Source: a virus. From it: DNA of 64,000 nt. The stretch is from IMG/VR virus record IMGVR_UViG_3300036819_000087, positions 1 to 64,000 of that record; one strand, written 5' to 3'. The notes beneath the pieces are model-generated. The model searched no databases. It worked only from the letters and a program-made list of their open reading frames with translations, and had not been told where the DNA came from. The position numbers and the translations under genes were made by a program. Shown one piece after another: positions 1 through 64,000 of the stretch. Positions within the stretch are counted from its first letter, which is position 1; each line of letters opens with the position of its first letter.

Positions 1-523
1 GCCCCGCCCCGACCCCGGACACCAGCCCGCCGGTGACCGCGATCAGCCCAGCCGCGAGTGGCTCCAGGCTGCCGGTCGCGAACCCGGCGACCAGCCACAG
101 CTTCTGGAGCATCCCCAGTTCCCCGAAGCCTTTCTTCGCCGAGTTGTCCACCGACCGGGCCAGGCGGTCATGGGCACCGGCGTCCTGGTTCGCGGCCCGG
201 GCCGCCGCCTCCAGGGCCGCCGCGTCGGCGATAGCGGCCCGTTCCTGCGCCTGGAGCGCGTCGTTGACCCGCTGCGCGGCCTCGTCGGCGGTGATCTCCC
301 CGCGGGCGAATTTCTGCGCCGCGTCCTCCGCGATCTTCATCGCCGCGGCGGCCCGGTCCCCGGCCTCCTGCGCCCGGAGCCCCATCTCGCGGGCTTTCAG
401 AGCGGCCGCGTCGGTGCGGTCACCGAACTGTTTCGTCGCCTCGATCGCGCGGCGGAGCGGCTCGGTGTACTCGTTCACGTCCGCGATGAACTTGGCTACC
501 GCCGGGGGCAGTTCGTCGGCGAC
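1..523 (-). CDS. Tape measure protein, N-terminal part (runs off window)
   Basis: Open frame (V)ADELPPAVAKFIADVNEY..., Ala-rich helical followed by a hydrophobic segment, downstream of tail chaperones; start codon uncertain (GTC at 523, GTG at 478). Confidence 0.75.
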
Positions 524-538
524 ACACTCACCCCACGA

Positions 539-979
539 TCATGTTTTGGTAAACGCACGGAACACGCGGATCGCGGCGTCGCGGGCTTTCAGCTCGGCGG
601 CGAGCATCCCCGGCCGCACATACGGGCGGGCCGGCAGATGCGACTTGTGGCCCCGCCCCGCCCAGCCGCCGAGTTCCTGGATGCGGGCGTAGATCATGGT
701 CGGGGCGATATGCACCGTCCACCGGCCGGCTCCGGAACTGTAGGTTTTGGTTTGCCGGACCGATCGGCGCAACTGGCCGGTGATCAGGCCCGGCGGGGAC
801 CCGGGCGGGGACTGGGTGGGGGTGCCGGGGGCGTGGGAGGTCCGGCCGAGCTGTTTCTTGATCTCCCGCTCCCCGACCGCCCCCATCGCCTCGGCTGCGG
901 ATTTGACCGCCCGGTCGGCGTCCCGTTCGATCTGCCGCAACCTGGCCAGCAACTGCTCGACCGACGCACCAGCCGCCAC
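539..979 (-). CDS. HK97 gp10-like tail completion/neck protein
   Basis: TGQLRRSV, YARIQELGG and LPARPYVRP motifs typical of this family. Confidence 0.75.
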   Translation of the reverse strand: MAAGASVEQLLARLRQIERDADRAVKSAAEAMGAVGEREIKKQLGRTSHAPGTPTQSPPGSPPGLITGQLRRSVRQTKTYSSGAGRWTVHIAPTMIYARIQELGGWAGRGHKSHLPARPYVRPGMLAAELKARDAAIRVFRAFTKT

Positions 980-1013
980 ACACCACCCCGCCTGACCTGC
1001 TGGTTTATTTTGT

Positions 1014-1286
1014 TTACCTGCCGCCGCGGGCGGCGCGGGCCCGTTCCCGGGCCGCTTCCTGCTTTTGCCTGACCTCGGCGGCGTGTTCCTCGGCCTCCTC
1101 GATCAGAGGCCACCACGTCAATGCGTCGAGGCTGGCGTCGTCCACCTGCTCCTCGGTGAACCCGTACACCTTCGCGAAATACCGTTTGGTGAGGGTCTCG
1201 GCTGGCATGCCGTCCGGGAAGGGCAAGTCCTGGCCGTGGTCGGCTAGGAAGAGGCCCCGGAGGCGGACGACATCCCGGGGTTTGGG
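1014..1286 (-). CDS. Tail assembly chaperone, -1 frameshift extension (gpGT-like)
   Basis: Frame 1014..1412 is -1 relative to the chaperone ORF and is entered at in-frame slippery C CCA AAC (1286-1280). Confidence 0.7.
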   Translation of the reverse strand, partial: PKPRDVVRLRGLFLADHGQDLPFPDGMPAETLTKRYFAKVYGFTEEQVDDASLDALTWWPLIEEAEEHAAEVRQKQEAARERARAARGGR

Positions 1287-1639
1287 GTCTCCATCACCTT
1301 CTCGATGTACGGGGCCAGCCAGTACTCCAGGGCGGCGTAGTCGTCGAGGTCGAGGGTCTCCCCGATGTAGTCGGCGACGTGCTCGTGCCAGCGGGCCGAG
1401 TTGCCGACGCATTCGGGGCAGGAGTGGTCCCCGGGCAGCGGCTGGTCCAGCGACCAGGATTCCAGCAGGCGGGCCAGCAGGGCGGTCGAGATCATGGTCA
1501 TGATCCCGCCTGACATGGCGCCGAGCGACCCGTCAGCGGCCATGTCGATGCGGACCGCGGCCTGGGCGGCGAACTTGTCTTTGGCTTTCAGCCGGTCCCG
1601 GAGCTCAACCGAGGCCCCGGTGGGCAGATCCAGATGCAT
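1244..1639 (-). CDS. Tail assembly chaperone (gpG-like)
   Basis: Directly after the tail tube gene; slippery heptamer near 3' end; GAAAGGA RBS before MHLDLP. Confidence 0.75.
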   Translation of the reverse strand: MHLDLPTGASVELRDRLKAKDKFAAQAAVRIDMAADGSLGAMSGGIMTMISTALLARLLESWSLDQPLPGDHSCPECVGNSARWHEHVADYIGETLDLDDYAALEYWLAPYIEKVMETPNPGMSSASGASS

Positions 1640-1722
1640 ACGCGCCGATCCTTTCGGGCATGACGGCCAGGCCCCGGCGCCGGAAGGAGACGAACGGCGG
1701 GGGCCTGGCCGAGATGGGGGGG

Positions 1723-3066
1723 TTAGTAGGTGGGGCAGTTGTTGACCAGGGTCACCGTGCACGGGCCCTGCCCGCCGGACCCGCCGACGTTGGTGAAGTT
1801 GTCGACGGCGGTCCACTCCGTCTCATAACCGACCAGCACCGCGCTCCTGGTGGGCTTGGCCTTCAGGACCGCGGCCTGCTGGAACGCGACGTTCAGCCCG
1901 AGGTAGGTCGCGGCCGTGGCCGCCGCGCCGTTGTTGATCGAGATGAGCATGGCGGGCTGAACGTTCTGCTCCATCAGGTCCAGCGGCGACTCGTCCCCCG
2001 GCGTCGAGTAGTGGCTGGCGCCGGTCACGTCGAGGTTGCCGCGGGCGATGATGAACGGGTTCGGGGTCCCGTCGTCGTTCCAGTAGACCTGCAACTCGCG
2101 TTTGAACGAGATGGTCCACTCCCCCACCGTGTTCACCGATCCGAGGCTGGTGGGGTTGTTGATCGCGCCGACCTGGATCGTGGACCGCCAGTTCGCGATC
2201 GGGACCACCGTGCTGACGACGTTGGTGGGCGCGGACCCGGCCGGGGTGGAGATCCACGACGTGCCGGTGACCTTGGCCTGGAGCAACTGCTCCGAGTTGC
2301 CGGTCAGGTCGAGCTGCGCGACACACGTCGAGGGATACAGGCGGGCCCCGAACGTGTTGGTGGTGCCACCCCCGGCGCCGGTCATCGGGCCGAGGTAGTC
2401 GGTGACGGTGTGGGTGGGCGGCTGGGCGCCGTAGGCGCCGCCGTACCCTTGCGCGGAGTTGAGCAGGTTGAACGCATGGGTGAAGTTGTTCACCACGGTC
2501 GCGGTCGTCCCGATCGCGAACACCGACGTGGCGGAGCCTTGCGCGTACCGGAGCGGGCAGTTCGCGAACGTCAGCACCGACCCGGCCACGTTGGTCAGCG
2601 GCACCACCTCAGCGGTGACCCCGCTACCGAACTGGGCGAACCCGCCGCTGGTGAACGAGCCGCCCGCGGCGACGGTCGCCTGGGTGCCGCCGACCGCGAC
2701 CGCCGCGGCCAGGCTGGTCGTCCCAGCGAACGACCCGTTGTAGACGGTCGACAGGTCCCCGAACACGTTGTCGAGGAAAAACCCGTCCATGTCCCCGTAG
2801 AAGGGGCCGCCGTAGTTGAACGAGGCGTCCTCGGGGCCGAGGATCACCGCATACGTGTGCCCCATGTTGCCCCGCAGGCTGTTGTCCATCAGCCAGTGCG
2901 GCGTGTCCTCCGGCTCGAACGAGGACTTGTCCAGGGGGATGGTCGAGGACATGCCCGAGATCGCCGGGGTGACCCCCGGCAGCAGGGGCGCGCCCGCGGT
3001 CAGTTCCCGGGCGAGGCCGGCCCACGTCCGGGAGCCGGGGAAAACGTTCGGTCCACCAAGTGCCAC
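1723..3066 (-). CDS. Major tail (tube) protein
   Basis: 447 aa, G/T/N-rich beta-type composition, position before the chaperones. Confidence 0.75.
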   Translation of the reverse strand: MALGGPNVFPGSRTWAGLARELTAGAPLLPGVTPAISGMSSTIPLDKSSFEPEDTPHWLMDNSLRGNMGHTYAVILGPEDASFNYGGPFYGDMDGFFLDNVFGDLSTVYNGSFAGTTSLAAAVAVGGTQATVAAGGSFTSGGFAQFGSGVTAEVVPLTNVAGSVLTFANCPLRYAQGSATSVFAIGTTATVVNNFTHAFNLLNSAQGYGGAYGAQPPTHTVTDYLGPMTGAGGGTTNTFGARLYPSTCVAQLDLTGNSEQLLQAKVTGTSWISTPAGSAPTNVVSTVVPIANWRSTIQVGAINNPTSLGSVNTVGEWTISFKRELQVYWNDDGTPNPFIIARGNLDVTGASHYSTPGDESPLDLMEQNVQPAMLISINNGAAATAATYLGLNVAFQQAAVLKAKPTRSAVLVGYETEWTAVDNFTNVGGSGGQGPCTVTLVNNCPTY

Positions 3067-3120
3067 ACAACTCCCAAGGGGCTGGTCAGGTTCGGATGGT
3101 GCTGGACGGGGCCACGCCGG

Positions 3121-3420
3121 TCAGGACGTGGCCGTGGGCTTGCTTCGGGCCTTACCGGCTGGGGACGCCTCGTCCGGGGCCTGTGAGGTCGCCCCAGCGC
3201 CGCCGCTGGGTGGGGTGGCCTGGCCGCCGTCGCCGATGGTCTCGTTGCCCTCGGCGGGTTTCCACCAGCCGTCGGCGGGCGGGACCGGGAGCTTGTCCCA
3301 GGTGGCGCGGATCTCGTACGCCTCGCCGGGCTGGGCGTCGAGCTGGCGGCCGGTGGCCGCGTCCACGTAGTCGCCGTAACTGCGGGGCGTCCCCGTCCCG
3401 GTGTACTGCCAGCGGTCCAT
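3121..3420 (-). CDS. Hypothetical tail-region protein
   Basis: GGAGG RBS then MDRWQYTG... Confidence 0.55.
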   Translation of the reverse strand: MDRWQYTGTGTPRSYGDYVDAATGRQLDAQPGEAYEIRATWDKLPVPPADGWWKPAEGNETIGDGGQATPPSGGAGATSQAPDEASPAGKARSKPTATS

Positions 3421-3443
3421 AACGGCCTCCCGACCTGCGAAAA

Positions 3444-3474
3444 TTGCGCGAACCGTACGGCTACTGTACGGTTC
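3444..3474 (+). promoter_or_regulatory. Sigma70-type promoter with overlapping inverted-repeat operator; leaderless start at 3480
   Basis: TTGCGC-N17-TACGGT; inverted repeat GAACCGTAC (3450-3458)/GTACGGTTC (3466-3474); ATG 7 nt after the -10 box. Confidence 0.6.
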
Positions 3475-3479
3475 GGGGT

Positions 3480-4367
3480 ATGACGACAACCGAGGACAAG
3501 ACCCCCACCCCCGAACAGATCGCGGCGTGGGTCACCGACCTGTATGCCGCCGTCATCGACGACATGGCCCACGGTCTGGTGGCCACCGAGGTGCGCGACT
3601 TCACCGACATCGCCACCGACTACCTCGACGCCAACAAGTACGCCGACCAGGTCGGCATCCCCTACGGCAGCGACCCCCGCGCTGGCCTCAACGGCTACGG
3701 CACCGTGAACATGGTGTACGGCCTCGTCAACGACCGGCTGCCCCTCAAGACCGACGAGACCGGCCTGCTCCGCGACCTGGTTATCGAGGGCTGGACCGCC
3801 CGCATGGTGCGCGACCTTCAGGACCTCGGCCGGGACGGGAAGCTGACCGACCCGCACGCCCGCACCCTGACCGGGCTCGGCATCCCCGTCCCCGCCGACC
3901 TGATCGCCGAAGGCATGGAAGCCGGCGAGGGCATCGAGGCCGTGTTCCTGGGTGTCCGCGCCGCTCTGCCCGCCGGGATGGGCGTGCTGGTCGACGAAGA
4001 CCTATGCGTCGAGGTGCTCACCCAGGTGTCGGCGCGGCTGCCGCTGTTCGCCGAACTCGACAACGCCCAGGTCACCGCGCTCCACAAGGTCGTCACGGCC
4101 GCGCTGGCCACGCCCGGTTTCATCGACCCGCGCTGCGAGGATGAGCGGCCCGGCCTCGAATACCTGCGGGACCGCCTCGGCGACATCGCGGCGATGGAAG
4201 GCCGCGACCCGAAGTTCGCGCCGCTGACCTCCGATCAGGTCACCGACCTGTACCAGGTGCTGGAGATCGCCGTCCAGGACCCCATCGACGGCTACTGGGC
4301 CGATGAGACCGCTGGGCCCACCCTGGAGAACCTGTTCGCGCTCCTCGAACGGGTCAGCGGGTCATGA
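3480..4367 (+). CDS. Hypothetical acidic helical protein
   Basis: Long ORF with natural composition; first gene of a plus-strand island. Confidence 0.7.
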   Translation: MTTTEDKTPTPEQIAAWVTDLYAAVIDDMAHGLVATEVRDFTDIATDYLDANKYADQVGIPYGSDPRAGLNGYGTVNMVYGLVNDRLPLKTDETGLLRDLVIEGWTARMVRDLQDLGRDGKLTDPHARTLTGLGIPVPADLIAEGMEAGEGIEAVFLGVRAALPAGMGVLVDEDLCVEVLTQVSARLPLFAELDNAQVTALHKVVTAALATPGFIDPRCEDERPGLEYLRDRLGDIAAMEGRDPKFAPLTSDQVTDLYQVLEIAVQDPIDGYWADETAGPTLENLFALLERVSGS

Positions 4368-4657
4368 CCGCCGCTGGTGAGGAGCCCAGGGTCGGGACCG
4401 AGGAGGCGCGGGCCACGTTCGCCGACCTCCTCCGCCGCGCCGGGCAGGACCGGGCATCGACCGTGATCACCCACCGGGACTACCCGGTGGCCCGCGTCGT
4501 CCCCTACACCGACCAGCCGCCGATCCCCCACGCCGACTTCCAGGCACTGGTCAACGCCTGCATCCGGGCCGGCTGGAAAGAGGGGCCCGTGGTCGAGATG
4601 TTCGGCGAGTTCGTCGACCAGCACGGCTTCGACATGACCACGGAGGCAACCGGATGA
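4364..4657 (+). CDS. Phd/YefM-family antitoxin-like DNA-binding protein
   Basis: VGTEEARATFADLLRRA...TVITHRDYPVARVVP matches the Phd N-terminal pattern. Confidence 0.7.
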   Translation: MTAAGEEPRVGTEEARATFADLLRRAGQDRASTVITHRDYPVARVVPYTDQPPIPHADFQALVNACIRAGWKEGPVVEMFGEFVDQHGFDMTTEATG

Positions 4658-4908
4658 GCTACAACGCACGGCTGTTCAACCAGCCGAAGCTTCTCGCCAT
4701 CGTCGAACTGACCGACAGCGTCTCAAACGAATGCGAGTCCGTCGCCGACGCGCTCGCCGACTACCAGGCCGCCGACGAACTCACCGGACAGGACCGGGCC
4801 GACGCCCGCGAGGAGGCCCGTGAGGCCGCCTGGGCGGCCCTCGGTGACCTCCTCGCCGAGGCCGACAAACTCCGCAAGCTACGCGACCAGTTGCACGCCG
4901 AGGGCTGA
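4654..4908 (+). CDS. Hypothetical coiled-coil protein
   Basis: ATGA overlap with the upstream gene, GGAGG RBS. Confidence 0.65.
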   Translation: MSYNARLFNQPKLLAIVELTDSVSNECESVADALADYQAADELTGQDRADAREEAREAAWAALGDLLAEADKLRKLRDQLHAEG

Positions 4909-4927
4909 ACCCCCAGCCTCCACCAGC

Positions 4928-4965
4928 GCCGCCCGTCAGCCATCCCCCTCAGGCTGGCGGGCGGC
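4928..4965 (+). terminator. GC-rich hairpin terminator
   Basis: GCCGCCCGTCAGCC/GGCTGGCGGGCGGC stem after the 3480-4908 operon. Confidence 0.55.
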
Positions 4966-4983
4966 TTCATGCATCATGGGGCC

Positions 4984-5472
4984 ATGAGGTTCACCGACCA
5001 GCACAGCTACGGCGCACCCCCGGACCTGCCCGACGCCGGTGAGGGTGCGTGCTGCCTCGGCGCTGCCGTGCACGGCCCGCAGCGGTGCACCTGCTGGGAG
5101 CCCGTGTTCGACCTCGACCAGGCCCCCATCGCCGATGGGCCGGCCACGCCGATGCCGCGCACCTCGATGTGCGGCGACTGCGCGTACCGGCCGCGGTCAC
5201 CCGAGCGGACCGGGGACGAAACCTACGCCAACGAGGAATCCGACCTGGAAAACCTCGTCCAGACGGGGGCGCCGTTCGCCTGCCATCAGGGGATGCGCCG
5301 CCCGGTCGTGTGGCGGCACCAATCCGGGGCCGAGGTCCCCGGCCACCCGGCCAGCTATCAGCCGCCGATGGCGAACGGGTGGGCGTACAAGGCCGACGGG
5401 AGCCCCGCCGATATTTGCGGGGGCTGGCTGTTGCGGCGTGCCCGGTTCCTGCGCGAGAATCCGCCGTCATGA
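4984..5472 (+). CDS. Cys-rich metal-binding protein, DUF6283-like motif pattern
   Basis: CGDCAYR...FACH...ICGGW. Confidence 0.55.
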   Translation: MRFTDQHSYGAPPDLPDAGEGACCLGAAVHGPQRCTCWEPVFDLDQAPIADGPATPMPRTSMCGDCAYRPRSPERTGDETYANEESDLENLVQTGAPFACHQGMRRPVVWRHQSGAEVPGHPASYQPPMANGWAYKADGSPADICGGWLLRRARFLRENPPS

Positions 5473-5693
5473 ACAGGTTGCGTGGCTGGCCGCGGTTCTG
5501 GTTCGGTGTCGCCCTCATGGTGGCCGGGGCCGTCCTGGTCTCGGTCCCGTACTGGCGATGATCAGCCTGGTGTGCTGGCGGCGGCGCCGCTGGTGGCGGC
5601 GGCACGGCCGGGGCGACTGGTACTGGTGCGCGTTCTGCGCCGCGGGCACCAGGCACCGCTGCGGTCGCGAGTGCGGGTATTGCCAGGCCGCCG

Positions 5694-6212
5694 CTATGCC
5701 TTGATGACTTCGAGGACGGTCAGCCCGACCAGGGCGTCGTACCGGTTGTACGCCTGGTTGACCAGCGACCGGAGTTCGATCCGGTAGGTCATTTTCTCGC
5801 CCACGTCGATGAGGGTGGAGATCGTGTTCGGGTCGTACGGGTCCTGCACTTCGGCCGGGTCGTCGCTGGTCCGCAGCACGGCCATCACCGCGTCGACCAC
5901 GCCGGGGAACAGGCTGTCGATGTCGGCCTGGTCGTCGGCGGCGAACCACACCAGGTACACCGACATGTCGTGCTCGATGCCCTTGTCCCCCGAATAGGTC
6001 CCCGGCCCGGTGTTCCGCGGCACGCTGCCGGCCCGGTTCGGGTCCCGGTCCTCGTTCCCGTCCCCCGGCCACACGTACGCGGTGGGGATGTCGGTTTCCA
6101 CGTTGGGGTCGGGTGGGGTGATGTAGGCGGCCAGGTTCGGGGTCGAGTCACCCGGCAGCGGCAGCCCATCCAGCAGGCCCTTGATGTAGCCCAGCGTGCT
6201 GGCGATCGGCAT
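5694..6212 (-). CDS. Probable tail terminator/neck protein
   Basis: MPIASTLG... 172 aa, follows the head-tail adaptor. Confidence 0.55.
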   Translation of the reverse strand: MPIASTLGYIKGLLDGLPLPGDSTPNLAAYITPPDPNVETDIPTAYVWPGDGNEDRDPNRAGSVPRNTGPGTYSGDKGIEHDMSVYLVWFAADDQADIDSLFPGVVDAVMAVLRTSDDPAEVQDPYDPNTISTLIDVGEKMTYRIELRSLVNQAYNRYDALVGLTVLEVIKA

Positions 6213-7174
6213 CAGATGGTCCGCGCGTAGGGGCGGAGGAGCATCTTCGCGGACGCTTTCAGGTCCCGGGAGTTGAGCCCGGCGCCGCCACCCGTCCCGG
6301 AGGTGGTGCCGCCGCCGGGGATCGTCTGGACCGTGGTCGAGGTGGCGCCGCGGGTGAGTGCCTCGTCGGCGCACAGCAGGATCGCGGCCCACACCACTGA
6401 CCCGGGCAGCGTGGACACCATCGTCCCGGCCGTATGCGGGGCGCCCAGCCCTTGGGACAGGGTCAGCGTCCCGGGCCCGGAGGTGGCCGAGCTGGCGGTG
6501 ACCTTGACGATTTCCTGCCCGGCCGGGTCATACACGGTCCCGGCCGCCCCCACCTGGCCGGACGCCTCGCTGGTGATCGCCCAGCCGGTGCAATCGTCGA
6601 CCAGGATCTCGGAGTCGCCGGCGGCCGCGTCAGCGATCAGGCCGGCGTGGGGCCAGCCGTTGATGTACTGGACGTTGGCGACGAACCCGTTCCGGCCGTT
6701 ACACCAGCCCGCGTACGGGGCCAGGATGATCGACTGGCCACCCTCCCCCGCCGCCGACGGCGCCGACGTGCCGTACAGGCCGATGGGGGGGAACTCGATG
6801 TCCCAGTACCCGTCGGGCAGCGACCGCCACGACCGCGGGAGCACGTTCGGGGAGACCTTGGCGGCCAGGATCGACAGGATCGGCCACCGGGCCATGATCA
6901 TCCGGATGTTGCCGGTGGACTGCTGGATCGTCATCCGGTAGTCGGGGCCGGAGTACTGTTCGGTGTTGATCGTGGCCCGCAGCGGCTGGTTGACGATCTC
7001 GTCGACCGCCGCGGTCGCGTACTGGCACAGGTTCGCCTGGGCGGCGACCCGCTGCGCGGGCGTCACCCCCGACCCGGCCGGCACCGAACTCCACGAGATG
7101 CCGGTGGGGGCCTGGACCAGCAAGGGCGGGGTCACATACGGGGTGCCCGGCCCGACCGGCAGCGGGGTGCTCAC
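6212..7174 (-). CDS. Head-to-tail adaptor
   Basis: Position and C-terminal AKMLLRPY motif typical of adaptors. Confidence 0.65.
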   Translation of the reverse strand: MSTPLPVGPGTPYVTPPLLVQAPTGISWSSVPAGSGVTPAQRVAAQANLCQYATAAVDEIVNQPLRATINTEQYSGPDYRMTIQQSTGNIRMIMARWPILSILAAKVSPNVLPRSWRSLPDGYWDIEFPPIGLYGTSAPSAAGEGGQSIILAPYAGWCNGRNGFVANVQYINGWPHAGLIADAAAGDSEILVDDCTGWAITSEASGQVGAAGTVYDPAGQEIVKVTASSATSGPGTLTLSQGLGAPHTAGTMVSTLPGSVVWAAILLCADEALTRGATSTTVQTIPGGGTTSGTGGGAGLNSRDLKASAKMLLRPYARTI

Positions 7175-7374
7175 GTGGCCGCCTCCTCACGGTCGGGCCG
7201 CGGGGCCCGGTGGCATTTCGTGCACAGGTAGCCGCCGAGGTCGGGGGCCTCGACCATATGGCGGGGGCAGATCGGGGTCCCGCAGGTCACACAGTCGGTG
7301 ACGGGGGCGGAGGTGCGGGCCGCACGTCCTCGTTTCCGGACGCCGCACCGCCCGCACACTCCGCGTCCCGTCAC
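7171..7374 (-). CDS. Small zinc-finger protein
   Basis: CxxC...CxxC...CxxH...CxxC. Confidence 0.55.
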   Translation of the reverse strand: MTGRGVCGRCGVRKRGRAARTSAPVTDCVTCGTPICPRHMVEAPDLGGYLCTKCHRAPRPDREEAAT

Positions 7375-7384
7375 ACAGCCGCCC

Positions 7385-8101
7385 TTACTGCCCGGCGCTG
7401 GTGAGCCGGGCAGCCAGTTCCGCCTTGGTGCCGTGCTGGTCGAGGCCGCGGCGTTTGCATTCCTCGCGGAGCTCGGCGACCTTCATCCCGTCCACGTCGC
7501 TCTTGGTGAGCTGCGGAAAGGCGTACGGCCCGGCCGGGATGGGCGCGGCCATCTTGTGGGCGTCGCCGGGTTCACCGAACTGGATGACCTGGTCTGCGGT
7601 CAGCGTGTTGATCCCGCCGTGGACCTCTCCGGTTTGGGCTTTGCCGGTCTGGGTGAAGTTGTGGCCGCACTCCCCGCAGAAGTTGGTGCCCGCCGAGGCG
7701 GTGTGCCCGTTGGGGCATTCCTTGGTCGCGCCGAGGTCGTGGGGCACCGCCGCGTTGGGGGTGCCGGACATGAGGGTCTGGAGGGCGTCGGCGGCCTCGG
7801 GCATCCCGGCCAGGCGGGCCAAGGCCAAGGCCATGATCTGGTCCCGGTCCCGGGACCCGCGCAGCTCAAGGTCCTCGCGGGCGCGGGTCTCATCCGGTGT
7901 TTCGGGGATCTCCGACACGGTCCCCGCCCAGAGCGGGTCGTTGCGGAGGATCGGGGAGGCCGCGCATTGGGGGCATTCGAGCCGCCAGATGCGGACGGGG
8001 GCACCGTCGATGACGGGTCGGCTGTGGCCACGGCCGCAACCTCCGCCCTCGGCGGACAGAGCAACGTGCGCCACGTCGCTCCGCGCATACAAACCAGCCA
8101 T
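7385..8101 (-). CDS. Zinc-ribbon protein with C-terminal SAP DNA-binding domain
   Basis: MKVAELREECKRRGLDQHGTKAELAARL is a SAP consensus; CPNGH...FCGECG ribbon; GGAAGG RBS. Confidence 0.75.
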   Translation of the reverse strand: MAGLYARSDVAHVALSAEGGGCGRGHSRPVIDGAPVRIWRLECPQCAASPILRNDPLWAGTVSEIPETPDETRAREDLELRGSRDRDQIMALALARLAGMPEAADALQTLMSGTPNAAVPHDLGATKECPNGHTASAGTNFCGECGHNFTQTGKAQTGEVHGGINTLTADQVIQFGEPGDAHKMAAPIPAGPYAFPQLTKSDVDGMKVAELREECKRRGLDQHGTKAELAARLTSAGQ

Positions 8102-8152
8102 GTCATTCCTTCCAATGGGGTAGTTGGTACAGGTGGAACAGGTGGGATAAGT

Positions 8153-8218
8153 GAGCGCCCCGCCTGGAGTTGAACCAGGCACCTCGCTGGCCGGGGCCTG
8201 ACACTGGACTAGCGCGCG
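8153..8218 (-). ncRNA. Degenerate tRNA-like element (intact T-arm, no anticodon arm)
   Basis: CCTGG-TTCAACT-CCAGG T-arm followed by CGGGGCGC; upstream TAGTCCAGTG resembles a D-arm start; about 9 nt too short for a cloverleaf. Confidence 0.35.
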
Positions 8219-8280
8219 TCGCCGCGGGCCAGGGCTGATTCCTCGGCCGAGGACCAAGCGCGGGGGGCAAGATTGGGCGG

Positions 8281-8655
8281 GTGGACATTGATGTGCGCAC
8301 CATGACCCAGCCCGAACTGGTCCGGCGCCGGGCTGAACTCGAAGGCATCCTGGCCGTGCTGGCCGCGCACACCCTCGACGAGGTGTGCGCCGAACTCGGC
8401 GAGATCAGCTACCTGCTGAACCGGACGAGAGCGTTCGGGGAGTGCCGGCACTGCGGGCAGGAGATCGTCCAGTCCTGCGACCCGCCGTCGCTGCCGGGTC
8501 TGTGCCGGGGGTGGAAGCACACCGCGTGGCTTGATCAGATGCCGATCGGCGCCCACTACTGCGGGGGCCGATCGGTCAACCCGCTGGCAGAGCCAGCGGA
8601 GCCTCCGACACTTTCCGGAGGGCCTCAGCGACCACCCGTTCGTCCTGCCGGATGA
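8281..8655 (+). CDS. Hypothetical Cys/His-containing protein
   Basis: CRHCG...WKH...HYC. Confidence 0.55.
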   Translation: MDIDVRTMTQPELVRRRAELEGILAVLAAHTLDEVCAELGEISYLLNRTRAFGECRHCGQEIVQSCDPPSLPGLCRGWKHTAWLDQMPIGAHYCGGRSVNPLAEPAEPPTLSGGPQRPPVRPAG

Positions 8656-9364
8656 CGGTCTCCCAGCACTCCCCGCACGCCCCCGACCGGCCGACCCGGC
8701 GCCGCGCCGAGTGTTCCCGGCCGTCGCACAGCGCGGCCGCTTTGCGGGCCAGCGGATGCGAGACGGTGAAATGGTCCGGTTCCCACACCGGCCCCACCGA
8801 GGGTTTCCCGTCCCGTTTCCGCTGTTTGGCGCGGATCCGGCGGACCGCGCCGACCGCGTCGGCCGCGGACAGTTCCCCCGCCCGGACCTGCGCTTGGGCG
8901 GCGGGGGCCAGGTCGAGGAGCGCGAGGTAGAACCCGACGGTGGCGTCGGTCATGCCGATGCTCTTGGCGATCCGCACGTTGGAGTAGCCGCGGTCCCGGA
9001 GCCGCCCCATCGCGGTGGCTTTCTCCATGGGGCCGAGGTCGCGGCGGTGGCAGTTCTCGACCAGCATCAGTTCTTCGGCGGCCACGCCGCTGTCGCCGGT
9101 CCGGATGACGACGGGGACCATGTCGAGGCGGCTGCCGTCCGGGCGGCGGACCTTTTTCGCGGCGGCGTGGCGGCGGTGCCCGGCCAGGATCTGGTAGCAG
9201 CCGGGCAGCTCAGGGTGGACCTCGACCACGATCGGCTGAAGGAGACCGTGCCGGGCGATCGACGCGATCGTTTCGGTGAGGTCGCCGAGGTCCTCGCGGG
9301 GGTTGTCCGGATGCGGGTGGATCCGGTTGATATGGATCTGCCGCTGGGCGCTGGTGTGTGTCAC
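8576..9364 (-). CDS. ParB/RepB/Spo0J-family protein
   Basis: HPDNPR, GLLQPIVV, LAGHRR, ENCHRRDL motifs plus HTH. Confidence 0.85.
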   Translation of the reverse strand: MTHTSAQRQIHINRIHPHPDNPREDLGDLTETIASIARHGLLQPIVVEVHPELPGCYQILAGHRRHAAAKKVRRPDGSRLDMVPVVIRTGDSGVAAEELMLVENCHRRDLGPMEKATAMGRLRDRGYSNVRIAKSIGMTDATVGFYLALLDLAPAAQAQVRAGELSAADAVGAVRRIRAKQRKRDGKPSVGPVWEPDHFTVSHPLARKAAALCDGREHSARRRVGRSGACGECWETVIRQDERVVAEALRKVSEAPLALPAG

Positions 9365-9367
9365 CGG

Positions 9368-9700
9368 TCAGGCCGCCGGGAACGGGATCGGCACCACCAT
9401 CGGCGGACCGTCCGGCGGCTCCTGTTCCGCCTCGGGGATGGTCGGGCCGCCGCACCGCGGGCACGTGGCCGACCAGGCTTGGGCGAGGAACCGGCACGGC
9501 TGGCACCAGCGGCCGTTGCGGGTGCCGATCGCGGTCGCCCCTTTGGTGACCAGGCCGATCGACGAGTGCTGCGACTTGGCCAGGGCGTCGGCGTGCCGGT
9601 CCTCCAGCACCACCGACCCGCCCGGCTTGGTGTCGTACCTGGTCCCGTCTGCGCAGGTGAATCCGCCGCAGCCGGGCGGTAGCTGGACCCGTTCAGGCAT
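9368..9700 (-). CDS. Zinc-ribbon hypothetical protein
   Basis: CQPC...CPRCG; GGAG RBS. Confidence 0.6.
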   Translation of the reverse strand: MPERVQLPPGCGGFTCADGTRYDTKPGGSVVLEDRHADALAKSQHSSIGLVTKGATAIGTRNGRWCQPCRFLAQAWSATCPRCGGPTIPEAEQEPPDGPPMVVPIPFPAA

Positions 9701-9710
9701 CGGCGGGCTC

Positions 9711-9977
9711 CTATCCGCTGGTGATGGTGAGGACGCCGAGGGTCGTGGCCGCGGAGCCGACGGCGTACAGGTTCTGGCCGCGGGAACCGGGCCAGCCGGT
9801 GATGTCAACCTGGGCGCCGGCGGGTATCCCGTACCCGTTGGCCGAGGTGACACCGGTCCCGCCGATGAACACGGGCCCGGCGCTGGTGTTGGACAGCAGG
9901 ACGGTGCACGGGCCGGGGGGCACGGCGACCACCATGGTGGCCGCCGTGCCGACCGCAGCCTGCTCGGCTGAAATCAT
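9711..9977 (-). CDS. Putative capsid decoration protein (paralog 3)
   Basis: N...VFIGG.GVT..NG..IPAG motif shared with the two upstream genes. Confidence 0.55.
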   Translation of the reverse strand: MISAEQAAVGTAATMVVAVPPGPCTVLLSNTSAGPVFIGGTGVTSANGYGIPAGAQVDITGWPGSRGQNLYAVGSAATTLGVLTITSG

Positions 9978-9984
9978 CCGGGCC

Positions 9985-10479
9985 TCACACCGCCCCGGCC
10001 GAGACCGCCACCTGCGTGGTGGCCTGGCCGATCCCGTTGAACGTGCTGGCGGATCCGTGCGCGAACGCGAACGGGGCCGCCGTGGTCACCGACCCCGCCG
10101 CCGAAGCGGACACGGTCTGGATCTCCTGCCGGGCACTGCCCGCCTCGATCACGATCTGGGAGCCGACGGTGAAGAACGTGCCACCCGACGCGACGGACAG
10201 CACCGACCCGCCCTGCGCGGCCGCCGAGCTGGTCGTGCCGGCCAGCGCACCCGCCGAGGCGTTGAACCCGGCCACCCCGTAGACGGGGAGGCTGGCGTTG
10301 GCGAAGCTGACCGACTCACCGGGCGGCAGTTCGAGCCCGCCGACCGTGGTGACCGCCGGCCCGCCGAGATACAGGGGGTTGCTGCCGATGTTCTGGATGA
10401 AGACCGACGACTTCCCGGACGTGTTGGGCACGTACAGGCTGACGGGGGTCGCGGCGATGGGGACGTTGAACGGTGGCAC
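9985..10479 (-). CDS. Putative capsid decoration protein (paralog 2)
   Basis: IQNIGSNPLYLGGPAVTTVGGLELPPGES; GAGGAGG RBS. Confidence 0.55.
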   Translation of the reverse strand: MPPFNVPIAATPVSLYVPNTSGKSSVFIQNIGSNPLYLGGPAVTTVGGLELPPGESVSFANASLPVYGVAGFNASAGALAGTTSSAAAQGGSVLSVASGGTFFTVGSQIVIEAGSARQEIQTVSASAAGSVTTAAPFAFAHGSASTFNGIGQATTQVAVSAGAV

Positions 10480-10501
10480 ACTGGCCTCCTCTCGACCGTG
10501 G

Positions 10502-10855
10502 TCAGACCACGGCGTCGACGGTGACCAGCCCGGCCTCGACCGGGACGGACACGGCGGCGGTGATGCCCCACAGGTTGAACGTGGACGAGGCGCCGGTCGA
10601 GGCGGAGCCCTGGATGACCAGGGACTGCCCGGCCGGGATCGGGACACCGGTCGCGGTGGTGACGGCGGAGCCGCCGACGTAGACGGTGGCGGTGCCGGCG
10701 TTCTGGATCTGGAGACCGGTACTGAGACCGGCACCGGGCGGGAACGTGTACGAGGTGCCGCCGACAGTGCAGCCGGTACCCGAGAACAGGACGGTCGCGG
10801 TCGTGCCGGGCAGGCTGGTCTGGTAGGCGGGCGGGGAGGTAACGAAGATCGCCAC
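10502..10855 (-). CDS. Putative capsid decoration protein (paralog 1)
   Basis: IQNAGTATVYVGGSAVTTATGVPIPAGQS; AAGGAG RBS; immediately after the capsid gene. Confidence 0.55.
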   Translation of the reverse strand: MAIFVTSPPAYQTSLPGTTATVLFSGTGCTVGGTSYTFPPGAGLSTGLQIQNAGTATVYVGGSAVTTATGVPIPAGQSLVIQGSASTGASSTFNLWGITAAVSVPVEAGLVTVDAVV

Positions 10856-10882
10856 ACAGCTCCTTCCGAGCGGTGAACGTGC

Positions 10883-10921
10883 GTCAGCCCCGGCCCGGGA
10901 GGGGGTTGGGCCGGGGCTGAC
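10883..10921 (-). terminator. Hairpin downstream of the major capsid gene
   Basis: GTCAGCCCCGGCCC/GGGCCGGGGCTGAC 14-bp stem. Confidence 0.6.
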
Positions 10922-10953
10922 ACGGGGTTGGGGTTCGGGGGTTGCCCGCTCGG

Positions 10954-12795
10954 TCAGGAGTAGGGGGTGGAGTCGTTGACCTGGAGACCGGCCAGCACAC
11001 CGCTGTACTGCGGCGCGTGGGCGACCAGCGCGCCGTACATGAACAGGCTGTACCGAAAACTTGCGTCGATGACGGGCCAGGCGATCGAGACGTAGTCCTG
11101 GACCATGGTCATTTCCCAGGCGTTGGCCACGTTGGTCCACGTCTGGGGCAGCGCGTAGCTCATCAGCATCGCGGTGCCCTGGGTCAGCCACGGGTGCACG
11201 ACCAGCTTCAGGATCGAACGTGTGATCGGGTTCTGGAACTCCGACACGGCGGCGCCGACGCGGACGCCGGGGACCTCGGACTGCTCCAGGAACAGCCGGT
11301 AGTTGGTCGCCGACCCGGCCGCGATCACGTCGTTCGACAGGCGCATGATGTCGCCGCCGTCACCGACCAGCTCGCCGGGGTCGGCCTTGAACGCGCCCGG
11401 CGCGTTGCTGTTGGACTCCCACAGGGCGTCCAGCGCGGTGTAGATCGCGTTGTAGGACAGGTGGGTGCCGACGTTGGGGGCGTAGTAGCCGCCCTGCCAG
11501 CCGTTGGGGTAGATGCCGTTGTTGGCGGACTTGCCTTCCAGGGTCGGGATGATCCCTTCCATGCGGGTCCCGGCCCCGGTCGTGGTGTCCGTGGTCGGGG
11601 GATGCGCGCCGGTGGTGGGCACCGCGCCCTGGAGCGTGTACTTCGCGCCACCGACCGAGCTGACCATCTTGAAGCAGGCCGAGGACGCTTGCGCGGAGCC
11701 GGCACCGACCGCGTAGATGTTCCACTGGAGCGCGCCGGCGCTGTTGGTGGTGGTCACGTCGATCACGCTGGTGCCGGTGGTCGCCCCGGTCACGTTGATC
11801 ACGTTGGAGGCGACGGTCTCGCCCCAGTAGTTGGTCGCGGTCGCGCAGATCGACACGTCCGCGTTGCTGAACGTGATGGGGGTCTCGTTGCTGCCCGCCG
11901 TCCGCGCCGTGGCGGAGACCAGCACAGGAGCTGACAGCGGGGTCGAGGTCGCCGCGATCATCGCGTATTCCTCGCCCAGCATCATCTCTTGCAGCAGGAC
12001 CAGGTTGGCCAGCGCGGAGATGTCCTCGAAGCCCTGCCCGGCGAACTGCGCGAGCCACGACAGCGACTCGGTCAGGCCGAAGAACCGGTACGGCACCTCG
12101 AGCTGAACTTCCGTCTGGGAACCGGACGACGGGAGGTTCAGCGGCCAGGAGCCGCCGGACAGGTTGCCGCCGTTCTCGACCAGTTCGGGGATGGAGATGT
12201 CGATGACACCCTGGCCACCCGTCTGGCTGCCCGAGATGCCGGTGAACACGCGCTCGATCCGCGCCGTGCCCTGACCCGCGGGGCGGGGCAGCTTGTTGCG
12301 GAAGACGGTGTACACGGGGTAGATCAGCCGGCTGGGGGCCAGCAGGTCGAACGGGACCAGGCCGGAGACGGTGCCGATACCGAGGTTCCCCGCGGTGAAC
12401 GACTTGAGGGCGTCGGCGCCGCCGGGCATGCCGCCGAGGACCTGGGAGAGCTGCTCCCCCAGCGACGGCATGGTCAGCGCGGTCTTGAGGGCACCGAACT
12501 GGTTGAGGAAGTCGGGGCGGAATCCCTTGGCGACCGAGGCGCGGTCACGGAACCCGCGGCTGGTCTCGGCGCGCAGGTCGACGGTGGCCTGGGCGGCCCG
12601 GTTCATGATGTCGGTCGGGTCGGACAGGGGGGCGTTGCTGCCGGTCGCGTACCCGGCGCCCTTGACCAGGGCCGGCATGCGGGCCTTGATCATGTCGCCG
12701 GTGGTGTTGTACCGGGCGGCCTCCGCTCCTGCGGCGGCGGTTGAACCGGTCAGCGCGGTGGGCGCTGGCGGTTCAGAGGTCAGAACATCAGCCAC
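10954..12795 (-). CDS. Major capsid protein
   Basis: 613 aa directly after the protease/scaffold gene, strong RBS, ALK-SFTAG candidate maturation site, followed by a hairpin. Confidence 0.85.
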   Translation of the reverse strand: MADVLTSEPPAPTALTGSTAAAGAEAARYNTTGDMIKARMPALVKGAGYATGSNAPLSDPTDIMNRAAQATVDLRAETSRGFRDRASVAKGFRPDFLNQFGALKTALTMPSLGEQLSQVLGGMPGGADALKSFTAGNLGIGTVSGLVPFDLLAPSRLIYPVYTVFRNKLPRPAGQGTARIERVFTGISGSQTGGQGVIDISIPELVENGGNLSGGSWPLNLPSSGSQTEVQLEVPYRFFGLTESLSWLAQFAGQGFEDISALANLVLLQEMMLGEEYAMIAATSTPLSAPVLVSATARTAGSNETPITFSNADVSICATATNYWGETVASNVINVTGATTGTSVIDVTTTNSAGALQWNIYAVGAGSAQASSACFKMVSSVGGAKYTLQGAVPTTGAHPPTTDTTTGAGTRMEGIIPTLEGKSANNGIYPNGWQGGYYAPNVGTHLSYNAIYTALDALWESNSNAPGAFKADPGELVGDGGDIMRLSNDVIAAGSATNYRLFLEQSEVPGVRVGAAVSEFQNPITRSILKLVVHPWLTQGTAMLMSYALPQTWTNVANAWEMTMVQDYVSIAWPVIDASFRYSLFMYGALVAHAPQYSGVLAGLQVNDSTPYS

Positions 12796-12852
12796 ACAAC
12801 CTCTTTCCTGGGGTGGCTCTGCACACCCCCACGCGGGGGTGCGGGGTGGGGT

Positions 12853-15800
12853 CTACTGGTGGGTGGTGCCGTTGCCGGCGATGCCGAGCTGACCGGACAG
12901 CGCCTGCCAGGCGCGTTCCCGCATCGCGGGGTCCGGGGAGTTGCGCCACTCGTCGGCGAGGTTGCGCATGACCGCCATCTGGGACCGCTCCGCGGCCTTG
13001 GTGACGGTCGGGTTTTCGATCGACCCCACCGGGGCCATCGAAGCTGGGTTGGGGAACGCTGGCCCGCGGTAGGGGGCGACACCCTGGTCGGGTTCCTCGG
13101 CGAGGGCGTTGAGCATCTTGCCCTGCTTGCGCAGCAGGCGGGCCTGCCGGGCCAGGACCTCGCCCTGTTCGTCGAGGCGGGCCAGGAGCGGCACGGTCAC
13201 CTCGGCGAGGGCCTCCTTGATCAGGTCCGGGCTGTATGCGCCTGCCCCGGCCCCGGCCGCTTTGCCGGTCCAGGTCGCGTTCACGGGGACGCTGGCGGGG
13301 AAGCCGAGGGGGGGCAGGCCGAGGACCTCGCGGGCCTCGTTCACCGGCATGTCGCCCTTGATGACCTGTTCGGCGAGCCACTTGCGGGTGCCCTCCGCGT
13401 CGTAGGCCAGGCCGTCAGCGTCCTGGCCGCCGAACCCGTCACCGTCGCCGGCCGAGGCCGACTTGTGGCCTTCCGCCGCCGGGGCGGCCGCGGCCGCGTC
13501 GCCGCTGCCGGCCATGGGGCAGAGGCTGGGGAACGTCTGCGCGATGTGGTCGTGGATCGCGGCCAGCGCCTGGTGGACCTGGTCGCGGGCCGTGTTCCGG
13601 TAGAACAGGCGGCCGCTCTTGTTCGACGGGGAGTCCGCGGCGTGCCCGGCGGTGAGCGCCCCCCGGTCGAACTCGGCGGCGGTGATGTCGCTGGCGGGCA
13701 CCCGGGCCGTGTTCGGCTCCTTGTGCCCCGGCGATGGGGCAGCATGCCCGGCCGTGATGTACGGCCGGTTGAACCGGCCCGGGGACAGCTCCGACGGGGT
13801 GGGGGCGTGGCCGGGGCCCGGGTTGGCGTCCTGGAACGCCTTGTGGACCGCTTCACCCACCTCGGCGAGGACGATCGGGTCGGCGGCCTTCAGCATCACC
13901 GCGTCCTGCCACAGGACCTGCGACTTGGCGGCCTCGTCCAGCGGCGCGGAGGTGGCGGCGGTGAACGCGGCCCGCGCCCACTCGTCCGTGTCAACCACGT
14001 TGGCGAGGGTCGCGCCCGGGTGAGCCTTGGCCACATCGGCTGGGTGGTAGGCGGCGCAGGTCAGGTCGTGGAGGCGGCCGAGGTCACCGGGCACACCGAG
14101 GGTCTTGAACCGGGAGTGGGCGGCCTTCTCGTAGTCAGCGTCGGGGTCGGTGGGCAGCCGGGCGTCGTGTTCGAGGGCCTCGATCGCCTGCCCGTCCGGT
14201 TCCCGGTGCTTCGGCACCGGGGTGGTGTGCTCCCCGCGGACCCCATCACCAGGTGACGGCTTGCCCGCCTTGCTGGCCTTGGCGTCGCTGGCCTCGTCGT
14301 CCTCGTCGTCATCATCCTCGGGGGACTCGTCCCCGTCGTCCCCGTCATCCTCCCCATCATCGGGGTCATCGCCGGAGGCGGTGTCGTCCTCGGCCAGGTC
14401 ATCCCCGCCGTCGTCGTCGGTCTTGCCCTTGGCCAGGTCGGTGTCCTCGACCGCGCCGGCGTCAGCGTCGCCGGCCTTCCGGGCGGGGGGGAGTTTCGCG
14501 CCGCACCCCTCGCAGTGGCTGCCGTCGAAGTCGGAGTGGTGGTTCTTCCCGCACTCCTTGCACGCCCGCTTCCCGGCCTTCTCCACGTCCGCCTCGGCCG
14601 GGCTGCCGCCGATCTCCCCGGTGCCCTTGCAGCGGGGGCACTTCACGTGCCCGTCCCGGATCGTCTTGGTGCCGTGGCAGAGCGTGCATTCGCTCTTGGT
14701 GGTCAGGTCCTCGCTGGTGTCGACACGTGCCGCCTTTCCCGCCCCGTCCTGCCACGAGCCGGGCAGCCGGGCCGCGAACTGCGGCCCCTTCCGGTGGGCG
14801 ATCCTTGTGATGTTGGCGCGGAGCTTGTCCGGCCCGTAGTTGCTGTCGCCGGCCCGGCCGATCGAGGTGGCCGCGTCGTGCACGTCCTGCGGGGTTTTGA
14901 TCGGGTAGGACCGGTCCCGGCCCGCGAAATCGGAGTCCGGGAGGGCGTCGCGGTCGGTGCCGCCGCCCACGTTCGGGTCAAAATCGCGTTTCGCCGACTG
15001 GGCGCTGGTGGACTTGGCGCCGGGCCCGGACCGTTGCGCGTCGTCAAGCTTGGCGTGGGCGGCCGGGTCGGTTTCCTGCGGGTCGTCATCCATCGGCTTG
15101 GCCCGGGTCCGTGGCTTGCGCGGTTCCGGCTCGGCGGGGCTGGTGGCGTCGTCCTCGTCGACCTCATCCGCTGCCGCGGCCTTCCCCGCGGTCTCGCGGG
15201 TGATCGCCTGGGCGTGGGCGAGGTTCCCGGCCGTGGTCTGGTGCTGTTCCGGTTTCGCTGCCGGCTTGGCCCGGCCCGAACTGGTGTGGTGCCGGGCCGC
15301 CGCGGCCTGCTCCTCCTCAGCCTCCTCGTGCGCCTCGTGCGCCTCATGCGCCTCATGGGCAGTGTGGGCGTCGTGTTCGGCGTGCTGGTGCGCCAGGTGC
15401 GCGAGGTGCTCCTCGTGGACCTCGTGCATGACGTGGAGCTGGTGCGCGTCCGGCTTCTTCCCGGCCGCTTCCCGCTGTTCCCCCTGGTGGGCTTCATCCC
15501 ACGCCGTCCAGTCCTTGCCCACCATGCGGGCCTCGGCCTCACGGCGGGCGTCGAGGAGCTTGGCCAGGTCACCGGGGCTGAACGACACCGACACGTCCTC
15601 GGGCAACTCCACCGTCACCGTCTTGCCTCGTCCACGCGCCCACTCCTCACCATCGCCTTGACTGGCCACAACCCGTGCGGCGTCCCCGGCCCGGCCCCGC
15701 CGGGTCTGCCACACCCCGTAACCGCCGCCCGCGCCGTTGGAGAGACGCCCGACCACGTACCCGTTGACGTGGGAGTCGCCGGGCTGCATGTTCCGCGCCT

Positions 15801-16485
15801 CCCGGTCCCCGGCGCCGCCGCCGGGCCCGTCTTTGATCCACCCGTGGGAGTAGCCGTGCGGGCCTTCCTTCCCGGCGAACTCGGGGTCGTCGAGGTCTTC
15901 GCCGGCGGCGTGGTGTTCGGCGAGGGACTTGACCAGCAGGTCAGCGCCGCCGACCTTCCCGGTGAACTCGGCGTGCCCATCCGACCCGGCGGCTTTGGCC
16001 AGCTCGACGTAGCAGCCCCGGTTCGCTGGCCGGTCCACCAGGCTGATTTCGGCGAGTTCACCGCCCTTGATGATCCCGCCGCGGGCTTTGCCGGTCACGT
16101 CCCGGACGATCAGCGGCTTCGCGATCCCCACCGAGAAGGCCCGCAGGTGGCCTTTCTCGCACATCATCCGGGCGACCGGTTCATCGATCGCGGCCTTGAC
16201 CCAGTGGGCGCGGTCACCGTCCCGGTCGATCTCGACTTTCACACCCGACCCGGCCGGCATGAGGCTGGCGTTGTGCTGGACCCGGACGTTCGGGCCGGTC
16301 TGGAACCACGCCTCCATCGCCTTGGCGGACCAGTCCGGGTCGACGATCTGCTCATCAGAGTCGACCTCGGGGGTGGTGGCCTTCCCGTAGACGTACAGGG
16401 TGCCGGTGGCGGGGTCGGTCTCCATCTTCTCGATGGGGAACGAGTGATAGTAGAGGTCGGGGTCGGCGGTGACGGCAGTGGCCAC
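12853..16485 (-). CDS. HK97-type prohead protease fused to cargo modules and scaffold
   Basis: VRVQH, FSVG and EISLVDRPAN protease motifs in the first ~160 aa; then KEGPHGYSHGW tag, His-rich tract, DUF6582-like module, two Zn fingers, acidic tract, C-terminal coiled coil. Confidence 0.85.
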   Translation of the reverse strand: MATAVTADPDLYYHSFPIEKMETDPATGTLYVYGKATTPEVDSDEQIVDPDWSAKAMEAWFQTGPNVRVQHNASLMPAGSGVKVEIDRDGDRAHWVKAAIDEPVARMMCEKGHLRAFSVGIAKPLIVRDVTGKARGGIIKGGELAEISLVDRPANRGCYVELAKAAGSDGHAEFTGKVGGADLLVKSLAEHHAAGEDLDDPEFAGKEGPHGYSHGWIKDGPGGGAGDREARNMQPGDSHVNGYVVGRLSNGAGGGYGVWQTRRGRAGDAARVVASQGDGEEWARGRGKTVTVELPEDVSVSFSPGDLAKLLDARREAEARMVGKDWTAWDEAHQGEQREAAGKKPDAHQLHVMHEVHEEHLAHLAHQHAEHDAHTAHEAHEAHEAHEEAEEEQAAAARHHTSSGRAKPAAKPEQHQTTAGNLAHAQAITRETAGKAAAADEVDEDDATSPAEPEPRKPRTRAKPMDDDPQETDPAAHAKLDDAQRSGPGAKSTSAQSAKRDFDPNVGGGTDRDALPDSDFAGRDRSYPIKTPQDVHDAATSIGRAGDSNYGPDKLRANITRIAHRKGPQFAARLPGSWQDGAGKAARVDTSEDLTTKSECTLCHGTKTIRDGHVKCPRCKGTGEIGGSPAEADVEKAGKRACKECGKNHHSDFDGSHCEGCGAKLPPARKAGDADAGAVEDTDLAKGKTDDDGGDDLAEDDTASGDDPDDGEDDGDDGDESPEDDDDEDDEASDAKASKAGKPSPGDGVRGEHTTPVPKHREPDGQAIEALEHDARLPTDPDADYEKAAHSRFKTLGVPGDLGRLHDLTCAAYHPADVAKAHPGATLANVVDTDEWARAAFTAATSAPLDEAAKSQVLWQDAVMLKAADPIVLAEVGEAVHKAFQDANPGPGHAPTPSELSPGRFNRPYITAGHAAPSPGHKEPNTARVPASDITAAEFDRGALTAGHAADSPSNKSGRLFYRNTARDQVHQALAAIHDHIAQTFPSLCPMAGSGDAAAAAPAAEGHKSASAGDGDGFGGQDADGLAYDAEGTRKWLAEQVIKGDMPVNEAREVLGLPPLGFPASVPVNATWTGKAAGAGAGAYSPDLIKEALAEVTVPLLARLDEQGEVLARQARLLRKQGKMLNALAEEPDQGVAPYRGPAFPNPASMAPVGSIENPTVTKAAERSQMAVMRNLADEWRNSPDPAMRERAWQALSGQLGIAGNGTTHQ

Positions 16486-16562
16486 ACAGCTCCTACGGGG
16501 ATGGGCGTGTCGGATCGGTAAACAGGGGGCCGGTGGGCCGGTGGGCTGGCAGGATGACCGCC

Positions 16563-16763
16563 ATGTTGCTGAGACTGTTCAGGCAGTGGCGGGCGGGGCG
16601 GGATGTGTGCGCCTGCGGGTGTCCCCGGCTCGCTCACCGGCACCACAACCACGGTTCGAATTGCGGCCGGCATCCGTGGTGCACGCGGTTCCACCAGCCC
16701 GGGGCGTGGCGGTGGGTGATCGCCCGTGACGGCCTGCCGATCCGGGCGCCCAAACGGCGGTGA
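16563..16763 (+). CDS. Small Cys/His-rich protein
   Basis: CACGC...H.H...C...C pattern. Confidence 0.45.
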   Translation: MLLRLFRQWRAGRDVCACGCPRLAHRHHNHGSNCGRHPWCTRFHQPGAWRWVIARDGLPIRAPKRR

Positions 16764-17101
16764 CCCCGGAAGACATTGAGGTCCTGCTGGCCGCTGAGGC
16801 GATCGGGCGGGACTGCTGGCTGGCCGGGCTGCGGGTCAGGTACGGGCTCCGCTGCCACGGGCAGCCCAACCCGGTCCATGTCGGCTGGCCGACGCCGCAG
16901 CGGCCCGCGTGGGAATTTGTGATGGAGGGGACAGCGGTCGTGTCGCTGGACGGGGAACACTGGTGGGCGGTCCCCGGCGGGATGGAACTCGGCGAGTTCC
17001 TTGGCCGGCTACGGGCCGGCGAGCCCGACCCACACCAGGTTGGAGACAGTGTTGCTGGACGGGGTGACGTTGGTGAGGCTGGTCAGCCCGGTCCCGTTTG
17101 A
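16760..17101 (+). CDS. Hypothetical protein
   Basis: GTGA overlap with the upstream small ORF. Confidence 0.45.
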   Translation: MTPEDIEVLLAAEAIGRDCWLAGLRVRYGLRCHGQPNPVHVGWPTPQRPAWEFVMEGTAVVSLDGEHWWAVPGGMELGEFLGRLRAGEPDPHQVGDSVAGRGDVGEAGQPGPV

Positions 17102-17608
17102 CGCGGCCCGGTAGTTCGCCGCCGAAAGAGCCACGTTCGGGATCGAACTGGTCTGGGTGCCGACCTGCCGGATGGTGGGCTGGGACCCGGCCAGGTTCGA
17201 CAAGATCGGCACCCACACGAACGGGATCGACGCCGGGTCGAGGCTGACCACCGTGCCGTAGGGGATCTGCTGCGCGTTCGCTCCAGTGAACTGGGCCGCG
17301 CAATCCGCCGAACTGGTGATCACCGACCCGGCCGGTGACATGAGACCCATGAACGTGCCGGTGCTGGTGCCGCTGCCCGCGGTCGCGTTGATGATCCACA
17401 CCGACGACACCTGGCAGGCGGCCCGGACCGGGACCTTGATCAGGTACTGGGTGCCTTTGGTGAACGTGAACGTGCCCGCGATCGCCCCCGGGCTGTCACT
17501 GGCGGCGACCAGGTTGTTATCCGGGGGGAGCCAGGGGACACCAGCGAACGGGGACTGGGCAGTCGCTTCCAGGAGCGGCACCGTCGGCAGACCAGCGAGT
17601 GGGGGCAT
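17009..17608 (-). CDS. Putative virion structural protein
   Basis: S/T/G-rich beta composition; co-transcribed with the fibre-like genes. Confidence 0.6.
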   Translation of the reverse strand: MPPLAGLPTVPLLEATAQSPFAGVPWLPPDNNLVAASDSPGAIAGTFTFTKGTQYLIKVPVRAACQVSSVWIINATAGSGTSTGTFMGLMSPAGSVITSSADCAAQFTGANAQQIPYGTVVSLDPASIPFVWVPILSNLAGSQPTIRQVGTQTSSIPNVALSAANYRAASNGTGLTSLTNVTPSSNTVSNLVWVGLAGP

Positions 17609-17609
17609 G

Positions 17610-19199
17610 TCAGGCCGCCGTCAGTTCGGTGATCCCGGGCTGCCCGGTGATCGCGTTGAACAAGGTCCGGGCGATGTCACCGTGCCCGGCCCGGTACGGA
17701 TGCACGCTGGTGACCGCGGTCAGGTCGAGCGCTGACGCGGCCGCGTTGCTCCCCCACCATTCACCCACGTCCATGTAGGCGGCATAGTCGTTGCCGAGCG
17801 CATAGTCGAGGAGCGTCGCATAGTACTGGTCCTGGGTGCTGCCGCTGCCCGCACCGTTGGGGTTACGGGGAGAGGCCAGGGCCAGCACCGACCAGCCGTC
17901 CGTGATGGCCTGCCCAATGAACTGGCCCATCCACGTCGTGTAGAGGGACAGGGTCACGTCGTTTTGGGTCGAAGCGCCGCCGCCGGCCTGGAACTGCTGG
18001 TCGTTGGCCCCGAACTCGGCGATCACCAGCCCGGTGGCACCCATCCAGCTTGTTTGCGCCCAGTCGTAGCAGGCGCGGGCCGCGGCGGTCTGGTTGGAGC
18101 TCGACGAGGCCTGGTTCAGCGTCCCGGACACCTGCCCGCCCAGCAGGTCCCCGGACACGTAGCCGGGCTGGCCGATCCGGTGGACGAGCACGCCGGGCTG
18201 CCCGGTTTGCATGTTGAACCCGGCCAGGTAGGACTGGGCGGTCGCGGGGGCGGTGAGGGTGATGGTGTCGCCGGGCTGGACCGCAATGTTGGTGGTCACG
18301 GCCCGGCCGGTGTTGGTCAGCGTCGTCAGGCTGGCGTTCGATACGGTCACCGACCCGGTCTGACTGTAGAGCAGGGACACGTCGTCGAGGCCGGACCCGC
18401 CGGTGTTGAACGCGGCGGTCTGGTTGGCCTGGATCACCCCGACCACATACACCCCGGCCGGAACCGTCAGGCTGACGGTGTTCCCGGACCCGTGGACGAT
18501 CCGGGGCCCGTGCCTGAGAGGGACACAGGGCCAGTTGTTGTTGCTGGTCCCACCGCTCCAGGTGACCCGGGAGTCGTCCGCGAACCAGAACCCCTCCCCC
18601 GGATACGACCCGAACCTGAGCGCCAGCAGGGCCCGCAACTGGCCGGCCCACCCGTTCGCGTTGTCGGGGAGGTTGGAGAAGGCGGACAGGTTGTTGTCGC
18701 CGCCCTGCCCCGCGGTGATCGAGTCGCCGACGCACACGATGGGGACCTGGGAGAACAGGGAGTCGCCGAGCGCGGCCCGCCACCGGCGCAGCCCGGTCGG
18801 GGAGTACAGGGTGGGGCGGGGGGTGATCGAGGAGTAGAGGTGCCCGTCGGTGCCGGTGGTCGCGACCGTGGCCAGGAACCCCGCGGTGACCACCTGGTTG
18901 ACCGTGAACCCCGCGCTGTGAGCCACCGGGGCCGAGTTTTCCGCGCCGCGGGTCACCGTCCAGGTGGTGCCCGACACGTTGGTGACCGCGATGATCTCGC
19001 TGGCCAGGGCGAGGACCGCGTCGGCGACGTGGAACTGGCCCGGCGGGCTCGAACTGGACGAGGCAGGCGGGAACAGAGCCGACGAGGCCACCGTCCAGTT
19101 CTCAACCGTCCCCGCCGCCGGGGCTGTGGTCCCACCCGAAACCACCGTGGTGGCGGCCTGGTTCTCGCCGTTGAACAGTTCAACGGTCGCCGCGGTCAT
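17610..19199 (-). CDS. Virion protein with SGNH/GDSL esterase domain
   Basis: VGDSIT (block I), GAND (block III), VHP (block V) after a fibre-like N-terminus (WTVTRGAE). Confidence 0.75.
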   Translation of the reverse strand: MTAATVELFNGENQAATTVVSGGTTAPAAGTVENWTVASSALFPPASSSSSPPGQFHVADAVLALASEIIAVTNVSGTTWTVTRGAENSAPVAHSAGFTVNQVVTAGFLATVATTGTDGHLYSSITPRPTLYSPTGLRRWRAALGDSLFSQVPIVCVGDSITAGQGGDNNLSAFSNLPDNANGWAGQLRALLALRFGSYPGEGFWFADDSRVTWSGGTSNNNWPCVPLRHGPRIVHGSGNTVSLTVPAGVYVVGVIQANQTAAFNTGGSGLDDVSLLYSQTGSVTVSNASLTTLTNTGRAVTTNIAVQPGDTITLTAPATAQSYLAGFNMQTGQPGVLVHRIGQPGYVSGDLLGGQVSGTLNQASSSSNQTAAARACYDWAQTSWMGATGLVIAEFGANDQQFQAGGGASTQNDVTLSLYTTWMGQFIGQAITDGWSVLALASPRNPNGAGSGSTQDQYYATLLDYALGNDYAAYMDVGEWWGSNAAASALDLTAVTSVHPYRAGHGDIARTLFNAITGQPGITELTAA

Positions 19200-19528
19200 G
19201 GCGTGATCTCCAGGAGCACCGGTTGCTGGACCGGCACCTCGGGGCTGTCGGTGACCTTGATCCACACCAGCCACATGCCCACCGATAGGGCGGTGCCGCC
19301 GTTCGCGGGCCCGACCAGTGCCTGCGCCCAGTAGGCCGGGCCGGGGAACGTCTCCCACGACCCGGTGACCCAATCAGAGCTGGTGGGGGTGACCTGCGGG
19401 TAGGTTTCGCGGGTGAACGCGAACTGGACCTCGTCGCTGGTCGGGTCGTAGCCGTCGGGGCTTTTGACCGTGACCTGAACCTGCACATACTGGGTAGACA
19501 GGGCCGACTGGGTCAGCATGTTCGGCAC
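19196..19528 (-). CDS. Small beta-sandwich virion protein
   Basis: YDPT...VQFAF...VWIKVTDSPEVPV; 4-bp overlap with the next gene. Confidence 0.6.
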   Translation of the reverse strand: MPNMLTQSALSTQYVQVQVTVKSPDGYDPTSDEVQFAFTRETYPQVTPTSSDWVTGSWETFPGPAYWAQALVGPANGGTALSVGMWLVWIKVTDSPEVPVQQPVLLEITP

Positions 19529-19531
19529 GAT

Positions 19532-21760
19532 TTATCCGCCTCCCCTTGATGGCCCGGACGGCCACTTCCACGAGCTGGTCACCGTCTCCCACGTGTGCCG
19601 CGCCGCCCCGGCCACCCACCGGAACCGCGCCTGCCCCGTGCTGTAGATGACCGTGATTTTCTTCGGGATGAACGCGGCCATGCTGGCGGCGGTGTGCAGC
19701 ACAGCGGCGACGACGACCGGGAACACCCGCCCCGCATGCCCGGCCACACCGACCAGGCCGGCCAGCCGGGCGGACATGACCCGCCGGGCTACCGCCGACG
19801 TGGCGGCCGTCGCGGCATGGACGGCGGCCAGCCCCCGCACCGTGGCTGCCGACGTGGCCAGCGTCGCGGCGGCGGCCACCTGCCGCACCCGGGCCGAGGC
19901 CACCGACGAGGCCGAGGTGACAGTGGCGGACAGGGCGCGGGCCACGACCCGGGCCGTGCTGGCCGAGGTGGTGAGGGTGGCGGCCTGACGCTGCCACACC
20001 GACCGGGCCGTGCTGCCCGCCACGGTCACCGTCGCGGCCAGGACCTTGCCGGGGTTCGCGGACCGGGCTCCGGTCAGCGCGGCCAGCGCGGTCAGCGTGA
20101 TCTGCCGGACCTTGATCATGGCCGCCGACGCGGCCGTGCCGATCGTGGCGGCCAGGTCGACCGCTTGCCGGCGGCCCGCCGACCCGGCCACGTTGACGAG
20201 GCCAGCCAGGTGGAGGGACCGTGCCACCTGACTGGCCAGGCTGCCCGCAGTGGTCATGGCCGCGGCGAGGGCGCGGCCGGTGCGGGACTGGACAGCCGCG
20301 GCCGTCACCACCTGCCCGGCCAGCGCGATCAGGTGCACCGCAGCGGCCGCCAGCGTGCCCGCCGCGGTGACTGTGGCGGCGACCGCACGGCCGGCCCGGC
20401 GGGAAACCCCACTCGAGAGATTCGCGACCGCGGCCAGGACCCGGCCCGTGACGCTGGCCAGCCGGGCGGCCGTGGCCACCTGCCCGGCCAGCGGCTTCCC
20501 AGCCTGCCGGCCAAGGCTGCCCGTGGTGGCCACGGCCGCCGCCAGCCCCCGCCCCGTACGTCGCGCCTGGAACGCCCCTACCGTCGTCTGCGCGGCCAGG
20601 GTCAGAAGGTGCGCAGCCCCGGCCGTCAGCGCGCCCACGGCCGTGACGCTGGCAGCCAGGGCACGTTTCGCCTGCCGGGTCAAGGTCGCGGCCGTGGCCA
20701 CTGTCGCGGTGAGGGCCCGGCCGGCCCTCCGCGTGATCGCCGCGGCCGTGGCCAGCGTCGCGGCCAGCACGAGCGTGAACGCTGACGACGACGGCAGCAG
20801 AGGCCGCCCCGGGTTGGCCAGGCCGGGCTGCATGTAGCCGGGAACGGCAGGGAACCCCTTGTTCAGCGGCCGCGGTATCCACCCGCCCGCCCCGGTCAGC
20901 GTCGCGGCCAGCACCCGGGCCACGCGGCGGGTCACCGACGAGGCCGTGACCACCGTGGCGGGCAGCGGCTTGCCCGCCCGGCTGGACCTGGCCGCCGCCG
21001 TGGCCACCGACGAGGCCAGCGGCTTCCCTGCCCGGCCGGCCCGGGTGGAGGTCACGTTGACCGAACTGGTCACGGTCAGGTCGTGGGTGACCGGGCCGGT
21101 GCCGCCGGCGAGGACCTCGGCGCCGATCGACGCCCACCAGTCGCTGCCGTTGATCTGCCACGCGACCGTCACCGGCGACCCGGTCGAGGGACTGGTCGCC
21201 CCGGCTGCGTTCCCGGCCGCCGAGTTGGGTGAGAAGTCGCTGATCCATTGGGAGGTGGCCGGGCTCGTGGGCGGGTTCAGCGCTGACCCGCAGCACGCCC
21301 CCGCGTCGACGATGTTCCCCGACGTGGTCGCAGTGATCGTGGTAGACGCGGTGCCGCCGGACCCGAAATCGGTCACTGGCGTGCCGATCCCGGTGGTCTG
21401 GTCGGCGCCGAGGTAACTGGTCGACCCGGCCTCGACCGACCCGTCCGGGGCCGTGTTCATCGTGGCGACCACCGACGCGGAACCGGCCGGCGGGTTGATC
21501 AGTTTCCACAGCGTCGTGTAGCCGGCGGTCTGGTCGTTGGAGTGGACCGGGCCGGCGGCCAGCGTCATCGCCGACCCGCCGTAGGTGACCCCGGTGACCG
21601 TATAGGCGGAGTCGTTCTGGTCGTCGGCGCCGACGGTGACCCGGGCCAGCAGGAGCCCACCAGACCCGGAACCCATCACATGCGGCCAGGAGATACTCGA
21701 CGGGGCGGTCGCGGCCGTACCAGCCGAACCAGGGCCGACCGTGTCGAATGCCAGGGTCAC
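19532..21760 (-). CDS. Repeat-rich fibre-like virion protein
   Basis: Globular N-terminus followed by about 20 imperfect ~19-20-aa repeats (R..GR.LAA.V.T.A). Confidence 0.7.
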   Translation of the reverse strand: MTLAFDTVGPGSAGTAATAPSSISWPHVMGSGSGGLLLARVTVGADDQNDSAYTVTGVTYGGSAMTLAAGPVHSNDQTAGYTTLWKLINPPAGSASVVATMNTAPDGSVEAGSTSYLGADQTTGIGTPVTDFGSGGTASTTITATTSGNIVDAGACCGSALNPPTSPATSQWISDFSPNSAAGNAAGATSPSTGSPVTVAWQINGSDWWASIGAEVLAGGTGPVTHDLTVTSSVNVTSTRAGRAGKPLASSVATAAARSSRAGKPLPATVVTASSVTRRVARVLAATLTGAGGWIPRPLNKGFPAVPGYMQPGLANPGRPLLPSSSAFTLVLAATLATAAAITRRAGRALTATVATAATLTRQAKRALAASVTAVGALTAGAAHLLTLAAQTTVGAFQARRTGRGLAAAVATTGSLGRQAGKPLAGQVATAARLASVTGRVLAAVANLSSGVSRRAGRAVAATVTAAGTLAAAAVHLIALAGQVVTAAAVQSRTGRALAAAMTTAGSLASQVARSLHLAGLVNVAGSAGRRQAVDLAATIGTAASAAMIKVRQITLTALAALTGARSANPGKVLAATVTVAGSTARSVWQRQAATLTTSASTARVVARALSATVTSASSVASARVRQVAAAATLATSAATVRGLAAVHAATAATSAVARRVMSARLAGLVGVAGHAGRVFPVVVAAVLHTAASMAAFIPKKITVIYSTGQARFRWVAGAARHTWETVTSSWKWPSGPSRGGG

Positions 21761-21815
21761 ACGTCACCCCCTGGCCCTCCAGGCATACGCGACGGACCAG
21801 GAGCAGGGTGTTCGA

Positions 21816-22502
21816 TTATTGCGGTATAAGCTGGGCACTTGCCGTAAATTGTATCGAATCACCGGAGTTGAGCGCCAACCCAGTGAAGCTGGCGTGGAGG
21901 AACAACTGCTCGGAGATCGCGGTGCCGCCGGGCCCGTCGCCGGCGGTGATCACGTCGGCGGTCGCGATCGACCCGAACGCGGTCGACCCGTTCTGTGCCC
22001 GGGCCACCGTCAGCGACGTGCCACCAGAACCGGTGAGGACCTGGAGAACTTCGGAGTCGACCTGGATGAACGTCGAGTTCGCCGGGGTGTAGTTCGCGGC
22101 GATCGTCAGCGTCGTCCCCGAGGTGGAGGCGACTGCGGCCCCACCGGTCACTGTCGAGGAAAACGGCTTGGTGGTGGTGTTGAACAGGCCCATCTCCGAG
22201 ATGGTTTCGGCAGTGCCCGCAGTGATCGTGCCGACCGCCTGATACGTGTCCTCACTGAACACGGTCGTGGTCAGGCTCGACCCGGACGGCGTGATCCGGG
22301 CCTCGGGCGCCTCATGGAACAAGCCCACGTCACTGGTCGCTGCGGACCCGGCACCGAGCCCGAACCCGGCGTTGCCCGAGTTCCCGCCGAGCCCCCATCC
22401 CATGTCCGCGGGCAGGGTCCCGTACTTGGTGCCCGCAAGGTTGAAAAACCGGTCCATGATCATGGACGCGCCCGTGCGGGTGACGTGCACAAAGTTGGCC
22501 AC
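21816..22502 (-). CDS. Virion structural protein
   Basis: ISEMGLF...FTGLALNSGDSIQFT pattern seen in fibre-base proteins. Confidence 0.65.
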   Translation of the reverse strand: MANFVHVTRTGASMIMDRFFNLAGTKYGTLPADMGWGLGGNSGNAGFGLGAGSAATSDVGLFHEAPEARITPSGSSLTTTVFSEDTYQAVGTITAGTAETISEMGLFNTTTKPFSSTVTGGAAVASTSGTTLTIAANYTPANSTFIQVDSEVLQVLTGSGGTSLTVARAQNGSTAFGSIATADVITAGDGPGGTAISEQLFLHASFTGLALNSGDSIQFTASAQLIPQ

Positions 22503-22509
22503 ACAGCCC

Positions 22510-22770
22510 CTATCTGGCTATTTGCCGGTTGGTTCGCTTGATCCGCCGGTCGGCCAGGCGGGAGCCGGCCAGCCGCCACCACGCCGCCTTGACGGGGTTG
22601 CTGTATGTCGCGGCCACCACCCCGAGATCGTGGACGACCGCCGGTTCCGTGTTCCCGCACCCGCCGCACGGCCGGCCCGGGTCACGGCGGTACCCGCACC
22701 GGTCGCAGCCGCGGATGACCACCGCGGCGACCTCGGCCTGCCCGAACGGGACCGCACCGGGCCCGTTCAC
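22510..22770 (-). CDS. Small CxxC protein
   Basis: Two CxxC pairs; GTGA coupling. Confidence 0.5.
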   Translation of the reverse strand: MNGPGAVPFGQAEVAAVVIRGCDRCGYRRDPGRPCGGCGNTEPAVVHDLGVVAATYSNPVKAAWWRLAGSRLADRRIKRTNRQIAR

Positions 22771-23903
22771 CGCCGCCGGCCCAGTTCCTCGTCCAGGCCC
22801 TGCCGGTCCATCGCCGCCTGGATCAGCCGCAGAGACGACGCCGGGACACGGCCGCCACTGCGGGCCTGCCGCTGAAATTCGAGGTTCGCGGCAGCGAGCT
22901 GGCGGGGGGTGAGCGCGGCGACGAACTGGTCCCGCAGGCTCGGTTTCAACGCCCGCAACGTACTGGTCACCGCCCCGCCGTCCTTAGCCTGGGCGGCCAT
23001 CCGAGCGATCGTCTCCGACTGGTCCGGTTTGGGTGCCCGGGACTGGCGGGCGGATGGTTTCCCTGCGAGCCGGTCCCGGATCATCTGGTGGGTGTCGGAC
23101 ACTTCCCCGTGGCGGCCGAGCGTGTCGGCTACATGGGTGAGGTACGAGTCCGCGGCCCGGGCCTCGGCGTCGGACAAGCCGGCCACGGCTTGCCGGCGGC
23201 CGCGTACCCCCCCGGTCGCGCCCCTGGACTCGATGAAATTGACGGCAGACTTGCCCGGGTCGGCGCCCTGCCGGCCCATCGCGGCACCGCCGCGGGCGTG
23301 GAAGTCAGCGACCCGCTCGGCCGCTGGCCGGGTGTCCTCACCGAGGCGGCGTGGTGGCTTGGCGGCGGCGTCGCTGGCCATCACGCCGAGGAGGTCCACC
23401 CCGGCGGCGGCGTGCTGCGCTTGTGATTCGCGGCGGCTTTGCCGGCTGCCTGGCACGTCGAACAGGGACAACGGCTCGGACTCGTCGAAATCTTGCCGCC
23501 GCATCGCCGTCCAGTCCCGGCCACCGGTCTGCCCGGCCGGGGCTGCGGCCTCGGCCGACAGCAGGTCGCCTTGCTGGCTACCCCGGCCCGGTTTGACGGA
23601 AGGGGCCGGGTTGTCGGTGGCCAGGCCGCGCGGCACGAAGTGGCCCGCACCGTTGCCGCCCCGCCCCGCGCCGGGACGGTGCTCGAAGCTGTGCTCGGCC
23701 CCGGAGTCGAACCGGACCCGCACCTTCCGGCCGCCGACGCCGGTGACGCGCCCTCGGCCGAGTTCGGGGTGCTCGATCTGGCCGCCCCCTCCGGGGATGC
23801 CGACGAAAATCCACCCGTGGATGTAGCCGTGGGGGCCGACCTTGAGGAGGTCGGCGAGCTGGGCGGCGGTCATCCGGGTCGGGGTGTCACTGGTCACCGT
23901 CAC
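22767..23903 (-). CDS. [11 protein letters not shown]-tagged head-cluster protein (class B adaptor plus unknown domain)
   Basis: Tag at 23811-23843 followed by HP.LG.G.V...VRFD.G SH3-like segment; GGAGG RBS. Confidence 0.7.
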
Positions 23904-25318
23904 GGGGCACCTCCGCTGTCGTTTTTGCCGTGGTCCATGCGGGCGTGCTGGGCGGGCCAGTAGCCGAGGGCCTCGTGGTGCAAGTTGTTGCAGTAGCCTT
24001 TTGCCTGGTCGGGGGTCATGTGGGCGTGTTCGGTGACCAGGGCGACACAGCGCATGAAGTCCCCGTCGGTGCCCCACTTGATGGCGTCGGCGAAGGCGTA
24101 GTGGGTGGGGCCGCCGTGCCCGTGCCGGGTCCAGTACTCGCGGAGCGTCCGCGCGGCGCCTTTCTCGACCGTGTCGCCGTCGAGGGCGTCGAGGACGGGG
24201 CCGAGCGACGCGGCCAGCTCGGGCCGGACCGCTGGGTTGTCGCGGAGGAGGCCGGGCGCCCACCAGGCCAGCGCCTCGGTCTGGTCACCGTCGGGGTCGT
24301 CCGGGTTGATCACCTCGTCGCGGCCCTCATGGATCGGCACGTCCGCCTCGGCTGGGACGGTCAGCACGAACCCCTCGTAGATGCCGTGCCGCCACCGGCC
24401 GGTGATCTGGCCGCGGGGTGGCTGGCAGCCGGTCTCCTCGGCCCACTCCCGGGCCGCGCCCATGATCGGGGTTTCCCCTGCCTCGATGTGGCCGCCGGGG
24501 AACTCCCACATGCCCGCAGCGGGGTCATCCGGGTCGTTCGCGCGTTGCAGCATGAGGACACGGCCGGTGTCCTCGGCCCGGACGGCCAGGCCAGCGACCT
24601 CGGCCGTCTTGGTTTTGCGCACGGCCGCGCCGCAATGCGGGCAGCCCCGGTCGTGGACGGCCTGGTCGCGGAACACCTCGTCGCAGAACGGCGCGGTCAG
24701 CTCGTTGCCTTCGAGGGTGCCGCTGGCGTCGCACCGGTAGCACTCGTGGCCGGTCGGGTGCTCGCCTGCGCCTCCGCAGCATCCGCAGCCGACCCGGCTG
24801 GTTTTCCCGGACGGGCCGGGTGGGCGGCCGCGGGGCCCGTGGCCGCCGGGGCTGGACGTGCCGGCCTGCTGGCTGCCGTGGCCACCTTGCGGCCACCAGC
24901 CGTCCATGTACGTGTTCGGCCAGTCGGTGCCCGGCCGGGTGGGTACGCCTCGACCGGATGGGGCGGCCGCGTCGTCCTCGTCGTCGGGGACCGTGGCCAC
25001 ACGCGGGACGGGCTGGTCACCGTCCCACCGTGGATAGTCCCCGCCCGCCGACGGGCCCACGGAACCGCCTTGGGCGCTAGCCGGGTCGAGGGGGCCGCCG
25101 GGGCCGTGCTGGGCGCCGTTCGCGTCATGCGGCCGGTGCACTGCGGCACCGCCGCCCGCGCTGTAGCCGCCGGGGTCATCCTGCCGCTGGTCGGTCCAGG
25201 TTTCCTGCCCGTTCAGGTCAACCGTGCGGCCCTTGCTGGTGTCGTCCAGGCCGAGGTCGATGTGGCCGACCAGGTGTGGCTGGAAGTCGGCCATCCGCTC
25301 GGCCATGCCCCCGGTCAC
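23900..25318 (-). CDS. Multidomain NUDIX hydrolase, head-cluster protein
   Basis: Complete Nudix box [23 protein letters not shown]; Zn finger upstream; C-terminal LREYW...[12 protein letters not shown]...KGYC module. Confidence 0.8.
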
Positions 25319-27108
25319 GCGGCCACCGACTTCGGCAGGGCCACGAAATAGGCGTCGGTGACATCCACGCGGCCAGGGTGGGGGCCTGACTTCAGGAACG
25401 CGAGCGGCTGGCCAGCGTCGAGGATGACCTCGTTTTCGGGGAACTCGGCGGCCGTGCCCGTCCACACCACCGGGGTTCCGGCTGGGGTCATGATGTGCAT
25501 GACCGTGGTCCCGGACCGGTTGGAGGCGAACCGGCCACCCGGTGACAGGGTGGTCGAGGAGAACCCGGGGTCGGCGATCACGTCGCCGCGGGCCAGCCCA
25601 TCGAACGTCATCGGGCCTTCGATCTGGCGGAGGAGGGTGAGGTCCTCGGGTAGCGGCTGCATCGCCGACGACAGCGCGGCGGCGACCGGGCCACCGTCGC
25701 CGTCGGCTCGCAGGCCGCCGTTGACCGCGGTGTACTCCGGGCCGGTGTATGCCTGGATGGCCTTGGCCTGCCCGGGGGTGTAGTGGAACGCGGGGTCGAG
25801 GTGCTCCTGGCGGTACTGGGTGGCCTCGTCGAACCGGAGTTCGCGGGGATGCAGCGTCCCGGCGTGGTCGCGGGCCCACTGGCCCGCGTGCTCGCTGATC
25901 TCCTCGCCCGCACCGGACCGTACCCAGTGGCCGTGGGAGCCGCGCAGCTCGTGCTCCCACGCCGCCTTGATCACGGCCTCGGCGAGCGCGGCCTGGTGCT
26001 GCGCGAGCACGTCCTCGTAGCCGTTGAGGTCCTCGGCCTTGACCACGGGTTTCGGCCAGGTGCCGGTGATGTCGAGGCCGTGGACCACGGTGGGCATCGG
26101 CGCGCACCTACAGTTGGGATGACCTGGTGGCCCCAGATCCCCTGACGGGAACAGGGCCAGGAGCGGGATGCCACCCTCGGCCTCGTTCCTGCGGCACACC
26201 GGGCAGACCCGCTCATCGGGGGCGACCGCCCACTCTTTCCCCTCGACCCCGTGCTCGATGTACTGGTCGAAACTCGCTGCGGTGACGGCCCGGGCGATCT
26301 CGGTCCGGGCGATCATCGGGGCCCGCTGAGGCACCCGCAAGATGCTCTCGAGTCTCCCCGCGAGGTCTTCCCACGAGTCGCCGTTGGCGACGGCGTCGGC
26401 GATCTCGTCGGCCAGATCTTGCATCCTGGTCTGGGCGATCGACCGGATCATGGAGATGCCGTGGGAGGCCAGCAGTGCCTGGAGGCGGGGGGCGGTCGCG
26501 ATGCCCTGGGCGGCTTCGAGGTCACCGGGTGTCCAGGTCCCCCAGTCGGGGATCTCCTGGCGGGCGATCCCGCGGGCCGAGTGATGCCCGAGGTACCACG
26601 CCTCGGTCCAGAGCCGCCGCAGCGTGGCACCGACGTGGGCGCCGATCCCGTCGGAGATCAGGTCAACGAGGCCCTGCCTGGTTGCGGCCAGCCGGCCCGC
26701 CCACCAGTCCCGCAGCAGACCCGTCGCGTTACTGGTCGCCGCTTTGAACGCTTGGGTGATCTGGTCGGTGTAGACGCTGGCCAGCGTCAGGTCATAGACC
26801 CAGCCAGGCCAGGCAGCGGGCGTCGGAGGGGCCGGCGGGACTGGTTGACCAGCCGGGCCCGTCGGCGGGGTCGGTGGGACTTTTGGGTCAGCATCGCCAC
26901 CCGCGGCGGCGGCCTTGCTGGTGTGGCCGGACGGTTCGGTCCACACGTACCCGTTGCTGTACCCGTCGAGGTAGGCGGCGGCACCACGCCGGGCGGCCAC
27001 GTCGGCCATCGACTGGAGGCCGGGGGTGGAGGCGACCAGGCCGTTGCCGGTGTCGGTGATCGTCCCGGCCGGGCCCCGCGCGGTGTGCACCGTCCAGACC
27101 GCGGTCAC
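25315..27108 (-). CDS. MuF (phage Mu gpF-like) minor head protein fused to an ADP-ribosyltransferase
   Basis: [17 protein letters not shown] and PPGHPNCRC MuF motifs; C-terminal R...FSSTT...ENE (R-S-E, VIP2-like). Confidence 0.88.
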
Positions 27109-28490
27109 GCCGCTGCCTCGTTCTCAGCGTCGGCGACCCGGTCGCGGAGCCGGGTGAGTGCACCCATCGTCTGGTCGAACATTTCCTCGGGGAACAGGTC
27201 AGTGGCGTACTCGGTGTCATCATCGTCGTTGAGGGCGTTGAGTTCGCGGGCCGCCTGGTCAAACGCGGGCTTGATCGCTTCTACCCGGGCGGTGATCGCG
27301 TCGAGGCCGGCGGAACTGATCGGCGTGTTCCCGTCGTCGAGTTCTTCGAGGAGGTGGTCGGTGAATGGGCTGGTGTTGCCCAGCCAGCCGGTCCCGTCGT
27401 CGGCGAGCGCCTCCCACGTGCCGTTGTTGTCGATCGGGACGGGGGTGCCGTCGCTGGCGATCAGCACGTTCCCGGAGTGCCGATCCTGGTGGCCGGTGAT
27501 CGCGTCGAATACACCGATCCGGGCCCCGGCCGGGGTGCTCATCGCCTTGGTCAGAGACCCCGTGGGTGCTTCGGCGCCTGGTGTCGCGTCCCCGACGAAC
27601 GGCATGTAAACCTCGCGGGGGCTGGTCCTGACAATGTGCGGGGCGCCAGCACCGACCGCGTCGGCGACACGGGAGGCCAGCAGATCACGGATGGCGTTCG
27701 CCTTGGAAACCTTCTCCGTGATCGGGTTGTGGGTGCCGGACGGGTATTCCTTGTGCACCCACTTGCTGCCGTCGGGGAACGTCTCGATGGTGGTGTACGC
27801 CTGCATGCCCTCGGTGGACGGCGTTTTCACCGTGGGTTCACCGGACCGGAACGCGGCGGCGAGCCGTTTGGCGGTCTCCTCGTGCCCCTCCCCCGCGGGC
27901 TTCTCGGACCGCCACGTGCCCGCTACCGGGCCGGGTTCCGGTTTACGGGCGGCTGGGGTGTGCATGGGCCCGGGTGCGGCTTGGTCTGCGGGCCGGGCCC
28001 CCGCCTGGTTGGCTCGCCTGTTGTACCGGCGGGACACCGACCTCAACGCGGCACCCCGGCTGTCGTGGCTGGTCTGGTCGCCGTTGGCGTGGTGGGCGAC
28101 GAACAGGCCGTTCTCGTCCCGGGCCACGTGCCCGACCGCCCAGCCGGTCTTGCGGTGGACGATCCCGCCATCTTTGGCGACGGCCAGGTCGTCGGCCTTG
28201 ATGTGGCCAGGCTTCTCCCCACAGGGCGGCCGCACACAGATGTACCCGTGGATGTAACCCTCGGGGCCGACTTTGGTCAGGTCCGGGACGAACGCCTTGG
28301 CCAGCTCGCCGCGGGCTGCGGCGAACCCCTGGTGCCATGCGGTCGCGGCCTGCCGGACCAGCAACGGGCCCGCATGCGGGTCTGGTGCCGGATGGTCGAG
28401 GACGCCGCCGGCGTGGCGGGTGTGGGCGGCGCGGCGGCCGGCCATGTGCGCGGCGGCGATCACGTCACCGCGGTCAACTACCGGGGCCAC
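27105..28490 (-). CDS. Tagged head-cluster protein with HipA/PI3-PI4-kinase-like domain
   Basis: KVGPEGYIHGY tag; WVHK, FDAITGHQDRHSGNVLI and PIDN kinase motifs. Confidence 0.78.
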   Translation of the reverse strand: MAPVVDRGDVIAAAHMAGRRAAHTRHAGGVLDHPAPDPHAGPLLVRQAATAWHQGFAAARGELAKAFVPDLTKVGPEGYIHGYICVRPPCGEKPGHIKADDLAVAKDGGIVHRKTGWAVGHVARDENGLFVAHHANGDQTSHDSRGAALRSVSRRYNRRANQAGARPADQAAPGPMHTPAARKPEPGPVAGTWRSEKPAGEGHEETAKRLAAAFRSGEPTVKTPSTEGMQAYTTIETFPDGSKWVHKEYPSGTHNPITEKVSKANAIRDLLASRVADAVGAGAPHIVRTSPREVYMPFVGDATPGAEAPTGSLTKAMSTPAGARIGVFDAITGHQDRHSGNVLIASDGTPVPIDNNGTWEALADDGTGWLGNTSPFTDHLLEELDDGNTPISSAGLDAITARVEAIKPAFDQAARELNALNDDDDTEYATDLFPEEMFDQTMGALTRLRDRVADAENEAAA

Positions 28491-28518
28491 GTGATCAACC
28501 TGTGATCAGCTACCGAGG

Positions 28519-29433
28519 TCATGCGTAGAAGTCACCCCCGCGCGGTCCGCCCCCGGCGGCCTGGCCGAGGAGCATCGACTGGAAATCGGCGCTGGTGGGG
28601 CGCCCGTTCTGGTCCCACCATTCGCCCAGCTCGGACGAGGCGTATTTGCGGGCCCGGTTCTCGGGTCCGGTGAACAGGGACCACGGGTCGATGTCGGCTT
28701 TCTGGCCTTCCCGGTTGAGCATGACCCCGTTCGTGGCGGCCTCGGCGTCGAGGACCCGGCGTTGCACATCGGTTTTGAAGGCGTCGCGGGCGAGTTCCTC
28801 GAAGTTGCGGCCCTTGAATCCCTGGGTGCGCAACTGCTGGATGGACGCTTGCCGGGTCATCGTGTCGGTGTCGGTGCCGTAGGAGTGCGCCCAGGCGTCC
28901 TCGGGGTTTTCCCCCTCGTCCACCAGCCCCTGATAGACCCGGTTGCGGTCCCCTTCCGATGTGGGGGTTTGGGCGTAGAGGCCAGCGACGCGGGCTTTGC
29001 GTTCGTCGCGGTCGCGGCGGTCGAGTTCGGCGACCGCGTGCTCGAACCGCTTCCCATCCCCGGACGCGAGTTCGCGGGCGAGTTCGTCGTCGGTCATCCG
29101 CTCGAAGTGGCCGGGGCCCTGGCCGGGCCGGACCGGGAACGAGGCGGCGTGGCCGTCGTCGAACGCGACCGACACGTGCGGGTGGCCGTGCTCACCTGCG
29201 GGCTCGGATTCGGTGACCTGCCCGTGCCCGTGGTGCGGGTGGAACACGTGGTCGCCGGCCGCGGGGATGCCCACGAAGATCCAGCCGTGGATGTAGCCGT
29301 GCGGACCCACCTTGACCAGGCCGGCGGCGGTGGCGGTCTTGACTGCGGGGCTGGGCAGCATCGCGTCGAGCAGCACGTCGTCGCAGCGGAAATCGTCGGG
29401 GAACCATGAAGGGAGCCCGGCCTTAGTGGGCAC
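28519..29433 (-). CDS. [11 protein letters not shown]-tagged head-cluster protein (class B adaptor plus unknown helical domain)
   Basis: Tag at 29281-29313; C-terminal AEAATNGVMLN...ARKYASSEL.EWW..NGRPT module. Confidence 0.72.
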   Translation of the reverse strand: MPTKAGLPSWFPDDFRCDDVLLDAMLPSPAVKTATAAGLVKVGPHGYIHGWIFVGIPAAGDHVFHPHHGHGQVTESEPAGEHGHPHVSVAFDDGHAASFPVRPGQGPGHFERMTDDELARELASGDGKRFEHAVAELDRRDRDERKARVAGLYAQTPTSEGDRNRVYQGLVDEGENPEDAWAHSYGTDTDTMTRQASIQQLRTQGFKGRNFEELARDAFKTDVQRRVLDAEAATNGVMLNREGQKADIDPWSLFTGPENRARKYASSELGEWWDQNGRPTSADFQSMLLGQAAGGGPRGGDFYA

Positions 29434-32400
29434 TGAAATCGCCTTGCGGACCGAGCTGGACGTAGGTCATGCCGTTTTTCTGCGACACAGACTGGACCGG
29501 GAACCGGCCACCGGTGACGACCTCTTGAAGTTTGGCGCGGTATTCGAGTTCGCTGCCGCCGCCTTCCTCGATGGGGCTGAGGTCCAGGCCCTTCGCGCCG
29601 GGAGCTGCCACGATGACAACACCCCCCTCGCCGCCGAACGCTTTCGCTGTGTCCTCTGACTTGCCCCACGACGCGATCGGGAGGTCAACGGTTCCGCCGG
29701 CCTTGAACATGCGGCGGATCTCGGCTGACGGGAGGGTCAGGCCCCGGTACAGCGGCGTGCGCTGGGCGGTGGCGTCGTCCTCGATGAGTTTCATGAAATC
29801 GTGGGCGTCGCGTGCACCGGGTGTCATGGTGGCCGGTGGTTTCCCGGTCTTCAGGAGGCGGTGCAATTCGTTTGTGAATTGGGCGTCACGGAGAGTGCCC
29901 TGGGTCCGGTTTGAGTACCGGAACGCTTTCGTCCACATGGTGGTCAGGCGGCGTTTCTCAGCCAGGTTGACGCCGCCGGCTGGTGTGGGCGGGGCGGCCG
30001 GGTTCTCATGGGAGTGGGAGACCCCCACGCCACCGAGTGTCCTGCTTATGCGTTCGCTGGGTGGTTTATGCATCTCCTCATGCCGCGTGAGAAGATCCTT
30101 TTTCGGCGGGTTTTTGCTGCCTATGCGGCGGCCGATAGCTGGGCCGCCGCCGTGGTAGTTCTCCAGGTGGTGGATGAGTTCGTCTTTACTCATCCGGTTC
30201 GCGGGGGTCGAGCTAGTCGCAGGTTCGTGCTCGTGCTCGTGCTCGTGCTGTGGTGCTGGTTTCGCTGTGGCTGGGCGGCTGGTACTGCCCGAGTTGTGGT
30301 GGCGGGCGATCGCCTTGACCGCATCGGGGCGGGCGCCGTGGACGGTGCGGCTGCCATCGGAGTGGTTTGCGGTCCACCCGCCGGCTTCACTGCGGGCGAC
30401 ATGCCCGACCGCCCACCCGGACGGCTTGTGCACGACTCCGCCGTCCGAACGGACCGTCAGATCCGCGGCGCGGAGACGGGCTGGCTTCTCCCCGCACGGC
30501 GGCCGGACACACACCCAGCCGTGGACGTACCCCTCGGGGCCGACCTTGCCGACGAACGAGCCGGCGGCCATGCTGGTTGCCTCGTCGACGGTGAAGCCCT
30601 TATCCAGGTCTTCCGCGATCTCGTCGAGGATCTCGCCGGACAGGTGCCGCGGCTCCCACGTGCCGACCGCGCGGCCCTTGCGGAGGTGCCGGGCAAGCGC
30701 GTCGAGTTCAGCCAGCGCCGCCTTCGAGGCGGGGTGGGGCTGGGGGTGGCCCAGCAGGCCCTGGACCAGGGTGCCCGGGATGAAGTCGGGGTCGGCGGGG
30801 AACTTCCCGGCCGCGACCTGCGCGGCCGCGGCCGACACGATCCCCGTCGCCACCGTGTGCGCGGCGTCGTGCTTGAACACGTCGGGGTCGTCGCCGAGCA
30901 TGGCCGCCTCGATCCGCTCGGCCTCGGCCGACTTGTCCGCGCCCGAGGCGGAACGCTGGCCGCCGCCACGGCCGCTCCCGGTCCCGTGTGCGGCGACGGC
31001 GGCGTCGTGGCCGGGTGACTGCCCCCGGGCGGGCGCCTGGGCGGCCGTGGCCCGTCCTGGGCCGGTCTGCGGCTTGGCCTGGCCGGCGGGCAGCGCGGCG
31101 CGCTGCGGCGCGCCCGCCACCTGCTGCGGGGCACCGGGCTGGCCAGGTGGCGCGCCGGCGGGGTGCGCGGCGTCCGGCTGCGCGAATCCGGCCTGCGGCT
31201 GCCCCTGGGTGTTCATCTGCCCCAGCGGCAGGAACCCCGTCGCGCTGGCCCAGCCCGGGTCGCTGGTCTCGGGCAACCCCCACGGCTGTTTGCCGATCTC
31301 GCCGCGGCCCTCGTCGATCGACAGGAGCCCGGCACCGATCTGGGTGACCAGCGTGGTCGTCTTGGTGGCCTCATCCTCTTCCTCTTCGAGCCCTTCGAAG
31401 AGGAACCGCATGTCGTCCTGGTGACAGACCTCTTGCAGGACAAAGTCGCAGATCGCGCCGATATATTCGAGGGTCGGCTTGGTCGCTTTCCGTTCCTGGC
31501 TGCCCTGGCTCATTTTGGCCATTTGGTTGGACGCGCCCGGCGACATTGTGGTGGAAACCTTGGGGGCGATACCGAGTTCCATCGGGGACACGTCGAACGA
31601 CATGCACACCCAGTTCATGACAACCTCGTCGAACTGGTCCGCCAAAGCGGCCGGCCGCTGCGGTTCCGTCTTGGACCCGGGCGGGAGAACGATGATCTTG
31701 TGGTGAAATGCGGGGTCGCCGGCGATCGCGTTCAGGGCGTCCTGGAGCTCGCGGATCTGGTTCGGGGTCATCGTCGCGTCGCCCGGCGAAATGTACACGG
31801 CGGGGACCGTGCCCTCGCGGAAAAAGTCCAGCGCATAGCCCTGCTTCTGCAACCCGGCCATGATCGGCAGGAGGGCCCGCTCCACGGGCGGGAACCCGTA
31901 CGGGGTCCAGCGGCGCTTCTCCACCGGCAGGTACAGGAGCTGGTCGCCGCGGAACTTTTTCCACGCCGACTCGCCCACCCCGGACTGCTCAATGTCCCGG
32001 CCAGTGATCACCGACGTGAGGTCGGTGCGGGGCACCCCGTACAGGTACTGCTGGTAGCCGGGCGCCGGGGGGCGGGGGGTGGCGCCGTTCAGGTCATACA
32101 GGGGCCGGATCGTTTCCCCATCAATCAGGCTGAACGAGTCCAGGTCCGACCCCAGCAGTCCCTTACCCAAACCCCGGGCCCGCTTCGGCTGCAAGAAAAT
32201 GGACAGCGCGTCGAAAACGAGCATCTGCTCCATCGCGTCGCCGATCCAGCTCGACCACGTGAAATAATCGGGATCCGGGCGGTGAAAGAACCGCATGGCC
32301 TTCCCGCGGCGTTCCCCGAATTCGCGCATGGCTTTTTTGTCGCCGCGCATCGCTTTGGCCGCGTCGGGGGTCGGGACAATATCCCACCCGATGCCCTTGA

Positions 32401-32812
32401 TCTCGTTTTTACGCAACTGGATGCAGGACCGGGCCACCGAGTACAGGTCGGCGATCGACCGCAACGTCTGGAACGTGGCCAGTTTGATGCCCTCGGTGCC
32501 AGGCTGACCGGTCGGCAGGTTCCAGCCGACCTCGTACTGCTCCCGCCTGGGCACGGCACGCCCGTCGTCCTCGGGGGTGTCGACCGGGACGGGGAGGATC
32601 GGGGAGAACGGGCCGAACGCGCCCGCGGTGAAATCCTGCGGCGGACGAGGCAGGAACGGGCCATAGGCGGAGGCGTAGCCGTTGCTGGTGTCCTGGTCCC
32701 GGACCGCTGGGGAGACCTGCCCGTACCACTGGCCGCCCTGCGGCGGCGGGGTGGGCTGCGCGGTACCGGGGACGGCCTTGGTCGCGGCCAGGATGGCTCG
32801 GGGAGAAGCCAC
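29423..32812 (-). CDS. Portal protein with C-terminal tagged ADP-ribosyltransferase-like extension
   Basis: Portal motifs (IDGETIRP, YGFPPVE, FFREGTVP, FDVSPMELG, LSIDEGR); tag at 30515-30547; LYRG...ASW...QEV ART-like end; GGAGGT RBS before GTG 32812. Confidence 0.88.
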   Translation of the reverse strand: MASPRAILAATKAVPGTAQPTPPPQGGQWYGQVSPAVRDQDTSNGYASAYGPFLPRPPQDFTAGAFGPFSPILPVPVDTPEDDGRAVPRREQYEVGWNLPTGQPGTEGIKLATFQTLRSIADLYSVARSCIQLRKNEIKGIGWDIVPTPDAAKAMRGDKKAMREFGERRGKAMRFFHRPDPDYFTWSSWIGDAMEQMLVFDALSIFLQPKRARGLGKGLLGSDLDSFSLIDGETIRPLYDLNGATPRPPAPGYQQYLYGVPRTDLTSVITGRDIEQSGVGESAWKKFRGDQLLYLPVEKRRWTPYGFPPVERALLPIMAGLQKQGYALDFFREGTVPAVYISPGDATMTPNQIRELQDALNAIAGDPAFHHKIIVLPPGSKTEPQRPAALADQFDEVVMNWVCMSFDVSPMELGIAPKVSTTMSPGASNQMAKMSQGSQERKATKPTLEYIGAICDFVLQEVCHQDDMRFLFEGLEEEEDEATKTTTLVTQIGAGLLSIDEGRGEIGKQPWGLPETSDPGWASATGFLPLGQMNTQGQPQAGFAQPDAAHPAGAPPGQPGAPQQVAGAPQRAALPAGQAKPQTGPGRATAAQAPARGQSPGHDAAVAAHGTGSGRGGGQRSASGADKSAEAERIEAAMLGDDPDVFKHDAAHTVATGIVSAAAAQVAAGKFPADPDFIPGTLVQGLLGHPQPHPASKAALAELDALARHLRKGRAVGTWEPRHLSGEILDEIAEDLDKGFTVDEATSMAAGSFVGKVGPEGYVHGWVCVRPPCGEKPARLRAADLTVRSDGGVVHKPSGWAVGHVARSEAGGWTANHSDGSRTVHGARPDAVKAIARHHNSGSTSRPATAKPAPQHEHEHEHEPATSSTPANRMSKDELIHHLENYHGGGPAIGRRIGSKNPPKKDLLTRHEEMHKPPSERISRTLGGVGVSHSHENPAAPPTPAGGVNLAEKRRLTTMWTKAFRYSNRTQGTLRDAQFTNELHRLLKTGKPPATMTPGARDAHDFMKLIEDDATAQRTPLYRGLTLPSAEIRRMFKAGGTVDLPIASWGKSEDTAKAFGGEGGVVIVAAPGAKGLDLSPIEEGGGSELEYRAKLQEVVTGGRFPVQSVSQKNGMTYVQLGPQGDFSAH

Positions 32813-32847
32813 GGGCACCTCCCCCGGGTGTGGTTGGCTGGTGCTCG

Positions 32848-33044
32848 TGATGATCAAAATGGACGTGTACGCGGCGGCGGGTGAACGGTTCGCGCCGGGC
32901 GTGTTCACCGACGTGGTCGGGAAGCCGGCCACCTGGACCGTGGGCGGTCAGGCGTGGCTGGGCCGGATCTGGTCGGCGAACATGGCCGACGACGGGACCG
33001 AGGCGACCCTCGCGATCGAGGTCGAGGATCCGCCGGCGGCGTAA
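32848..33044 (+). CDS. Small hypothetical protein
   Basis: Plausible beta-protein composition; start approximate. Confidence 0.4.
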
Positions 33045-33054
33045 CCTGGCCCGC

Positions 33055-33360
33055 ATGGACAAGGAACGGGACCGGTGGGTGGTCGCGTCGCAGGTCGGGG
33101 CGGCCTTGCCGGCTATCCAAGCCGAGCACACCGCCATCTACGTGATCAGGAACGGGCGCGACCCGATCGCGGTGCTGGTCCCACCCGAGTGGTACGAGGT
33201 CGCGGTCGAGGCTATGGGCGGCCCGCCCGGTTCCGACTCACCGCCCGACTGGCCCGCGCCCGCGCAACTCGACGACGGTACGGCGGGCACACCAGCCACA
33301 CCGTCATCCGTACCGTGGTCCACAGTGGCGGCCGAGCCTGGCCCGCCTGCCATGCCTTGA
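33055..33360 (+). CDS. Phd/YefM-like antitoxin-domain protein
   Basis: IYVIRNGRDPIAVLVPPEWYE; TAACCT -10 box 7 nt before ATG (leaderless). Confidence 0.55.
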   Translation: MDKERDRWVVASQVGAALPAIQAEHTAIYVIRNGRDPIAVLVPPEWYEVAVEAMGGPPGSDSPPDWPAPAQLDDGTAGTPATPSSVPWSTVAAEPGPPAMP

Positions 33361-33401
33361 CCCCGAACGCGGCCACCACCCGCGCACGCAACTCGTCCTG
33401 G

Positions 33402-33659
33402 TCACTCATCGGACCGGGCCGTACGCGGGTGCGCCGACGGTGGCACGTAGCGGGGGTCGTCGCGGTAGGTGCGGCCCCGCGCGTGGGCCTTCTCGAACTT
33501 GTACACCGTGGCGAGCACCGTGGTTTTCCCGGCGCCGCGCCTGGCCGGGGGCAGGACGGCGGCCTGGCCGCGGTCCCAGCTCACCAGGAGCGCCCGGACC
33601 ATGTCGGCCTGCCACGGGGTCAGGTCAACCCACCGGCCGTCGATGGTGACGCCCCTCAT
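33402..33659 (-). CDS. Mini P-loop protein resembling a terminase ATPase N-terminus
   Basis: LTPWQ plus ARRGAGKTT in only 85 aa. Confidence 0.45.
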   Translation of the reverse strand: MRGVTIDGRWVDLTPWQADMVRALLVSWDRGQAAVLPPARRGAGKTTVLATVYKFEKAHARGRTYRDDPRYVPPSAHPRTARSDE

Positions 33660-33934
33660 GGGATGACCTGGTAGACGCGGGCGCCGTCATCCTGGATCGA
33701 CCCGTTCCACCGGTACGCCGAGCGGCGGCGGTTGAACAGTGGCCGCGCGGCCAGATCGGCGAGCGTCGACGGAAACGGTGGCGGCTCGGACGGGTCAGGC
33801 AGCTCCATCTGGAGGACCGAGGCGGTAACACCACCCCACGGCATCGCGATCCGTTCCCCGTCGTGGGGGCCGCCGAACAGAACGACCTCGACCGGTGCCG
33901 GGGGGTCGTAGAAGTCTTCGATCTTGCGGGCCAT
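33656..33934 (-). CDS. Hypothetical protein
   Basis: FGGPHDG motif common in small actinophage proteins. Confidence 0.55.
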   Translation of the reverse strand: MARKIEDFYDPPAPVEVVLFGGPHDGERIAMPWGGVTASVLQMELPDPSEPPPFPSTLADLAARPLFNRRRSAYRWNGSIQDDGARVYQVIP

Positions 33935-33941
33935 GCTGGTC

Positions 33942-34307
33942 TCACGGCTTCCAGGTTTTCATCCAGGCCGCGATCCTGGACGGGTCCATCGTCAGCCCGT
34001 GGTCGGTGATCGTGACACCGGGGAACTTGTCCTGGTAGTCGAGCACGGCCTGGTCGGCCTCGTCAGCGACCTTGCCGTAGAACTCGTCGAGGGTGAACAC
34101 GCCCTTTTCGATCAGGAGGGCGACCACGGCCGTCATTTCCACCCGCAGGAGCAGCGACTGTTCCCGGTGGTCGCGGACCGCGTCGCCTTCCGGGTCACCC
34201 TTGGGGCGGGTGCCGAGCTGCCACCCGGTCAGCAAGGTGCGGATCTTGGCCACCTTGTTCAGCGCGGTCTGGTAGCGCACGTCGGGGCTGGGCGGGGTGG
34301 GGTTCAT
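33942..34307 (-). CDS. Hypothetical protein
   Basis: Natural composition; TAGGAT 8 nt before ATG. Confidence 0.65.
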   Translation of the reverse strand: MNPTPPSPDVRYQTALNKVAKIRTLLTGWQLGTRPKGDPEGDAVRDHREQSLLLRVEMTAVVALLIEKGVFTLDEFYGKVADEADQAVLDYQDKFPGVTITDHGLTMDPSRIAAWMKTWKP

Positions 34308-34318
34308 GGCCGATGATC

Positions 34319-34771
34319 CTATCGGTGGCGGCGTGCTGGCCTGCTGGTTTTCGCGGGCATCTGCGCGGCACCGAGCTGGGTGTTGACCGCCCGGCCGAGC
34401 CGCCGCGCCGCGTACTTGGCCTGCTTGGCCGTGAGGCCACCCATCGCCACCTGACCGATGGTCGCCCACGACACGCCGCGGGCCAGCGCGGCGGCGATAA
34501 GGCGGAGGCGGGTGATGTCCCGGCCGAGCTGGTCGGTGACCTCCCCGGTCTGCTGCCCGGCCAGGCCGGCGAGGTCGTCGAGGCTGGCCTCGTGATCATC
34601 TGGGGGGCGTTTGGGTTCCCACTGCTGGACCTCGTCCACCCAGCCTTGGCCGGTCACCAGCGCCACCCGGGGTAGCCGAGCGACGACCAGGCCAGCCACG
34701 CGCCTGCGGCGGCGCTGAGCGCTGCATACGGCCAGCGGACGTGCCGGGCCCACCAGCGGGCCGACCACCAC
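34319..34771 (-). CDS. HTH-like hypothetical protein
   Basis: RGVSWATIGQVAMGGLTAKQAK. Confidence 0.45.
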   Translation of the reverse strand: MVVGPLVGPARPLAVCSAQRRRRRVAGLVVARLPRVALVTGQGWVDEVQQWEPKRPPDDHEASLDDLAGLAGQQTGEVTDQLGRDITRLRLIAAALARGVSWATIGQVAMGGLTAKQAKYAARRLGRAVNTQLGAAQMPAKTSRPARRHR

Positions 34772-34783
34772 CAGCCCGGATCG

Positions 34784-35134
34784 TCACGCATGACCCGGCC
34801 CCGCAGGCTGGAACCGGAACTCCAGACTGGCCCCAGTGTGCGCGTTCATGCCACCGGTCCAGACGCGGACCTCAATGCCGGGGAGCACGTCAAGCCACTG
34901 ATCGGTGTGCTCGACCTGGACGACCAGGCTGCGGTTTGGGTCGGCGTACTGGGGGGGCAGTTCCAGCCATACCCGGTCCGGACCTTCGGCCGGGCCGGGG
35001 CTGGCTTGCTGGGTGGCGTTGAGTGCACCCCAGGCCGCGACCGCGCTGGTGAGCGCCTTGGCCAGCACCGGCAGCGCGGCGGTGATCGTGTCGGCGGGAA
35101 CGTCGATCTCCAGGTTGACGTGGGCGTCAGCCAC
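34784..35134 (-). CDS. Hypothetical protein
   Basis: GAGGAGG RBS, coupled to neighbours. Confidence 0.5.
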   Translation of the reverse strand: MADAHVNLEIDVPADTITAALPVLAKALTSAVAAWGALNATQQASPGPAEGPDRVWLELPPQYADPNRSLVVQVEHTDQWLDVLPGIEVRVWTGGMNAHTGASLEFRFQPAGPGHA

Positions 35135-35507
35135 CGTCGGCCTCCTCGCCCTGGCCGTCGTCGGGTTCGGCGGCGTCGACCAGGAACAGGACCCGGGAGG
35201 CATCCCAGTCCCCGTCGGGCCAGAACTTCGCCTCGATCACCATGCCGTCGGCGTTGCATTTGAACTCGGCGACCCGCGGGCACGCCGGCGTGTTCGGCAA
35301 CGGGTGGATACCGCCACACAGGCGGCATCCGAGGTCTTTCGCTGCGGCGTGGGCGGTGTCGCGTTCCTCGCTGGTCAGGACCCGGACGGGGACGGGGAAC
35401 CGGGGCCGGTCACCGAAGATCCGCTGCCGGGCACCCTGGATCGCCTGGGCGGCGGTGCCTTCGAGGAGGGGCTGGCTGGTGGCGCGGCCAGCGGGCGGCG
35501 GCATCAC
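35127..35507 (-). CDS. Hypothetical Zn-binding protein
   Basis: CRLCGGIH...ACPRV. Confidence 0.55.
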   Translation of the reverse strand: MMPPPAGRATSQPLLEGTAAQAIQGARQRIFGDRPRFPVPVRVLTSEERDTAHAAAKDLGCRLCGGIHPLPNTPACPRVAEFKCNADGMVIEAKFWPDGDWDASRVLFLVDAAEPDDGQGEEADGG

Positions 35508-35998
35508 GGCGTGTCCGGGGCGTGCTGGCTGCGGACCTGGTCGCGAATCTGAGTGAGGCGGGACCGGGCCGTCTCGACCGCATCCCGGGCGATCTCGCCG
35601 GGCGGCGAACCGAACGTGACCAGGGGCGTGGCCGGGTGGAGGACCTTGATCTTCTCGGCCGGGACCAGTAGTGCCCGTATGTGGTCGCCGTTGCTGGCTA
35701 GCCACCAGTTCACGTGCTCCTCAAGGTCACGGAGCTGAGCGGGGGTCCAGTCGGCGGGTACGCGGATGACGAGAAGGTCGCCGGGCTCGACCACGTTGAC
35801 GCACTCGCGGAGCAGGGCCCGCAGTTCACCCGGGCCGAGCGCGGGCGGCACGGGGAGCGGGTGCCGGTGCTGCGCGGTGACCTCGTCGAGCTGGCGGCGC
35901 AACTCGGCGGCCTGCGCCTCGTCGATGTCGGCGCGGTCGGCACCCAGCATCGCCCGGAGTTCGTCGTCGTCGCGGGGGCCGTCCACGGCGGGGCTCAC
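35504..35998 (-). CDS. Hypothetical protein
   Basis: Coupled ORF in a minus-strand run. Confidence 0.55.
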   Translation of the reverse strand: MSPAVDGPRDDDELRAMLGADRADIDEAQAAELRRQLDEVTAQHRHPLPVPPALGPGELRALLRECVNVVEPGDLLVIRVPADWTPAQLRDLEEHVNWWLASNGDHIRALLVPAEKIKVLHPATPLVTFGSPPGEIARDAVETARSRLTQIRDQVRSQHAPDTP

Positions 35999-36285
35999 GG
36001 TCCCACCTGATCCCATGCGCGGGCGTCCAGTTCACCGAGGAGCGCCAGCGAATCGGTGACCACCGGGTGGAGCTCGACCATCGGCGACCCACCGGACATG
36101 AGGGTCACCTGCTGGACCGTGGCCTCCTGGACCCCGCCGGTGGGCAGGTGGAACGCGAGGTGGTCCCCGGTGCGGGGCACGATCGGCAGGAACAGTGCGG
36201 CCGAGATCGTCCACGAGCCGGGGCGGCTGCGGGAGGTGGACCTGACCTGCTGCCGGACCTTGCACAGGACTTGGTCAGCGGACAT
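35995..36285 (-). CDS. Hypothetical protein
   Basis: Coupled ORF, GGAGG RBS. Confidence 0.55.
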   Translation of the reverse strand: MSADQVLCKVRQQVRSTSRSRPGSWTISAALFLPIVPRTGDHLAFHLPTGGVQEATVQQVTLMSGGSPMVELHPVVTDSLALLGELDARAWDQVGP

Positions 36286-36559
36286 CGGCGACCTCGGTGC
36301 GGCCGTGGCGGGGTGGCCAGTTCGCGGCGACCTGCGCGGCCAGGTGGAGACCGAGATCAGGGGGCAGGCTGACCGCGGGGGCGTCCTCGGCGGTCACGGT
36401 GATGTGGACGAGGCGGGTCTTGCCCTCGACGGTGATCTGCCGGGTCTCGGAGATGAGGGTGGGCCAGCCGCCGCTGGACGGGTGGCGGCGGCTGGCCAGT
36501 TCGGCGGTTTCAGCGACCGGGTCGCTGATCGTCCGGGCGGTGCCGGGGATCGGCATCAT
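36275..36559 (-). CDS. Hypothetical protein
   Basis: AGGAGG RBS. Confidence 0.5.
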   Translation of the reverse strand: MMPIPGTARTISDPVAETAELASRRHPSSGGWPTLISETRQITVEGKTRLVHITVTAEDAPAVSLPPDLGLHLAAQVAANWPPRHGRTEVADVR

Positions 36560-36670
36560 CGCGGGTGTCCTCCTGCTGGTTGCGGGTCAGGTCGGGGGTG
36601 TCGCACTCGGGCAGTCCTCGACGGGTTCGCCGCATTGCCGGCAGTGACGCACACGCGCCCTCCCCTTGGT

Positions 36671-36976
36671 TTATGGCATGGGCGGCCCGTAGGTCAGGAC
36701 CTCGATGGTTTCGCCGTGCCGGACGTAGGAGACCCCGGGCGGGGTGATGCCGGTCTGGTTGATCTCGTCGGCGAGCTGGTTGGTGGCGGCCGTGGTGAGC
36801 ACGTCGACCATGAGGGAATGGCCGGTGACCGGCCGGCCGGTGAGCTTGGTCAGTTGCTCGGCGCGGCGGGCGAACTGGGCGCGGACTCCGATTGGGAGAC
36901 GCGCCGTTGTACGTTCTGTGCTCTTGTGCCGGCTGGTGTTACGGTCCTTGCTGGCAGCGGGCTTATTTTCAGCCAT
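36671..36976 (-). CDS. Ribbon-helix-helix-like DNA-binding protein
   Basis: RHK...TTARLP.GVRAQFARRA pattern; divergent from the promoter/operator at 36989-37030. Confidence 0.55.
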   Translation of the reverse strand: MAENKPAASKDRNTSRHKSTERTTARLPIGVRAQFARRAEQLTKLTGRPVTGHSLMVDVLTTAATNQLADEINQTGITPPGVSYVRHGETIEVLTYGPPMP

Positions 36977-36988
36977 CCGGGTCTCCTC

Positions 36989-37030
36989 TTGCCTGTGGCG
37001 GACCACCATAGTAAGTTGGTGGCGGACCAC
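36989..37030 (+). promoter_or_regulatory. Promoter with twin operator boxes
   Basis: TTGCCT-N17-TAAGTT; GTGGCGGACCAC at 36995-37006 and 37019-37030. Confidence 0.65.
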
Positions 37031-37057
37031 AAAGCAAGCGACAACCGAGGAGCCAGA

Positions 37058-37546
37058 ATGACCGACAGCACCGCCCCCCAGGTCGACGACATCGTGACCG
37101 TTGACTACGAACCCGGCACCCTCTGGATCATTCGGCGGGTCAACGCCAAGACTTACTCTCTTGACCAGGTTGACGCCGACGGGCGGCCGTTCCCCGAATG
37201 CCGGCGTATCCGCGCCGACCGTGGCAAGGTCCGCGCCGCCGCCCTGGTCAAGATTCCCGCCCCGTACGCGATGCCCGCCGAGATCCCCGCCACCGGCGCG
37301 ACCGTCGGCATGCTGAAGGCGTGGCTGCGGGACGTGCCCGACAGCATGCCGGTCCTGCTGGCCCGCGACGACGCCGGGAACACCCACGCCGGCCTCGCCG
37401 CTCACACCGGGGCGATCGCCTCCCCCGACGGCCGGTTCGGATTCCAGACCGCACTCTGGGACGGCGACCACCAGGACGCCGACCTGCTCGACCTGATCCA
37501 GGCCGAGGGTGGCCAGCGTGTGTTCGTGCTCATCCCCCAAGCCTGA
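37058..37546 (+). CDS. Hypothetical protein
   Basis: ACAACCGAGGAG motif upstream of ATG. Confidence 0.65.
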   Translation: MTDSTAPQVDDIVTVDYEPGTLWIIRRVNAKTYSLDQVDADGRPFPECRRIRADRGKVRAAALVKIPAPYAMPAEIPATGATVGMLKAWLRDVPDSMPVLLARDDAGNTHAGLAAHTGAIASPDGRFGFQTALWDGDHQDADLLDLIQAEGGQRVFVLIPQA

Positions 37547-37642
37547 GCGACACTAAGGACGCCCCCCTCCCCACGATCCTGGTGGGCAGGCCCCAGACGC
37601 CGAGGGGGGCACGCACCAGCACCGAAACAACCGAGGAGAACC

Positions 37643-38119
37643 ATGACCAAGGACACCACCCCGGCCCAGCGCGGGCCGTTCATCTCCGCCGAGGGGCTGT
37701 ACATGATCGCGGCGCGGACCGTTGACCACCGGGCCTGCCCGGCCGAGGCCCACGACACCAGCCTCCCCGACGGGTGGCAGCCCGGCTACGAACAGGCCGC
37801 CCTGCCCGGCGGGAAGGCCATCGCCTGCAACGACTGCAAGAAGGCCCTGTTCTACTGCGTGCGGGACGAGAACTGGCACCACGTCGACCCGGACGCTGAG
37901 TGTTTCCTGTGCGGGCCGTGGTCGGCCCCGTTCGGGTGGCTGGTCGACCACGCCACCGGAGTCACGGTCCGGGCGGCGGCGATCCCCGACTGGGTCATGG
38001 GGGCACGGTCCCGCATGACCGGCGGAACCGTCGGCTACCCGGGCGCGTTCCGGGACGGGTCCAGCGCCCGCCTCGTGTACGTCGAGGGCGGCCCCGACCT
38101 GCCCACGGTGCCCCAGTGA
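37643..38119 (+). CDS. Hypothetical Cys/His protein
   Basis: ACAACCGAGGAG motif upstream; CNDC...WHH...C. Confidence 0.65.
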   Translation: MTKDTTPAQRGPFISAEGLYMIAARTVDHRACPAEAHDTSLPDGWQPGYEQAALPGGKAIACNDCKKALFYCVRDENWHHVDPDAECFLCGPWSAPFGWLVDHATGVTVRAAAIPDWVMGARSRMTGGTVGYPGAFRDGSSARLVYVEGGPDLPTVPQ

Positions 38120-38355
38120 AGAACGGGCAGCGCTGGCCGAGCCTGGACGGCTGGCCCGGCTGGTGCCGGTACGACCTCTACAGCGTCCTCGCCGGGGTCG
38201 CTGTCGCCTGGGTGCTCTACCCAGTGGTCATCACGGTCACCGGGGTCGGCTGGCATTTGTGGCCCACGGCCGGCGCGGTGATCGGTCCCCCGATCGTGAT
38301 CACCGTGGGGGCGGTTCGCTGGGCGCGGTACAGGTCGAGGAGGTGGGGCCGGTGA
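38116..38355 (+). CDS. Small membrane protein
   Basis: Two hydrophobic segments; GTGA overlap. Confidence 0.5.
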   Translation: MKNGQRWPSLDGWPGWCRYDLYSVLAGVAVAWVLYPVVITVTGVGWHLWPTAGAVIGPPIVITVGAVRWARYRSRRWGR

Positions 38356-38586
38356 GGCTCCACTACGACCGGCGCGGCCGCCGGCGAGGCTACTCGCTTC
38401 GCCCGGCCGAGGCCGGCGGGTTCCTCATGGTCAAGGGCGTCGGCCTGCTGCTCCTGCTGTTCGCTCCGCTGATCCTCACCGCTCGGCACGGGCATCCCAC
38501 TACGGTGGGGGTGGGTTCTGGCAGTGATCGAATGGGCCGTGGTCGCCGGGTGGTGGCTCGGCCGGGGGTGGAGAGGTCGTGGATGA
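38352..38586 (+). pseudogene. Small membrane protein, frameshifted at a G5 run
   Basis: Removing one G at 38507-38511 restores TVGWVLAVIEWAVVAGWWLG...* ending in an ATGA overlap with the next gene. Confidence 0.45.
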
Positions 38587-38804
38587 TGTTCCGGACGCTG
38601 TACCGGGCGTTCCTGCTGACCGGGGGCGCGATGCTCGGGGAGACGATCGCCTCGTACACGGTGCCGGCCGGGACGGCCAGCCACGCACGTCTCGCGGTCG
38701 GCTGGCTAGCCGGCGGCGGCGTGTGGGCGGCCGGGGGGGTGCTCGCCGAGTACGTCGTCTGGCGGGTCGCTGTCCGCCGGTGGCGGCGGGGCCGGTCGAT
38801 CTAG
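38583..38804 (+). CDS. Small membrane protein
   Basis: Two hydrophobic segments, basic C-terminus. Confidence 0.5.
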   Translation: MMFRTLYRAFLLTGGAMLGETIASYTVPAGTASHARLAVGWLAGGGVWAAGGVLAEYVVWRVAVRRWRRGRSI

Positions 38805-38812
38805 GCTGGGCG

Positions 38813-39007
38813 GTGATCCGGACGGGGTTCCTGACGGTGGCGTGCTGCGCGACCGGGACGATCATCGGCGGGGTGTACGCCGCGGCCCATTTCGCGATGC
38901 CGCTGGCCGAGGTCGGGTGGATCATCCACGTCACCGGGACGGCGGGCCTGGCCGTGGGCTGGGCGATTGGGCTGGCCTGGACGCATCGGGAGGTGTTCCA
39001 TCGCTAG
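38813..39007 (+). CDS. Small membrane protein
   Basis: Two hydrophobic segments; TAGGCT just upstream. Confidence 0.45.
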   Translation: MIRTGFLTVACCATGTIIGGVYAAAHFAMPLAEVGWIIHVTGTAGLAVGWAIGLAWTHREVFHR

Positions 39008-39037
39008 ACTCGCCTTTGCGATGAACGGCACGACCGG

Positions 39038-39298
39038 TTAAACGGGCAGCCCCCTGGGATACGCGCTTCCAGGGGGCTGTTCGCTGTCTGACCTGGGTTT
39101 CTCGGCGGTCGCGTACCAGACACCGTCCCACGTGCCGGGGGCGAACGCGGCGACCTCCTCGTCCTCGTCGTAAATCAGCAGGTAGCTCGGTTGCGGGTCA
39201 CCGGCGGCCGGGGCCAGCCGGTACTGGGTGCCGTGGAGATGGCAGACGGCGTTGGGCTGGTCGATGACGATAACGCGCTGTGGCGGCTGGGGAGACAT
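39038..39298 (-). CDS. Hypothetical protein
   Basis: TAACCT 7 nt before ATG. Confidence 0.55.
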   Translation of the reverse strand: MSPQPPQRVIVIDQPNAVCHLHGTQYRLAPAAGDPQPSYLLIYDEDEEVAAFAPGTWDGVWYATAEKPRSDSEQPPGSAYPRGLPV

Positions 39299-39308
39299 AG
39301 CCACCAGG

Positions 39309-40877
39309 TTAGGCCGGAGCCGGTTCGGTCGCGTCGGCCAGGTCGGCGGGGACCGCCGTCCCGCAATGCGGGCAGGTTTTCTTCCCCGCGGACAGGTACC
39401 CGTGGCCGCAGCCGGCGCATTTGACCACACCGTAGGCACCCAGCCAACTGCCGCTGATCAGGTCCTTCATGTCGGTGAACCCCCACACCAGCGCGTCGAG
39501 CCGGTCCGGTGACTCGGGGTCGAGCGGGGACCAGGAGCAGAGCTGGTCTTCCAGGAGCGGGAACGACCCGAGGTGATGGATGCGGTGCTGCTCATACAGC
39601 GCACTGATTGGTTCCGCACGGGTCGCTTTGCCGTGGGTGGCGCGGACGGCCCGGTAGGCGATCCCCGGGTCGACCGCGTGGAGCAGGGAGCCGATGTAGT
39701 CGCCGCCGTTGTTGACCTCGGCCACGACCCGGTCCGCGTCGTGATGCTTGGCCGCCCACACCGCTTTCACCATCACCTGCTGGGGGGTGCCGCGCATCGT
39801 GTAGTCGGCGATCACGAACCCGTTGCCGTCCCGGGAGGCCCCGACCACGATGATCCCGGTCTCCGCCGAGCTTTCGCCGTCGGAGACGGCCGGGTCGAGG
39901 GCGACGACCACGCGGATCATGTCCGGGACCGGCACCGCAGGCCACCGGTCCTGGTCGATCCAGTCGCGGCGCCACAGGGCGTCCTCGCGGTCCTCCAGGA
40001 GCTCGGCGTCGAGTTCCTGCCGGCCGAGGCGAGTGCCCATCAGGGGCGCGATGACCTCGGCCTTGTACGTGTCGGACAGGTTGGCCAGGTTGTCGACGGT
40101 CCGGCCGCGGGTGATGATCGTGGTCGCCCGCTGCATCAAACCGGCCCGGGCCGGATCCGGGTCCTGGGTGCGGAGCAGGCTGACGGGGCGGGGCGTGGTC
40201 GCCACCACGATCTGCGTCCTGTAATCATCCGGCCAGCCCGGCTTCGCGGGGAGGCGGGTGCCGATTGTCAGGTTCGACCAGGTCGTGTCGGTGATCGTCC
40301 CCTTGTGCGCGTCGGTCCAGAACGCCGACTCATCCCCCCACGCGAAATGATGCTGGGGTCCGCGCAGGCGGCGGGGCTTCTCCGAGCTGTACGTTTTGAA
40401 CCGGGACCCGTTGGCCATGTACAGCTCACCGAGCGACCGGTTCCAGGCGACCTCGGGGTCACCGCCGCGCAGCTCACCCGGTTCGAGGCAGCCCAGCAGG
40501 CCGGATTCGCCTTCCACCATGGTGTCGCGGGCGTCCGCGATCGTGCTGGCGACCAGCGCGATCCGGGCCCCCGGGTACTTGCGGGCCTTCTCCGCGCTCC
40601 ATTCGGCCGCCGTCCTCGACTTGCCCCAGCCCCGCCCGGCCAGGATGAGCCACACGAACCAGTCCCCCGCCGGGGCCAACTGGTCCGGCCGCGCGACCTC
40701 GACCCACGGCTTGTGCGGGTCGAGTTCCTCAACGTCGAGGAGATCCAGGAGCCGCTGACGTTCGGTGGGGTCAAGCTTCGCGAGGAACCGGCGCCGCGTC
40801 TCCAGATCCCACGCCAGCCACCTCGTCCGCAAGCTGGAAGAGGCGGGCGTCGATCGCGTCAATGGTCCTGACCTCAT
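39309..40877 (-). CDS. terL: Terminase large subunit
   Basis: AGRGWGKS Walker A, WGDE Walker B, TTP coupling motif, nuclease VALDPA and SPDRLDA. Confidence 0.95.
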   Translation of the reverse strand: MRSGPLTRSTPASSSLRTRWLAWDLETRRRFLAKLDPTERQRLLDLLDVEELDPHKPWVEVARPDQLAPAGDWFVWLILAGRGWGKSRTAAEWSAEKARKYPGARIALVASTIADARDTMVEGESGLLGCLEPGELRGGDPEVAWNRSLGELYMANGSRFKTYSSEKPRRLRGPQHHFAWGDESAFWTDAHKGTITDTTWSNLTIGTRLPAKPGWPDDYRTQIVVATTPRPVSLLRTQDPDPARAGLMQRATTIITRGRTVDNLANLSDTYKAEVIAPLMGTRLGRQELDAELLEDREDALWRRDWIDQDRWPAVPVPDMIRVVVALDPAVSDGESSAETGIIVVGASRDGNGFVIADYTMRGTPQQVMVKAVWAAKHHDADRVVAEVNNGGDYIGSLLHAVDPGIAYRAVRATHGKATRAEPISALYEQHRIHHLGSFPLLEDQLCSWSPLDPESPDRLDALVWGFTDMKDLISGSWLGAYGVVKCAGCGHGYLSAGKKTCPHCGTAVPADLADATEPAPA

Positions 40878-41304
40878 GCCGTTGGGGAGCGTCCAAGCCG
40901 AGGAGCCGGGCCCGCCGCTCCGACACCCGGATCAGCCCGTTGACCGCCTGGATGACCGGGCCGTCGTCCTCGATCGGCGTCCCCGTGACCGGGTGCCTCG
41001 CGACCTTCCCCGACGCGCTCACCGAGTAATGCTTAGTCAGCAGAACCCGGTGCAGGACCCGGGTGAGTTCATCGAGGCGGTCCGCTTCGAGCGCGCGGAC
41101 CTCCTCGGCCGCGTCCCGGGCCACGTCGGCCATGGCCCGCTGGACCGCCTCATACGAGGTCGACACCGACTTGTGGCCAAGCTCGGTAGCGATCTGCGGG
41201 TAGGTCATGCCGCGGCGGCGGAGGTCGAGGGCGCGGGCGTCCTTCTCCCGGGTCGCGACGCTGCGGCGGCGCCCTCGGGTGCTGCCGGTATTTCTCATGC
41301 TCAT
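40771..41304 (-). CDS. Terminase small subunit (HTH)
   Basis: ALDLRRRGMTYPQIATELG HTH and ERRARLLGLDAP; overlaps terL. Confidence 0.8.
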   Translation of the reverse strand: MSMRNTGSTRGRRRSVATREKDARALDLRRRGMTYPQIATELGHKSVSTSYEAVQRAMADVARDAAEEVRALEADRLDELTRVLHRVLLTKHYSVSASGKVARHPVTGTPIEDDGPVIQAVNGLIRVSERRARLLGLDAPQRHEVRTIDAIDARLFQLADEVAGVGSGDAAPVPREA

Positions 41305-41402
41305 TGGTTTCGCCGAATTCCGAGGTCGTCAACGTTCCCGTTGACAGGAGGGGGTGGGGGGTGCAGTGTGGTGGTGTACCAACCGCAACCGAGGAGCAGA
41401 CG

Positions 41403-41657
41403 ATGAGCAGCGCGGACGGTTTCAACACCATGAAGGATGTCCTTGACCAGGCACGGAACGGTGACATGGTCACGGCGCTGGCGGCCGGTACCGTCGCGGT
41501 GGACGTGATGTCCTCGGCCCGCAGCGACACGGTCTACAACGACGCGGCGGCGGCGCTCGCGGCGGCGTTCCTCACGATCAAGGACACCCACCTCGCGTCG
41601 CACCCGCATCTGGCCCACGCGGTCGCGGACCATGCGAAGCGGATCGCCGCCCTGTAA
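41403..41657 (+). CDS. Hypothetical protein (stand-alone insert)
   Basis: TTGACA at 41341, GCAACCGAGGAG motif, own downstream hairpin. Confidence 0.6.
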   Translation: MSSADGFNTMKDVLDQARNGDMVTALAAGTVAVDVMSSARSDTVYNDAAAALAAAFLTIKDTHLASHPHLAHAVADHAKRIAAL

Positions 41658-41673
41658 CCCCGGTTCCCGTTCT

Positions 41674-41704
41674 GCGGCCCGTCCCCCGACTGGGGGCGGG
41701 CCGT
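41674..41704. terminator. Hairpin between convergent genes
   Basis: GCGGCCCGTCCCCC/GGGGGCGGGCCGT stem. Confidence 0.55.
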
Positions 41705-41706
41705 AG

Positions 41707-43383
41707 CTATGTGAGGTCGAGGGGTTCGAGGTGCCCGTCGGGGGTGAGGCGGTGGGGCTGGTCACCGGTGTGCTCGGCCCACCTGCGGGCGATCACGTCG
41801 ACGTACCGGGGTTCGAGTTCGACAGCGGCGACCCTGCGGCCGAGGTGGTGGGCGGCGATGAACTCGGGGCCGGTGCCAGCGAACGGGACGGCGATGAGGT
41901 CGCCGGGGCGGGTGCTGGTCTTGATGGTGCGGGCGATCATGTCGACGGGTTTGGGGGTGGCGTGCCCGTACCGTTCCTCCCCGGCGACCCGGCCGAACTG
42001 CCACACGTCGTGGGTGTTGTCGAACGGGGTTCGCTGTTCCCGCAACTGGGCGGCCAGCTCGCGGCGGTAGGCGTTCCCGCCGTCCTTGGCTTCGGGGAAC
42101 AGTTCGGCGAACAGTTCGTCGTAGTCGCGGGTGAACGCGCGGCCCGCGGCGGCCTCCGCAAGTGCCTCGTAGTGCTTGCGGGAGATCGGGATGAACTGGG
42201 ACTGGGAGAACCAGTGGCCGGCCATCTGGGTGCCGGTGAGGCCGTTGGCGTCCCGGTTGGTCCAGCCGACTTTGTCGCGTTGCTCGACCAGGTGGACGCG
42301 GAGCGGCTCGTAGCCTTCCCAGTATTCGTCCTTGTTCTGGTTGCCCAGGAACTGCTGGCCGCGCATGAGGAACAGGCACCGTTCGGAGGCGATCGGGTAG
42401 GAGTGGCCGTTGTTGCTGGCCATGCCGGGGGTGCTGGCTTTGTCCCAGACGATCTCGTTGCGGACCATCAGGCTGTCGTCGTCGCCGAGGCCGCCACGCC
42501 ACCACAGGCGCCACAGGTCGGGGGCGTTGCCCCAGATGTACGCGGACCCGTTGACGGCCAGGTGGTCGCGCCACACCTGCCACCAGGCCATCTGGAAGGC
42601 GTCGAGCTTGGGGCCGTACAGGTTGTCGTTGGCGATCCCGTCGGCTTCTTTGCCCATCCCGTAGGGCGGGTCGGCGTGGACCATGACCGGGGTCTGGCCG
42701 AACAGGACCTGGGCGACGTGCTCGGGGTTGGTGGAGTCTCCGCAGAGCAGGGCGTGCCGTGGCCACGCCGCGGCTTCCCACTGGTGGCCGACCGGGCAGG
42801 TGCGGGGCTGGACGTGGCCGAGGTCGCCGCCGGCCGCCCACTGGCCGCATTCGGGGCAGGCCGAGCCGAGGCCACCGAACACCAGCAGATCACCGGGGCG
42901 GGTGACCGCTTCGGGTTCGGGTTCGGGGATAGCGTCGGGTTCGGTGAGTCCCTCACCCTGGCCGCTACCGTCGTCGCCGGTGTCGGCGGCCAGGAGTGCC
43001 TGGAGGTCCTCGTCGGTCCAGCCGGTGCCCACATAGTCACCGTCGAACGACGTGAGGAGGGCGGCGAGGTCAGCGTCGTCGTAGGTGCCGAGCTCGGCGG
43101 ACCGGTTGTCGACCGCGTTGATGCGGCGAGCCTCGTCGTCGTCGCATTCGACCAGCTCGCAGCGCGCCGACGGGCGGCCGAGTCGGCCGAGCGCGTCGAA
43201 CGTGTGGTTCCCGGCCAGGATCACCAGGCCGTTGCCGGTGTCGCGGACGACCAGGGACCGGTACTGGTCGAGGCGGGCGAGGGACTCGGCGATCAGGGCG
43301 ACATCACCGCGGCGGGCGTTGCCGGGGAACCGTTCGAGCTGGCCGAGGGGCACGTCGCGGGTGTCGAGGTATTTCGCCGGCAC
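41707..43383 (-). CDS. ParB-like N-terminal domain fused to an amino (N6-A/N4-C) DNA methyltransferase
   Basis: GNARR and LAGNH ParB-like motifs; LLCGDS, DPPY, HATPKP and PFAGTG methyltransferase motifs (beta class). Confidence 0.88.
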   Translation of the reverse strand: MPAKYLDTRDVPLGQLERFPGNARRGDVALIAESLARLDQYRSLVVRDTGNGLVILAGNHTFDALGRLGRPSARCELVECDDDEARRINAVDNRSAELGTYDDADLAALLTSFDGDYVGTGWTDEDLQALLAADTGDDGSGQGEGLTEPDAIPEPEPEAVTRPGDLLVFGGLGSACPECGQWAAGGDLGHVQPRTCPVGHQWEAAAWPRHALLCGDSTNPEHVAQVLFGQTPVMVHADPPYGMGKEADGIANDNLYGPKLDAFQMAWWQVWRDHLAVNGSAYIWGNAPDLWRLWWRGGLGDDDSLMVRNEIVWDKASTPGMASNNGHSYPIASERCLFLMRGQQFLGNQNKDEYWEGYEPLRVHLVEQRDKVGWTNRDANGLTGTQMAGHWFSQSQFIPISRKHYEALAEAAAGRAFTRDYDELFAELFPEAKDGGNAYRRELAAQLREQRTPFDNTHDVWQFGRVAGEERYGHATPKPVDMIARTIKTSTRPGDLIAVPFAGTGPEFIAAHHLGRRVAAVELEPRYVDVIARRWAEHTGDQPHRLTPDGHLEPLDLT

Positions 43384-43420
43384 GGGTCACCCCTATCCGG
43401 GCATATCTCGAGTGGTGGTT

Positions 43421-43666
43421 TCAGGCGGCGGCGCGGCGGTCGCGTTGCTCGGCGAGGGCGGCGGCCTTGGCCGCGTCGATCAGCCGGTACTTGGGGCGGC
43501 CGCGGCCGTCCCGGATCTCCCGGCCGCCGCCGTCGACCGCGACGGGGAGGAGTCCCCGGTCCCGCCAGTTGCAGACGGCCTGGACGCTGACGTTCCGGTC
43601 GGGTCTGGTGGCCCACGCGGCGACCTGGGAGGCGGTCAGCAGTGCCTGGAGGTCGAGGTCGGTCAC
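43421..43666 (-). CDS. MerR-like HTH DNA-binding protein
   Basis: LLTASQVA...VSVQAVCNWRDRGLL...RPKYRL. Confidence 0.7.
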   Translation of the reverse strand: MTDLDLQALLTASQVAAWATRPDRNVSVQAVCNWRDRGLLPVAVDGGGREIRDGRGRPKYRLIDAAKAAALAEQRDRRAAA

Positions 43667-43786
43667 AGGATCACCCCCGGGCATAAAAAAGCGGCCCGCG
43701 GGGCGCTGGGCTCCTGCGGGCGTAGTGATCCACTCGCGATACTACACAGTGAAGTCCCCGCCGCAAGTGTGCCGCGTTGATGCTGG

Positions 43787-44554
43787 TCATCGTGTCGGCG
43801 GTGCGGCGGCCAGGCTGTCGACGATCGCCTCGTATTCGCCGTACTTCAGGACGCGGCCGCAATTCGCGCAGGCCACGTTCTCTTCCCCCTCGACCCACAC
43901 CATGAGGCGGAGCCGGCAGAACGGGCAGCGGAGCGGTTTGGTGATTTTCCGGACGCCGGCTTTGGCTTGCCGGAACCAGGACTGATGCCAGGCGAGGACC
44001 TCCAGGCCGAACGCGGCAGCGAACGGGACCGGGCCAGCCTGCCCCGTCTCGACCGTGCCCGTGTACTGGAGGATGTCTTCGAGGTGGGTGCCGAGCCAGG
44101 CGATGACTTCGGTGGCGGCGGACGCGAGATGCCCGGACCGGGCCGGGGGCGGGGCGATCCCGAGCCGGTCGTGACAGAACAGGATCTTCCACCCGGTCAG
44201 GGTGCGGAGGAGCGCGTCGAGCTGGTCGCCGTACTCCGACGGGGACAGGGGTTCGGCGCTGCCGGAGACCCGCTCGGCGGCGTCGCTGGACGCGGTGTGG
44301 CCGTCGGCGGCGTAGCCGATCAGGGCGGCCAGCACGTCGAGTTCGGCGAGCGCTTCGCGGATACGGGACTCGTGCGGGGCGCACCACACCGGCCAGCCCC
44401 GGCGGGGTTTGGTGTCGGGGGGTTCGGGGCGGGACTGGTCCGGGTCGAGGCGGCCGTGGTCCGCGTATTCCTTGAGGGCGGCCCGGTAGGTGGCCATTTC
44501 GGCGCGGTAGTTTTTGTTGCAGGCGCCGGGGCAGATGCCGTCCTCGTAGGTCAT
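43787..44554 (-). CDS. Zn-finger putative late-gene regulator
   Basis: C-terminal CPFC...CANCG; position upstream of the packaging genes. Confidence 0.55.
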   Translation of the reverse strand: MTYEDGICPGACNKNYRAEMATYRAALKEYADHGRLDPDQSRPEPPDTKPRRGWPVWCAPHESRIREALAELDVLAALIGYAADGHTASSDAAERVSGSAEPLSPSEYGDQLDALLRTLTGWKILFCHDRLGIAPPPARSGHLASAATEVIAWLGTHLEDILQYTGTVETGQAGPVPFAAAFGLEVLAWHQSWFRQAKAGVRKITKPLRCPFCRLRLMVWVEGEENVACANCGRVLKYGEYEAIVDSLAAAPPTR

Positions 44555-44802
44555 GCGGTTAAGCGTGGCCGGCCGCAAGAGGTGCCGCCAACCTGAACGG
44601 CCCCCGGCCCGCCGTGGCGTTCACCACAAGCGGAGCACGGGGGCCGCTACCAGGGCCGCCGGGGCCCTCCCCGGTGGAAACGGGGAGGGAACACCGGACC
44701 GGCCGGTACTACCCGGCACCCGGGGTCTCCAGTCCCAAGCACCGGGCCGGCCTGCCGGGCCCTCCCCCAGGGCAGACGGGGAGGGATCATAGGCGGGCCG
44801 TC

Positions 44803-44949
44803 TTAGCCGCGGCCTCTCGTAACTCGGCGGGTGCGGCGGCGTGCTTCGCGGCGGCTCATACCACGGCCACGCATCGTGCGGTAGTAGACGCGGCCGTCAG
44901 CACGGTCATCGCGGCGTGTCTGCCGATCACGGCGGTTCTTCCCGAACAT
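44803..44949 (-). CDS. Very small Arg-rich protein
   Basis: GGAGG RBS, MFGKNRRDR... Confidence 0.45.
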   Translation of the reverse strand: MFGKNRRDRQTRRDDRADGRVYYRTMRGRGMSRREARRRTRRVTRGRG

Positions 44950-44962
44950 GGGTTTCCTCCGT

Positions 44963-45484
44963 TTATTCTGCTGTGCTGTCGCCGGGATCGGCGGGCAGTT
45001 CGGGCCAGATGTGGCGTTCACCGCGGGGGCCGGGCGGGACCGGGCCATCACCCCACGTGAACGTCTGCCACGGGCCTGGGGTGGTGTCGGTGCGGAGCCT
45101 GTACCTGGTCGTGGTGGGGTCGTCGAACAGGTCACGGGCCGCGTCATCCGCGGCGGCGGTGAACTTCTCGAACCGCATGTCGTCGGCTGCGGCCAGGTCG
45201 AGCGGCGCGGCCCTGCGGGTCCAGACGGCGCGGACCCGGCCCTCGCCGCGGCGGTAGAACAGGACCCAGCGGCGGGGCGCCCACTGGACCTGCAACCCAT
45301 GCTTGCCGCCGTGTCCGGGGATTACCCCCCACTTGATGCGACGGTCGCGGTGGTCAAGGCGGCGCATCCGCCACGCCTCGTACAGGCCCGTGAAAGGGCC
45401 GGGGTGACGGGGTGCGACGTAACCGCGGTAGGTGACGCGCCACATTCCCATCGCGATCCGCTCGAATGTTATCGGCGATTTCAT
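44963..45484 (-). CDS. Hypothetical basic protein
   Basis: ACAACCGAGGAG motif upstream. Confidence 0.6.
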   Translation of the reverse strand: MKSPITFERIAMGMWRVTYRGYVAPRHPGPFTGLYEAWRMRRLDHRDRRIKWGVIPGHGGKHGLQVQWAPRRWVLFYRRGEGRVRAVWTRRAAPLDLAAADDMRFEKFTAAADDAARDLFDDPTTTRYRLRTDTTPGPWQTFTWGDGPVPPGPRGERHIWPELPADPGDSTAE

Positions 45485-45502
45485 TGGGTTCTCCTCGGTT
45501 GT

Positions 45503-45868
45503 TCAGAATAGCGGGTCCATTATGGCCGCCAATTCGGCGGCGCGGGTGGCTTTCGCGGTTTCGGCGTGGTGCTCTTTGTCGTAATGCAAATGGCAGCCTT
45601 GGCACATTGCGCGGAGAATTGACGCGCCCAGGACGTTTATGTCCCAGCAGGCCGGCTGGTGGTTGAGGTGGGCGGTGGTCAAGATGACCCGGTTGCCGGT
45701 GCCGTAGGCGGCGCCCTCGTGCTCGTTCGGGCAGCGGCCGGGGTGGGTGCCCCGGCCGCACTCCCCCACGCATTCGCAGCGGCCGGCGGCCCGGACGAAC
45801 CGCACCCAGTACGTGATTGCCGTCCAGTTCGGCGGGTACAGGTGGCGGTTCTCCGGGCGGATCGGCAC
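45503..45868 (-). CDS. HNH-like endonuclease
   Basis: YPPNW...RA.GRCEC...LTTAHLNH...CQGCHLHYD. Confidence 0.7.
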   Translation of the reverse strand: MPIRPENRHLYPPNWTAITYWVRFVRAAGRCECVGECGRGTHPGRCPNEHEGAAYGTGNRVILTTAHLNHQPACWDINVLGASILRAMCQGCHLHYDKEHHAETAKATRAAELAAIMDPLF

Positions 45869-45871
45869 CGG

Positions 45872-46171
45872 TCAGCGGCCGTTCGTGCAGCGCCGCGGGC
45901 CGCTCATGATCTTCTTGCGCATGTCGTACAGGTAGCCGATGTAGCAGGTGGCGCCGAAGTCGATCACCCAGCAGACCCCCGCGCATTTCGAGCACACGCC
46001 GCGGTAGGCGGGCTGCCCTTTCCGTTTGGCCCACTTCATCTTGTGGCCGAGGCGGGTCAGGTCCTGGTGCTCGCGGACCTTCAGGCGGGTGCTGTTCCCG
46101 GTCGCGCCGACATCTTTGACAGCCTGCCGCGCCCATGTCCGCTGGACGCTTTCGTCGTCGCCGCGGGTCAT
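45872..46171 (-). CDS. Small basic GHxMxW/CxxC protein (paralog 3)
   Basis: GHKMKW...GVCSKC...RC. Confidence 0.6.
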   Translation of the reverse strand: MTRGDDESVQRTWARQAVKDVGATGNSTRLKVREHQDLTRLGHKMKWAKRKGQPAYRGVCSKCAGVCWVIDFGATCYIGYLYDMRKKIMSGPRRCTNGR

Positions 46172-46638
46172 GGTTTCTCGGACCCGTCGAGCCAGCGGGT
46201 GTAGTCGCCGTCTTCCAGGGGGTTCTTGTCGATGTCGCGGTGGAGGAGATGCACGTTGTACCCGGTCCGGTCGAGGTCGCCGGCGGTCAGGATCGCGATC
46301 GACGGGGACCGGTGCCGGCCTGCTGTGCAGCCGACCGCGATGGTGACGGGGACACTGCTGCGGCGTTTCCGCCCGTACAGTTGGGCGGTCATGGTCCGGG
46401 CCATGCCGGCGAGGTCGGTGACCAGGTCGCGGACGCCGGGCGTGTACATGACCCGGTCCAGGATCTCCTGGTCGCGGGCCGTCAGGGCGCGGAGGGCGGG
46501 GTCGACGCCGGGGTCGTGGAACCGGTGCTGGACGTTGACGGTGATCTCCGCGTCCGCGGGGGGTGGGCCGTTCCGGTACCCGAACGAGACCAGGACGACG
46601 TGGGTGCTGTCGGGGACGAACCCGGTGGTGGTGATCAC
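46168..46638 (-). CDS. RapZ C-terminal-domain-like protein
   Basis: SFGY..G.P, DP, IAVGCTAGRHRS and HRDI motifs. Confidence 0.8.
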   Translation of the reverse strand: MITTTGFVPDSTHVVLVSFGYRNGPPPADAEITVNVQHRFHDPGVDPALRALTARDQEILDRVMYTPGVRDLVTDLAGMARTMTAQLYGRKRRSSVPVTIAVGCTAGRHRSPSIAILTAGDLDRTGYNVHLLHRDIDKNPLEDGDYTRWLDGSEKP

Positions 46639-47039
46639 ACCGGCTCCTCGTCCTGCTGGCCTTCCAGCCAGCCGTTCTGGTCGGCGACCCACTCCGGGTA
46701 GGCGGGGCCGAGGAGGTCCCGGGCGACCTGGTCGGCGACGTAGTACAGGTGGAGGGGGCCGTGGTTCCCGCCGCCGGCTTCGGCCAGGTGGCCGAGGGCG
46801 CGGCCGACGCGGGCGATCAGCACGTCCGGGCCGGACTCAGCCCACCGGGTCTGCTGAACCAGGCGGACGTAGTCGAGGTACTGGGCGGTGAGGGCGAGCC
46901 GGTCGGCGACCAGCTCGGTGCGGGTCTCGGGCAGGGTGGCGCGGGCGGCCTGGTCCTGGATGTCGCGGGTGAGCCCTTCGAGGACCTCCCCGATCCGGGT
47001 CAGGTGCGGGAGCGCGGTCAGCGCGGGGGCGTCAGTCAT
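46635..47039 (-). CDS. Hypothetical protein
   Basis: ACAACCGAGGGA motif upstream. Confidence 0.6.
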   Translation of the reverse strand: MTDAPALTALPHLTRIGEVLEGLTRDIQDQAARATLPETRTELVADRLALTAQYLDYVRLVQQTRWAESGPDVLIARVGRALGHLAEAGGGNHGPLHLYYVADQVARDLLGPAYPEWVADQNGWLEGQQDEEPV

Positions 47040-47063
47040 GGTGTTTTCCCTCGGTTGTTGTGG

Positions 47064-47243
47064 TCACCGGGTGGTTCCGGTGTGAGCGTTGCGGCGTGCC
47101 TGGCGGATGGCGCGGCGGCCGTTCCGGCCCAGGGCCTTGCGGTGGGCACGCTCGGCTTTCCGGTCCAGCGGGCGGCGGCGGAAACGTGACTAGGCAAGGC
47201 CGGCGGCTAGCAGGGTGACCGCGGCGACGGCAGGCAGTGTCAT
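47064..47243 (-). pseudogene. Small membrane-anchored basic protein interrupted by an in-frame TAG
   Basis: Conserved start motif, then MTLPAVAAVTLLAAGLA*SRFRRRPLDRK...TTR*; amber codon at 47190-47192. Confidence 0.5.
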
Positions 47244-47264
47244 GCTGGTGTCGCTCCTCGGTTG

Positions 47265-47933
47265 TTACGGGCGGGTAGGGGCCGGGTGGATGGTGACGAC
47301 GGCAGGGGAACCGACCGGCTCAGGTGCTCCGACAGGCGGTACTGCGGGCGGGCTGGCTGAACTGGTCACCCAGGAACCGCCGTTCTCCGCGCCCAGGACG
47401 ACGATCGCTTGCCAGGTGATGAGCCGCAGATCAGTCCCGGTGTGGATCTGGCCGCTGGCAGGGAACCACACGTAGTCGCCGGGGAGCGGGTTCATCCAGT
47501 CGTCGGACTGGTCACCGGCTCCGGTGAGCCATGGCTGGCAGGCGACCCTGCGTGTGATGCTGCCACACTCGGCCTGGACGGTCCGGCCGCTAGTAGTGAG
47601 GATTGCCAAGGTCAACGCCCCGCAGAGCGGTTTCTTGCCGCCGCGCTGGCGGCGGGGCATGGCGGTGGGGCAGTGCGCTTGGGTCGCGGCGGCGAACCCG
47701 AACTCGACGGGATCGGAGTCCAGGACCATTCCGGCGGTCATGCCAGGGTGGGGGCGGGTTGTGGGGTGGCTGTCCATGTAGTGGGTGGCCTCGGTGCGGC
47801 TCGACGTACCGGGCGGGCTCGACGTACCGGGCGGGGTGGCTGTCCATGCTTGGCGTGCGCAGGCGGTCAAGGTGCCGCCGATGGTGAGCGCAGCGGTGGC
47901 GGTAGTCAGCGCGATGACGGTTCGGGAGGTCAT
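47265..47933 (-). CDS. Secreted/lipoprotein-like hypothetical protein
   Basis: Signal-like N-terminus ending LTAC; PPGTSS tandem repeat. Confidence 0.55.
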   Translation of the reverse strand: MTSRTVIALTTATAALTIGGTLTACARQAWTATPPGTSSPPGTSSRTEATHYMDSHPTTRPHPGMTAGMVLDSDPVEFGFAAATQAHCPTAMPRRQRGGKKPLCGALTLAILTTSGRTVQAECGSITRRVACQPWLTGAGDQSDDWMNPLPGDYVWFPASGQIHTGTDLRLITWQAIVVLGAENGGSWVTSSASPPAVPPVGAPEPVGSPAVVTIHPAPTRP

Positions 47934-47971
47934 GCTGGTGGTGCTCCTCGGTTGTTTCGGGTGGTGGGGGG

Positions 47972-49207
47972 TCAGGAATTGACGGCGCGGAGGCCGCGGG
48001 CCCGCTTCACCTCCTCGATGCGGGTCTTGCCCCAGTTGCGGGAGCGGCCGGGGTGCAAGGCGGAGAGGTCCCGGTCGGTGAGTGTCTTCCGGCCGGGCGC
48101 GAGCGACGCGATGTACTCGTCGCGGGCGGCGACCGCGTCGGGGTCCATGGACATGCGGCCACGGCCCGACAGGGCCACATCCGGGTGGACCTGGTCCGGG
48201 CCAGTGGTCCGTTCTGGCTCATCTGGCCCATCATTGGGCCGGGTGTCTGGCCCATCGGCCGGCCCACCCGTGGCCCACGTTTCTGGCCCATCGGCCGGCC
48301 CCGTCTCTGGCCCATTGGGGGCCTCGTCGGGGCCGTGGGCCGGGGCCATGGTCAGGGCCATGAACGGGGCCACCGGGAGGCTGGCGGACAGGGCCACGCC
48401 GGGGGCCACCCCGGCCGGGAGCGGCGCGGCGGCGGTCAGCAGTTCATCGACCCGGCCGAGGGCACCGGTGATGCGGACACCGGTGTCGAGCTGCCACAGC
48501 AGATCCCCCGGGACGTGGTCACGCCAGCCGGTGCCGAACCGGGCGCGGAGCCGCTCGACGGCGGCGCGGCGGTCGATTTCCAGGCTGACCGCGGTCGTGT
48601 AGGAGGTGACTCCCCACATGATCATGCGGCGTTTGATGTACCAGGTGCCGGGCCGGTCGACCAGCCACCTCTGCCAGGGGATACGTTCGGCGCGGCGCCG
48701 TGACCGGTCAAGGGCGCGGGCGGCGCGGCGGGCCTCGTTCTGGCGGCGGAGCATCGCATGCCGGGCCGCCTCAACGAAGATCACCAGCAGGGCGGGCGCG
48801 AACATGCGGATGCCCATCCCCCGGTAGTCGGGCCAGCCGGCGGCGGCGTTCACGGCGACCACCCCGGCGGCGAACGTGAGGACCGCCCACCGGAGCCACC
48901 ACACCGTCCGTTCGGTGTAGACCAGGACCAGGTCCAGGCCCATCACCACGTACAGGCCACCCTGGATGCCGAGGGGGGCCAGCCACGCCAGCGCCACGTT
49001 CAGGTGGGCCGCGAGATGGGCCACCGTCTGGTAGTCGGCGGCGGTGGCGTAGGCCGCGATCGCCAGGCCACCGATGGCCAGCAGGACCCGCTGCCATGGG
49101 CCAAGAGCGGGCCGGCCTTCATGTTCTCCCATAGGGGCCATAGTGGCGTCTGGCCCAACAGGGGGCGGGGAAACACGCGGGGCGGTCATCAGGTTGGGTC
49201 CTTTCAC
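47972..49207 (-). CDS. DUF2637/Spd-like membrane protein of actinomycete conjugative elements
   Basis: Four TM segments, RIPWQRW...RRMIMWG...Y motif, Pro/Gly repeats, C-terminal HTH-like end. Confidence 0.7.
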   Translation of the reverse strand: MKGPNLMTAPRVSPPPVGPDATMAPMGEHEGRPALGPWQRVLLAIGGLAIAAYATAADYQTVAHLAAHLNVALAWLAPLGIQGGLYVVMGLDLVLVYTERTVWWLRWAVLTFAAGVVAVNAAAGWPDYRGMGIRMFAPALLVIFVEAARHAMLRRQNEARRAARALDRSRRRAERIPWQRWLVDRPGTWYIKRRMIMWGVTSYTTAVSLEIDRRAAVERLRARFGTGWRDHVPGDLLWQLDTGVRITGALGRVDELLTAAAPLPAGVAPGVALSASLPVAPFMALTMAPAHGPDEAPNGPETGPADGPETWATGGPADGPDTRPNDGPDEPERTTGPDQVHPDVALSGRGRMSMDPDAVAARDEYIASLAPGRKTLTDRDLSALHPGRSRNWGKTRIEEVKRARGLRAVNS

Positions 49208-49887
49208 TGGACCGGTGCGGGTTCATCGGCGAGGGCGAGGGAATCCTCGAACCACCAGCCGAACGTGGGCACGGCACCGCCGGCGGCCTGGAGCTCGTAC
49301 ACCTCGATGTAGCAGGCGGTGATGTCGTCGGGGAGCCGCAGCGCGCAGGAGTGGGCGTAGGCGACCCGGCGGATCGCGCCTTCAAGCAGGTTGATCGCCC
49401 GTTCGCATTCGGCGGCGACCCGGCGGGCTTTCTCCGCGGCCAGGGCGGCGTCTTGCATCCGCTTCTCCGCGTCGTCGTAGGCGGGTGATTCGGGGTAGGC
49501 GGCGGCCAGGTCGCGGCGGGCCCGTCTCCACGCATCGATCTGGCGGCGGAGTTCAGCGGCGGCTTCCGCCATGTCTTTGCGGGTTGCTGTTATCAGCTCT
49601 GCGCAGTGTTTCCCCTGCTGGTCGAGGAGGGTGGCGAGGTCGGCGGCGAAGTTGTCCAGTTCGGCGCGGGTCCAGTTGGGTTCTACGTCCCGGTCGTGGA
49701 GGAGGGCGGCGGCGTCGCCGGCGGTCAGGGCTAGGGCGGCGCCGGCGAGGGCGCCAAGGCCGAGGACGGCGACGTTGTTGCGGAGGGCGCGGGCGTACAT
49801 GGTGGCGGTGGTGTTACCGGCGTCGCGGATGCCTTCGATGAACCGGAAAGCTGCCGCCTCGTGCGGGCCGATCGGGTCGAACATCAC
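49204..49887 (-). CDS. Coiled-coil hypothetical protein
   Basis: Ala-rich heptads; GGAGGGG RBS. Confidence 0.65.
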   Translation of the reverse strand: MMFDPIGPHEAAAFRFIEGIRDAGNTTATMYARALRNNVAVLGLGALAGAALALTAGDAAALLHDRDVEPNWTRAELDNFAADLATLLDQQGKHCAELITATRKDMAEAAAELRRQIDAWRRARRDLAAAYPESPAYDDAEKRMQDAALAAEKARRVAAECERAINLLEGAIRRVAYAHSCALRLPDDITACYIEVYELQAAGGAVPTFGWWFEDSLALADEPAPVQ

Positions 49888-49908
49888 CCCTCCCCTCCCC
49901 TACTGTCT

Positions 49909-50029
49909 GTGATCACGATTGACCGGTCACTTGATTGACCGGTCACTTCTGGACCCCCGTATATACAGGGCAGGTGTCCGGTCACGCGGCGTGCGGGCGG
50001 GCGCGGGCGCGGTCACGCGGTTTCGTCAC
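49909..50029. repeat. Repeat cluster downstream of traB; candidate clt (cis-acting locus of transfer)
   Basis: GATTGACCGGTCACTT x2 (49917-49948) plus CCGGTCACGCGG (49978) and GCGGTCACGCGG (50009). Confidence 0.55.
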
Positions 50030-52365
50030 TGGCTGTGATCCCCGGGCTTGGGGAGGCCGGGCGGGACCGGGGCCTTCCAGACCCATTTCTGGGCCGCGCC
50101 GCCGGCCCCGTTGGTCCCGACCAGGTCCGCCAGCCTCAGTTTGTGCATGTAGGCGAGGGTGACCGCTTTGTTGATCTTGAGGATGGCGGCGAGTTCCCGA
50201 GCCGATTTACCCCCGCTGACCAGGGCGTTCACGATGACCACGAAACGATCTTGGGGGATTTCGTGCAGGTCGGCGACCTGCTGCCACTGGACGGCGCGCG
50301 CCTGCCGCATCTGTTCCTCGGTGACCTCGGGCCGGATCGTGGCCGGGTCGGGGGTGCTGTCGAGGACGCGGCGGACCTCGTCGGCTTTGGTGCCGAGGCC
50401 CTGGACCATCTCGTCCAGGCCGGGGACTTCTTCTCGCATCATGCGCTCCAGTTCGTCGAACGAGGTGCCGGCGGCGGGCCGGTCGAGGGTGGCCACGGCC
50501 GCACCGTCCCATTCGGGGGAGGGGCTGGCGTCAGCATTTGCTGACGGGGTGGGGGTGGGCTGGGTGGTGGGGGTGAACCGGTCCCACTGGCCGCGTGCCC
50601 AGCGGGCGAACACGTCCTCGCCGAGGAGCTGGTCGAGTTCGTCGCCGAGGAAGTCCCGCAGTTCCGGTTCGAGCTGCGGCTGGTGGCGGGCGCGGGCGTT
50701 GACCAGTTCGTCGATGTCCTCGGTGTCGCGGAGCTTCCAGGTGCGGCCCATCGTGGTGGCGGCGCCCATCTCGGGGACGAACCCCCACACGCCCTTGGCG
50801 GTGCCGCCGTAGGTGGTCATGTCGGGCATCCACGAGTTCTGGCCGAGGAGCAGCGCGGACTCGTTCGGGTTGGTGATGCGGCTCACGGCGAACGTGTCGA
50901 CCAGGGGCCGGATGTTGGCCCCGGAGGGGCCGCCCATCCAGTCGGCGGTGGCCCGCTGCCCGGCGGTGACCCAGGCGATGCCCTCGGACCGGTCCTTGCT
51001 GTACGCCTGGCCGAGGAGTTTCGCGACGGCGGGGAACTTCGCGGCCGCGTCGATCTCGTCGATGATCACCAGGATGAGGGGGGCTTTGCGGGTGGGCCGG
51101 TGGTCACGGTTCCCGCGTCGGGTGTCGCGGTGCTGGGACCGCCACCAGCGGATCTTCTGGAGCAGGCGGAGGATGCGGACCGCGCGGGTCCACTGGTCCG
51201 GGCCGATCGCGGTCAGGTGGCACGCTGGCGCCCAGTCGAGCAGCTCGGACGCCTTGTCCAGGTTGATGCCGATGGTGAGGACATCCCGGCAGGCGGTGCC
51301 CCGCTCGTAGATGCAGTTCATGAGGGTTGATTTGCCCGCGCCGCGGGTGCCGAGGAGGTAGGCGACCCGGGCACCGTCCTCGGTCCAGACCGGGAGGGTG
51401 AGGACCCGGCCGGTTTCGGGAGCCTGGCCGACGGGGAACGGGTCGTGGCAGGTGGCCTCGTTCAGGCCGGGCAGCTCGATCTCATGGTCGGCGACCAGCG
51501 CCGGGTGCTTGATCGGCCGTTTCCACGGGTTGCGGTACTGAATGGTGACCTGGACGCGGCCGGCGCGGGAGTTCGCCGGGACCGTAACCTGGACCTGGGC
51601 GGGGCGGAGCCCTTCCGCGCCGGCGATCGTTTCGGCGTAGTGGCCGGCGCGGGACCGGAAGTACGACGCTTTCTTGCCGGTGCCGTTCACGTCGAACAGC
51701 CACGCCTCCCCGACCCGGGTGTCCCAGTGGTTCAGCAGGAGCGCCCCGTGCATGTCCCAGCTTGCGGCGCGGTGCTGCCACGCGGTTTTCTCCGCCTGCC
51801 ACTGGCGGGCGTACACGGCGGAGGGGAGGTGGTGGACCCACCACCAGGCGACCGCGGTGGTCAGCGCCCACAGCATCGTCAGGGACGGGACACCGAACGG
51901 GCCGCCGAGCACGCCACCCGGCTGGCCTGCGGTCCAGGCGACCCATGCGCCGGTGATCAGGCCGCCGACGGCCAGGCGGCGGGCCCCGGCCATGTGGTTG
52001 CGGCGTTCCCCGGTCCGCTTGTCCTTGCGGCCCGCCGAGCCGGCCAGGAGCGTCACCGACTCGAACACCAGGGTGGCGACCACAATGTCATGGCCGGGGA
52101 GCCCGGTCACGTGCATGATCTCAGCGGCGGTCCACGCGACCGCGGCGGCCTTCCACACGCGGCGGGCCTCGCGGCCGGTGCTGGTGGGGGGGCGGCGGGT
52201 CAGCGTGTTGTCGTCGCTGCCACCCAGGTCCTCCTCGTCACCCCACTCATCCCCATCATCTGCCTCATCCCGGTCATTCGGCTGGTCTATCCGGTAGGGG
52301 GCGGTGGCATAGGGGTCACGGTCGTCGCTCCACTCGGCGGTGGCGTCCGGGTCGGGGTGGGTCAC
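50026..52365 (-). CDS. TraB-like FtsK/SpoIIIE conjugative DNA translocase
   Basis: N-terminal TM segments, Walker A GTRGAGKST, Walker B VIIDE, GQR motif, C-terminal winged-helix (GGKSARELAAIL...L...LV). Confidence 0.8.
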   Translation of the reverse strand: MTHPDPDATAEWSDDRDPYATAPYRIDQPNDRDEADDGDEWGDEEDLGGSDDNTLTRRPPTSTGREARRVWKAAAVAWTAAEIMHVTGLPGHDIVVATLVFESVTLLAGSAGRKDKRTGERRNHMAGARRLAVGGLITGAWVAWTAGQPGGVLGGPFGVPSLTMLWALTTAVAWWWVHHLPSAVYARQWQAEKTAWQHRAASWDMHGALLLNHWDTRVGEAWLFDVNGTGKKASYFRSRAGHYAETIAGAEGLRPAQVQVTVPANSRAGRVQVTIQYRNPWKRPIKHPALVADHEIELPGLNEATCHDPFPVGQAPETGRVLTLPVWTEDGARVAYLLGTRGAGKSTLMNCIYERGTACRDVLTIGINLDKASELLDWAPACHLTAIGPDQWTRAVRILRLLQKIRWWRSQHRDTRRGNRDHRPTRKAPLILVIIDEIDAAAKFPAVAKLLGQAYSKDRSEGIAWVTAGQRATADWMGGPSGANIRPLVDTFAVSRITNPNESALLLGQNSWMPDMTTYGGTAKGVWGFVPEMGAATTMGRTWKLRDTEDIDELVNARARHQPQLEPELRDFLGDELDQLLGEDVFARWARGQWDRFTPTTQPTPTPSANADASPSPEWDGAAVATLDRPAAGTSFDELERMMREEVPGLDEMVQGLGTKADEVRRVLDSTPDPATIRPEVTEEQMRQARAVQWQQVADLHEIPQDRFVVIVNALVSGGKSARELAAILKINKAVTLAYMHKLRLADLVGTNGAGGAAQKWVWKAPVPPGLPKPGDHSQ

Positions 52366-52415
52366 GGTCGTGATCCTCTCGGGGCAGGCGGGCGGGCAGG
52401 AGAAGGGAAGGGGGG

Positions 52416-53213
52416 TTAGGCGGCGGCGCCGTCGCCGAACCACTGGCGGGCGTTGTTCGGCAGCGGGGTGCCGTCCGCGACCGCGTTGCGGGTCGCGGCG
52501 TACTCGGCGACCATCCGCTGGTTATGCGCGGCGACCAGCAGGGAGGCGTCCATCGCGCTGTCGGCGATCTCGATCAGGCCGGCGATGATGGCCGGGGACA
52601 GGTTCCACACGGCGGTCAGGTTGTCGGTGTGGGCCAGGATCGCCTGGGAGAAGTGGAGGAGCCCCGCCGACCAGCCCCGGACCGTGGACAGTTCGCCGGC
52701 CTCGTTCTCCGGGACGAACCCGGCGATCGCGGTGGAGAGCTGGACCCACAGGGCGGGCACGTCCTGCTGGCCGATCACCGCCGGGTCCGGGGGGGCGGCG
52801 CGCAGGTCGTCGCGGAGGGACGGCACGTCCCGGACCGTGTCTGGGGTCGCGTCCGGGCCTGGGCCACCCGCAGCCGGGACGGGACGGACACGCTGGACCG
52901 GTGCGGTGACCGCCCCGTCCTGGTGGCCACGCCAGGCCGACTCACGGGCCTTCCTGATTCCCAGAGACACACCCCACCGGGCCCGCATGAGCAGCCAGCC
53001 GGACAGCCAGCACAGTTTGTCCCATGCCAGGGTGAGCATCAATCTGGGTGCTCTCCTGACGGCCAGTATCAGCACCTTCCAGTGGGACAGGTGCCCGATT
53101 CTGGAATCAGAACGGGATGCGTCCTCTTCCAGCACTTTGTACAGGTAGGCAACCGACCAGGAAAATCCGATCAGGAAAATCGGGAGGAACAGGACGAAAA
53201 AGAGGCTGAGCAT
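52416..53213 (-). CDS. Membrane-anchored hypothetical protein (conjugation module)
   Basis: N-terminal TM segment, helical C-terminus, adjacent to traB. Confidence 0.6.
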   Translation of the reverse strand: MLSLFFVLFLPIFLIGFSWSVAYLYKVLEEDASRSDSRIGHLSHWKVLILAVRRAPRLMLTLAWDKLCWLSGWLLMRARWGVSLGIRKARESAWRGHQDGAVTAPVQRVRPVPAAGGPGPDATPDTVRDVPSLRDDLRAAPPDPAVIGQQDVPALWVQLSTAIAGFVPENEAGELSTVRGWSAGLLHFSQAILAHTDNLTAVWNLSPAIIAGLIEIADSAMDASLLVAAHNQRMVAEYAATRNAVADGTPLPNNARQWFGDGAAA

Positions 53214-53228
53214 TTCCGGGTGTCCTTT

Positions 53229-53873
53229 CTAATACCAGCCGTGGATGTTTTCGTGGTCGAGCGCTTTGCAGGGGGTGCCGTACACGTCGTGGATGTCGGC
53301 GAGGCCCCACCGGATTTGGGTCGCGGGGTCGGCCCGGCCCCCGAGGTCGGCGGGCCGGCCAGCGACCGGGTACTTGTAGGCGGGGCGGGCCTGCGCGATC
53401 CCGAACGCGAACACGTAGGAGCCGGGCCCGTCCCCGCCGGCGTGGGTGACGCGGGTGTCGGCGGTGTCCGACCAGCCCGACTCGCGGGTCCACAGCTCGT
53501 TGAGGCAGCCGGCCTGGGTGCCGGTCCAGCCGTCCAGGCAGCCGGCGAGCCTGTCACCGAGGGCCTGGTTGCTGGCCGGGGTGCCGCCGCCGCCGGGGGC
53601 CGAGCACGACGGGGCAGGATGATGGACGGCGTGGATGACAGGCCGGACCACTGGCCGGACCACGGCCTTGGCCGCACCCGGATCCGCGCCAGCACCAGCG
53701 GCGGCGAACGCAGCGACAGCCAGGCCAGCGACCACCAGCGGGTGGGGGCCTCGTCGCTGGCCGAGACGGAGCGGCTTCTGGAACAGGGACGGGCGCGGCC
53801 CATGGAACCGGCGGGACCGGCGGGCCTGCCGCCGCGTCGGCGGCCGGTGGAAGTCGTACCCGTCCAGAGGCAT
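53229..53873 (-). CDS. Secreted lytic transglycosylase-like protein
   Basis: CLNELWTRESGW...AFGIAQA...TQIRWGL..I...YGTPC...HGWY. Confidence 0.8.
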   Translation of the reverse strand: MPLDGYDFHRPPTRRQARRSRRFHGPRPSLFQKPLRLGQRRGPHPLVVAGLAVAAFAAAGAGADPGAAKAVVRPVVRPVIHAVHHPAPSCSAPGGGGTPASNQALGDRLAGCLDGWTGTQAGCLNELWTRESGWSDTADTRVTHAGGDGPGSYVFAFGIAQARPAYKYPVAGRPADLGGRADPATQIRWGLADIHDVYGTPCKALDHENIHGWY

Positions 53874-53883
53874 GAGCTGGCCC

Positions 53884-54108
53884 CTACCGGCTCTCGCCGG
53901 AGCAGCGTTGGCGGCCGAACCAGCCCAGTTTGTAGGTCTCCGAACGGCCACCGGGATGCACGGTCACCGAGCCGAGGCAGCGGCCGCACTGGCCGTTGTA
54001 TGTCTGGATGTTGCGTCTAATCCTCCAGGTCATCTTGTGGCCTTTGCCGCGGAGACGGCGCGTCCATTCCTTTTTGGCCTCGTTGCGCTGTTCGATCTCG
54101 GTAGCCAT
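53884..54108 (-). CDS. Small basic GHxMxW/CxxC protein (paralog 2)
   Basis: GHKMTW...GQCGRC...RC. Confidence 0.6.
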   Translation of the reverse strand: MATEIEQRNEAKKEWTRRLRGKGHKMTWRIRRNIQTYNGQCGRCLGSVTVHPGGRSETYKLGWFGRQRCSGESR

Positions 54109-54110
54109 GG

Positions 54111-54344
54111 TCAGCGGCCTCCCCGGATTCGGCGGCATCCAGGCCACTTCAGGTCGGTGGTGTCGACGCTGCCGCCGAGGTAGACGGTGATCTCGCCGGG
54201 GCAGTTCTTGCAGCGGCCGTGCCAGCGCCTGCTGCGGCCCCCGCTGTACTTCCACTGCATGACGTGGCCGTGTTTGCGGAGCTTGTCAGCCCAGTCGCGT
54301 TTAGCGGCGGTGCGCGCCTGCGCCGGGGTGATCTGGTTGCGCAT
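54111..54344 (-). CDS. Small basic GHxMxW/CxxC protein (paralog 1)
   Basis: GHVMQW...GRCKNC...GC. Confidence 0.6.
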   Translation of the reverse strand: MRNQITPAQARTAAKRDWADKLRKHGHVMQWKYSGGRSRRWHGRCKNCPGEITVYLGGSVDTTDLKWPGCRRIRGGR

Positions 54345-54346
54345 GG

Positions 54347-54934
54347 TCAGTACCTCAGTCCGGGGATGCGGCCGTAGCCGACGATGGTGGTTTCGGTGGG
54401 GGACCAGGCGCGGACCTGGACGTACGCGCCGGTGTGGGGTGCCTCGACCACCCGGCCGCCACCGACATAGGTGACGACGTGGCCGGGGGACGGGTCGGGG
54501 TCGCCGGGCCATTGCTCGAAGATCAGGTCACCCGGTTCGAGCTGGCTGTAGGAGATGCGGGTGGTCCAGGCGTACTGGGCTTCGCTGGTCCGCGCCCCGG
54601 TGTCGATACCGATCTGGTGGAGCGCCCAGAAGTTCAGCCCGGAACAGTCGAACTCGCTGGGTCCGATCGCCCCGTACACGTACGGGTCGCCGGTCTTGGA
54701 TTCCTCCAGGTGGAGGAACTCGGTAGCGGTCGGCCCGCTGCCCCCGCCGGCGGCGGCCGCGGCGTGCGCGGGAGCCGCCGTGGCGGCGGGGTGCTTGGCC
54801 TGGTGGACAGCGGCGTGCGCGCCGGTCGAGGCCAGCGCGCACACCACCACCCCGGCCATCACCCCGGCCGCCCAGCCGGGGACACCGCTGGCGCGGCGCC
54901 CGTACCGGCGGCGGAGAGCATCGGGAGAGGTCAT
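54347..54934 (-). CDS. NlpC/P60 cell-wall peptidase
   Basis: PYVYG..GP..FDCSGL, PGDLIF and GHV motifs; N-terminal signal/TM segment. Confidence 0.92.
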   Translation of the reverse strand: MTSPDALRRRYGRRASGVPGWAAGVMAGVVVCALASTGAHAAVHQAKHPAATAAPAHAAAAAGGGSGPTATEFLHLEESKTGDPYVYGAIGPSEFDCSGLNFWALHQIGIDTGARTSEAQYAWTTRISYSQLEPGDLIFEQWPGDPDPSPGHVVTYVGGGRVVEAPHTGAYVQVRAWSPTETTIVGYGRIPGLRY

Positions 54935-54937
54935 CGG

Positions 54938-55252
54938 TTACCGGCTCACAGACCAGCCGCCAGCGGTCCGCTGGCTGCCCTTGTCCTTGCCCCGGCCGAA
55001 CGGGGCCACGAGGATCCCCGTGGCCGCCGCGACCGCGAAGAAGATCACGAATAGGACGACCCACGCGCCGATCATGTTGCTGGTCACGGAGGTGTGGGTG
55101 ACGGCGGCGTGGTGGGCGATCGCCGTCTTGTGCTTGTCGTTGATGTAGCCGACAGCGACCGACGCGGCGGCCACCGACGCGACGATCGCGCCGAACAGCC
55201 AGCGGCCGAACGTCAGCGGCTTGCTCTCGCGATTGCGGTTGTTGCTGCTCAA
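54938..55252 (-). CDS. Two-TM membrane protein
   Basis: Two hydrophobic helices; AAAGGAG RBS. Confidence 0.65.
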   Translation of the reverse strand: MSSNNRNRESKPLTFGRWLFGAIVASVAAASVAVGYINDKHKTAIAHHAAVTHTSVTSNMIGAWVVLFVIFFAVAAATGILVAPFGRGKDKGSQRTAGGWSVSR

Positions 55253-55305
55253 CGGGGTGTCTCCTTTGGTGTGGCGTTGGCCCGGCCGGTTGGCCGGGCC
55301 ACGAT

Positions 55306-55671
55306 CTAGACCGCTTCGGCTTCTATGCCTTCGCGCTTGAGACGGCGGCGTTCCCGTTCGGACATGCCGCCCCAGATCCCGAACCGCTCATCGTTGGCGA
55401 GGGCGAATTCGAGGCAGTCGGCGCGGACCTCACAGGACCGGCACACCTTCTTGGCCTCCCTCGTCGACCCGCCCTTCTCGGGGTAGAAGGCTTCGGGGTC
55501 GGTTTGGGCGCACAGGGCCCGGTCCTGCCAGCCGAGTTCGTTGCCCTCGTCGGTCACTTCGCCGACGAAGCTCTCGTCGAGGGGCTCAACCGTGACCAGG
55601 GGGCCGGCGATGGGGCCGGCCGCGCCGGGGCTGGCCGCGAGGGTGGAGACGCGGACACGGGCGGCGCTCAT
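55306..55671 (-). CDS. whiB: WhiB-family transcription factor
   Basis: WQDRALCAQTDPEAFYP...AKKVCRSCEVRADCL...FGIWGGMSERERR. Confidence 0.95.
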   Translation of the reverse strand: MSAARVRVSTLAASPGAAGPIAGPLVTVEPLDESFVGEVTDEGNELGWQDRALCAQTDPEAFYPEKGGSTREAKKVCRSCEVRADCLEFALANDERFGIWGGMSERERRRLKREGIEAEAV

Positions 55672-56198
55672 GACTTGGCCGCCTTCCGCAGGTCGGCGAA
55701 GTTCGTGCACCGGACCTCGACCAGGGCGGTGAACTCGGACACGCTTCGCGCGTGGAGCGGACGGACCGGGCCGGTGTGCTCGACCACCAGGTCGGCCTTG
55801 TAGCCGTAGAACTGGCGGGCGCGGTACACAGCGTCCTGCTCGATATCGTCGAGGTCGCGGCCCTCGGCCTGGTCGGCGATGAACAGGTCCGGGCCGGGGC
55901 GGGGGGCGGGTTCCCGGTTGGCGCGCATGACGGCCAGCAGGTCGGGACGAGGCTGATCCGGGGCGGGCGGGGCGGGACAGCCGAACAGGTCAAGGAACGA
56001 GGGCATGAGGGTTCTCCAGGGAAGGAACAGGACGGCCGCGCCGAGGAACACGACCAGGGCGGCGGCGGCGGCCAGCCAGCACAGACCGGACTGGCAGGTC
56101 CAGCCGCCGGTAACAGCCAGGACGGCGACCACGGCGGCCGCGTCTCCGCACACGGCGGCACGCCGTCGTGTGCGGGCGCGGGGGGTGATCTCAGTCAC
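55668..56198 (-). CDS. Hypothetical membrane protein
   Basis: Two TM segments then a soluble domain; GAGGAGG RBS. Confidence 0.5.
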   Translation of the reverse strand: MTEITPRARTRRRAAVCGDAAAVVAVLAVTGGWTCQSGLCWLAAAAALVVFLGAAVLFLPWRTLMPSFLDLFGCPAPPAPDQPRPDLLAVMRANREPAPRPGPDLFIADQAEGRDLDDIEQDAVYRARQFYGYKADLVVEHTGPVRPLHARSVSEFTALVEVRCTNFADLRKAAKS

Positions 56199-56556
56199 GG
56201 GGGGCCTCCTCACGCCGGCCGCCGAAGTCGGCGGTGGCCGGGTCGGCCTCGTCGAGGAACTCGGCCAGTTCGGTCAGGAGCCGGACGGTGCCCTGCTCAG
56301 CAAGCTGGTCGCGGAACACGTCGAGGGCATCGGTGTAGTTGCCGCAGTGGACCGTCACGCGGGCGGTGACCGGGCCGGGCGCGCGGGGTGACAGCGACGC
56401 GGACAGGGGGCCGATGTAGGCGACCCGGAGGCGGGCGGCTGGCCCGTACACGCGCTGCGCATGGTCGAGGGCGTAGACGATCAGGCCGGGGATTCCGGAG
56501 CCGAAAGCGTCGAGGCTGAACCAGTCGGGGCTGTCGGGGCGGGGTGTCGTGGTCAC
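56191..56556 (-). CDS. Hypothetical protein
   Basis: Coupled ORF, GGAGG RBS. Confidence 0.55.
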   Translation of the reverse strand: MTTTPRPDSPDWFSLDAFGSGIPGLIVYALDHAQRVYGPAARLRVAYIGPLSASLSPRAPGPVTARVTVHCGNYTDALDVFRDQLAEQGTVRLLTELAEFLDEADPATADFGGRREEAPRD

Positions 56557-56882
56557 GATGCCTCCTGCGCGAGAGCGCGGGCGGTGCGGGCGTCGGCCAG
56601 CAGGACGGCGGCGAGGCCGTGGTCTGGCTTGGGGCCAGAGATGGCGTCCTCGGCCTGTGCGGTGAACCGCGCGGCGAGCGCCTCGTACACCTCGGGGCCG
56701 GCATCGACGAGGATGCCGCCGGTGAACATGCCGGCGGCGGTGGCACCGGGGCCGATACGGAGGGGGCGCTCGTAGCGGCCGGCGAGGATCACGGCGCGGA
56801 GGCTGGCCCTGATCTCATCGGGGGTCCCGGCGGTGGCCGTCTCCTCGTCCACCCAGACGATGACCGGGGCGGGGGCGGTCAT
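56553..56882 (-). CDS. Hypothetical protein
   Basis: MTAPAPVIV..., GAGGAG RBS. Confidence 0.55.
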   Translation of the reverse strand: MTAPAPVIVWVDEETATAGTPDEIRASLRAVILAGRYERPLRIGPGATAAGMFTGGILVDAGPEVYEALAARFTAQAEDAISGPKPDHGLAAVLLADARTARALAQEAS

Positions 56883-57106
56883 CCCGCGCTCCTCAGCGAC
56901 TGGGGGGGCCGACCGCAGCGTGCGCAGAAGATCCGGCGACGGTGGCGGATCAGGCTGTCCTCCGGGTGGCAGGGCGATGGTGCAAGTTCCCGGGAACTGG
57001 CGGAGGGGTTGCCGCCAGTCATGCCCCAGGCGGCTTGTGCACGGGCGAGGGCGGCTGCCCCCGCGCGCCGATTGGGCTTGACGAACCTGGTTGCTACAGT
57101 GGCCAT
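56879..57106 (-). CDS. Small hypothetical protein
   Basis: AGGAAGG RBS; CH...CxxC. Confidence 0.5.
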   Translation of the reverse strand: MATVATRFVKPNRRAGAAALARAQAAWGMTGGNPSASSRELAPSPCHPEDSLIRHRRRIFCARCGRPPQSLRSAG

Positions 57107-57199
57107 GTCGTTTCCTTCCTGGGCGGATGGGGCGATGTGGTGAGCAGGGCGACGGCCGCGGAGTGAGGGCTCCGTGGCCGTTCGCGTTGTAGGAGCAGT

Positions 57200-57442
57200 T
57201 CATGCGGGCACCGCCGACAGGCCGGGGCGTGCGGGGCGGAGCCGGGTGCGGGCGATGTAGGCGTCATAGGACGCCACCGTCACGCGGAGGGTGCGGCCGA
57301 ACTGATTCGCGACCAGTTCACCGGAGTGGATCAGGCCACGGACCCAGTCCTCGTCCCGGTCCCACGCGGCCGCGATCGCCTGAACCGAATAGAACGGGTC
57401 AGGTGCGGGGGCCGCTTGCGTCTCGGCGGGGGATTCACTCAC
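57200..57442 (-). CDS. Excisionase/Cro-like HTH_17 DNA-binding protein
   Basis: FYSVQAIAAAWDRDEDWVRGLIHSGEL.A.QFGRTLRV. Confidence 0.8.
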   Translation of the reverse strand: MSESPAETQAAPAPDPFYSVQAIAAAWDRDEDWVRGLIHSGELVANQFGRTLRVTVASYDAYIARTRLRPARPGLSAVPA

Positions 57443-57534
57443 CCGTGGGACCACCTCTCTGGACCTGGCAGGCCCGGAAGGCACCTCGGTTCACCGCAAG
57501 TGCCCTCACGGACCCGCATAAGCCGGTTTGGTAA

Positions 57535-57567
57535 TGACAGTACAGACCGAACGGACCGAACTGTCAA
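57535..57567. promoter_or_regulatory. Divergent control region with operator
   Basis: TGACAGT...ACTGTCA inverted repeat enclosing GACCGAAC x2; minus-strand TTGACA-N19-TACTGT. Confidence 0.55.
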
Positions 57568-57633
57568 TGGGTTCGGGAAAGTCCGGGTTACGCTTTCCGG
57601 TGGCAACCGAGGCGACCAGGGAGGACCCGGGCA

Positions 57634-58383
57634 GTGACCGAGTGGGAGAAAATCGCCAGCGACCTGCGGCGGAAGATCGAGGCGGGGGAGTTCACCGACG
57701 GGCGTCTGCCGACGGAACGGGACCTCGCCGAGGAGTACGAGGTGGCGCGGCCCACCGTTCAGCGGGCGCTGGTCAGCCTCACCAACGACGGGCTCCTCGA
57801 ACCGGGGCAGGGCCGGCGGGGCCGGCGGATCCGCCGGAACCGGCCGCTGGTATTCCATGTGCTGCGGTCAGAGTCACCGGCGGCGATCGCCGAGCACGCG
57901 GCGGCCGGGGTTGACTCGTGGACGGCCGCCGCGACCGAACAGGACCGGGCCGGCGGGCAGCAGATCTCGGTGGCGATCGAGGAGGCCAGCGCCAGCATCG
58001 CCGCCCACCTCGGCATCGGCCAGGGCGGCGAGGTCACTGTCCGGCGCCGGGTCCGCACCCTCGATGGTGAACCGCACAACCTCGCCACCACCTACTACCC
58101 GCGGTCGCTGACCGGCGGGTCGGCGATCGAGGGGCCGGGGGATATCCCGCAGGGCACCATCGCGCTCCTGGGGGAGATGGGCTGGCCCCAGACCAGATCC
58201 CGCGACGAGATCGGCACCCGGATGCCGGCCCCGGCCGAACGGGAACAGCTTGAGGTGCCGCCCGGTGTCCCGGTGCTGGTCCACGTCCGTGTCGGGTACA
58301 GCGGGGACACCCCGGTCAAGGTGACAGTGACGATCTGGCCGGGGGACCGGGCCCGCCTGGTGTATGAGGACGGGGACGTGTGA
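57634..58383 (+). CDS. GntR/HutC-family regulator with UTRA domain (KorSA-like)
   Basis: LPTERDLAEEYEVARPTVQRAL wHTH plus UTRA-type C-terminus; divergent from the transfer operon. Confidence 0.92.
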   Translation: MTEWEKIASDLRRKIEAGEFTDGRLPTERDLAEEYEVARPTVQRALVSLTNDGLLEPGQGRRGRRIRRNRPLVFHVLRSESPAAIAEHAAAGVDSWTAAATEQDRAGGQQISVAIEEASASIAAHLGIGQGGEVTVRRRVRTLDGEPHNLATTYYPRSLTGGSAIEGPGDIPQGTIALLGEMGWPQTRSRDEIGTRMPAPAEREQLEVPPGVPVLVHVRVGYSGDTPVKVTVTIWPGDRARLVYEDGDV

Positions 58384-58946
58384 TGCCGTTCATCCACAAA
58401 GCCGAACCGGGTCACCTGGCCGAGGTCCACGACGTGCTCCACTCAGCGGCTGAGGACCTTCACCGGCGGGGCATCGATCAGTGGCCGGACGGGTCACCGA
58501 ACTTCGAGCCGGCCGCGCTGGCCACCCAGATCCGGCGGGGCGAGTTCTGGATGGTCCGGGACCGGGCACTGCTGCCGGTCGCGGTGATCGCCGTGTCCTA
58601 CCGCGGCGACCCCGATTTCTGGACCCCCGCCGAGCTGGCCGCCCACGCCGTGTACCTGTCGAAAGCGGCGATCCTGCCGCGTCTGCGCGGGTTGGGGCTC
58701 GGCGCGTCCCTGTTCCGGTGGGCGGTCGACCTGGGATGGCGGGAAGGCACCGACGTGGTCCGCCTCGACGCCTGGTCAGCGAACAAGCAGCTCCACGGCT
58801 ACTACCAGGCGCGGGGGTGGCGGTTCATCCGCAACGACCCTCCGGAAGGACGCCGGTCCGGGGCCCTGTTCGATCGGCCCGCGGTCCCGGACCCGGACGC
58901 GCGGCGCATGTTCCGGCGGGTGCCGCCGCCGGCGATGGCCCTCTAG
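58380..58946 (+). CDS. GNAT acetyltransferase
   Basis: RG.GLG motif A, VRLDAW..N..LHGYYQARGW. Confidence 0.88.
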   Translation: MMPFIHKAEPGHLAEVHDVLHSAAEDLHRRGIDQWPDGSPNFEPAALATQIRRGEFWMVRDRALLPVAVIAVSYRGDPDFWTPAELAAHAVYLSKAAILPRLRGLGLGASLFRWAVDLGWREGTDVVRLDAWSANKQLHGYYQARGWRFIRNDPPEGRRSGALFDRPAVPDPDARRMFRRVPPPAMAL

Positions 58947-58967
58947 CTGGACACGCCCACCTGGCCG

Positions 58968-59180
58968 ATGATGGCCGGTATGGGTGTCTTGCTGCTGATC
59001 GGGGCCGTGTTCGGTGTGCTAGCCGGGTGGCGGTTCAAAACCACCCACTATGCGTGGTTCGAGTGGCGGAAAACGGTCAACGCGGTGCCGATCCTGCGGA
59101 AGATCTTCTACGGGTCGGTGCGGGCTGTCGCCGGGTGGGCGGTCGCCGCCCTGATCCTGGTCATCGTCGCCGTGCACTGA
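58968..59180 (+). CDS. Small membrane protein
   Basis: Two hydrophobic segments. Confidence 0.55.
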   Translation: MMAGMGVLLLIGAVFGVLAGWRFKTTHYAWFEWRKTVNAVPILRKIFYGSVRAVAGWAVAALILVIVAVH

Positions 59181-59267
59181 CCCGACACGCCGGCCCGGTC
59201 CGGTCTTCTGGCGGGCCGGCGGGCTAGCCGGCCATGATGTGCGGTGACGAAAGGAGGCTGGCCCGGA

Positions 59268-59299
59268 TAAACGAAAACGCGCCCCCGATAGGGGCGCGC
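59268..59299 (-). terminator. Intrinsic terminator, minus strand
   Basis: GCGCCCC/GGGGCGC stem followed by TTTTCGTTT on the minus strand. Confidence 0.55.
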
Positions 59300-59745
59300 T
59301 GACAACTCGATACCTCTGGACCCCAGCCCGTGTGGTTGGCGCCGCGAGCGGCTGGTGGCCCGGTTTCCCATCCGATCTGGCTTGGCCCGTCGGGGCTTTG
59401 CAATGCCTGGAAGGCGCTGCCACGATAACACGCCCGCCGCGCCGGGGTGAAGCATGCCCCGCCGCCTATTACCCGCGCGTGTCGCGCGGGCCGCCCACCG
59501 CGCCCCGACCCATCTCTCGAGAGAGCTTTTGTCCGGTCTGGGTGCGTGGGGAGCTCGAAGGCGCGGCGCGGTGTGCCGTGACCTCCTTGCCTCGTGCCCC
59601 CGTAGTGGTTGGTCAGTGCCCCAGTTCTGGGGTGTGCCGCGGGGACACCAGCGGCGGGAAACGGCGACGGCACACGTGCCAGCCCCCGGTGATCTTGGGG
59701 GGAGGAGGGGGGGTGTGCCAGAGCCAAGGGCCACCCCACCACCCC

Positions 59746-59782
59746 TTGCGACTGTAATAAACTTGAGCTATGTTTACTACAG
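59746..59782 (+). promoter_or_regulatory. Promoter with overlapping inverted-repeat operator
   Basis: TTGCGA-N17-TATGTT; CTGTAATAAAC/GTTTACTACAG inverted repeat (1 mismatch). Confidence 0.65.
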
Positions 59783-59803
59783 CAACCGAGGAGAGGACCC
59801 CCG

Positions 59804-60136
59804 ATGATCACAGACGAGACACTCGAACGGCTCCGCGAGGACGCCACGCTGGCGCGGAACACGCCGCTGGCCACCCGCTGCGGGCAGGCCCTGCGCGGCG
59901 ACACCGCCGCCCGCCAGTCCATCGAGGAGGCCCTCACCGGGACGCCCCGGCCGGCCACCCTGTTCATCACCACCACCACCGGCCAGTTCGGCACCCTCGC
60001 CGCCTACATGGCGCGGGCCGCGATCTCCACCCAGCCCAGCACCTGCGACGACGAAGTCACGGTCGCTTTCCGCGCCACCCCCGACCAGGTCGCCGACCTG
60101 ACCGCGCTCGGTTTCACCGTGGAAGGCGGGGCCTGA
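59804..60136 (+). CDS. Hypothetical protein
   Basis: GCAACCGAGGAG motif upstream. Confidence 0.65.
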   Translation: MITDETLERLREDATLARNTPLATRCGQALRGDTAARQSIEEALTGTPRPATLFITTTTGQFGTLAAYMARAAISTQPSTCDDEVTVAFRATPDQVADLTALGFTVEGGA

Positions 60137-60138
60137 CT

Positions 60139-60699
60139 ATGTACGACATCGAGATCCGCACCGTCCGCGCCGACCCGGCCACCGCGATCAAGGGCCCCCA
60201 GGGCTGCGACCTCGCCACCATGGTCAACCTCGCCGGCGACACCGTGTACGGCGGGACCAGCGTCTATGTGACCGCCGTCTACCCCGAAGACTGGAACGAC
60301 GCCTACCTCGCCGGCGCGCCCGTGCCCTACCTGTGGGCCGGGGTCGGCCTCGTTGAGACCCCCGGTGAAGACAGCCCCAGCGGCATCCCCGCCCACGCCG
60401 CGATCTGGTGGGATGAGGTCGGCGGTGACGGTGTCCTGATCGGCGGCTACCCCGGCATCCACGAGACCATGGCCATGGCCCAGGTGCTCGGGCTCGCTGC
60501 CCGGATCGGCGACGACGCCGAGGAAACCTTCCACCATGAGGGTGGCGACGGCATCCCCTGCGGGGCGATCCCGGGCGGTCTGCTGCCGTACTACCCGGCC
60601 GAGCCGTGTGTGCGGCGGGACAGCCACCTCAGCGACCACGAAGACAAGGAAGGCCGCCACTGGGGCAACGGCCACGAGTGCGCGGCGGTGTCCCAGTGA
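60139..60699 (+). CDS. Hypothetical protein
   Basis: Natural composition; C-terminal C...H...H motif. Confidence 0.6.
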   Translation: MYDIEIRTVRADPATAIKGPQGCDLATMVNLAGDTVYGGTSVYVTAVYPEDWNDAYLAGAPVPYLWAGVGLVETPGEDSPSGIPAHAAIWWDEVGGDGVLIGGYPGIHETMAMAQVLGLAARIGDDAEETFHHEGGDGIPCGAIPGGLLPYYPAEPCVRRDSHLSDHEDKEGRHWGNGHECAAVSQ

Positions 60700-61337
60700 C
60701 CCGGCGGGTGGTGTCGGTCAGCCTGCCCGAGGACGTGGCGGTCCGCCTGGAAGCCGCGCTGGCCCGCCGCAAGGCCGACGGGCGGGAAACCGAGCGGAGC
60801 GCGTTCGTGGTCGAGGGGCTCCGTGGGCACCTCGACCGGGATGAGCGCGGCGACCGGGCGACCAGGTCGGCCGTTGAGGTTGTGGCCGGTGCGGACCTGA
60901 TCGTCCCAGCCGGGGCCGACACGCTCCGCCGTCACGCCTACCGCATCATCGTCCGGGAGGTCGTACAGCGATCCGAGGCCGGGCACGTGCATGTGTTCGG
61001 ACGCAGGTACCGGCTCGACGGTTCCCCGTCCCGGCGGGACCGGTCACCGAACCTGTACGCCATCCTTGACCCAACCCGTCTCCTGCCCGCCCCCCACCGA
61101 GACCGAGGCAACGTCATGACCGCCAGCATCGGGCCGTTCCCGCTCGACCTGGACGACGACGGCCGCTACGACCCCCGCCGCCCGTTCCGGGCGCTCAGCG
61201 CCGACCAGACCAGTACCGGTTGGGGGACCGCTCGCGCCGCCGCTCGCGCCCTCGGGAAGGATGGCGGCGCGGTGTACGTGTGGCGGCCCGTCGAAGGCCG
61301 ATGGAACCGGTACGAGACGGTACCCGCCGATGACTGA
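60696..61337 (+). CDS. RHH (CopG/Arc-like) N-terminal protein; possible internal start at 61116
   Basis: RVVSVSLPEDVAVRLEAA...RSAFVVEGL. Confidence 0.55.
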   Translation: MTRRVVSVSLPEDVAVRLEAALARRKADGRETERSAFVVEGLRGHLDRDERGDRATRSAVEVVAGADLIVPAGADTLRRHAYRIIVREVVQRSEAGHVHVFGRRYRLDGSPSRRDRSPNLYAILDPTRLLPAPHRDRGNVMTASIGPFPLDLDDDGRYDPRRPFRALSADQTSTGWGTARAAARALGKDGGAVYVWRPVEGRWNRYETVPADD

Positions 61338-61782
61338 AGCCCTGGTGCGTCCCCGGAGGCGGCCCTGCCGGACCTGCCCCTACCGGCGGGACGTGCCGCC
61401 GGGGATCTGGTCAGCCGAGGAATACGCGAAGCTGCCCCGCCACGACGGGGACGTGCCTGACCAGGCGATGGCCGGCGCGGATGGCCTGTTCTTCTGCCAC
61501 ACCGGGGACGGGTTCCTGTGCGCCGGGTGGGTCGGCTGCCACGACATGATCAGCCAGTTCGCGGTCCGCATCCATGCCCGGTTCCTCGACCTGCCCGCCA
61601 TCTACGACTACGTGTCCCCGGTGCCCCTGTTCAAGTCGGGGGCTGAGGCGGCGCTCCACGGCATCTCGAAGATCACCGACCCGGCGGCGGTGCGGGCCGC
61701 GCAGCGGTACGTGCTGCGGTTCGCGGCCCGCCGCGTCGCTCTCAAGGAAGACAACCGGAACAACCGAGGAGACCAGCAGTGA
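61330..61782 (+). CDS. DUF6283-like protein
   Basis: PCRTCPYRRDVP.GIW..EEYAKL...FFCH...CAGW. Confidence 0.75.
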   Translation: MTEALVRPRRRPCRTCPYRRDVPPGIWSAEEYAKLPRHDGDVPDQAMAGADGLFFCHTGDGFLCAGWVGCHDMISQFAVRIHARFLDLPAIYDYVSPVPLFKSGAEAALHGISKITDPAAVRAAQRYVLRFAARRVALKEDNRNNRGDQQ

Positions 61783-62177
61783 AGTACGCCATCGAGCGGT
61801 GGCGGTCGCCACGTCGCCGCACCGACAAGCCCCTGTCCCACACCGAAGCGGTCGACGTGCTCCGCAAGGGCAGCGACATCCAGGTCCTCGCCGTGTACGG
61901 GCAGGGGGAGGAGAAGCCAGCCGGGCGGCCGATCCCCGGCCTGGAAGCCGCCGTCGGCCACGCCCCCGCCGAAGGCCGGATCGACCCGCGCCTGTACCCG
62001 GTGATGGTCCAGTTCCCCGCCGGTGTGCAGTACGGGACCGGGCTGAACCACACCGCCCGCGAGGCCATGGCCCAGGCCGATGTGCTCCGCAAGGCGGCCC
62101 GGGCCGCCCTGGACGCCTACCCCGACGAGAACGAGGTGATCGCCGGCGAGATGGACGAGGCCAGCGACGGCGCCTGA
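61779..62177 (+). CDS. Hypothetical protein
   Basis: ACAACCGAGGAG motif upstream. Confidence 0.6.
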   Translation: MKYAIERWRSPRRRTDKPLSHTEAVDVLRKGSDIQVLAVYGQGEEKPAGRPIPGLEAAVGHAPAEGRIDPRLYPVMVQFPAGVQYGTGLNHTAREAMAQADVLRKAARAALDAYPDENEVIAGEMDEASDGA

Positions 62178-62202
62178 CCTCTCCCCGGGGGGTGGTTTCG
62201 CG

Positions 62203-62245
62203 GCCCCGGCCAGCCCTGTACAGGGCTGGCCGGGGCTGTTTCGTT
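62203..62245 (+). terminator. 34-bp perfect palindrome / terminator
   Basis: GCCCCGGCCAGCCCTGT-ACAGGGCTGGCCGGGGC followed by TGTTTCGTT. Confidence 0.65.
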
Positions 62246-62348
62246 ACCTGTCTTGCGGCCAGATGCACCCCGAACGGGGGGACAGCGCAAGGTCCCCGCC
62301 CTATGCTGTGCTTTGCCTTGGTTCACAGCAATGGGGGGGACCTGTCCC

Positions 62349-63410
62349 ATGAATGCTACCGAGCCCAGTCCCGGTATGCGTACGAACGGCCACGGTGATC
62401 CGCGCCGGGCCCGGTGGCTGGCGTTCCGCGCTGACCATCCCGGCTGGCAGATCAGCCGGCACCCGGCCCGCGGCGGCTGGTCTTATACGGCGGTCGCCCG
62501 CCACCACGGCATGCAGCCGCCGGTGGCCCGGGCCCGCACGCTCGGCCAGCTCGGCGGGATGCTCGAACCGGACGGCATGATGCCGCTCGACGCTTCGGTG
62601 CCGAACGCGGCCCGCATCTACGACTACTGGCTCGGCGGGAAAGACAACTTCGCCGCCGACCGGGAAGTCGCCCGGCAGGTCCTGACCGCCCAGCCGGACG
62701 TGGCCCGCCTGGCCCGCGCGAACCGGGCGTTCACCACCCGCGCTGTCGAATGGGCGTGCCGGGGCGGTGTCGGCCAGGTCCTCGACCTCGGCGCCGGGAT
62801 GCCCACCGAAGCCCGCCACCTCGACGGCCGGCCCTCCCACGAATGGGAACCCACCCACGTCGCCGCCCAGTCCGGGTGGCCGGGGGCCCGCTGCCTGTAC
62901 ATCGACTATGACCCGGTCGTGGTCCGCCACATCTGGGCGATGTACCCCAACCCGGGTGACGGGCCGGTCCTGGTCGACGCGGCCGGGGGGGACCTGCGCG
63001 ACCCGGACGTGATCTGGTCGCTGGGCGCGGTCCGCACCATGCTCGACCTGGACCGGCCGCTGGTCCTGGTCCTGACCGCCGTCCTGCATTTCATGCCCCC
63101 CGACGTGGCCCGTGAGATCGTCGCCGCCTACGTTGACCAGCTCGCGGCCGGCTCTTACGTGGTCCTGTCCTCGTGCTGCGACGCCGCCGGGGGGGATGCG
63201 GTCACTGAGGCGTACAACACGAGCGACGCCCCCACCCTCCACAATTTCACCCGCGGCCAGATCGGTGATCTGCTGGACGGGCTCGTACCTGTAGTGCCGG
63301 GACTGGTCGCGGTTGACCGGTGGCTGCCGGGCTGGGACGAGCCGCGTCTGGCCACCGGTGGGCAGGCGGGTGTTCTCGCCGCGGTCGGCTGGAAAAAGCC
63401 ACCGCCGTAG
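62349..63410 (+). CDS. Actinobacterial SAM-dependent methyltransferase (Methyltransf_19/DUF574 type)
   Basis: PNAARIYDYWLGGKDNFAADR, QVLDLGAGMPT, YIDYDPVV and AVLHF motifs. Confidence 0.92.
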   Translation: MNATEPSPGMRTNGHGDPRRARWLAFRADHPGWQISRHPARGGWSYTAVARHHGMQPPVARARTLGQLGGMLEPDGMMPLDASVPNAARIYDYWLGGKDNFAADREVARQVLTAQPDVARLARANRAFTTRAVEWACRGGVGQVLDLGAGMPTEARHLDGRPSHEWEPTHVAAQSGWPGARCLYIDYDPVVVRHIWAMYPNPGDGPVLVDAAGGDLRDPDVIWSLGAVRTMLDLDRPLVLVLTAVLHFMPPDVAREIVAAYVDQLAAGSYVVLSSCCDAAGGDAVTEAYNTSDAPTLHNFTRGQIGDLLDGLVPVVPGLVAVDRWLPGWDEPRLATGGQAGVLAAVGWKKPPP

Positions 63411-63766
63411 AGGCGCCCACGCGCGGGCTCTGCCGCCGGGAGCGTGCTGACCCGCGCGTGGGTCTCGGGCCTGGCCAGCCAGCGGAACGGCATTCCGCCG
63501 ACTCCACCCACCCACGGGAGCCTCTGACACAGGCCCGCGGGCTGGCCGGGCCCCACGGGTGAACCGCTTGTGCCCGGACAGGGCGCCGCGTATCGTCCGG
63601 GTTACGAGGCATCGACGGTGACCCCTTTACCCCAAGGGGGGGTTGTCCGCACGCCGCGCCGCTGAGGAAACGCGGGCCTCACACCTCAGCCGAGAAGGCC
63701 GCCAGTTACCCCCGTACTGGCGGCCTTCCGCCGTCGTTGTCACCCCCCGCCAGTACCGTCCGGGCC

Positions 63767-63943
63767 ATGGATGCTCCCGCGCCGGTTCCCGTGGCCGACC
63801 TGGCCGACTTGGACACTGATGTCCTGTGCGGTGAGTGCGGGGCGCTGAAACGGTGGCGGCTCCGCGCCGTGCTGACCGGCTGCCCTGAATGCGACGTGGT
63901 GGTCGCGCGTCTACTGGCCGCCGCTGCCCGCCTGGTCCGGTGA
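63767..63943 (+). CDS. Small Zn-ribbon protein
   Basis: CGECG...CPEC; TACCGT 7 nt before ATG. Confidence 0.4.
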   Translation: MDAPAPVPVADLADLDTDVLCGECGALKRWRLRAVLTGCPECDVVVARLLAAAARLVR

Positions 63944-64000
63944 CGGGACCGGGGTGGGCTGGCCGTCCTGGCCACGGCCGCCACGGTGATGGCGGCCGTG

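Follow-up and report, generated by a model that had tools for sequence, protein, structure and literature searches.

To our knowledge, how phages choose the proteins that are carried in the capsid and injected is understood for few model phages, chiefly T4 and partly the giant phages. Polymorphic toxins have demarcation motifs (VENN in CdiA and DPxGL in Rhs, the Rhs motif being part of a self-cleaving aspartyl protease), and the cargo-loading peptides of encapsulins, usually C-terminal, bind the inner face of an HK97-fold shell. In T4, as summarized in PMC7411985, the internal proteins IPI-III and Alt carry the capsid targeting sequence (CTS), a short peptide at the N-terminus that sends them to the core of the prohead and that gp21 cuts off. 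In giant phages (SPN3US and phiKZ-like), many head-internal proteins carry propeptides, which the prohead protease trims after loading (PMC7411985, PMC10052503). For phage polyvalent proteins, effectors fused to portal or MuF, processing by zincin-like metallopeptidases has been proposed (Iyer et al. 2017, PMC5512222), and MuF polymorphic toxins have been described by Jamet et al. (2017, PMC5576092). A word search of these last two papers found no conserved junction or header motif; PMC5512222 does not contain "linker", and PMC5576092 contains none of motif, linker, cleav or junction.

We analyzed a 64,000-nucleotide stretch of viral DNA (the window), in which the original prediction had reported one peptide, here called the tag, shared by five head-module genes. 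The pattern K-x-G-P-x-G-Y-x-H-G-[WY] has exactly 5 matches in the window, every one on the minus strand and between the portal and capsid genes, and all five translate letter for letter as reported. Copy 1, KVGPEGYVHGW (30515-30547), covers residues 796-806 of the portal ORF; copy 2 (29281-29313) covers residues 41-51 of ORF H; copy 3, KVGPEGYIHGY (28242-28274), residues 73-83 of the kinase-like ORF G; copy 4 (23811-23843) runs from residue 21 of ORF D; and copy 5, KEGPHGYSHGW (15838-15870), covers residues 206-216 of the protease-scaffold ORF A. A profile search that covered all 107,282 bp of the record found no further copies. The back-translated pattern matched the window 5 times versus 0.00 times in 100 dinucleotide-preserving shuffles. 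Pairs of copies differ in codons at 1-6 of 7-11 identical residues, with synonymous differences in each pair; conservation is therefore at the protein level, as had been claimed. The motif is real and non-random. Only its position at module boundaries would speak for a chance similarity or a DNA-level recombination junction, an explanation that is refuted by the absence of shuffle matches, the synonymous codon differences and conservation across 49-71% GC, and to which we give practically no chance.

The peptide itself stood, but the length of 11 residues first given to it did not, as the conserved unit is about 20 residues, [P/A][D/E][LIV][VT]K-VGPxGY[IV]HGW[IV]xVG. Among 238 unique copies, conservation is sharply bounded at positions -6 to +15, with an information content of 3-5 bits in the core versus 0.1-0.6 bits in the flanks. 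The tag is the best-conserved segment of its proteins, yet in two AlphaFold2 models built with alignments it has a pLDDT <50 and lies between confident domains, the behavior of a short linear motif. Searches of Pfam-A and NCBIfam gave no model over the tag at any E up to 10, with only weak Tudor-type matches downstream of it, and PHROGs families match neighboring domains and not the tag. The statement that no description of the tag was known agrees with these searches and with the literature searched, in which we found no relevant paper describing it. Hundreds of such modules in other phages are headed by the tag, so it is probably a label, read during head assembly, for loading proteins into the capsid, for cutting them apart, or for both.

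All of the genes described below lie on the minus strand, with the large terminase subunit (39312-40931) at the upstream end of the head module. The portal ORF with its C-terminal extension (29423-32932; 1169 aa) matches PF04860 at residues 166-544, and its likelier start is a GTG at 32812, preceded by GGGGGAGG. It consists, in order, of the portal domain, a low-complexity linker, a helical domain, tag copy 1, a class A domain (30278-30514; CVRPPCG ... DL.V..DG.VVHK.SG ...), a His-rich linker and an ART-like C-terminus (29426-29980; residues 985-1169). The ART-like domain has no Pfam match and an Atlas feature score of 0.95 to ADPrib_exo_Tox clusters, which is a lead only; homologous C-termini occur on tagged proteins of genomes G001 and G002. 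ORF H (28519-29433) has a leader, the tag, a Tudor-like barrel directly after it (about 29131-29262) and a helical domain that in other phages forms the C-terminus of MuF, VG15 or minor-capsid proteins. ORF G (27105-28490) has a helical leader, the tag, a class A domain (about 28011-28241) and a PI3/PI4-kinase-like C-terminal part. ORF F (25315-27108), without a canonical tag, combines a MuF domain (26101-26418; PF04233 at residues 231-336) with an ADP-ribosyltransferase domain (25408-25782; PF03496 at residues 443-567). The gene downstream of it, ORF E (23900-25318), encodes an untagged NUDIX protein (NUDIX at 24245-24595) that also has CxxC pairs resembling a zinc ribbon and, at its C-terminus, a phrog_6439 domain.

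ORF D (22767-23903) starts at GTG 23903, with GGAGG six bases upstream, and consists of the tag, a Tudor-like barrel (about 23664-23792) and then some 300 residues of unknown function. ORF A (12853-16485) begins with a probable S78-type prohead protease (15991-16485), behind which copy 5 heads an inserted cassette; the ORF also has repeats rich in His and Glu, CxxC motifs resembling zinc ribbons, an acidic tract and a C-terminus that is conserved and scaffold-like. Directly downstream of this protease-scaffold lies a candidate major capsid protein (10954-12795), a phrog_13692 match with 63% identity to the G002 counterpart; it has no Pfam match and is assigned by position only. The portal and MuF/ART assignments made originally hold. 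The kinase call stands on a weak PI3_PI4_kinase match (E 0.0035; 3.5e-6 in a relative) and the protease call on weak Peptidase_S78 matches at the orthologous place in three phages.

A probable second header type is present in ORF F between the MuF and ART domains (25924-25959, minus strand). Its peptide fits W-x-H-E-x-R-G-x-x-G-x-W, which the KVGP tag does not fit, and is not matched by the tag profile. Four clear copies of this second type occur in tag-bearing proteins (P0017, P0057, P0060 and P0134), at N-termini or junctions. The looser tag variant that had been noted in the MuF protein is present as a peptide, but probably as a separate header type and not as a degenerate tag copy. Distant homologues of ORF H have an intermediate form, GPHEWRHGWIPLT, at the orthologous N-terminus, a sequence that hints at a common origin of the two header types.

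The tag always stands at the start of a module, either just after a gene's start codon or at a polyprotein junction. Of the 76 proteins with a single tag, 46 carry it in their first 60 residues, and in several genes only 3-12 residues precede it. Starts of the form M-x(2-8)-tag are seen in P0100, P0052, P0076 and P0119 as well as in the ORF H orthologues P0152, P0163, P0166 and P0172, and the distance from tag to C-terminus is never <61 residues. Portal-MuF-effector polyproteins, which reach 3,508 residues, also have tags at junctions inside them; P0043, the protein of that length, holds two tags, and some junctions of giant polyproteins have none. In six MuF homologues, the tag begins 8-14 residues past the MuF domain. 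The tag-headed cassette in the protease-scaffold is an insertion, the G001 orthologue being without it.

As expected, the tag stands at the N-terminal edge of modules whose downstream domains differ. Contrary to what had been supposed, unrelated cargo mostly does not follow directly: at 4 of the 5 window tags, one of two conserved small, adaptor-like domains (class A or the Tudor domain) comes first, so unrelated cargo begins further downstream. An AlphaFold2 model gives the class A domain a confident beta/alpha fold, for which no PDB match was found. The other domain (class B, 17-copy profile) matches the UvrD C-terminal domain (7egt_B) with an E of 8.6e-5. Foldseek aligns the class B model to 7egs_B and 6yi2 with TM-scores (target) of 0.5-0.7, weak E-values and an rmsd of 2.4 A over 44 columns, and Pfam CarD_TRCF_RID and PcrA_UvrD_tudor match below their cut-offs. 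In sequence and predicted fold, class B resembles the RNA-polymerase-binding Tudor domains of UvrD/PcrA/CarD type. Overall, the cargo behind tags includes ADP-ribosyltransferases, kinase-like domains and the UvrD/CarD-type Tudor domain; at least four kinds of sequence, unrelated to each other, follow the core, and cargo such as an Arr-ms-type ART may begin 4-10 residues past the tag.

Searches found the tag in 583 of 1.84 billion representative proteins and at only 4 loci in 185,579 prokaryote genomes. G001 and G002 each carry 20 tags on one strand around portal, MuF and protease, over 32 kb and 55 kb, respectively, and in a Streptosporangiaceae MAG a tagged polyprotein follows terminase and portal. 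The predicted confinement to head-module genes with variable downstream domains, and rarity elsewhere, was upheld. The names on homologues and MAG loci are those of Actinomycetota (Streptosporangiaceae, Mycobacterium, Trebonia, Amycolatopsis and Nocardia). The tag-bearing phages are all uncultured, the closest portal of an isolate being at most 27% identical, and protein-level conservation of the tag holds across their GC contents of 49-71%. A near-identical core is found in phages whose portals, terminases and proteases show no BLAST-detectable similarity; the tag and the Tudor segment are nearly all that G000 shares with G006, a complete genome of 125 kb.

The flank of the tag defines lineages. 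A second lineage has [IV][DE]L-VGP, with Leu replacing Lys; since this whole lineage has Leu before VGP, Lys is no universal requirement, and the rule that each tag starts at a Lys fails in general. The K flank and the [DE]L flank were mixed in 0 of 74 multi-tag proteins, versus about 37 expected under random assortment, a consistency that may reflect common descent of the copies within a protein. The ORF A-type protease was present in 5 of 5 K-lineage genomes searched and 0 of 2 L-lineage genomes, a link between flank type and protease type that covers seven genomes and is confounded by shared ancestry.

We favor a reading, to which we give about an even chance, in which the tag is a portable header motif that would mark the boundary of cargo modules on capsid-interior proteins, with a reader acting in trans and a protease site in the flank. 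The modules that it heads at their N-terminal boundary are encoded in, or fused to, MuF-like proteins, the protease-scaffold and the C-terminal part of the portal. The invariant core VGPxGY[IV]HGW[IV]xVG would be bound in trans by one conserved reader, which would either draw tagged proteins that have genes of their own into the procapsid as it assembles or retain them inside it. The flank just upstream ([DE][LIV][VT]K or [IV][DE]L) would be the site for that lineage's prohead protease, which would separate modules that are translated as one fusion protein. Once freed, the modules would exit with the DNA and act early in the host; among them are two ADP-ribosyltransferases, a kinase-like enzyme and a pair of proteins that carry the UvrD/CarD-type RNA-polymerase-binding Tudor domain. 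We infer all of reader binding, packaging, cleavage and injection. The original prediction of a packaging or ejection signal for interchangeable effectors, which cleavage after Lys would expose, agrees with the modular header, its confinement to head genes and its rarity, but not in its Lys rule, its directly unrelated cargo or its MuF variant.

The same data could be read as a maturation-cleavage linker, cut by the prohead protease or by itself and having no targeting role. Such a linker would be at home in the predicted unstructured stretches between domains and at the junctions of very long portal/MuF fusions, which would hardly be functional uncut, and its flank residues vary by lineage as protease specificities do. 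However, about half of the single-tag proteins are tagged N-terminally, some 3-8 residues after the Met, where cleavage would release nothing, and a pure cleavage site gives no reason for the tag to persist at the N-terminus of separate genes. Its at least 16 conserved residues also go far beyond the needs of known prohead-protease sites, and self-cleavage is disfavored by the absence from the motif of a conserved Ser, Thr, Cys, Asn or Asp nucleophile. We consider a linker alone unlikely. Quite improbable, in our estimate, is a structural or self-associating beta-hairpin that would complete the adjoining domain or pair tags to condense cargo in the head, as AlphaFold2 packs the tag against neither downstream domain and the same core stands before at least four unrelated sequences, including an ART 4-10 residues on. 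The sequence pattern does suit a strand, a GPxG turn and a strand, 4 of the 5 window tags adjoin one of the two recurring small domains, and many mutually compatible copies per genome would explain the extreme conservation.

That nearly unrelated phages share the tag makes a host reader possible, with the tag acting after injection; it might be a docking peptide for an actinobacterial protease, chaperone or polymerase-associated hub, or a leader for threading or refolding of modules. Conservation of the core across phages with unrelated head proteins would fit a host-conserved partner, the names on homologues and MAGs point to Actinomycetota, and many tags directly precede a Tudor domain of RNA-polymerase-binding type. 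However, the tag is found only in head-module genes and capsid-interior proteins, including a protease-scaffold without an obvious host role, the 49-71% GC range suggests varied hosts, and no known host-binding motif resembles it. We regard this explanation as fairly unlikely. The sharing of the core does bear on our preferred reading of a header read in trans: a phage-encoded reader would have to keep its binding pocket despite divergence beyond recognition, so a phage-specific reader does not readily explain a tag common to phages with unrelated head genes. Alternatively, something other than the phage encodes the reader, or some of these phages have merely inherited the tag as baggage. A tentative extension, somewhat unlikely to be correct, is that the tag is a portable, cross-lineage address for capsid cargo, whose reader would be either something that otherwise unrelated procapsids have in common or a conserved machine of the host.

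A short, sharply defined and widely shared header makes the choice of phage cargo testable, and selected proteins could perhaps be loaded into phage capsids by means of the tag. If the preferred reading is true, it would explain how portal-, MuF- and protease-linked polyproteins (up to the 3,508 residues of P0043) become separate injected enzymes and how effector cassettes are exchanged between phages, and virion-delivered anti-host effectors would become easy to recognize in metagenomes by their sequence. If the cross-lineage address is true, effector cassettes could pass from one phage to an unrelated one without losing loading, release or delivery, and, together with other header types, this would suggest that phage-head cargo follows a general grammar not described so far.

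Compared to known systems, the tag resembles VENN and DPxGL as a short conserved peptide bordering a constant part and interchangeable C-terminal modules, but those motifs have other sequences and belong to bacterial secretion systems (see PMC3482391 for these), and no sign of an aspartyl protease like that of Rhs is seen at the tag. Encapsulin peptides are likewise short, conserved and carried by otherwise unrelated cargo, but they are usually C-terminal and have a different consensus. As in giant phages, many head-internal proteins would be processed at a shared short motif, processing being only proposed for the tag; the giant-phage propeptides, however, exceed 100 residues, are poorly conserved and share a 3-residue cleavage site, whereas the tag is a conserved unit of about 20 residues. 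The likeness to polyvalent and MuF systems lies in strings of ART, NUDIX and kinase effectors fused to portal or MuF in the head module, which presumably enter the host along with the DNA. Polypeptides that combine at least two effector or enzymatic domains, fused to or beside virion proteins, are found in the window (portal with class A and ART-like domains; MuF with ART) and in relatives (portal with Arr-ms ART; MuF with NUDIX and ART; polyproteins of up to 3,508 residues), and ORF F has the N-terminal MuF domain and variable C-terminal toxin of MuF polymorphic toxins. The tag here also heads free-standing genes, and the word search of the polyvalent and MuF papers found no such header. Closest is the T4 CTS as summarized in PMC7411985: like it, the tag can be a short N-terminal peptide on several unrelated proteins of the head, putatively packaged in the case of the tag, an ADP-ribosyltransferase among them, and may combine targeting with protease processing, a double role only proposed for the tag. 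The two show no sequence resemblance, and T4 uses gp21 with an L/I-x-E-type site, whereas the protease here is S78-like by weak matches and not gp21-like. The CTS is specific to T4-like phages, whereas the tag hardly varies between phages whose head genes are unrelated and, unlike the CTS, also stands internally at polyprotein junctions, with up to 20 copies per genome.

All five peptides claimed in the original prediction, in the portal ORF and in ORFs H, G, D and A, were found exactly where they had been placed. The back-translated pattern occurred 5 times in the window and 0 times in 100 shuffles, and synonymous-site differences between copies bore out the claim that their codons differ. 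No further copies were found in the remainder of the whole record, G000 (107,282 bp, estimated completeness 96%, 71% G+C), whose first 64 kb make up the window. The proposed length of 11 residues proved too short, since conservation among 238 unique copies ran from -6 to +15 relative to the tag. Ahead of -7, each position in these copies carried 0.1-0.3 bits of information; the content rose at -6, reached 3-5 bits over -2 to +11, and fell to background beyond +15. The consensus was [P/A][D/E][LIV][VT]K-VG[P/K/A]xGY[IV]HG[WYF][IV]xVG. In a second form, [VT]K is replaced by [IV][DE]L, often with W[DE][DE][VL] ahead of it, and a third form reads K-[LI]-G-GP. Among the matches listed, none of the 74 proteins with 2 or more tags combined the K and L forms (Lys or Leu before VGP), where approximately 37 would be expected under random assortment; this lack of mixing may partly reflect common ancestry among copies.

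The head module is encoded on the minus strand. Its order begins with the large terminase (39312-40931) and continues with a portal with a long C-terminal extension (29423-32932), ORF H (28519-29433), the kinase-like ORF G (27105-28490), ORF F, which joins MuF to an ADP-ribosyltransferase (25315-27108), the NUDIX ORF E, the cargo ORF D (22767-23903), 4 genes with minor-tail-like or esterase features (17009-22502, or 17.0-22.5 kb), the 1,210-residue protease-scaffold ORF A (12853-16485), and lastly a candidate capsid gene. The 4 genes at 17009-22502 interrupt the module and none of them is tagged; one encodes a glycine-rich protein of 742 residues whose N-terminus is minor-tail-like (phrog_2106), another encodes a GDSL esterase domain protein, and 2 are small ORFs. 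GTG 32812 (after GGGGGAGG), and not 32932, is probably the start of the portal ORF, which would then lose 40 residues. ORF A contains HEAHEAHEAHEE-type His/Glu/Ala repeats, several zinc-ribbon-like CxxC pairs (weak DnaJ-CXXCXGXG match), and an acidic run of approximately 50 residues, and a phmmer search of its protease domain against PDB sequences gave no match. At 41710-43386, immediately upstream of the terminase region, a ParB-like domain is fused to a DNA methyltransferase, and at 8579-9367, downstream of the capsid gene, there is another ParB-like gene, of the nuclease type. No cultured relative of the window phage was found in the GenBank phage set, in which the best portal match had 27% identity.

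Tag position was compared in 150 of the 583 matches to the tag profile. Among the matches listed, the tag was always a header: 46 of the 76 single-tag proteins carried it inside residues 1-60, it was never less than 61 residues from the C-terminus, and successive tags had a median spacing of 275 residues. Several genes start just 3-8 residues ahead of the tag, as in M-D-L-VGPKGYIHG, and most ORF H orthologues begin M-x(2-6)-[ILV]-x-[KR]-VGP. These orthologues end in ...GDFYA, whereas fused forms run on as S-V-T-W-D-D-L-A-x-x-V-I-E-L; the borders of the module therefore coincide with a linker-plus-tag unit. In six MuF homologues the tag begins 8-14 residues past the MuF domain, and portal-MuF-cargo fusions reach up to 3,508 residues. 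Three of these proteins (P0043, P0003, and P0001) hold the portal, MuF, and several cargo modules in one polypeptide of 2,181-3,508 residues, and a portal ring built of such chains would tether twelve copies of each module inside the head. In ORF A, a tag-headed cassette is inserted behind the protease domain. The orthologue in the related phage G001 is without this cassette, and that in a second relative, G002, has a degenerate tag at the equivalent site and a canonical tag approximately 95 residues further on. ORF E has no tag, and its residues 294-434 (24800-25230) form a domain that recurs directly upstream of the tag in at least 9 other proteins (P0124, P0133, P0090, P0003, P0006, P0005, P0148, P0035, and P0021), possibly because modules of this kind are preferred ahead of a tag.

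Structures were predicted with AlphaFold2 for ORF H (alignment of 31 sequences) and for portal residues 714-905 (alignment of 11 sequences). The ORF H model had a mean pLDDT of 80.5, with a confident Tudor-like barrel (62-100) and helical domain (107-288), and residues 11-50, the tag included, were below 50. The portal model had confident helical and beta/alpha domains, and the low-confidence stretch between them was exactly the tag. The most conserved segment is thus predicted to lie outside either neighboring fold. Such a prediction is typical of a linear motif that acts by binding a partner or by being cut. A reading of the tag as the opening strand of the next domain was rejected, as it was unpacked in both contexts and the same core precedes unrelated sequences. 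DNA binding was rejected because in the Leu-flank lineage the tag region is net acidic, and self-cleavage was rejected as the main reading for want of a conserved nucleophile in the motif.

BLAST among the window proteins paired ORF G residues 29-180 with portal residues 725-905 (40% identity, E 3e-35) and ORF D residues 134-230 with ORF H residues 34-129 (45% identity, E 2e-18). With these 2 paralogous pairs around the tags, 4 of the 5 tags in the window are followed by one of 2 recurring small domains. Class A opens with CVRPPCG and goes on as a confidently predicted beta/alpha domain of approximately 75 residues, for which Foldseek gave no informative match and the PDB had none. Class B is a Tudor-like barrel directly after the tag, at 29131-29262 in ORF H and 23664-23792 in ORF D; a profile of 17 copies matched the UvrD C-terminal Tudor domain (7egt_B, E 8.6e-5), and Foldseek and weak Pfam matches pointed to the same RNA-polymerase-binding group (UvrD/PcrA, CarD, and Mfd-RID). 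In cellular proteins, the Tudor domain of this type binds the RNA polymerase beta subunit. ORF H and ORF D may therefore be aimed at host RNA polymerase. The cargo behind the tag, or behind the tag and adaptor, included ADP-ribosyltransferases of the Arr-ms and exoenzyme types, a PI3/PI4-kinase-like region, Zeta-toxin/AAA_33 kinases, and a helical domain that in other phages is attached to MuF, VG15, or minor-capsid proteins. The protein Atlas placed the C-terminal domain of the window portal with ADP-ribosyltransferases (score 0.95), which we take as a lead only.

The peptide before the ADP-ribosyltransferase (ART) domain of ORF F (25924-25959, between MuF and ART) had been described as a looser variant of the tag. 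The tag profile missed it, and it instead fits W-x-H-E-x-R-G-x-x-G-x-W. Four more clear copies of this second header were found at N-termini or junctions of tag-bearing proteins (P0017, P0057, P0060, and P0134), one copy being at residue 7, with an ART-like start immediately after it. In distant ORF H homologues, the orthologous N-terminus has GPHEWRHGWIPLT, a form between the two header types.

A scan of IMG/VR returned 24 loci with 72 distinct tag copies, on contigs of 49-71% G+C. G001 and G002, whose portals are 54% identical to that of the window, have 20 copies each, all on one strand around the portal, MuF, and protease-scaffold and spanning 32 kb and 55 kb, respectively. Tagged polyproteins make up approximately one-third of each genome (loci L032/L033, 61.9-93.9 kb, in G001; L034-L037, 46-101.5 kb, in G002). 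G002 is classed by IMG/VR as a provirus, and 2 of its tagged genes lie past the capsid gene amid putative connector or tail genes. The profile search of 1.84 billion representative proteins gave the 583 matches at E up to 1e-3. Scanning 185,579 prokaryote genomes gave four tag loci, of which three were in Actinomycetota MAGs and the fourth is probably a chance match; in the one MAG contig examined, the terminase and portal precede the tagged polyprotein.

The Leu-flank lineage shows almost no relationship to the window phage. G006, a complete Leu-flank phage of 125 kb, has little in common with G000 beyond the tag-plus-Tudor segment and a few enzymes, and its portal is of a differing family, phrog_113. 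The portal was thought unlikely to read the tag, as tag-bearing phages use two portal families (phrog_2662/phrog_12 and phrog_113); at E 1e-4, BLAST did not match the portal of another tag locus, L029, to the window. The ORF A-type protease was present in all 5 K-flank genomes searched, and G006 had no match to it or to Peptidase_S78. That the flank type tracks the presence of the protease, and that the core is shared across lineages, suggests that the tag may have two parts: a lineage-specific flank that would be a protease site, and a universal core that would have a separate function common to the lineages. It is possible that the core is universal because many clients have frozen a reader pocket; a feature generic to procapsids and a host partner are possible explanations as well.

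Position, context, and distribution support the claim that head-module cargo carries a modular header. Cleavage after Lys, packaging, and ejection are putative. The tag is covered by no Pfam or NCBIfam model, and PHROGs matches were confined to neighboring domains. A tblastn search of tag-containing segments against 50,697 GenBank phage records gave no match, which is no proof of absence, BLAST statistics being unsuited to so short a motif. Literature searches found nothing relevant on a head-cargo signal in actinophages, and full-text searches for the peptide returned only chance strings in chemistry papers. The tag peptide, its breadth, and its sharing among unrelated phages appear undescribed; the kind of system to which it belongs is already known, from capsid targeting and processing signals and from polyvalent or MuF-fused effectors.

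What the first reader, a model, noticed from the sequence alone, without database searches (positions are those of the whole stretch)
22767..32812. Six-gene polymorphic effector array beginning at the portal (2 ARTs, kinase, NUDIX, 2 unknown domains) with no immunity genes
Seen: six abutting or overlapping ORFs encode portal-ART, unknown, kinase, MuF-ART, NUDIX and unknown, with no small intervening genes. Known: MuF toxin loci typically have one toxin followed by an immunity gene. Inference: this is a host-takeover or anti-defence toolkit of protein-modifying enzymes delivered at infection rather than a competition toxin. The enzymes may be inactive until proteolytic release. The NUDIX could trim ADP-ribose or destroy nucleotide signals.
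Basis: partly seen in the sequence, partly recalled or inferred. Interest (0 to 1): 0.85.

Follow-up and report, generated by a model that had tools for sequence, protein, structure and literature searches.

The report
Phage head-cargo effector gene array
Directly after its portal gene, an uncultured 107-kb high-GC phage carries six tightly coupled genes (plus one small one) for two ADP-ribosyltransferases, an atypical kinase, a NUDIX hydrolase and two non-enzymatic modules. This is a split form of the known "polyvalent" cargo that phages are thought to pack in the head and inject. Its shared peptide tag and its adaptor domains appear to be undescribed.

Summary
Six minus-strand genes (22767-32812) abut or overlap. 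They encode portal+ART, tag+Tudor-like+MuF-C-terminal domain, tag+adaptor+PI4KII/HipA-like kinase, MuF+ART, NUDIX, and tag+Tudor-like+orphan region.

- **Second ART:** the portal-borne domain is now shown by fold (Foldseek hits to Tre1, Vis, ExoS and C3) and by a conserved R-S-E triad.
- **Active sites:** all four enzymes keep their catalytic residues.
- **Variability:** cassette content differs strongly among seven phages with related portals. In several of these the same modules are fused into portal-MuF-effector polyproteins of 1200-1740 aa.
- **Correction:** an 86-aa zinc-ribbon ORF (22510-22770) is GTGA-coupled to the last gene, so "no small genes" is not strictly true. I found no ADP-ribosylhydrolase or Macro gene.

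The reading as head-packaged, injected effectors is the established polyvalent-protein hypothesis (Iyer et al. 2017, 2022). It is supported here by context only.

The less ordinary parts are:
- a 14-19-residue tag (K-V-G-P-x-G-Y-I-H-G-W-I) with five copies in this genome and 60 unique copies in relatives, predicted flexible, absent from 50,697 isolated phage records, and resembling a conserved site in the capsid protein N-terminus;
- adaptors resembling the UvrD/PcrA/CarD RNA-polymerase-binding Tudor domain.

This scan has already noted comparable tag-delimited cargo in other genomes. Verdict: a new variant of a known kind.

The parts
29423..32812 (-). Gene A: portal protein with a long C-terminal extension ending in an ADP-ribosyltransferase (1129 aa)
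   Evidence: ORF and start with a GGGGGAGG RBS. Pfam Phage_portal and PHROG portal hits.
31301..32437 (-). Portal domain (A aa 126-504)
   Evidence: Pfam PF04860, 44.3 bits against a cut-off of 39.1. 63-82% identical to the portals of L002-L008.
30563..30724 (-). Conserved helical module (A aa 697-750). In relatives it lies directly upstream of the MuF domain.
   Evidence: tblastn piece A_link 154-214 sits next to D_MuF in L002-L004.
30506..30547 (-). Tag copy 1 (A aa 756-769, KVGPEGYVHGWVCV)
   Evidence: Six-frame motif scan.
30278..30490 (-). A/C-type adaptor domain (A aa 775-845), a paralogue of the one in gene C
   Evidence: Alignment A8. The AF2 model of the C copy has pLDDT above 90, with five strands plus a helix.
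29426..29992 (-). ART domain (A aa about 941-1129). R1023, S1048 and E1097 are present; the first Glu of ExE is Leu1095.
   Evidence: 45 homologues, always C-terminal. Invariant R and S and near-invariant E. AF2 model with pLDDT 84. Foldseek hits to Tre1 6dre, Vis 4xzk, ExoS and C3.
28519..29433 (-). Gene B: leader + tag copy 2 (29272-29313) + Tudor-like adaptor (29134-29262) + MuF-C-terminal-type domain (28522-29097)
   Evidence: PHROG 1752 and 12049 match their C-terminal parts. tblastn hits in 511 actinophage records. LastHope gp10. Tudor profile hit.
27105..28490 (-). Gene C: leader + tag copy 3 (28233-28274) + A/C-type adaptor (27996-28223) + atypical kinase (27108-27893). Catalytic residues are K247, D336, N341 and D354.
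25315..27108 (-). Gene D: MuF domain (26074-26811) + linker with header-like motifs ([17 protein letters not shown]) + ART (25318-25782). ART residues are R494, S518-T-T and E558-N-E560.
   Evidence: Pfam Phage_Mu_F 53.7 bits and ADPrib_exo_Tox 27.0 bits, both above cut-off. ExoT hit in PDB..
23900..25318 (-). Gene E: Gly/Pro-rich conserved N-region (24794-25318) + Cys clusters (24629-24787) + NUDIX (24245-24595; Nudix box at aa 276-298) + phrog_6439 C-terminal domain (23930-24163)
   Evidence: Pfam NUDIX 66.2 bits. PHROG hits. PDB MutT/RppH-type hits. The N-region follows MuF directly in L002-L004.
22767..23903 (-). Gene F: short leader + tag copy 4 (23802-23843) + Tudor-like adaptor (23679-23792) + orphan C-terminal region (22770-23618)
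   Evidence: No homologues of the C-terminal part. No Atlas hit.
22510..22770 (-). Seventh small ORF: an 86-aa protein with CxxC...CxxC, GTGA-coupled to F
   Evidence: GC by codon position 0.71/0.60/0.90. An 80%-identical 85-aa homologue, P0063. Not present in the fetched relatives.
12853..16578 (-). Prohead protease (S78-type, 15874-16461) fused to a scaffold-like region. Tag copy 5 (15829-15870) lies in the linker.
   Evidence: 6 of 13 orthologues hit Peptidase_S78, best 1.9e-5. Alignment. Synteny.
10954..12852 (-). Probable major capsid protein. Its N-terminal region holds a conserved tag-like site, L-V-K-G-A-G-Y (12649-12669).
   Evidence: It follows the protease-scaffold gene in all relatives. 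tblastn hits a 'major head protein' of phage MMB025. Motif conservation. The motif occurs nowhere else in the genome apart from the tags.

Best explanation
The array is a split, recombining form of a phage 'polyvalent protein'. It is a set of cargo modules that are built into the prohead together with portal, MuF and the protease-scaffold protein, and that enter the host cell with the DNA.

**Shown**
- The six genes are real, and so are their domains: two R-S-E-type ARTs, a PI4KII/HipA/CtkA-like kinase, a NUDIX hydrolase, a MuF C-terminal domain and an orphan region.
- All catalytic motifs are intact.
- In phages with 63-82% identical portals, the same modules are fused directly to portal and MuF or are exchanged for others (2H phosphoesterase, other ARTs).
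- Modules not attached to MuF are opened by one invariant linear tag, [AP][DE][LIV][VT]-K-V-G-P-x-G-Y-I-H-G-W-I-x-V.
- The tag is predicted to be flexible. It is followed by a small folded adaptor.

**Inferred**
1. The modules are packaged because they ride on, or derive from, head-entering carriers.
2. The tag is read by the S78 prohead protease as a 'cut here' signal, and possibly also as a loading signal. It frees cargo from portal, MuF or scaffold. It resembles the conserved h-V-K-G-A-G-Y/F site near the capsid protein N-terminus and the conserved G-K-V-x-G boundary of the protease domain.
3. After ejection the enzymes modify host proteins or nucleotides early in infection, for takeover or counter-defence.
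4. The UvrD/PcrA/CarD-like Tudor adaptors of B and F may dock on host RNA polymerase.

**Origin.** The window's arrangement looks like two cassette insertions into an ancestral portal-MuF-NUDIX fusion: about 3.7 kb (tag-ART, B, C) and about 0.8 kb (ART).
For: - **Genes, junctions, coding signal:**
- **Domain calls:** 5, 6, 27, 31, 87, 89, 90.
- **Portal ART:**
- **Kinase:**
- **Polymorphism and fusion to carriers in relatives:**
- **Pfam tally of 81 tag-delimited modules:** ADPrib_exo_Tox 11, portal 4, MuF 4, 2H 3+2, NUDIX 2, Arr-ms 2, Zeta toxin 1, PI3_PI4_kinase 1, S78 1.
- **Tag counts:** five copies in the 107-kb genome and none elsewhere in six frames. 60 unique copies in 13 further IMG/VR loci, all co-oriented, up to four per ORF.
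- **Tag with different cargo:** invariant across proteins with kinase, ART or HExxH C-termini.
- **Protein-level constraint:** synonymous sites differ between the copies.
- **Tag structure:** tag pLDDT below 50, adaptor pLDDT above 90.
- **Protease:** orthologues hit Peptidase_S78.
- **Tag-like sites:** one in the capsid protein N-terminus, conserved also in tag-less relatives, and the only other match to the loose pattern in the genome.
- **Tudor-like adaptors:** profile against PDB gives UvrD CTD 7egt at E 4e-4, plus six more UvrD/PcrA entries. Per-member Pfam: CarD_TRCF_RID 5 of 14, PcrA_UvrD_tudor 3 of 14.
- **No reversal enzymes:** no ADP-ribosylhydrolase or Macro gene in the genome.
- **Literature for the general model:** PMC5512222, PMC9503650.
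Against: - There is no experimental or proteomic evidence that any of these proteins is in a virion, is cleaved or is injected. The phage is uncultured.
- B, C and F have no carrier domain, so their packaging rests on the tag alone.
- Close relatives L002 and L005-L007 have no tag at all, although their proteases are 53-80% identical. The tag is therefore dispensable for head maturation.
- The similarity to the capsid-protein site is short, needs a one- to two-residue gap, and was noticed post hoc.
- The Tudor assignment rests on about 30 aligned residues and on sub-threshold Pfam scores.
- The portal-borne ART lacks the first Glu/Gln of the ExE motif (L1095) and does not reach any Pfam ART model on its own.
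- An 86-aa ORF follows the array and could be a partner or immunity protein.
- The genome encodes an integrase, so a temperate lifestyle, as for classical MuF toxins, is possible.
Confidence: 0.6

Rival explanations
1. Classical MuF-type polymorphic competition toxins. The enzymes would be released from lysing or lysogenic cells to harm competitors or act on a third party, as for Bxa. The producer would be protected by immunity proteins.
For: - D has the MuF-toxin architecture.
- The genome has an integrase.
- A small 86-aa ORF ends the array.
- Jamet et al. found small ORFs after 89% of MuF toxin genes.
- Bxa is a tested MuF-family ART with two immunity proteins.
Against: - Neither ART gene is followed by a small ORF. 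A is followed by B (304 aa) and D by E (472 aa).
- In relatives the ART modules are embedded inside ORFs of 868-1740 aa.
- No ARH or Macro gene was found.
- The small ORF follows the non-enzymatic gene F and is absent from the fetched relatives.
- The tag is almost absent from bacterial genomes, with one locus in 185,579 species. This argues against a prophage-borne competition system.
Confidence: 0.1
2. The enzymes act only inside the producing cell late in infection, for example by modifying host or phage proteins during assembly. The fusion to head genes would reflect co-expression, not packaging and injection.
For: - B, C, E and F carry no recognised head-anchoring domain.
- Packaging has not been measured.
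- Late-operon location alone would give the same gene order.
Against: - The same modules are covalently fused to portal, MuF and the protease-scaffold protein in relatives. Those proteins are physically built into proheads.
- The portal-ART fusion in the window itself places the ART at the portal.
Confidence: 0.15
3. The tag is a docking (cargo-loading) peptide that binds the capsid interior or the scaffold, like encapsulin targeting peptides. It would not be a protease site, and the modules would stay uncut.
For: - Eleven to fourteen residues are near-invariant across phages whose portal, protease and capsid proteins are only 35-80% identical. That is more than prohead protease sites usually need.
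- The tag is a flexible linear motif.
- Carrier-less proteins B, C and F would need a loading signal.
Against: - The portal-ART fusion needs release if the ART is to leave the head.
- Tags sit at every module boundary in polyproteins with up to four copies.
- The tag resembles conserved Lys-Gly sites in the capsid protein and at the end of the protease domain.
- The two roles are not exclusive.
Confidence: 0.3
4. The six genes are an assembly or frameshift artefact of one giant polyvalent ORF.
For: Relatives encode the same modules as single ORFs of 1200-1740 aa.
Against: - Every stop lies at a natural C-terminus. The ART family of A always ends at ...FSAH in 30 or more homologues.
- The C-terminal domains of B and E also end their ORFs in L004.
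- Each gene has its own start codon.
- Three junctions are GTGA overlaps.
Confidence: 0.03

Closest known systems
Phage-type polyvalent proteins and head-protein-fused effectors (Iyer, Burroughs, Anand, de Souza, Aravind 2017, PMC5512222; Iyer et al. 2022, PMC9503650)
   Same: - ART, kinase, Nudix and 2H domains are attached to portal, MuF and the assemblin-like prohead peptidase.
- The genes lie in the head-morphogenesis block.
- Domain shuffling is extensive.
- The proposed role is packaging and injection.
   Different: - Here the modules are spread over six or seven translationally coupled genes instead of one polypeptide.
- The kinase is of the PI4KII/HipA/CtkA type, not the truncated Ser/Thr kinase clade described there.
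- Modules are opened by a conserved linear tag and by small adaptor domains. Neither turned up in my term searches of those two papers or in a full-text search for the core motif.
- The lineage is high-GC and probably infects Actinomycetota.
MuF polymorphic toxins of temperate phages (Jamet et al. 2017, PMC5576092), with the tested member Bxa and its partners Bsi and BAH (PMC11699363)
   Same: - Gene D is a MuF domain with a C-terminal R-S-ExE ART, downstream of the portal gene.
- The C-termini are polymorphic.
   Different: - No small ORF follows either ART gene.
- There is no ARH-type immunity gene.
- Two genes lie between portal and MuF.
- Additional cargo lacks a MuF domain.
T4 head-internal cargo: Alt ART and internal proteins IPI-III with the capsid targeting sequence removed by the gp21 prohead protease (from established knowledge; Alt is cited in PMC5512222)
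   Same: - Unrelated cargo proteins share a short peptide.
- The cargo includes an ART.
- The proposed logic is the same: the head protease that matures the capsid protein also trims the cargo.
   Different: - The tag is unrelated in sequence and is longer.
- It occurs internally and repeatedly in polyproteins as well as near N-termini.
- The protease is S78 (HK97-type).
- No cleavage has been shown.
Demarcation motifs of polymorphic toxins (VENN in CdiA, PxxxxDPxGL in Rhs; from established knowledge, reviewed in PMC3482391)
   Same: A short invariant motif marks the boundary where variable C-terminal modules are exchanged.
   Different: - The sequence is different.
- The setting is a virion rather than a secretion system.
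- In the window the constraint acts on the protein, not on the DNA.
RNA-polymerase-interacting Tudor-like domains of UvrD/PcrA (C-terminal domain), Mfd/TRCF and CarD (RID)
   Same: The adaptors of B and F carry the G-D/E-x-V-x-H-P-x-h-G-x-G-x-V signature. Their profile hits UvrD/PcrA C-terminal domains (E 4e-4), and single members hit CarD_TRCF_RID and PcrA_UvrD_tudor.
   Different: - All Pfam scores are below the gathering thresholds.
- Only about 30 residues align.
- RNA polymerase binding is untested.
- The domain sits behind a cargo tag in phage head-module proteins.

Membership tests
R-S-E ADP-ribosyltransferases (C3/ExoS/Tre1-like): portal C-terminal domain of A | ART fold | tested here: met
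   AF2 model with pLDDT 84 (above 90 across the domain). The 30 or more top Foldseek PDB hits are all ARTs, E 1e-6 to 1e-4, prob 1.0.
R-S-E ADP-ribosyltransferases: portal C-terminal domain of A | Catalytic Arg, Ser(-x-Ser/Thr) and Glu | tested here: met
   R1023 and S1048 are invariant and E1097 is at least 90% conserved in 34 family members.
R-S-E ADP-ribosyltransferases: portal C-terminal domain of A | E/Q-x-E motif (first Glu or Gln, two residues before the catalytic Glu) | tested here: not met
   The window and its three closest homologues have L/M-Q-E (L1095). Most other family members have E-x-E.
Pfam ADPrib_exo_Tox (PF03496): A C-terminal domain | Score above the gathering cut-off | tested here: not met
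   No Pfam hit even at E 10. 6 of 34 family members hit PF03496, but I did not check where in those proteins the hit lies.
Pfam ADPrib_exo_Tox (PF03496): D | Score above the cut-off, and the R / S-T-T / E-x-E motifs | tested here: met
   27.0 bits against a cut-off of 23.4. 25.4 bits in the genome scan. R494, S518-T519-T520 and E558-N-E560 read from the sequence.
MuF (PF04233) / MuF polymorphic toxin sensu Jamet 2017: D | MuF domain with a C-terminal toxin domain, downstream of the portal gene | tested here: met
   53.7 bits against a cut-off of 29.6. The gene lies in the portal operon, although two genes intervene.
MuF polymorphic toxin sensu Jamet 2017: D | [quoted passage not shown] | tested here: not met
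   The next gene is E (472 aa), joined by a GTGA overlap. The only small ORF (86 aa) follows F.
Protein-kinase-like superfamily, PI3/PI4-kinase / HipA / CtkA branch: C | Kinase fold | tested here: met
Protein-kinase-like superfamily, PI3/PI4-kinase branch: C | Catalytic loop D-x-H-x-x-N, metal-binding Asp, ATP-binding Lys | tested here: met
   D336-R-H-S-G-N341, I-D354-N-N-G and W-V-H-K247. These are conserved in P0002 and P0006.
Pfam PI3_PI4_kinase (PF00454): C | Score above the gathering cut-off | tested here: not met
   17.7-18.9 bits against a cut-off of 27.1. Homologue P0006 carries a precomputed PF00454 hit.
NUDIX hydrolases (PF00293): E | Pfam score and the Nudix box G-x5-E-x7-R-E-U-x-E-E-x-G-U | tested here: met
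   66.2 bits against a cut-off of 21.1. The box at aa 276-298 is complete.
ADP-ribose-specific NUDIX (ADPRase / NudE type): E | Closest relatives are ADPr pyrophosphatases | tested here: inconclusive
   The best PDB hits are MutT/RppH-type (3r03 at 1.8e-9, 3ees). ADPRase 1v8i scores 6e-5.
Polyvalent proteins (Iyer et al. 2017) | Two or more disparate effector domains in one polypeptide, encoded with the packaging genes | tested here: inconclusive
   In the window each polypeptide carries one recognisable effector. Relatives carry several, for example L004 with ART+2H and L003 with portal-MuF-NUDIX. The gene context requirement is met.
T4-type capsid targeting / processing signal | The peptide is needed for head incorporation and is cleaved by the prohead protease | not testable with these tools
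   Only indirect hints are available: the tag is flexible, and it resembles sites in the capsid protein and at the protease boundary.
PcrA/UvrD Tudor and CarD_TRCF_RID domains: adaptors of B and F | Sequence membership | tested here: inconclusive
   Profile against PDB: UvrD CTD at E 4e-4, with six further UvrD/PcrA entries. Single-sequence Pfam E-values are 0.003-0.006, below the cut-offs.
PcrA/UvrD Tudor and CarD_TRCF_RID domains: adaptors of B and F | Binding to the RNA polymerase beta subunit | not testable with these tools
Peptidase_S78 (HK97-type prohead protease): N-terminus of the 12853-16578 protein | Pfam score; catalytic His and Ser | tested here: inconclusive
   The window protein itself scores only E 0.2. 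6 of 13 orthologues (48-80% identical) hit PF04586, best 1.9e-5. H63 and S110 are invariant in alignment A6.

The most novel reading that the evidence does not exclude
The K-V-G-P-x-G-Y-I-H-G-W tag is a portable address and processing label that copies the capsid protein's own maturation site. Any module placed behind it would then be loaded into the prohead and cut free by the S78 protease. The Tudor-like adaptors would then steer the injected cargo to the host RNA polymerase. Together this would be a programmable virion cargo system, distinct from MuF anchoring.
Probability: 0.25. Interest if true: 0.8.

Novelty: new variant of a known kind. Interest (0 to 1): 0.55.

Why it matters
Head-packaged effectors are the least-studied step of phage takeover, and almost nothing is known about them outside T4, P1 and N4. 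This locus offers a compact, testable case.
- Four intact enzymes sit in one operon, with natural fused and split variants in relatives.
- A short invariant tag could serve as a search handle for injected cargo in metagenomes.
- If the tag is a loading or cleavage signal, it could also be used to load foreign proteins into capsids.
- If the Tudor-like adaptors bind RNA polymerase, they would link virion cargo directly to transcription takeover in Actinomycetota, a phylum whose phages are widely used in teaching and therapy programmes.

Tried and rejected
**Searches against isolated phages**
- Megablast of the 10-kb array found no match.
- tblastn of both tag-plus-adaptor types found no match at E up to 1.

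**Sequence searches that found nothing useful**
- PDB sequence searches gave no hit for the A C-terminus, the C kinase domain, the F C-terminal region, the protease profile, the capsid protein and the A/C adaptor profile (only a chance-level MecR1 hit).
- The B C-terminal domain gave chance-level hits only.
- The Atlas search on the F C-terminal region gave no usable hit.
- The Atlas search on the A C-terminus gave ART clusters at 0.85-0.87, which I used only as a lead.

**Other attempts**
- Complex prediction with the protease domain (A6) and the tag peptide (A5) scored 0.01, so there is no verdict either way.
- The VIA wide search on the whole C model reported the kinase domain only, so the fold class of the A/C adaptor remains untested.
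The genomic context of that homologue is unknown.
- Single-linkage clustering of the modules collapsed into one cluster because the modules are multi-domain.

**Ideas considered and dropped**
- The tag as a DNA-level recombination site: synonymous positions differ among the copies.
- The tag as a 2A-like or intein-like self-processing element: no matching motif. This rests on my own knowledge.


Full report
**What the sequence is.** The window is the first 64 kb of a 107,282-bp IMG/VR virus record, estimated 96% complete, with 70% G+C. No isolated phage is close. Megablast of the array finds nothing. The portal reaches only 25-27% identity to phages of Brevundimonas, Thermoanaerobacterium, Alicyclobacillus and Arthrobacter. 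The large terminase gene lies at 39309-40931. The genome encodes a tyrosine integrase.

**Observation.** Six minus-strand genes fill 22767-32812:
- A: 29423-32812
- B: 28519-29433
- C: 27105-28490
- D: 25315-27108
- E: 23900-25318
- F: 22767-23903

Their GC3 is 0.85-0.90. A and B overlap by 11 nt. B and C are 28 nt apart. C/D, D/E and E/F share GTGA overlaps.

The stops are genuine. The C-terminal ART family of A always ends its protein at ...FSAH. The C-terminal domains of B and E also end their ORFs in relative L004.

One correction is needed. An 86-aa ORF with two CxxC pairs (22510-22770) has GC3 0.90, is GTGA-coupled to F, and has an 80%-identical homologue. A small gene therefore closes the array.

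**Domains.**

*Gene A.*
- It holds a portal domain (Pfam 44.3 bits; PHROG 2662 at 2.9e-39).
- A Pro/Gln/Ala linker follows, then a helical module that in relatives precedes MuF.
- Next come the tag, an 80-aa adaptor, a His/Glu-rich stretch and a C-terminal domain.
- The C-terminal domain has no Pfam hit. It has 45 homologues among 1.84 billion representatives, always at the C-terminus of proteins of 125-1667 aa.
- The family keeps an invariant Arg (LYRG, R1023) and Ser (ASW, S1048) and a near-invariant Glu (E1097, EVVTGGRF).
- AlphaFold2 gives pLDDT 84. Foldseek returns only ADP-ribosyltransferases at the top: Tre1 6dre/6drh, Vis, ExoS/T, C3 and HopU1 (E 1e-6 to 1e-4).
- The first Glu of the usual ExE is Leu in the window and in its three nearest relatives. 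The acceptor specificity may therefore differ.

*Gene D.*
- It carries Phage_Mu_F (53.7 bits) and ADPrib_exo_Tox (27.0 bits) with R494, S518-T-T and E558-N-E560.

*Gene C.*
- K247, D336-x-H-x-x-N341 and D354 are present.

*Gene E.*
- It has a complete Nudix box and is nearest to MutT/RppH-type enzymes.
- Its C-terminal 80 aa form phrog_6439.

*Gene B.*
- Its C-terminal 190 aa match the C-terminal domain of 'MuF-like minor capsid protein / capsid maturation protease' in 511 actinophage records, for example LastHope gp10.
- It is therefore a conserved head-protein domain rather than an evident enzyme.

*Gene F.*
- Its C-terminal 283 aa have no relatives in 5.8 billion proteins of comparable length, and the language-model search gave no usable hit.

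So "2 ARTs, kinase, NUDIX, 2 unknown" is correct, with one 'unknown' now placed.

**Relatives and polymorphism.** Seven IMG/VR loci have portals 63-82% identical. In all of them the region after the portal is followed directly by a protease-scaffold gene and a probable capsid gene. The cargo between differs:
- L002: portal-MuF-2H phosphoesterase in one 1398-aa ORF.
- L003: portal-MuF-NUDIX-tag-adaptor (1740 aa), plus a separate ART ORF.
- L004: portal-MuF-tag-Tudor-(B-type C-domain), followed by an ART-2H protein.
- L005-L007: portal with an extension only.
- L008: a 1635-aa 2H...ART protein.

The window's order is explained by two insertions into a portal-MuF-NUDIX ancestor. Tag-ART plus B plus C plus the first 100 aa of D went in between the MuF-leading helical module (now at the end of A's linker) and the rest of MuF (now in D). 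An ART cassette went in between MuF and the conserved N-region of E. This is an inference. The window also has about 6 kb of extra genes (17009-22517) between the array and the protease gene.

**The tag.** K-V-G-P-[EH]-G-Y-[IV]-H-G-[WY] occurs in A (aa 756), B (41), C (73) and F (21). K-E-G-P-H-G-Y-S-H-G-W occurs in the linker of the protease-scaffold protein. Nowhere else in six frames of the 107 kb does it occur.
- A database search with C found eight proteins sharing an invariant 18-mer but carrying kinase, ART or HExxH C-termini.
- A pattern scan of IMG/VR gave 13 more loci. They hold 77 co-oriented copies, 60 of them unique, with up to four per ORF in ORFs of up to 2162 aa.
- The logo is [AP][DE][LIV][VT]-K-V-G-P-x-G-Y-I-H-G-W-I-x-V. 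Synonymous sites differ among the window's copies, so the constraint is on the peptide.
- Pfam tallies of the tag-delimited modules list ARTs (11), 2H, NUDIX, Arr-type ART, Zeta toxin, PI3/4-kinase and others.
- The tag is absent from 50,697 isolated phage records. It occurs in one of 185,579 species genomes, a Streptosporangiaceae MAG.
- The core motif occurs in no relevant paper of the library.
- In the AF2 model of C the tag has pLDDT below 50, while the following adaptor has pLDDT above 90. It therefore behaves as a linear motif read by a partner.
- Four relatives (L002, L005-L007) have no tag at all.

**What reads the tag.** The protease domain is S78-type by orthology (6 of 13 orthologues hit PF04586). 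Two hints point to the protease.
- The protease domain ends in a conserved E-F-[TV]-G-K-[VML]-x-G.
- The probable capsid protein has, about 50 residues from its start, a conserved [LMA]-V-K-G-A-G-[YF]. This is also present in tag-less relatives. It is the only match to a loose tag-like pattern in the whole genome apart from the tags themselves.

I therefore favour the idea that the tag imitates a maturation cleavage site. This would free the ART from the portal and the modules from each other. The similarity is short and was found post hoc. A docking role is not excluded, and the two roles could coexist. A complex prediction gave no verdict (reported only under Tried and rejected).

**Adaptors.**
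- The adaptors of B and F carry G-D-x-V-x-H-P-x-h-G-x-G-x-V. A profile of 14 such adaptors hits the C-terminal Tudor domains of UvrD/PcrA (7egt at E 4e-4, plus 4c2t, 9dqs, 7egs, 6yi2, 9dci and 5dma).
- Single members hit CarD_TRCF_RID (5 of 14), PcrA_UvrD_tudor (3 of 14) and RapA Tudor (1), all below threshold.
- From established knowledge, these families are RNA-polymerase-binding modules. This suggests, but does not show, that some cargo is aimed at host RNA polymerase.
- The A/C-type adaptor (five strands plus a helix) has no sequence match.

**Immunity.** Neither ART gene is followed by a small ORF. No ADP-ribosylhydrolase or Macro domain is encoded. Fused modules in relatives leave no space for antidotes. 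The only candidate partner is the 86-aa ORF after F, and its context elsewhere could not be fetched.

**Comparison with what is known.**
- Portal-, MuF- and protease-fused ART, Nudix, 2H and kinase domains, and their proposed packaging and injection, are described by Iyer et al. (2017, 2022).
- MuF toxins with immunity genes are described by Jamet et al. and tested for Bxa.
The evidence here fits it but does not prove it.
- The split gene organisation, the tag, the adaptors and the resemblance to the capsid-protein site are not in that literature as far as I could search.
- This scan has already recorded comparable 'header-tagged cargo cassettes' in other genomes, including K-GDxxGHxFHGNQ[YW] and NPxHDxxGRF forms. 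I did not test whether they are homologous to this tag. Gene D carries two motifs of that other style ([17 protein letters not shown]) between MuF and its ART.

**Verdict.** This is a new variant of a known kind, of moderate interest.

Noticed in passing
window 17009-22517 (minus strand): About 6 kb of genes lie between the cargo array and the protease gene, and they are absent at this position in all relatives. They are a 214-aa Gly/Ser/Thr-rich protein, a 743-aa protein with many Ala/Thr/Arg repeats (RRAGRAL.A.V-like) and a weak 'minor tail protein' PHROG hit, a 111-aa protein, a 587-aa protein with a GDSL-lipase domain, and a 203-aa protein.
   Followed up: partly
window 41707-43386 (minus strand): A 559-aa ParB-like N-terminal domain is fused to a DNA methyltransferase, just upstream of the terminase gene.
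   Followed up: no
window 33400-39300 (minus strand): About 6 kb of small genes without family hits separate the large terminase gene (39309-40931) from the portal gene. This is unusual for a packaging module.
   Followed up: no
window 30150-30180 and about 15300-15400: His/Glu dipeptide repeats (HEHEHEHE in the portal extension; HEAHEAHEAHE in the scaffold region) occur in two head-module proteins.
   Followed up: no
L010/L011 about 14300-14500 and L017 about 17290-17600: The protease-scaffold linker of these relatives holds a degenerate tag (GTPDTF[TR]H[DG]WL[HK]IG). It also holds a copy of the small helical module that precedes the ART in the window's portal protein (A aa 871-916). The protease linker is therefore another insertion site for cargo modules.
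   Followed up: partly
window 23930-24163; L004 15793-16032; L008 8058-8273: The phrog_6439 domain (about 80 aa, with a conserved W..G.DF.RC....H...P..A.GYC motif) ends NUDIX- or 2H-bearing cargo proteins in three phages. Its function is unknown.
   Followed up: no
L022 (JBOHCP010000278.1, Streptosporangiaceae MAG): This is the only tag-bearing locus among 185,579 species genomes. It hints at the host group and shows that these phages are rarely seen as prophages.
   Followed up: no
relatives L009-L021: One tag-delimited module in the relatives contains an intein splicing domain. Others carry Zeta-toxin/AAA_33 P-loop kinase and Arr-type (rifampin ART-like) domains.
   Followed up: no
window 8576-9367 (minus strand): A second, stand-alone ParB (ParB_N + HTH_ParB) gene fits the plasmid-like lifestyle noted by another report on this genome.
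   Followed up: no

Follow-up and report, generated by a model that had tools for sequence, protein, structure and literature searches.

The window analysed here comprises positions 1 to 64,000 of a 107,282-bp IMG record (IMGVR_UViG_3300036819_000087) from an uncultured, high-GC phage. On its minus strand, a single open frame encodes a portal protein whose long C-terminal extension ends in a predicted ADP-ribosyltransferase (ART) domain. The frame extends back to a GTG at 32932 and ends with the stop codon 29423–29425; residues are numbered here from that first GTG (residue 1). The true start is most likely the GTG at 32812 (ORF residue 41), because the gene-caller product (P0003) and a homologue (P0007) both begin there, giving a portal-ART gene at 29423–32812 that encodes 1129 aa plus stop. 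The large terminase (39309–40877) lies upstream on the same strand, and a MuF-ART gene (25315–27108) and a Nudix gene lie downstream, again on the same strand, which sets the portal gene within a head module. All features named in an earlier sequence-only reading of this DNA were found in the ORF list and translation where that reading had placed them.

The portal domain (residues 166–544; 31301–32437, minus strand) is of the HK97/SPP1 type. It matches PF04860 above the cut-off (E 1.8e-11; 44.2 bits vs 39.1), residues 122–711 match the portal family phrog_2662 (E 3e-39), and annotated portals of cultured phages were matched by tblastn. The domain had been predicted to stop near LSIDEGR...PWG; the Pfam match ends at residue 544, between LSIDEGR (537–543) and QPWG (549–552). 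PF04233 (MuF) is absent from the portal ORF in the Pfam search, and the MuF domain of this phage resides in the separate gene at 25315–27108, so the protein lacks the N-terminal MuF that defines MuF polymorphic toxins. We found 742 related portals at E ≤ 1e-30, PF04860 being present in most; among the best 120 of these, the median length is 1205 aa. Their cargo includes Nudix, MuF, ART, 2H, zeta-type kinase or ParB domains. Long cargo-bearing tails are the norm in this portal lineage; tails of 400 to 1000 residues are normal here, which matters for portal annotation and bears on the reading of capsid-interior density in cryo-EM maps.

Between portal and enzyme, the linker, helical module, tag with adaptor and His-rich module listed by the sequence-only reading are all present in one frame. 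A Pro/Gln/Ala/Gly low-complexity linker, read from the translation (residues 562–733; 30734–31249, minus strand), is only 33–42% identical to that of P0007, vs about 90% in the portal domain. It leads into a three-helix module (residues 734–793; 30554–30733, minus strand; AF2 helices with pLDDT 85–91) containing AELDALARHLRKG at residues 741–753 (30674–30712); P0007, P0008 and P0009 likewise have a homologous stretch after their portal domains. The linear tag motif KVGPEGYVHGW (residues 796–806; 30515–30547, minus strand) comes next and forms the upstream edge of the cassette described below; the genome has five tag copies, and the portal's is predicted to be disordered (pLDDT under 50). We do not endorse calling the fifth tagged gene a ‘protease polyprotein’, as Pfam and PHROGs gave no identification. 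After the tag stands a beta-rich ‘adaptor’ domain (residues 815–880; 30293–30490, minus strand), modelled by AF2 as five strands and one helix (pLDDT 94–98) and duplicated in a kinase-like protein at 27105–28490 (45% identity to 27960–28214 by tblastn). A His-rich disordered run (893–912, with HEHEHEHE at 896–903) and a three-helix pre-ART module (916–966) complete the series (30035–30256, minus strand; AF2). The pre-ART helices are kept in P0005, P0010, P0011 and L002, and occupy a separate frame in L006 and L007.

Fold searches in BFVD and the PDB with a model of residues 731–990 gave nothing convincing for the adaptor. This model retrieved only small unnamed proteins from BFVD and, from the PDB, generic helical bundles at Z ≤ 5.6, in a list that mostly covered model residues 1–79. 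By sequence, the extension is unmatched in Pfam (E ≤ 10), PHROGs, NCBIfam and PDB sequences.

The last domain (residues 990–1169; 29426–29965, minus strand) is, by its predicted fold, a divergent R-S-E (cholera-toxin-like) ART, as judged from AF2, Foldseek, VIA and triad conservation. Its AF2 model (pLDDT 92.3, pTM 0.87) displays the N-terminal helical lobe and split beta-sheet core of the ARTC fold. Foldseek retrieved 90 PDB chains at E ≤ 1e-3, those listed being almost all ARTs, with Tre1 (6dre/6drh) as the best match (E about 6e-7). In a VIA comparison with 48,161 chains, the top 22 were ARTs or ART-fold domains (Z 7.6–11.9), including 6drh_B (Z 11.9, rmsd 3.4, 142 aa, 21% identity) and, among the R-S-E enzymes, HopU1 (Z 11.0), C3stau2 (Z 10.7) and VIP2; the matches cover residues 1–177 of the 180-aa domain. 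The R-S-E-like assignment of LYRG...IASWG...LQEVV had been made from motifs and was to fall if structure prediction and Foldseek returned another fold; run on the C-terminal 180 aa, they returned an ART fold matching R-S-E ARTs.

Sequence models do not see this relationship. The domain goes unrecognised by the sequence models of Pfam, NCBIfam, PHROG and the PDB, and the Pfam ART families (PF03496, PF01129 and PF18760) gave no match even at E ≤ 10, with either the domain or the whole extension. Likewise, none of 22 members of the ART family matched the ART models at E ≤ 1, and a family profile searched against PDB sequences found only a chance match, a designed protein. The domain therefore stands outside the Pfam ART families, and its link to known ARTs is transitive only, via P0039: the family HMM matches residues 613–737 of that protein (E 2.5e-7), where Pfam reports PF01129/PF03496. 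Language-model neighbours are PF03496 clusters (Alt/VIP2-type). A recent duplication involving the phage's own MuF-ART was rejected, since profile and BLAST comparisons show no similarity. In further searches, tblastn of the domain against 50,697 phage records gave no match, an IMG/VR scan found none with the single protein and 7 loci with an alignment (A2), and a scan of GTDB genomes with a further alignment (A4) found none. The locus adds an ART family that standard annotation overlooks.

How the enzyme came to lie here is suggested by P0007, whose portal is 88% identical and carries no enzyme. P0007 aligns to portal residues 41–812, at 77–95% identity per 60-residue block over 41–579; this similarity came from a Smith-Waterman alignment, and BLASTP did not report the match. 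At the tag, P0007 switches from portal-like sequence to sequence resembling orf304, the gene that follows the portal-ART gene: orf304 residues 39–304 are 82% identical to P0007 residues 709–974. Starting at the gene's own tag (29281–29313) and extending to its end, the orf304 body (28519–29313, minus strand) corresponds to the C-terminal part of the portal in P0007 and matches, in PHROG, the C-termini of head morphogenesis proteins. Because P0007 runs from the tag into the orf304 body, the alignment places the enzyme on a cassette bounded by two tag copies. Its order would be adaptor, His-rich stretch, helical module, ART, stop, new start and a 40-aa leader running into the second tag. The enzyme may have arrived on this cassette, or can be lost with it; insertion would have split an ancestral portal tail in two, giving today's portal-ART and orf304. 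Since every other ART-family member found lies outside portal proteins, the portal position of the enzyme may be recent and incidental. The two portals, with and without enzyme, offer a natural view of cargo exchange.

The junction between the two genes is itself conserved. The gene for orf304 (28519–29433, minus strand) starts at a GTG 11 nt within the ART frame and opens with a conserved leader of ~25 aa (start with leader, 29314–29433). The 11-nt overlap, TTCAGTGCYCACTRA and an upstream purine-rich stretch are common to the window and L002–L006, and leader and GTG are conserved in the window and all five of these distinct related loci. Complex modelling sets the leader on the ART domain with a score of 0.69, vs 0.01 for the best control; this score is a model confidence obtained from small purpose-built alignments, and 58 of 80 solved complexes scored that high, against 2 of 110 mismatched pairs. 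Agreement between runs extends to at least 84% of contacts, with partner pLDDT of at least 63. The leader of this translationally coupled gene probably binds the enzyme, as far as the model indicates. It could inhibit the enzyme up to delivery, or tether orf304 non-covalently. For a possible toxin–immunity pair, in which the neighbour would bind and neutralise the enzyme, the locus offers this overlapping, conserved leader ORF and its modelled binding; ADP-ribosylhydrolase and Macro domains are absent by sequence from the 107-kb record. The leader is a testable candidate for keeping the enzyme quiet or held in place.

The C-terminus of solved portals points into the capsid interior, and ARTs carried in phage heads are regarded as a first strike on the host. 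To our knowledge, T4 Alt is the sole head-carried ART studied in depth. We favour, at a probability of roughly 60%, the explanation that the portal carries a C-terminal ART cargo that came on, or can be lost with, the tag cassette, is bound by the leader and is packaged and delivered to the host. The divergent R-S-E ART would be held on a long flexible linker at the portal C-terminus and probably built into the head along with the portal, in up to 12 copies; twelve per virion at the DNA exit are predicted. By analogy with T4 Alt, the enzyme would probably act on the host at DNA ejection. Since the portal subunit remains in the capsid, injection requires cleavage, and action on the host would need a cut that frees the enzyme from the portal. 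We infer its packaging, copy number, release, activity and target.

A more far-reaching picture, which we regard as tentative and on balance doubtful, is that a large family of ~100-kb high-GC phages arranges its head cargo as tag-to-tag cassettes, with KVGPxGYxHGW marking swap points in portal, MuF and other head proteins and with the ART clamped by its 25-residue leader. The coupled leader would then silence a previously undescribed ART family until ejection, or chain the next cargo to it. In that case, the leader would give enzymes packaged in virions an immunity or tether element no larger than a peptide, and would account for a portal tail holding together after a cassette has split it.

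The catalytic triad comprises Arg1063 (29744–29746; in LYRG, 1061–1064) on domain strand 72–76, Ser1088 (29669–29671; in IASWG, 1086–1090) on strand 92–101, and the catalytic Glu1137 (29522–29524) just ahead of strand 149–163, all on the minus strand; by position in the model, these are the strands expected for beta1, beta2 and beta5. Among 63 family domains, the Arg is present in all and the Ser in 61, and the catalytic Glu is missing in three. The −2 position is Leu1135 (29528–29530, minus strand; A-K-L-Q-E, within LQEVV, 1135–1139), so the domain lacks the R-S-EXE signature of arginine-specific enzymes. The sequence-only reading had correctly noted Q-E in place of E-x-E and had expected a target different from that of the MuF ART: the portal-linked domain has L-Q-E, and E-N-E is found in the phage's MuF-linked ART. 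At −2, the closest relatives show L, M or Q and their sister group E: in a quick-search, midpoint-rooted tree, the 7 non-ExE sequences cluster together (SH-aLRT 92), and 17 ExE sequences are their sister group. On this tree, loss of the first Glu is a derived trait within a small subclade.

In the R-S-EXE rule, a Glu two residues before the catalytic Glu goes with arginine specificity (PMC3102197). Together with this rule, the variant motif with Leu at −2 predicts a non-arginine target, NAD hydrolysis or no transfer; judged by sequence, the substrate is probably not arginine, or the activity is mainly NAD+ hydrolysis. ARTs without Glu at −2 include inactive members and pure NADases, such as human ART4 (KXE), whose activity is undetectable, and rat ART2 (QXE), which is an NADase only (PMC3102197). 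The Leu would also fit a rival reading in which the ART fold has lost transferase function and persists as an NAD+-binding, NAD+-hydrolysing, or purely structural and docking module, for instance a socket holding the orf304 leader on the portal. The modelled peptide-binding surface fits such a role in that it includes domain Arg74 and strands 93–98 and 152–154, and docking would reconnect orf304 with the portal, from whose ancestral tail the cassette separated it. We nevertheless consider loss of transferase function unlikely. All 7 non-ExE sequences retain Arg, Ser and Glu at 39–70% identity to the window's domain, which is unexpected for a pure scaffold, and C3, pertussis toxin and pierisin lack ExE yet are active on other acceptors (PMC3102197).

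An alternative raised for head-module ARTs in PMC9503650 may also apply here: the active enzyme would work in the virion-producing cell or on phage components, with no injection, by modifying packaging proteins or DNA or by countering a defence that senses portal or terminase. As the product of a late structural gene, portal-ART would be free in the cell before assembly, and Pfam and PHROGs identified neither a cleavage site nor a protease for the release step; these searches also left a prohead protease and the genes at 12853–16485 and 22767–24263 without identification. Against this, the ART family is found C-terminal on multi-domain proteins with the head-module tag and MuF, a pattern earlier read as packaged cargo, and an enzyme held or masked by a leader suits storage better than immediate action. 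We rate action in the producing cell or on phage components as somewhat less probable still than loss of transferase function, and retain delivery to the host as the better explanation.

T4 Alt, an arginine-modifying enzyme with ExE, is a free internal protein that an N-terminal capsid-targeting sequence loads into the head and that the prohead protease trims. The window's enzyme resembles it as a late R-S-E class ART proposed to travel in the head and act early in the next infection, but forms one covalent chain with the portal, carries L-Q-E and would need a processing step for release. Tri1 blocks Tre1 partly through an N-terminal extension. The Tre1–Tri1 pair of Serratia proteamaculans, a type VI ART toxin and the protein that confers immunity to it (6dre/6drh), provides the best structural match and a further parallel, in that a (here predicted) bacteria-targeting ART is proposed to be touched by the N-terminal part of its neighbour. 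HMMER, however, detects no sequence relationship between Tre1 and the portal-linked ART, and the partner here is not an ADP-ribosylhydrolase but a leader of 25 aa that heads proteins of differing length. MuF toxins (Jamet et al. 2017, PMC5576092) similarly carry swappable C-terminal effectors, ARTs included, on a head morphogenesis protein, whereas the anchor here is a portal without a MuF domain, in a phage that also has a classical MuF-ART.

The locus is a new example of a known phage habit, that of placing swappable enzymes on head proteins. Iyer 2017 (PMC5512222) and its 2022 successor (PMC9503650) already describe portal–effector fusions, including ARTs, and long cargo-bearing portals, and propose head packaging with injection; ARTs are there the commonest macromolecule-modifying domain and are sometimes fused to head or portal proteins. 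The present protein agrees with these polyvalent effectors as a single ORF in the head module of a terminase–portal phage, with an enzyme fused to a head protein and cargo that varies between close relatives. It differs in that its ART escapes Pfam, PF18760 (ART-PolyVal) and PF03496 included, in that its fusion can be traced to a tag-bounded cassette, and in that an overlapping leader ORF follows the enzyme; neither cassette nor leader was met in the available portions of PMC5512222 or PMC9503650.

An assembly or sequencing artefact merging a portal gene with an independent effector gene, a danger the sequence-only reading had itself raised, would suit a sequence known from metagenomic assemblies only and a family whose other members, as found, are not fused to portals, but is highly improbable: an independent Logan contig (20,598 bp) encodes the identical 1129-aa protein, GC3 is 0.70–1.00 in all 60-codon blocks of the frame, linker too, P0007, P0008 and P0009 unite portal, linker and helical module (P0007 the tag as well), tag or adaptor is joined to ART in P0004, P0006 and L003–L007, and the length is in keeping with the related portals. 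The portal-ART fusion is real, because a second assembly agrees, codon bias holds and homologues cross each junction.

The IMG/VR virus record spans 107,282 bp, is estimated to be 96% complete, and contributes its first 64 kb as the window (G+C ~70%). The head module lies on the minus strand and comprises the large terminase (39309–40877), the portal-ART ORF (29423–32932), the 304-aa orf304 (28519–29433), a 461-aa ORF with a weak kinase-like match (27105–28490), a MuF protein whose C-terminus is a classical ADP-ribosyltransferase (ART; 25315–27108), and a Nudix gene. The portal-ART ORF is open for 1169 codons, numbered here from its first GTG at 32932; the gene-caller product (P0003) and a close homologue from another assembly (P0007) both start at residue 41, which makes 1129 residues the most likely length of the protein. 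The Pfam portal domain occupies residues 166–544 (44.2 bits against a cut-off of 39.1), and a phrog_2662 match spans residues 122–711.

The sequence-only reading proposed a portal with a long C-terminal extension ending in an ART-like domain, and translation of the ORF placed every motif it quoted where it had been described. Portal and extension constitute one real protein. GC3 is 0.70–1.00 in each 60-codon block, low-complexity linker included; the same 1129-aa protein is present in the IMG record and in a separate Logan assembly (20,598-bp contig); and homologues bridge all junctions of the ORF. Portal, linker and helical module are joined in single proteins P0007, P0008 and P0009 (in P0007 together with the tag KVGPEGYVHGW, residues 796–806), and tag or adaptor, a small β-rich domain (residues 815–880), is joined to the C-terminal ART domain in P0004, P0006 and the related IMG/VR loci L003–L007. 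The long-tailed relatives of this portal agree. A fusion artefact, which that reading had raised against itself, is contradicted by GC3, the Logan assembly and the homologues alike.

The last 180 residues (990–1169) were not recognized by the sequence libraries searched (Pfam, PHROGs, NCBIfam and PDB sequences). HMMER recovered 53 relatives among 1.84 billion representatives; most are multi-domain proteins with this domain at their C-terminus, and several of these also contain a classical ART, Nudix, alpha/beta hydrolase or MuF. An AlphaFold model built on an alignment of 22 of the 53 reached a mean pLDDT of 92.3 and a pTM of 0.87. Foldseek matched it to 90 PDB chains at E ≤ 1e-3, and among the matches listed nearly all are ARTs, with Tre1 on top (E ~6e-7), bearing out the ART-like assignment of the C-terminal domain. 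In an independent all-against-all structural search (48,161 chains), places 1–22 were all ARTs or ART-fold domains, each match spanning the whole domain; Tre1 was best (Z 11.9, rmsd 3.4, 142 aa), accompanied by XopAI (Z 11.1), HopU1 (11.0) and C3stau2 (10.7), and also by Vis, C2-I, ART2.2 and VIP2. The nearest neighbours in a language-model search were PF03496 clusters, and the family HMM matches residues 613–737 of the relative P0039 (E 2.5e-7), a stretch that Pfam assigns to PF01129/PF03496; judged by these matches, P0039 is a sequence bridge from this family to known ARTs. The predicted fold of the last 180 residues is that of an ADP-ribosyltransferase. Two or three ART-like copies occur within one polyvalent protein in P0030, P0034, P0035, P0037, P0039, P0040, P0046, P0048 and P0053, distant family members of which some also carry MuF, GNAT, HNH or pentapeptide repeats.

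All 63 domain copies compared have the x-R-G Arg, 61 have the [AS]-S-[WF] Ser, and all but three have the Glu that precedes V-V-T-G-G; the AlphaFold model places them (Arg1063, Ser1088 and Glu1137 in the window's protein) on strands corresponding to ART β1, β2 and β5. Two positions before the catalytic residue, the family core has Glu; the window's protein has Leu (A-K-L-Q-E), and L, M or Q stands at this position in its six nearest relatives. The seven sequences without Glu-x-Glu (ExE) cluster together (SH-aLRT 92) in a quick tree rooted at its midpoint, with 17 ExE sequences as their sister group. That this non-ExE subclade keeps Arg, Ser and Glu, at 39–70% identity to the domain in the window, speaks for a functional putative enzyme. 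The Glu at −2 determines arginine specificity; among ARTs without it, C3, pertussis toxin and pierisin modify other acceptors, rat ART2 only hydrolyses NAD+, and human ART4 is inactive (PMC3102197). The portal-linked motif is L-Q-E and that of the phage's MuF-linked ART is E-N-E; profile and BLAST comparisons detected no similarity between these two domains. The sequence-only reading had taken Q-E in place of E-x-E to suggest a target other than that of the MuF ART, which is reasonable if the portal-linked domain is active.

P0007, a 974-aa portal, aligns with residues 41–812 of the window's ORF, at 77–95% identity per 60-residue block over residues 41–579 and 33–42% in the linker; its portal domain, whose similarity was found by Smith–Waterman alignment and was not reported by three BLASTP runs, is 88% identical to the window's. 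Past the tag, P0007 lacks adaptor and ART and instead runs into the body of orf304: it is 82% identical to orf304 residues 39–304 and ends at the same C-terminus. Compared with P0007, the phage of the window has ~1.2 kb extra between two tag copies, encoding the adaptor, a His-rich run, a three-helix module, the ART, a stop, a new start and a 40-residue leader into the second tag. By this comparison the ART extension is a cassette; GC3 within it is somewhat lower (0.70–0.83). Five tag copies occur in the window's genome and up to six in related loci. Two of the five are KEGPHGYSHGW within 15814–15879 (minus) in the large ORF 12853–16485 and another within 23787–23897 (minus) in the large ORF 22767–24263. 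Neither ORF received a name from Pfam or PHROGs, by which a prohead protease identity for 12853–16485 was not confirmed. AF2 predicts the tag to be disordered between well-folded modules, which fits a linear motif for a common partner, a recombination joint, or both.

The 461-aa protein (27105–28490, minus) carries the tag copy KVGPEGYIHGY, an adaptor copy 45% identical to the portal's and, C-terminally, a weak PI3/PI4-kinase-like match with HQDRHSGN (Pfam E 0.0035, short of the cut-off); this protein is likely to be a further cargo enzyme of the head. Residues 115–289 of orf304 match the C-terminal ends of the PHROG 'head maturation protease' and 'head morphogenesis' families (phrog_1752, E 2e-32). 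The three-helix His-rich module preceding the ART (30035–30187, minus; KDELIHHLENYH...RHEEMH) occupies the same position in the non-ExE subclade (P0005, P0010, P0011 and L002) and lies in a separate frame in L006 and L007.

In the window, and likewise in 5/5 distinct related loci (L002–L006; L007 duplicates L006 and is not counted), a GTG lying 11 nt within the ART frame starts the next gene. The leader ORF occupies 29314–29433 (minus), overlapping the ART stop by 11 nt, and its counterparts lie at L002:10530, L003:10524, L004:10527, L005:4783 and L006:10521. In all six, a purine-rich, SD-like stretch stands 7–10 nt upstream of the GTG, which sits within the conserved string TTCAGTGCYCACTRA; this overlap accounts for the constancy of the ART family's last residues (Q-x-D-F-S-A-H). 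Conservation of the leader protein is limited to its first ~25 residues (M-[LP]-T-x-x-G-L-P-x-W-F-P-x-D-F...), and the remainder varies from a 53-aa charged tail up to 506 aa. A complex model of ART domain and leader scored 0.69 (best of 3 controls, 0.01), a mark reached by 58/80 solved complexes and 2/110 mismatched pairs, counts that are only rough as self-made alignments were used; contact agreement between runs was at least 84% and partner pLDDT at least 63. The predicted interface comprises Arg74 and residues 93–98, 152–154 and 174–178 (domain numbering), so the leader site would abut the catalytic sheet, which need not mean that it covers the NAD+ site. The model supports, but does not demonstrate, binding of the leader to the ART domain, where it may act as an inhibitor silencing the enzyme until delivery; alternatively, it may be a tether holding on to the following cargo protein, which here is the one-time portal tail. 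No ARH or Macro domain was detected by sequence in the 107-kb record.

In solved portals the C-terminus faces the capsid interior, so a tail on each of the 12 subunits would put cargo within the head, close to the channel's inner mouth. T4 Alt is known to act in the next host. To do likewise, the enzyme would have to be cut free of the portal; Pfam and PHROGs identified no cleavage site or protease for this step. PMC5512222 and PMC9503650 propose action in the next host for such head-protein fusions, and describe effector domains on portals (PBECR, 2H, InPase, Nudix) as well as ARTs joined to head or portal proteins, so this kind of fusion is known. The passages of the two papers that were consulted contain neither this ART family, missed by current family models, nor its non-ExE subclade, the portal pair with and without enzyme that exposes the tag-bounded cassette, or the overlapping leader placed on the enzyme by modelling.

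The portal domain has at least 742 relatives (642–2046 aa) at E ≤ 1e-30, with a median length of 1205 aa among the best 120 of the 742; by these lengths, long tails are normal in this lineage. A tally of Pfam assignments over the same best 120 gave Nudix in ~65, MuF in 14 and 2H in 4, and more rarely a PF03496 ART (3), a zeta-type kinase (1) or ParB (1). The window's ART family occurs in 1/120 of these closest long portals, the window's own, and the tag in 8/120. Many of the long portals of this lineage (proteins P0070–P0187) lie on contigs of ~100–110 kb, and three contain inteins.
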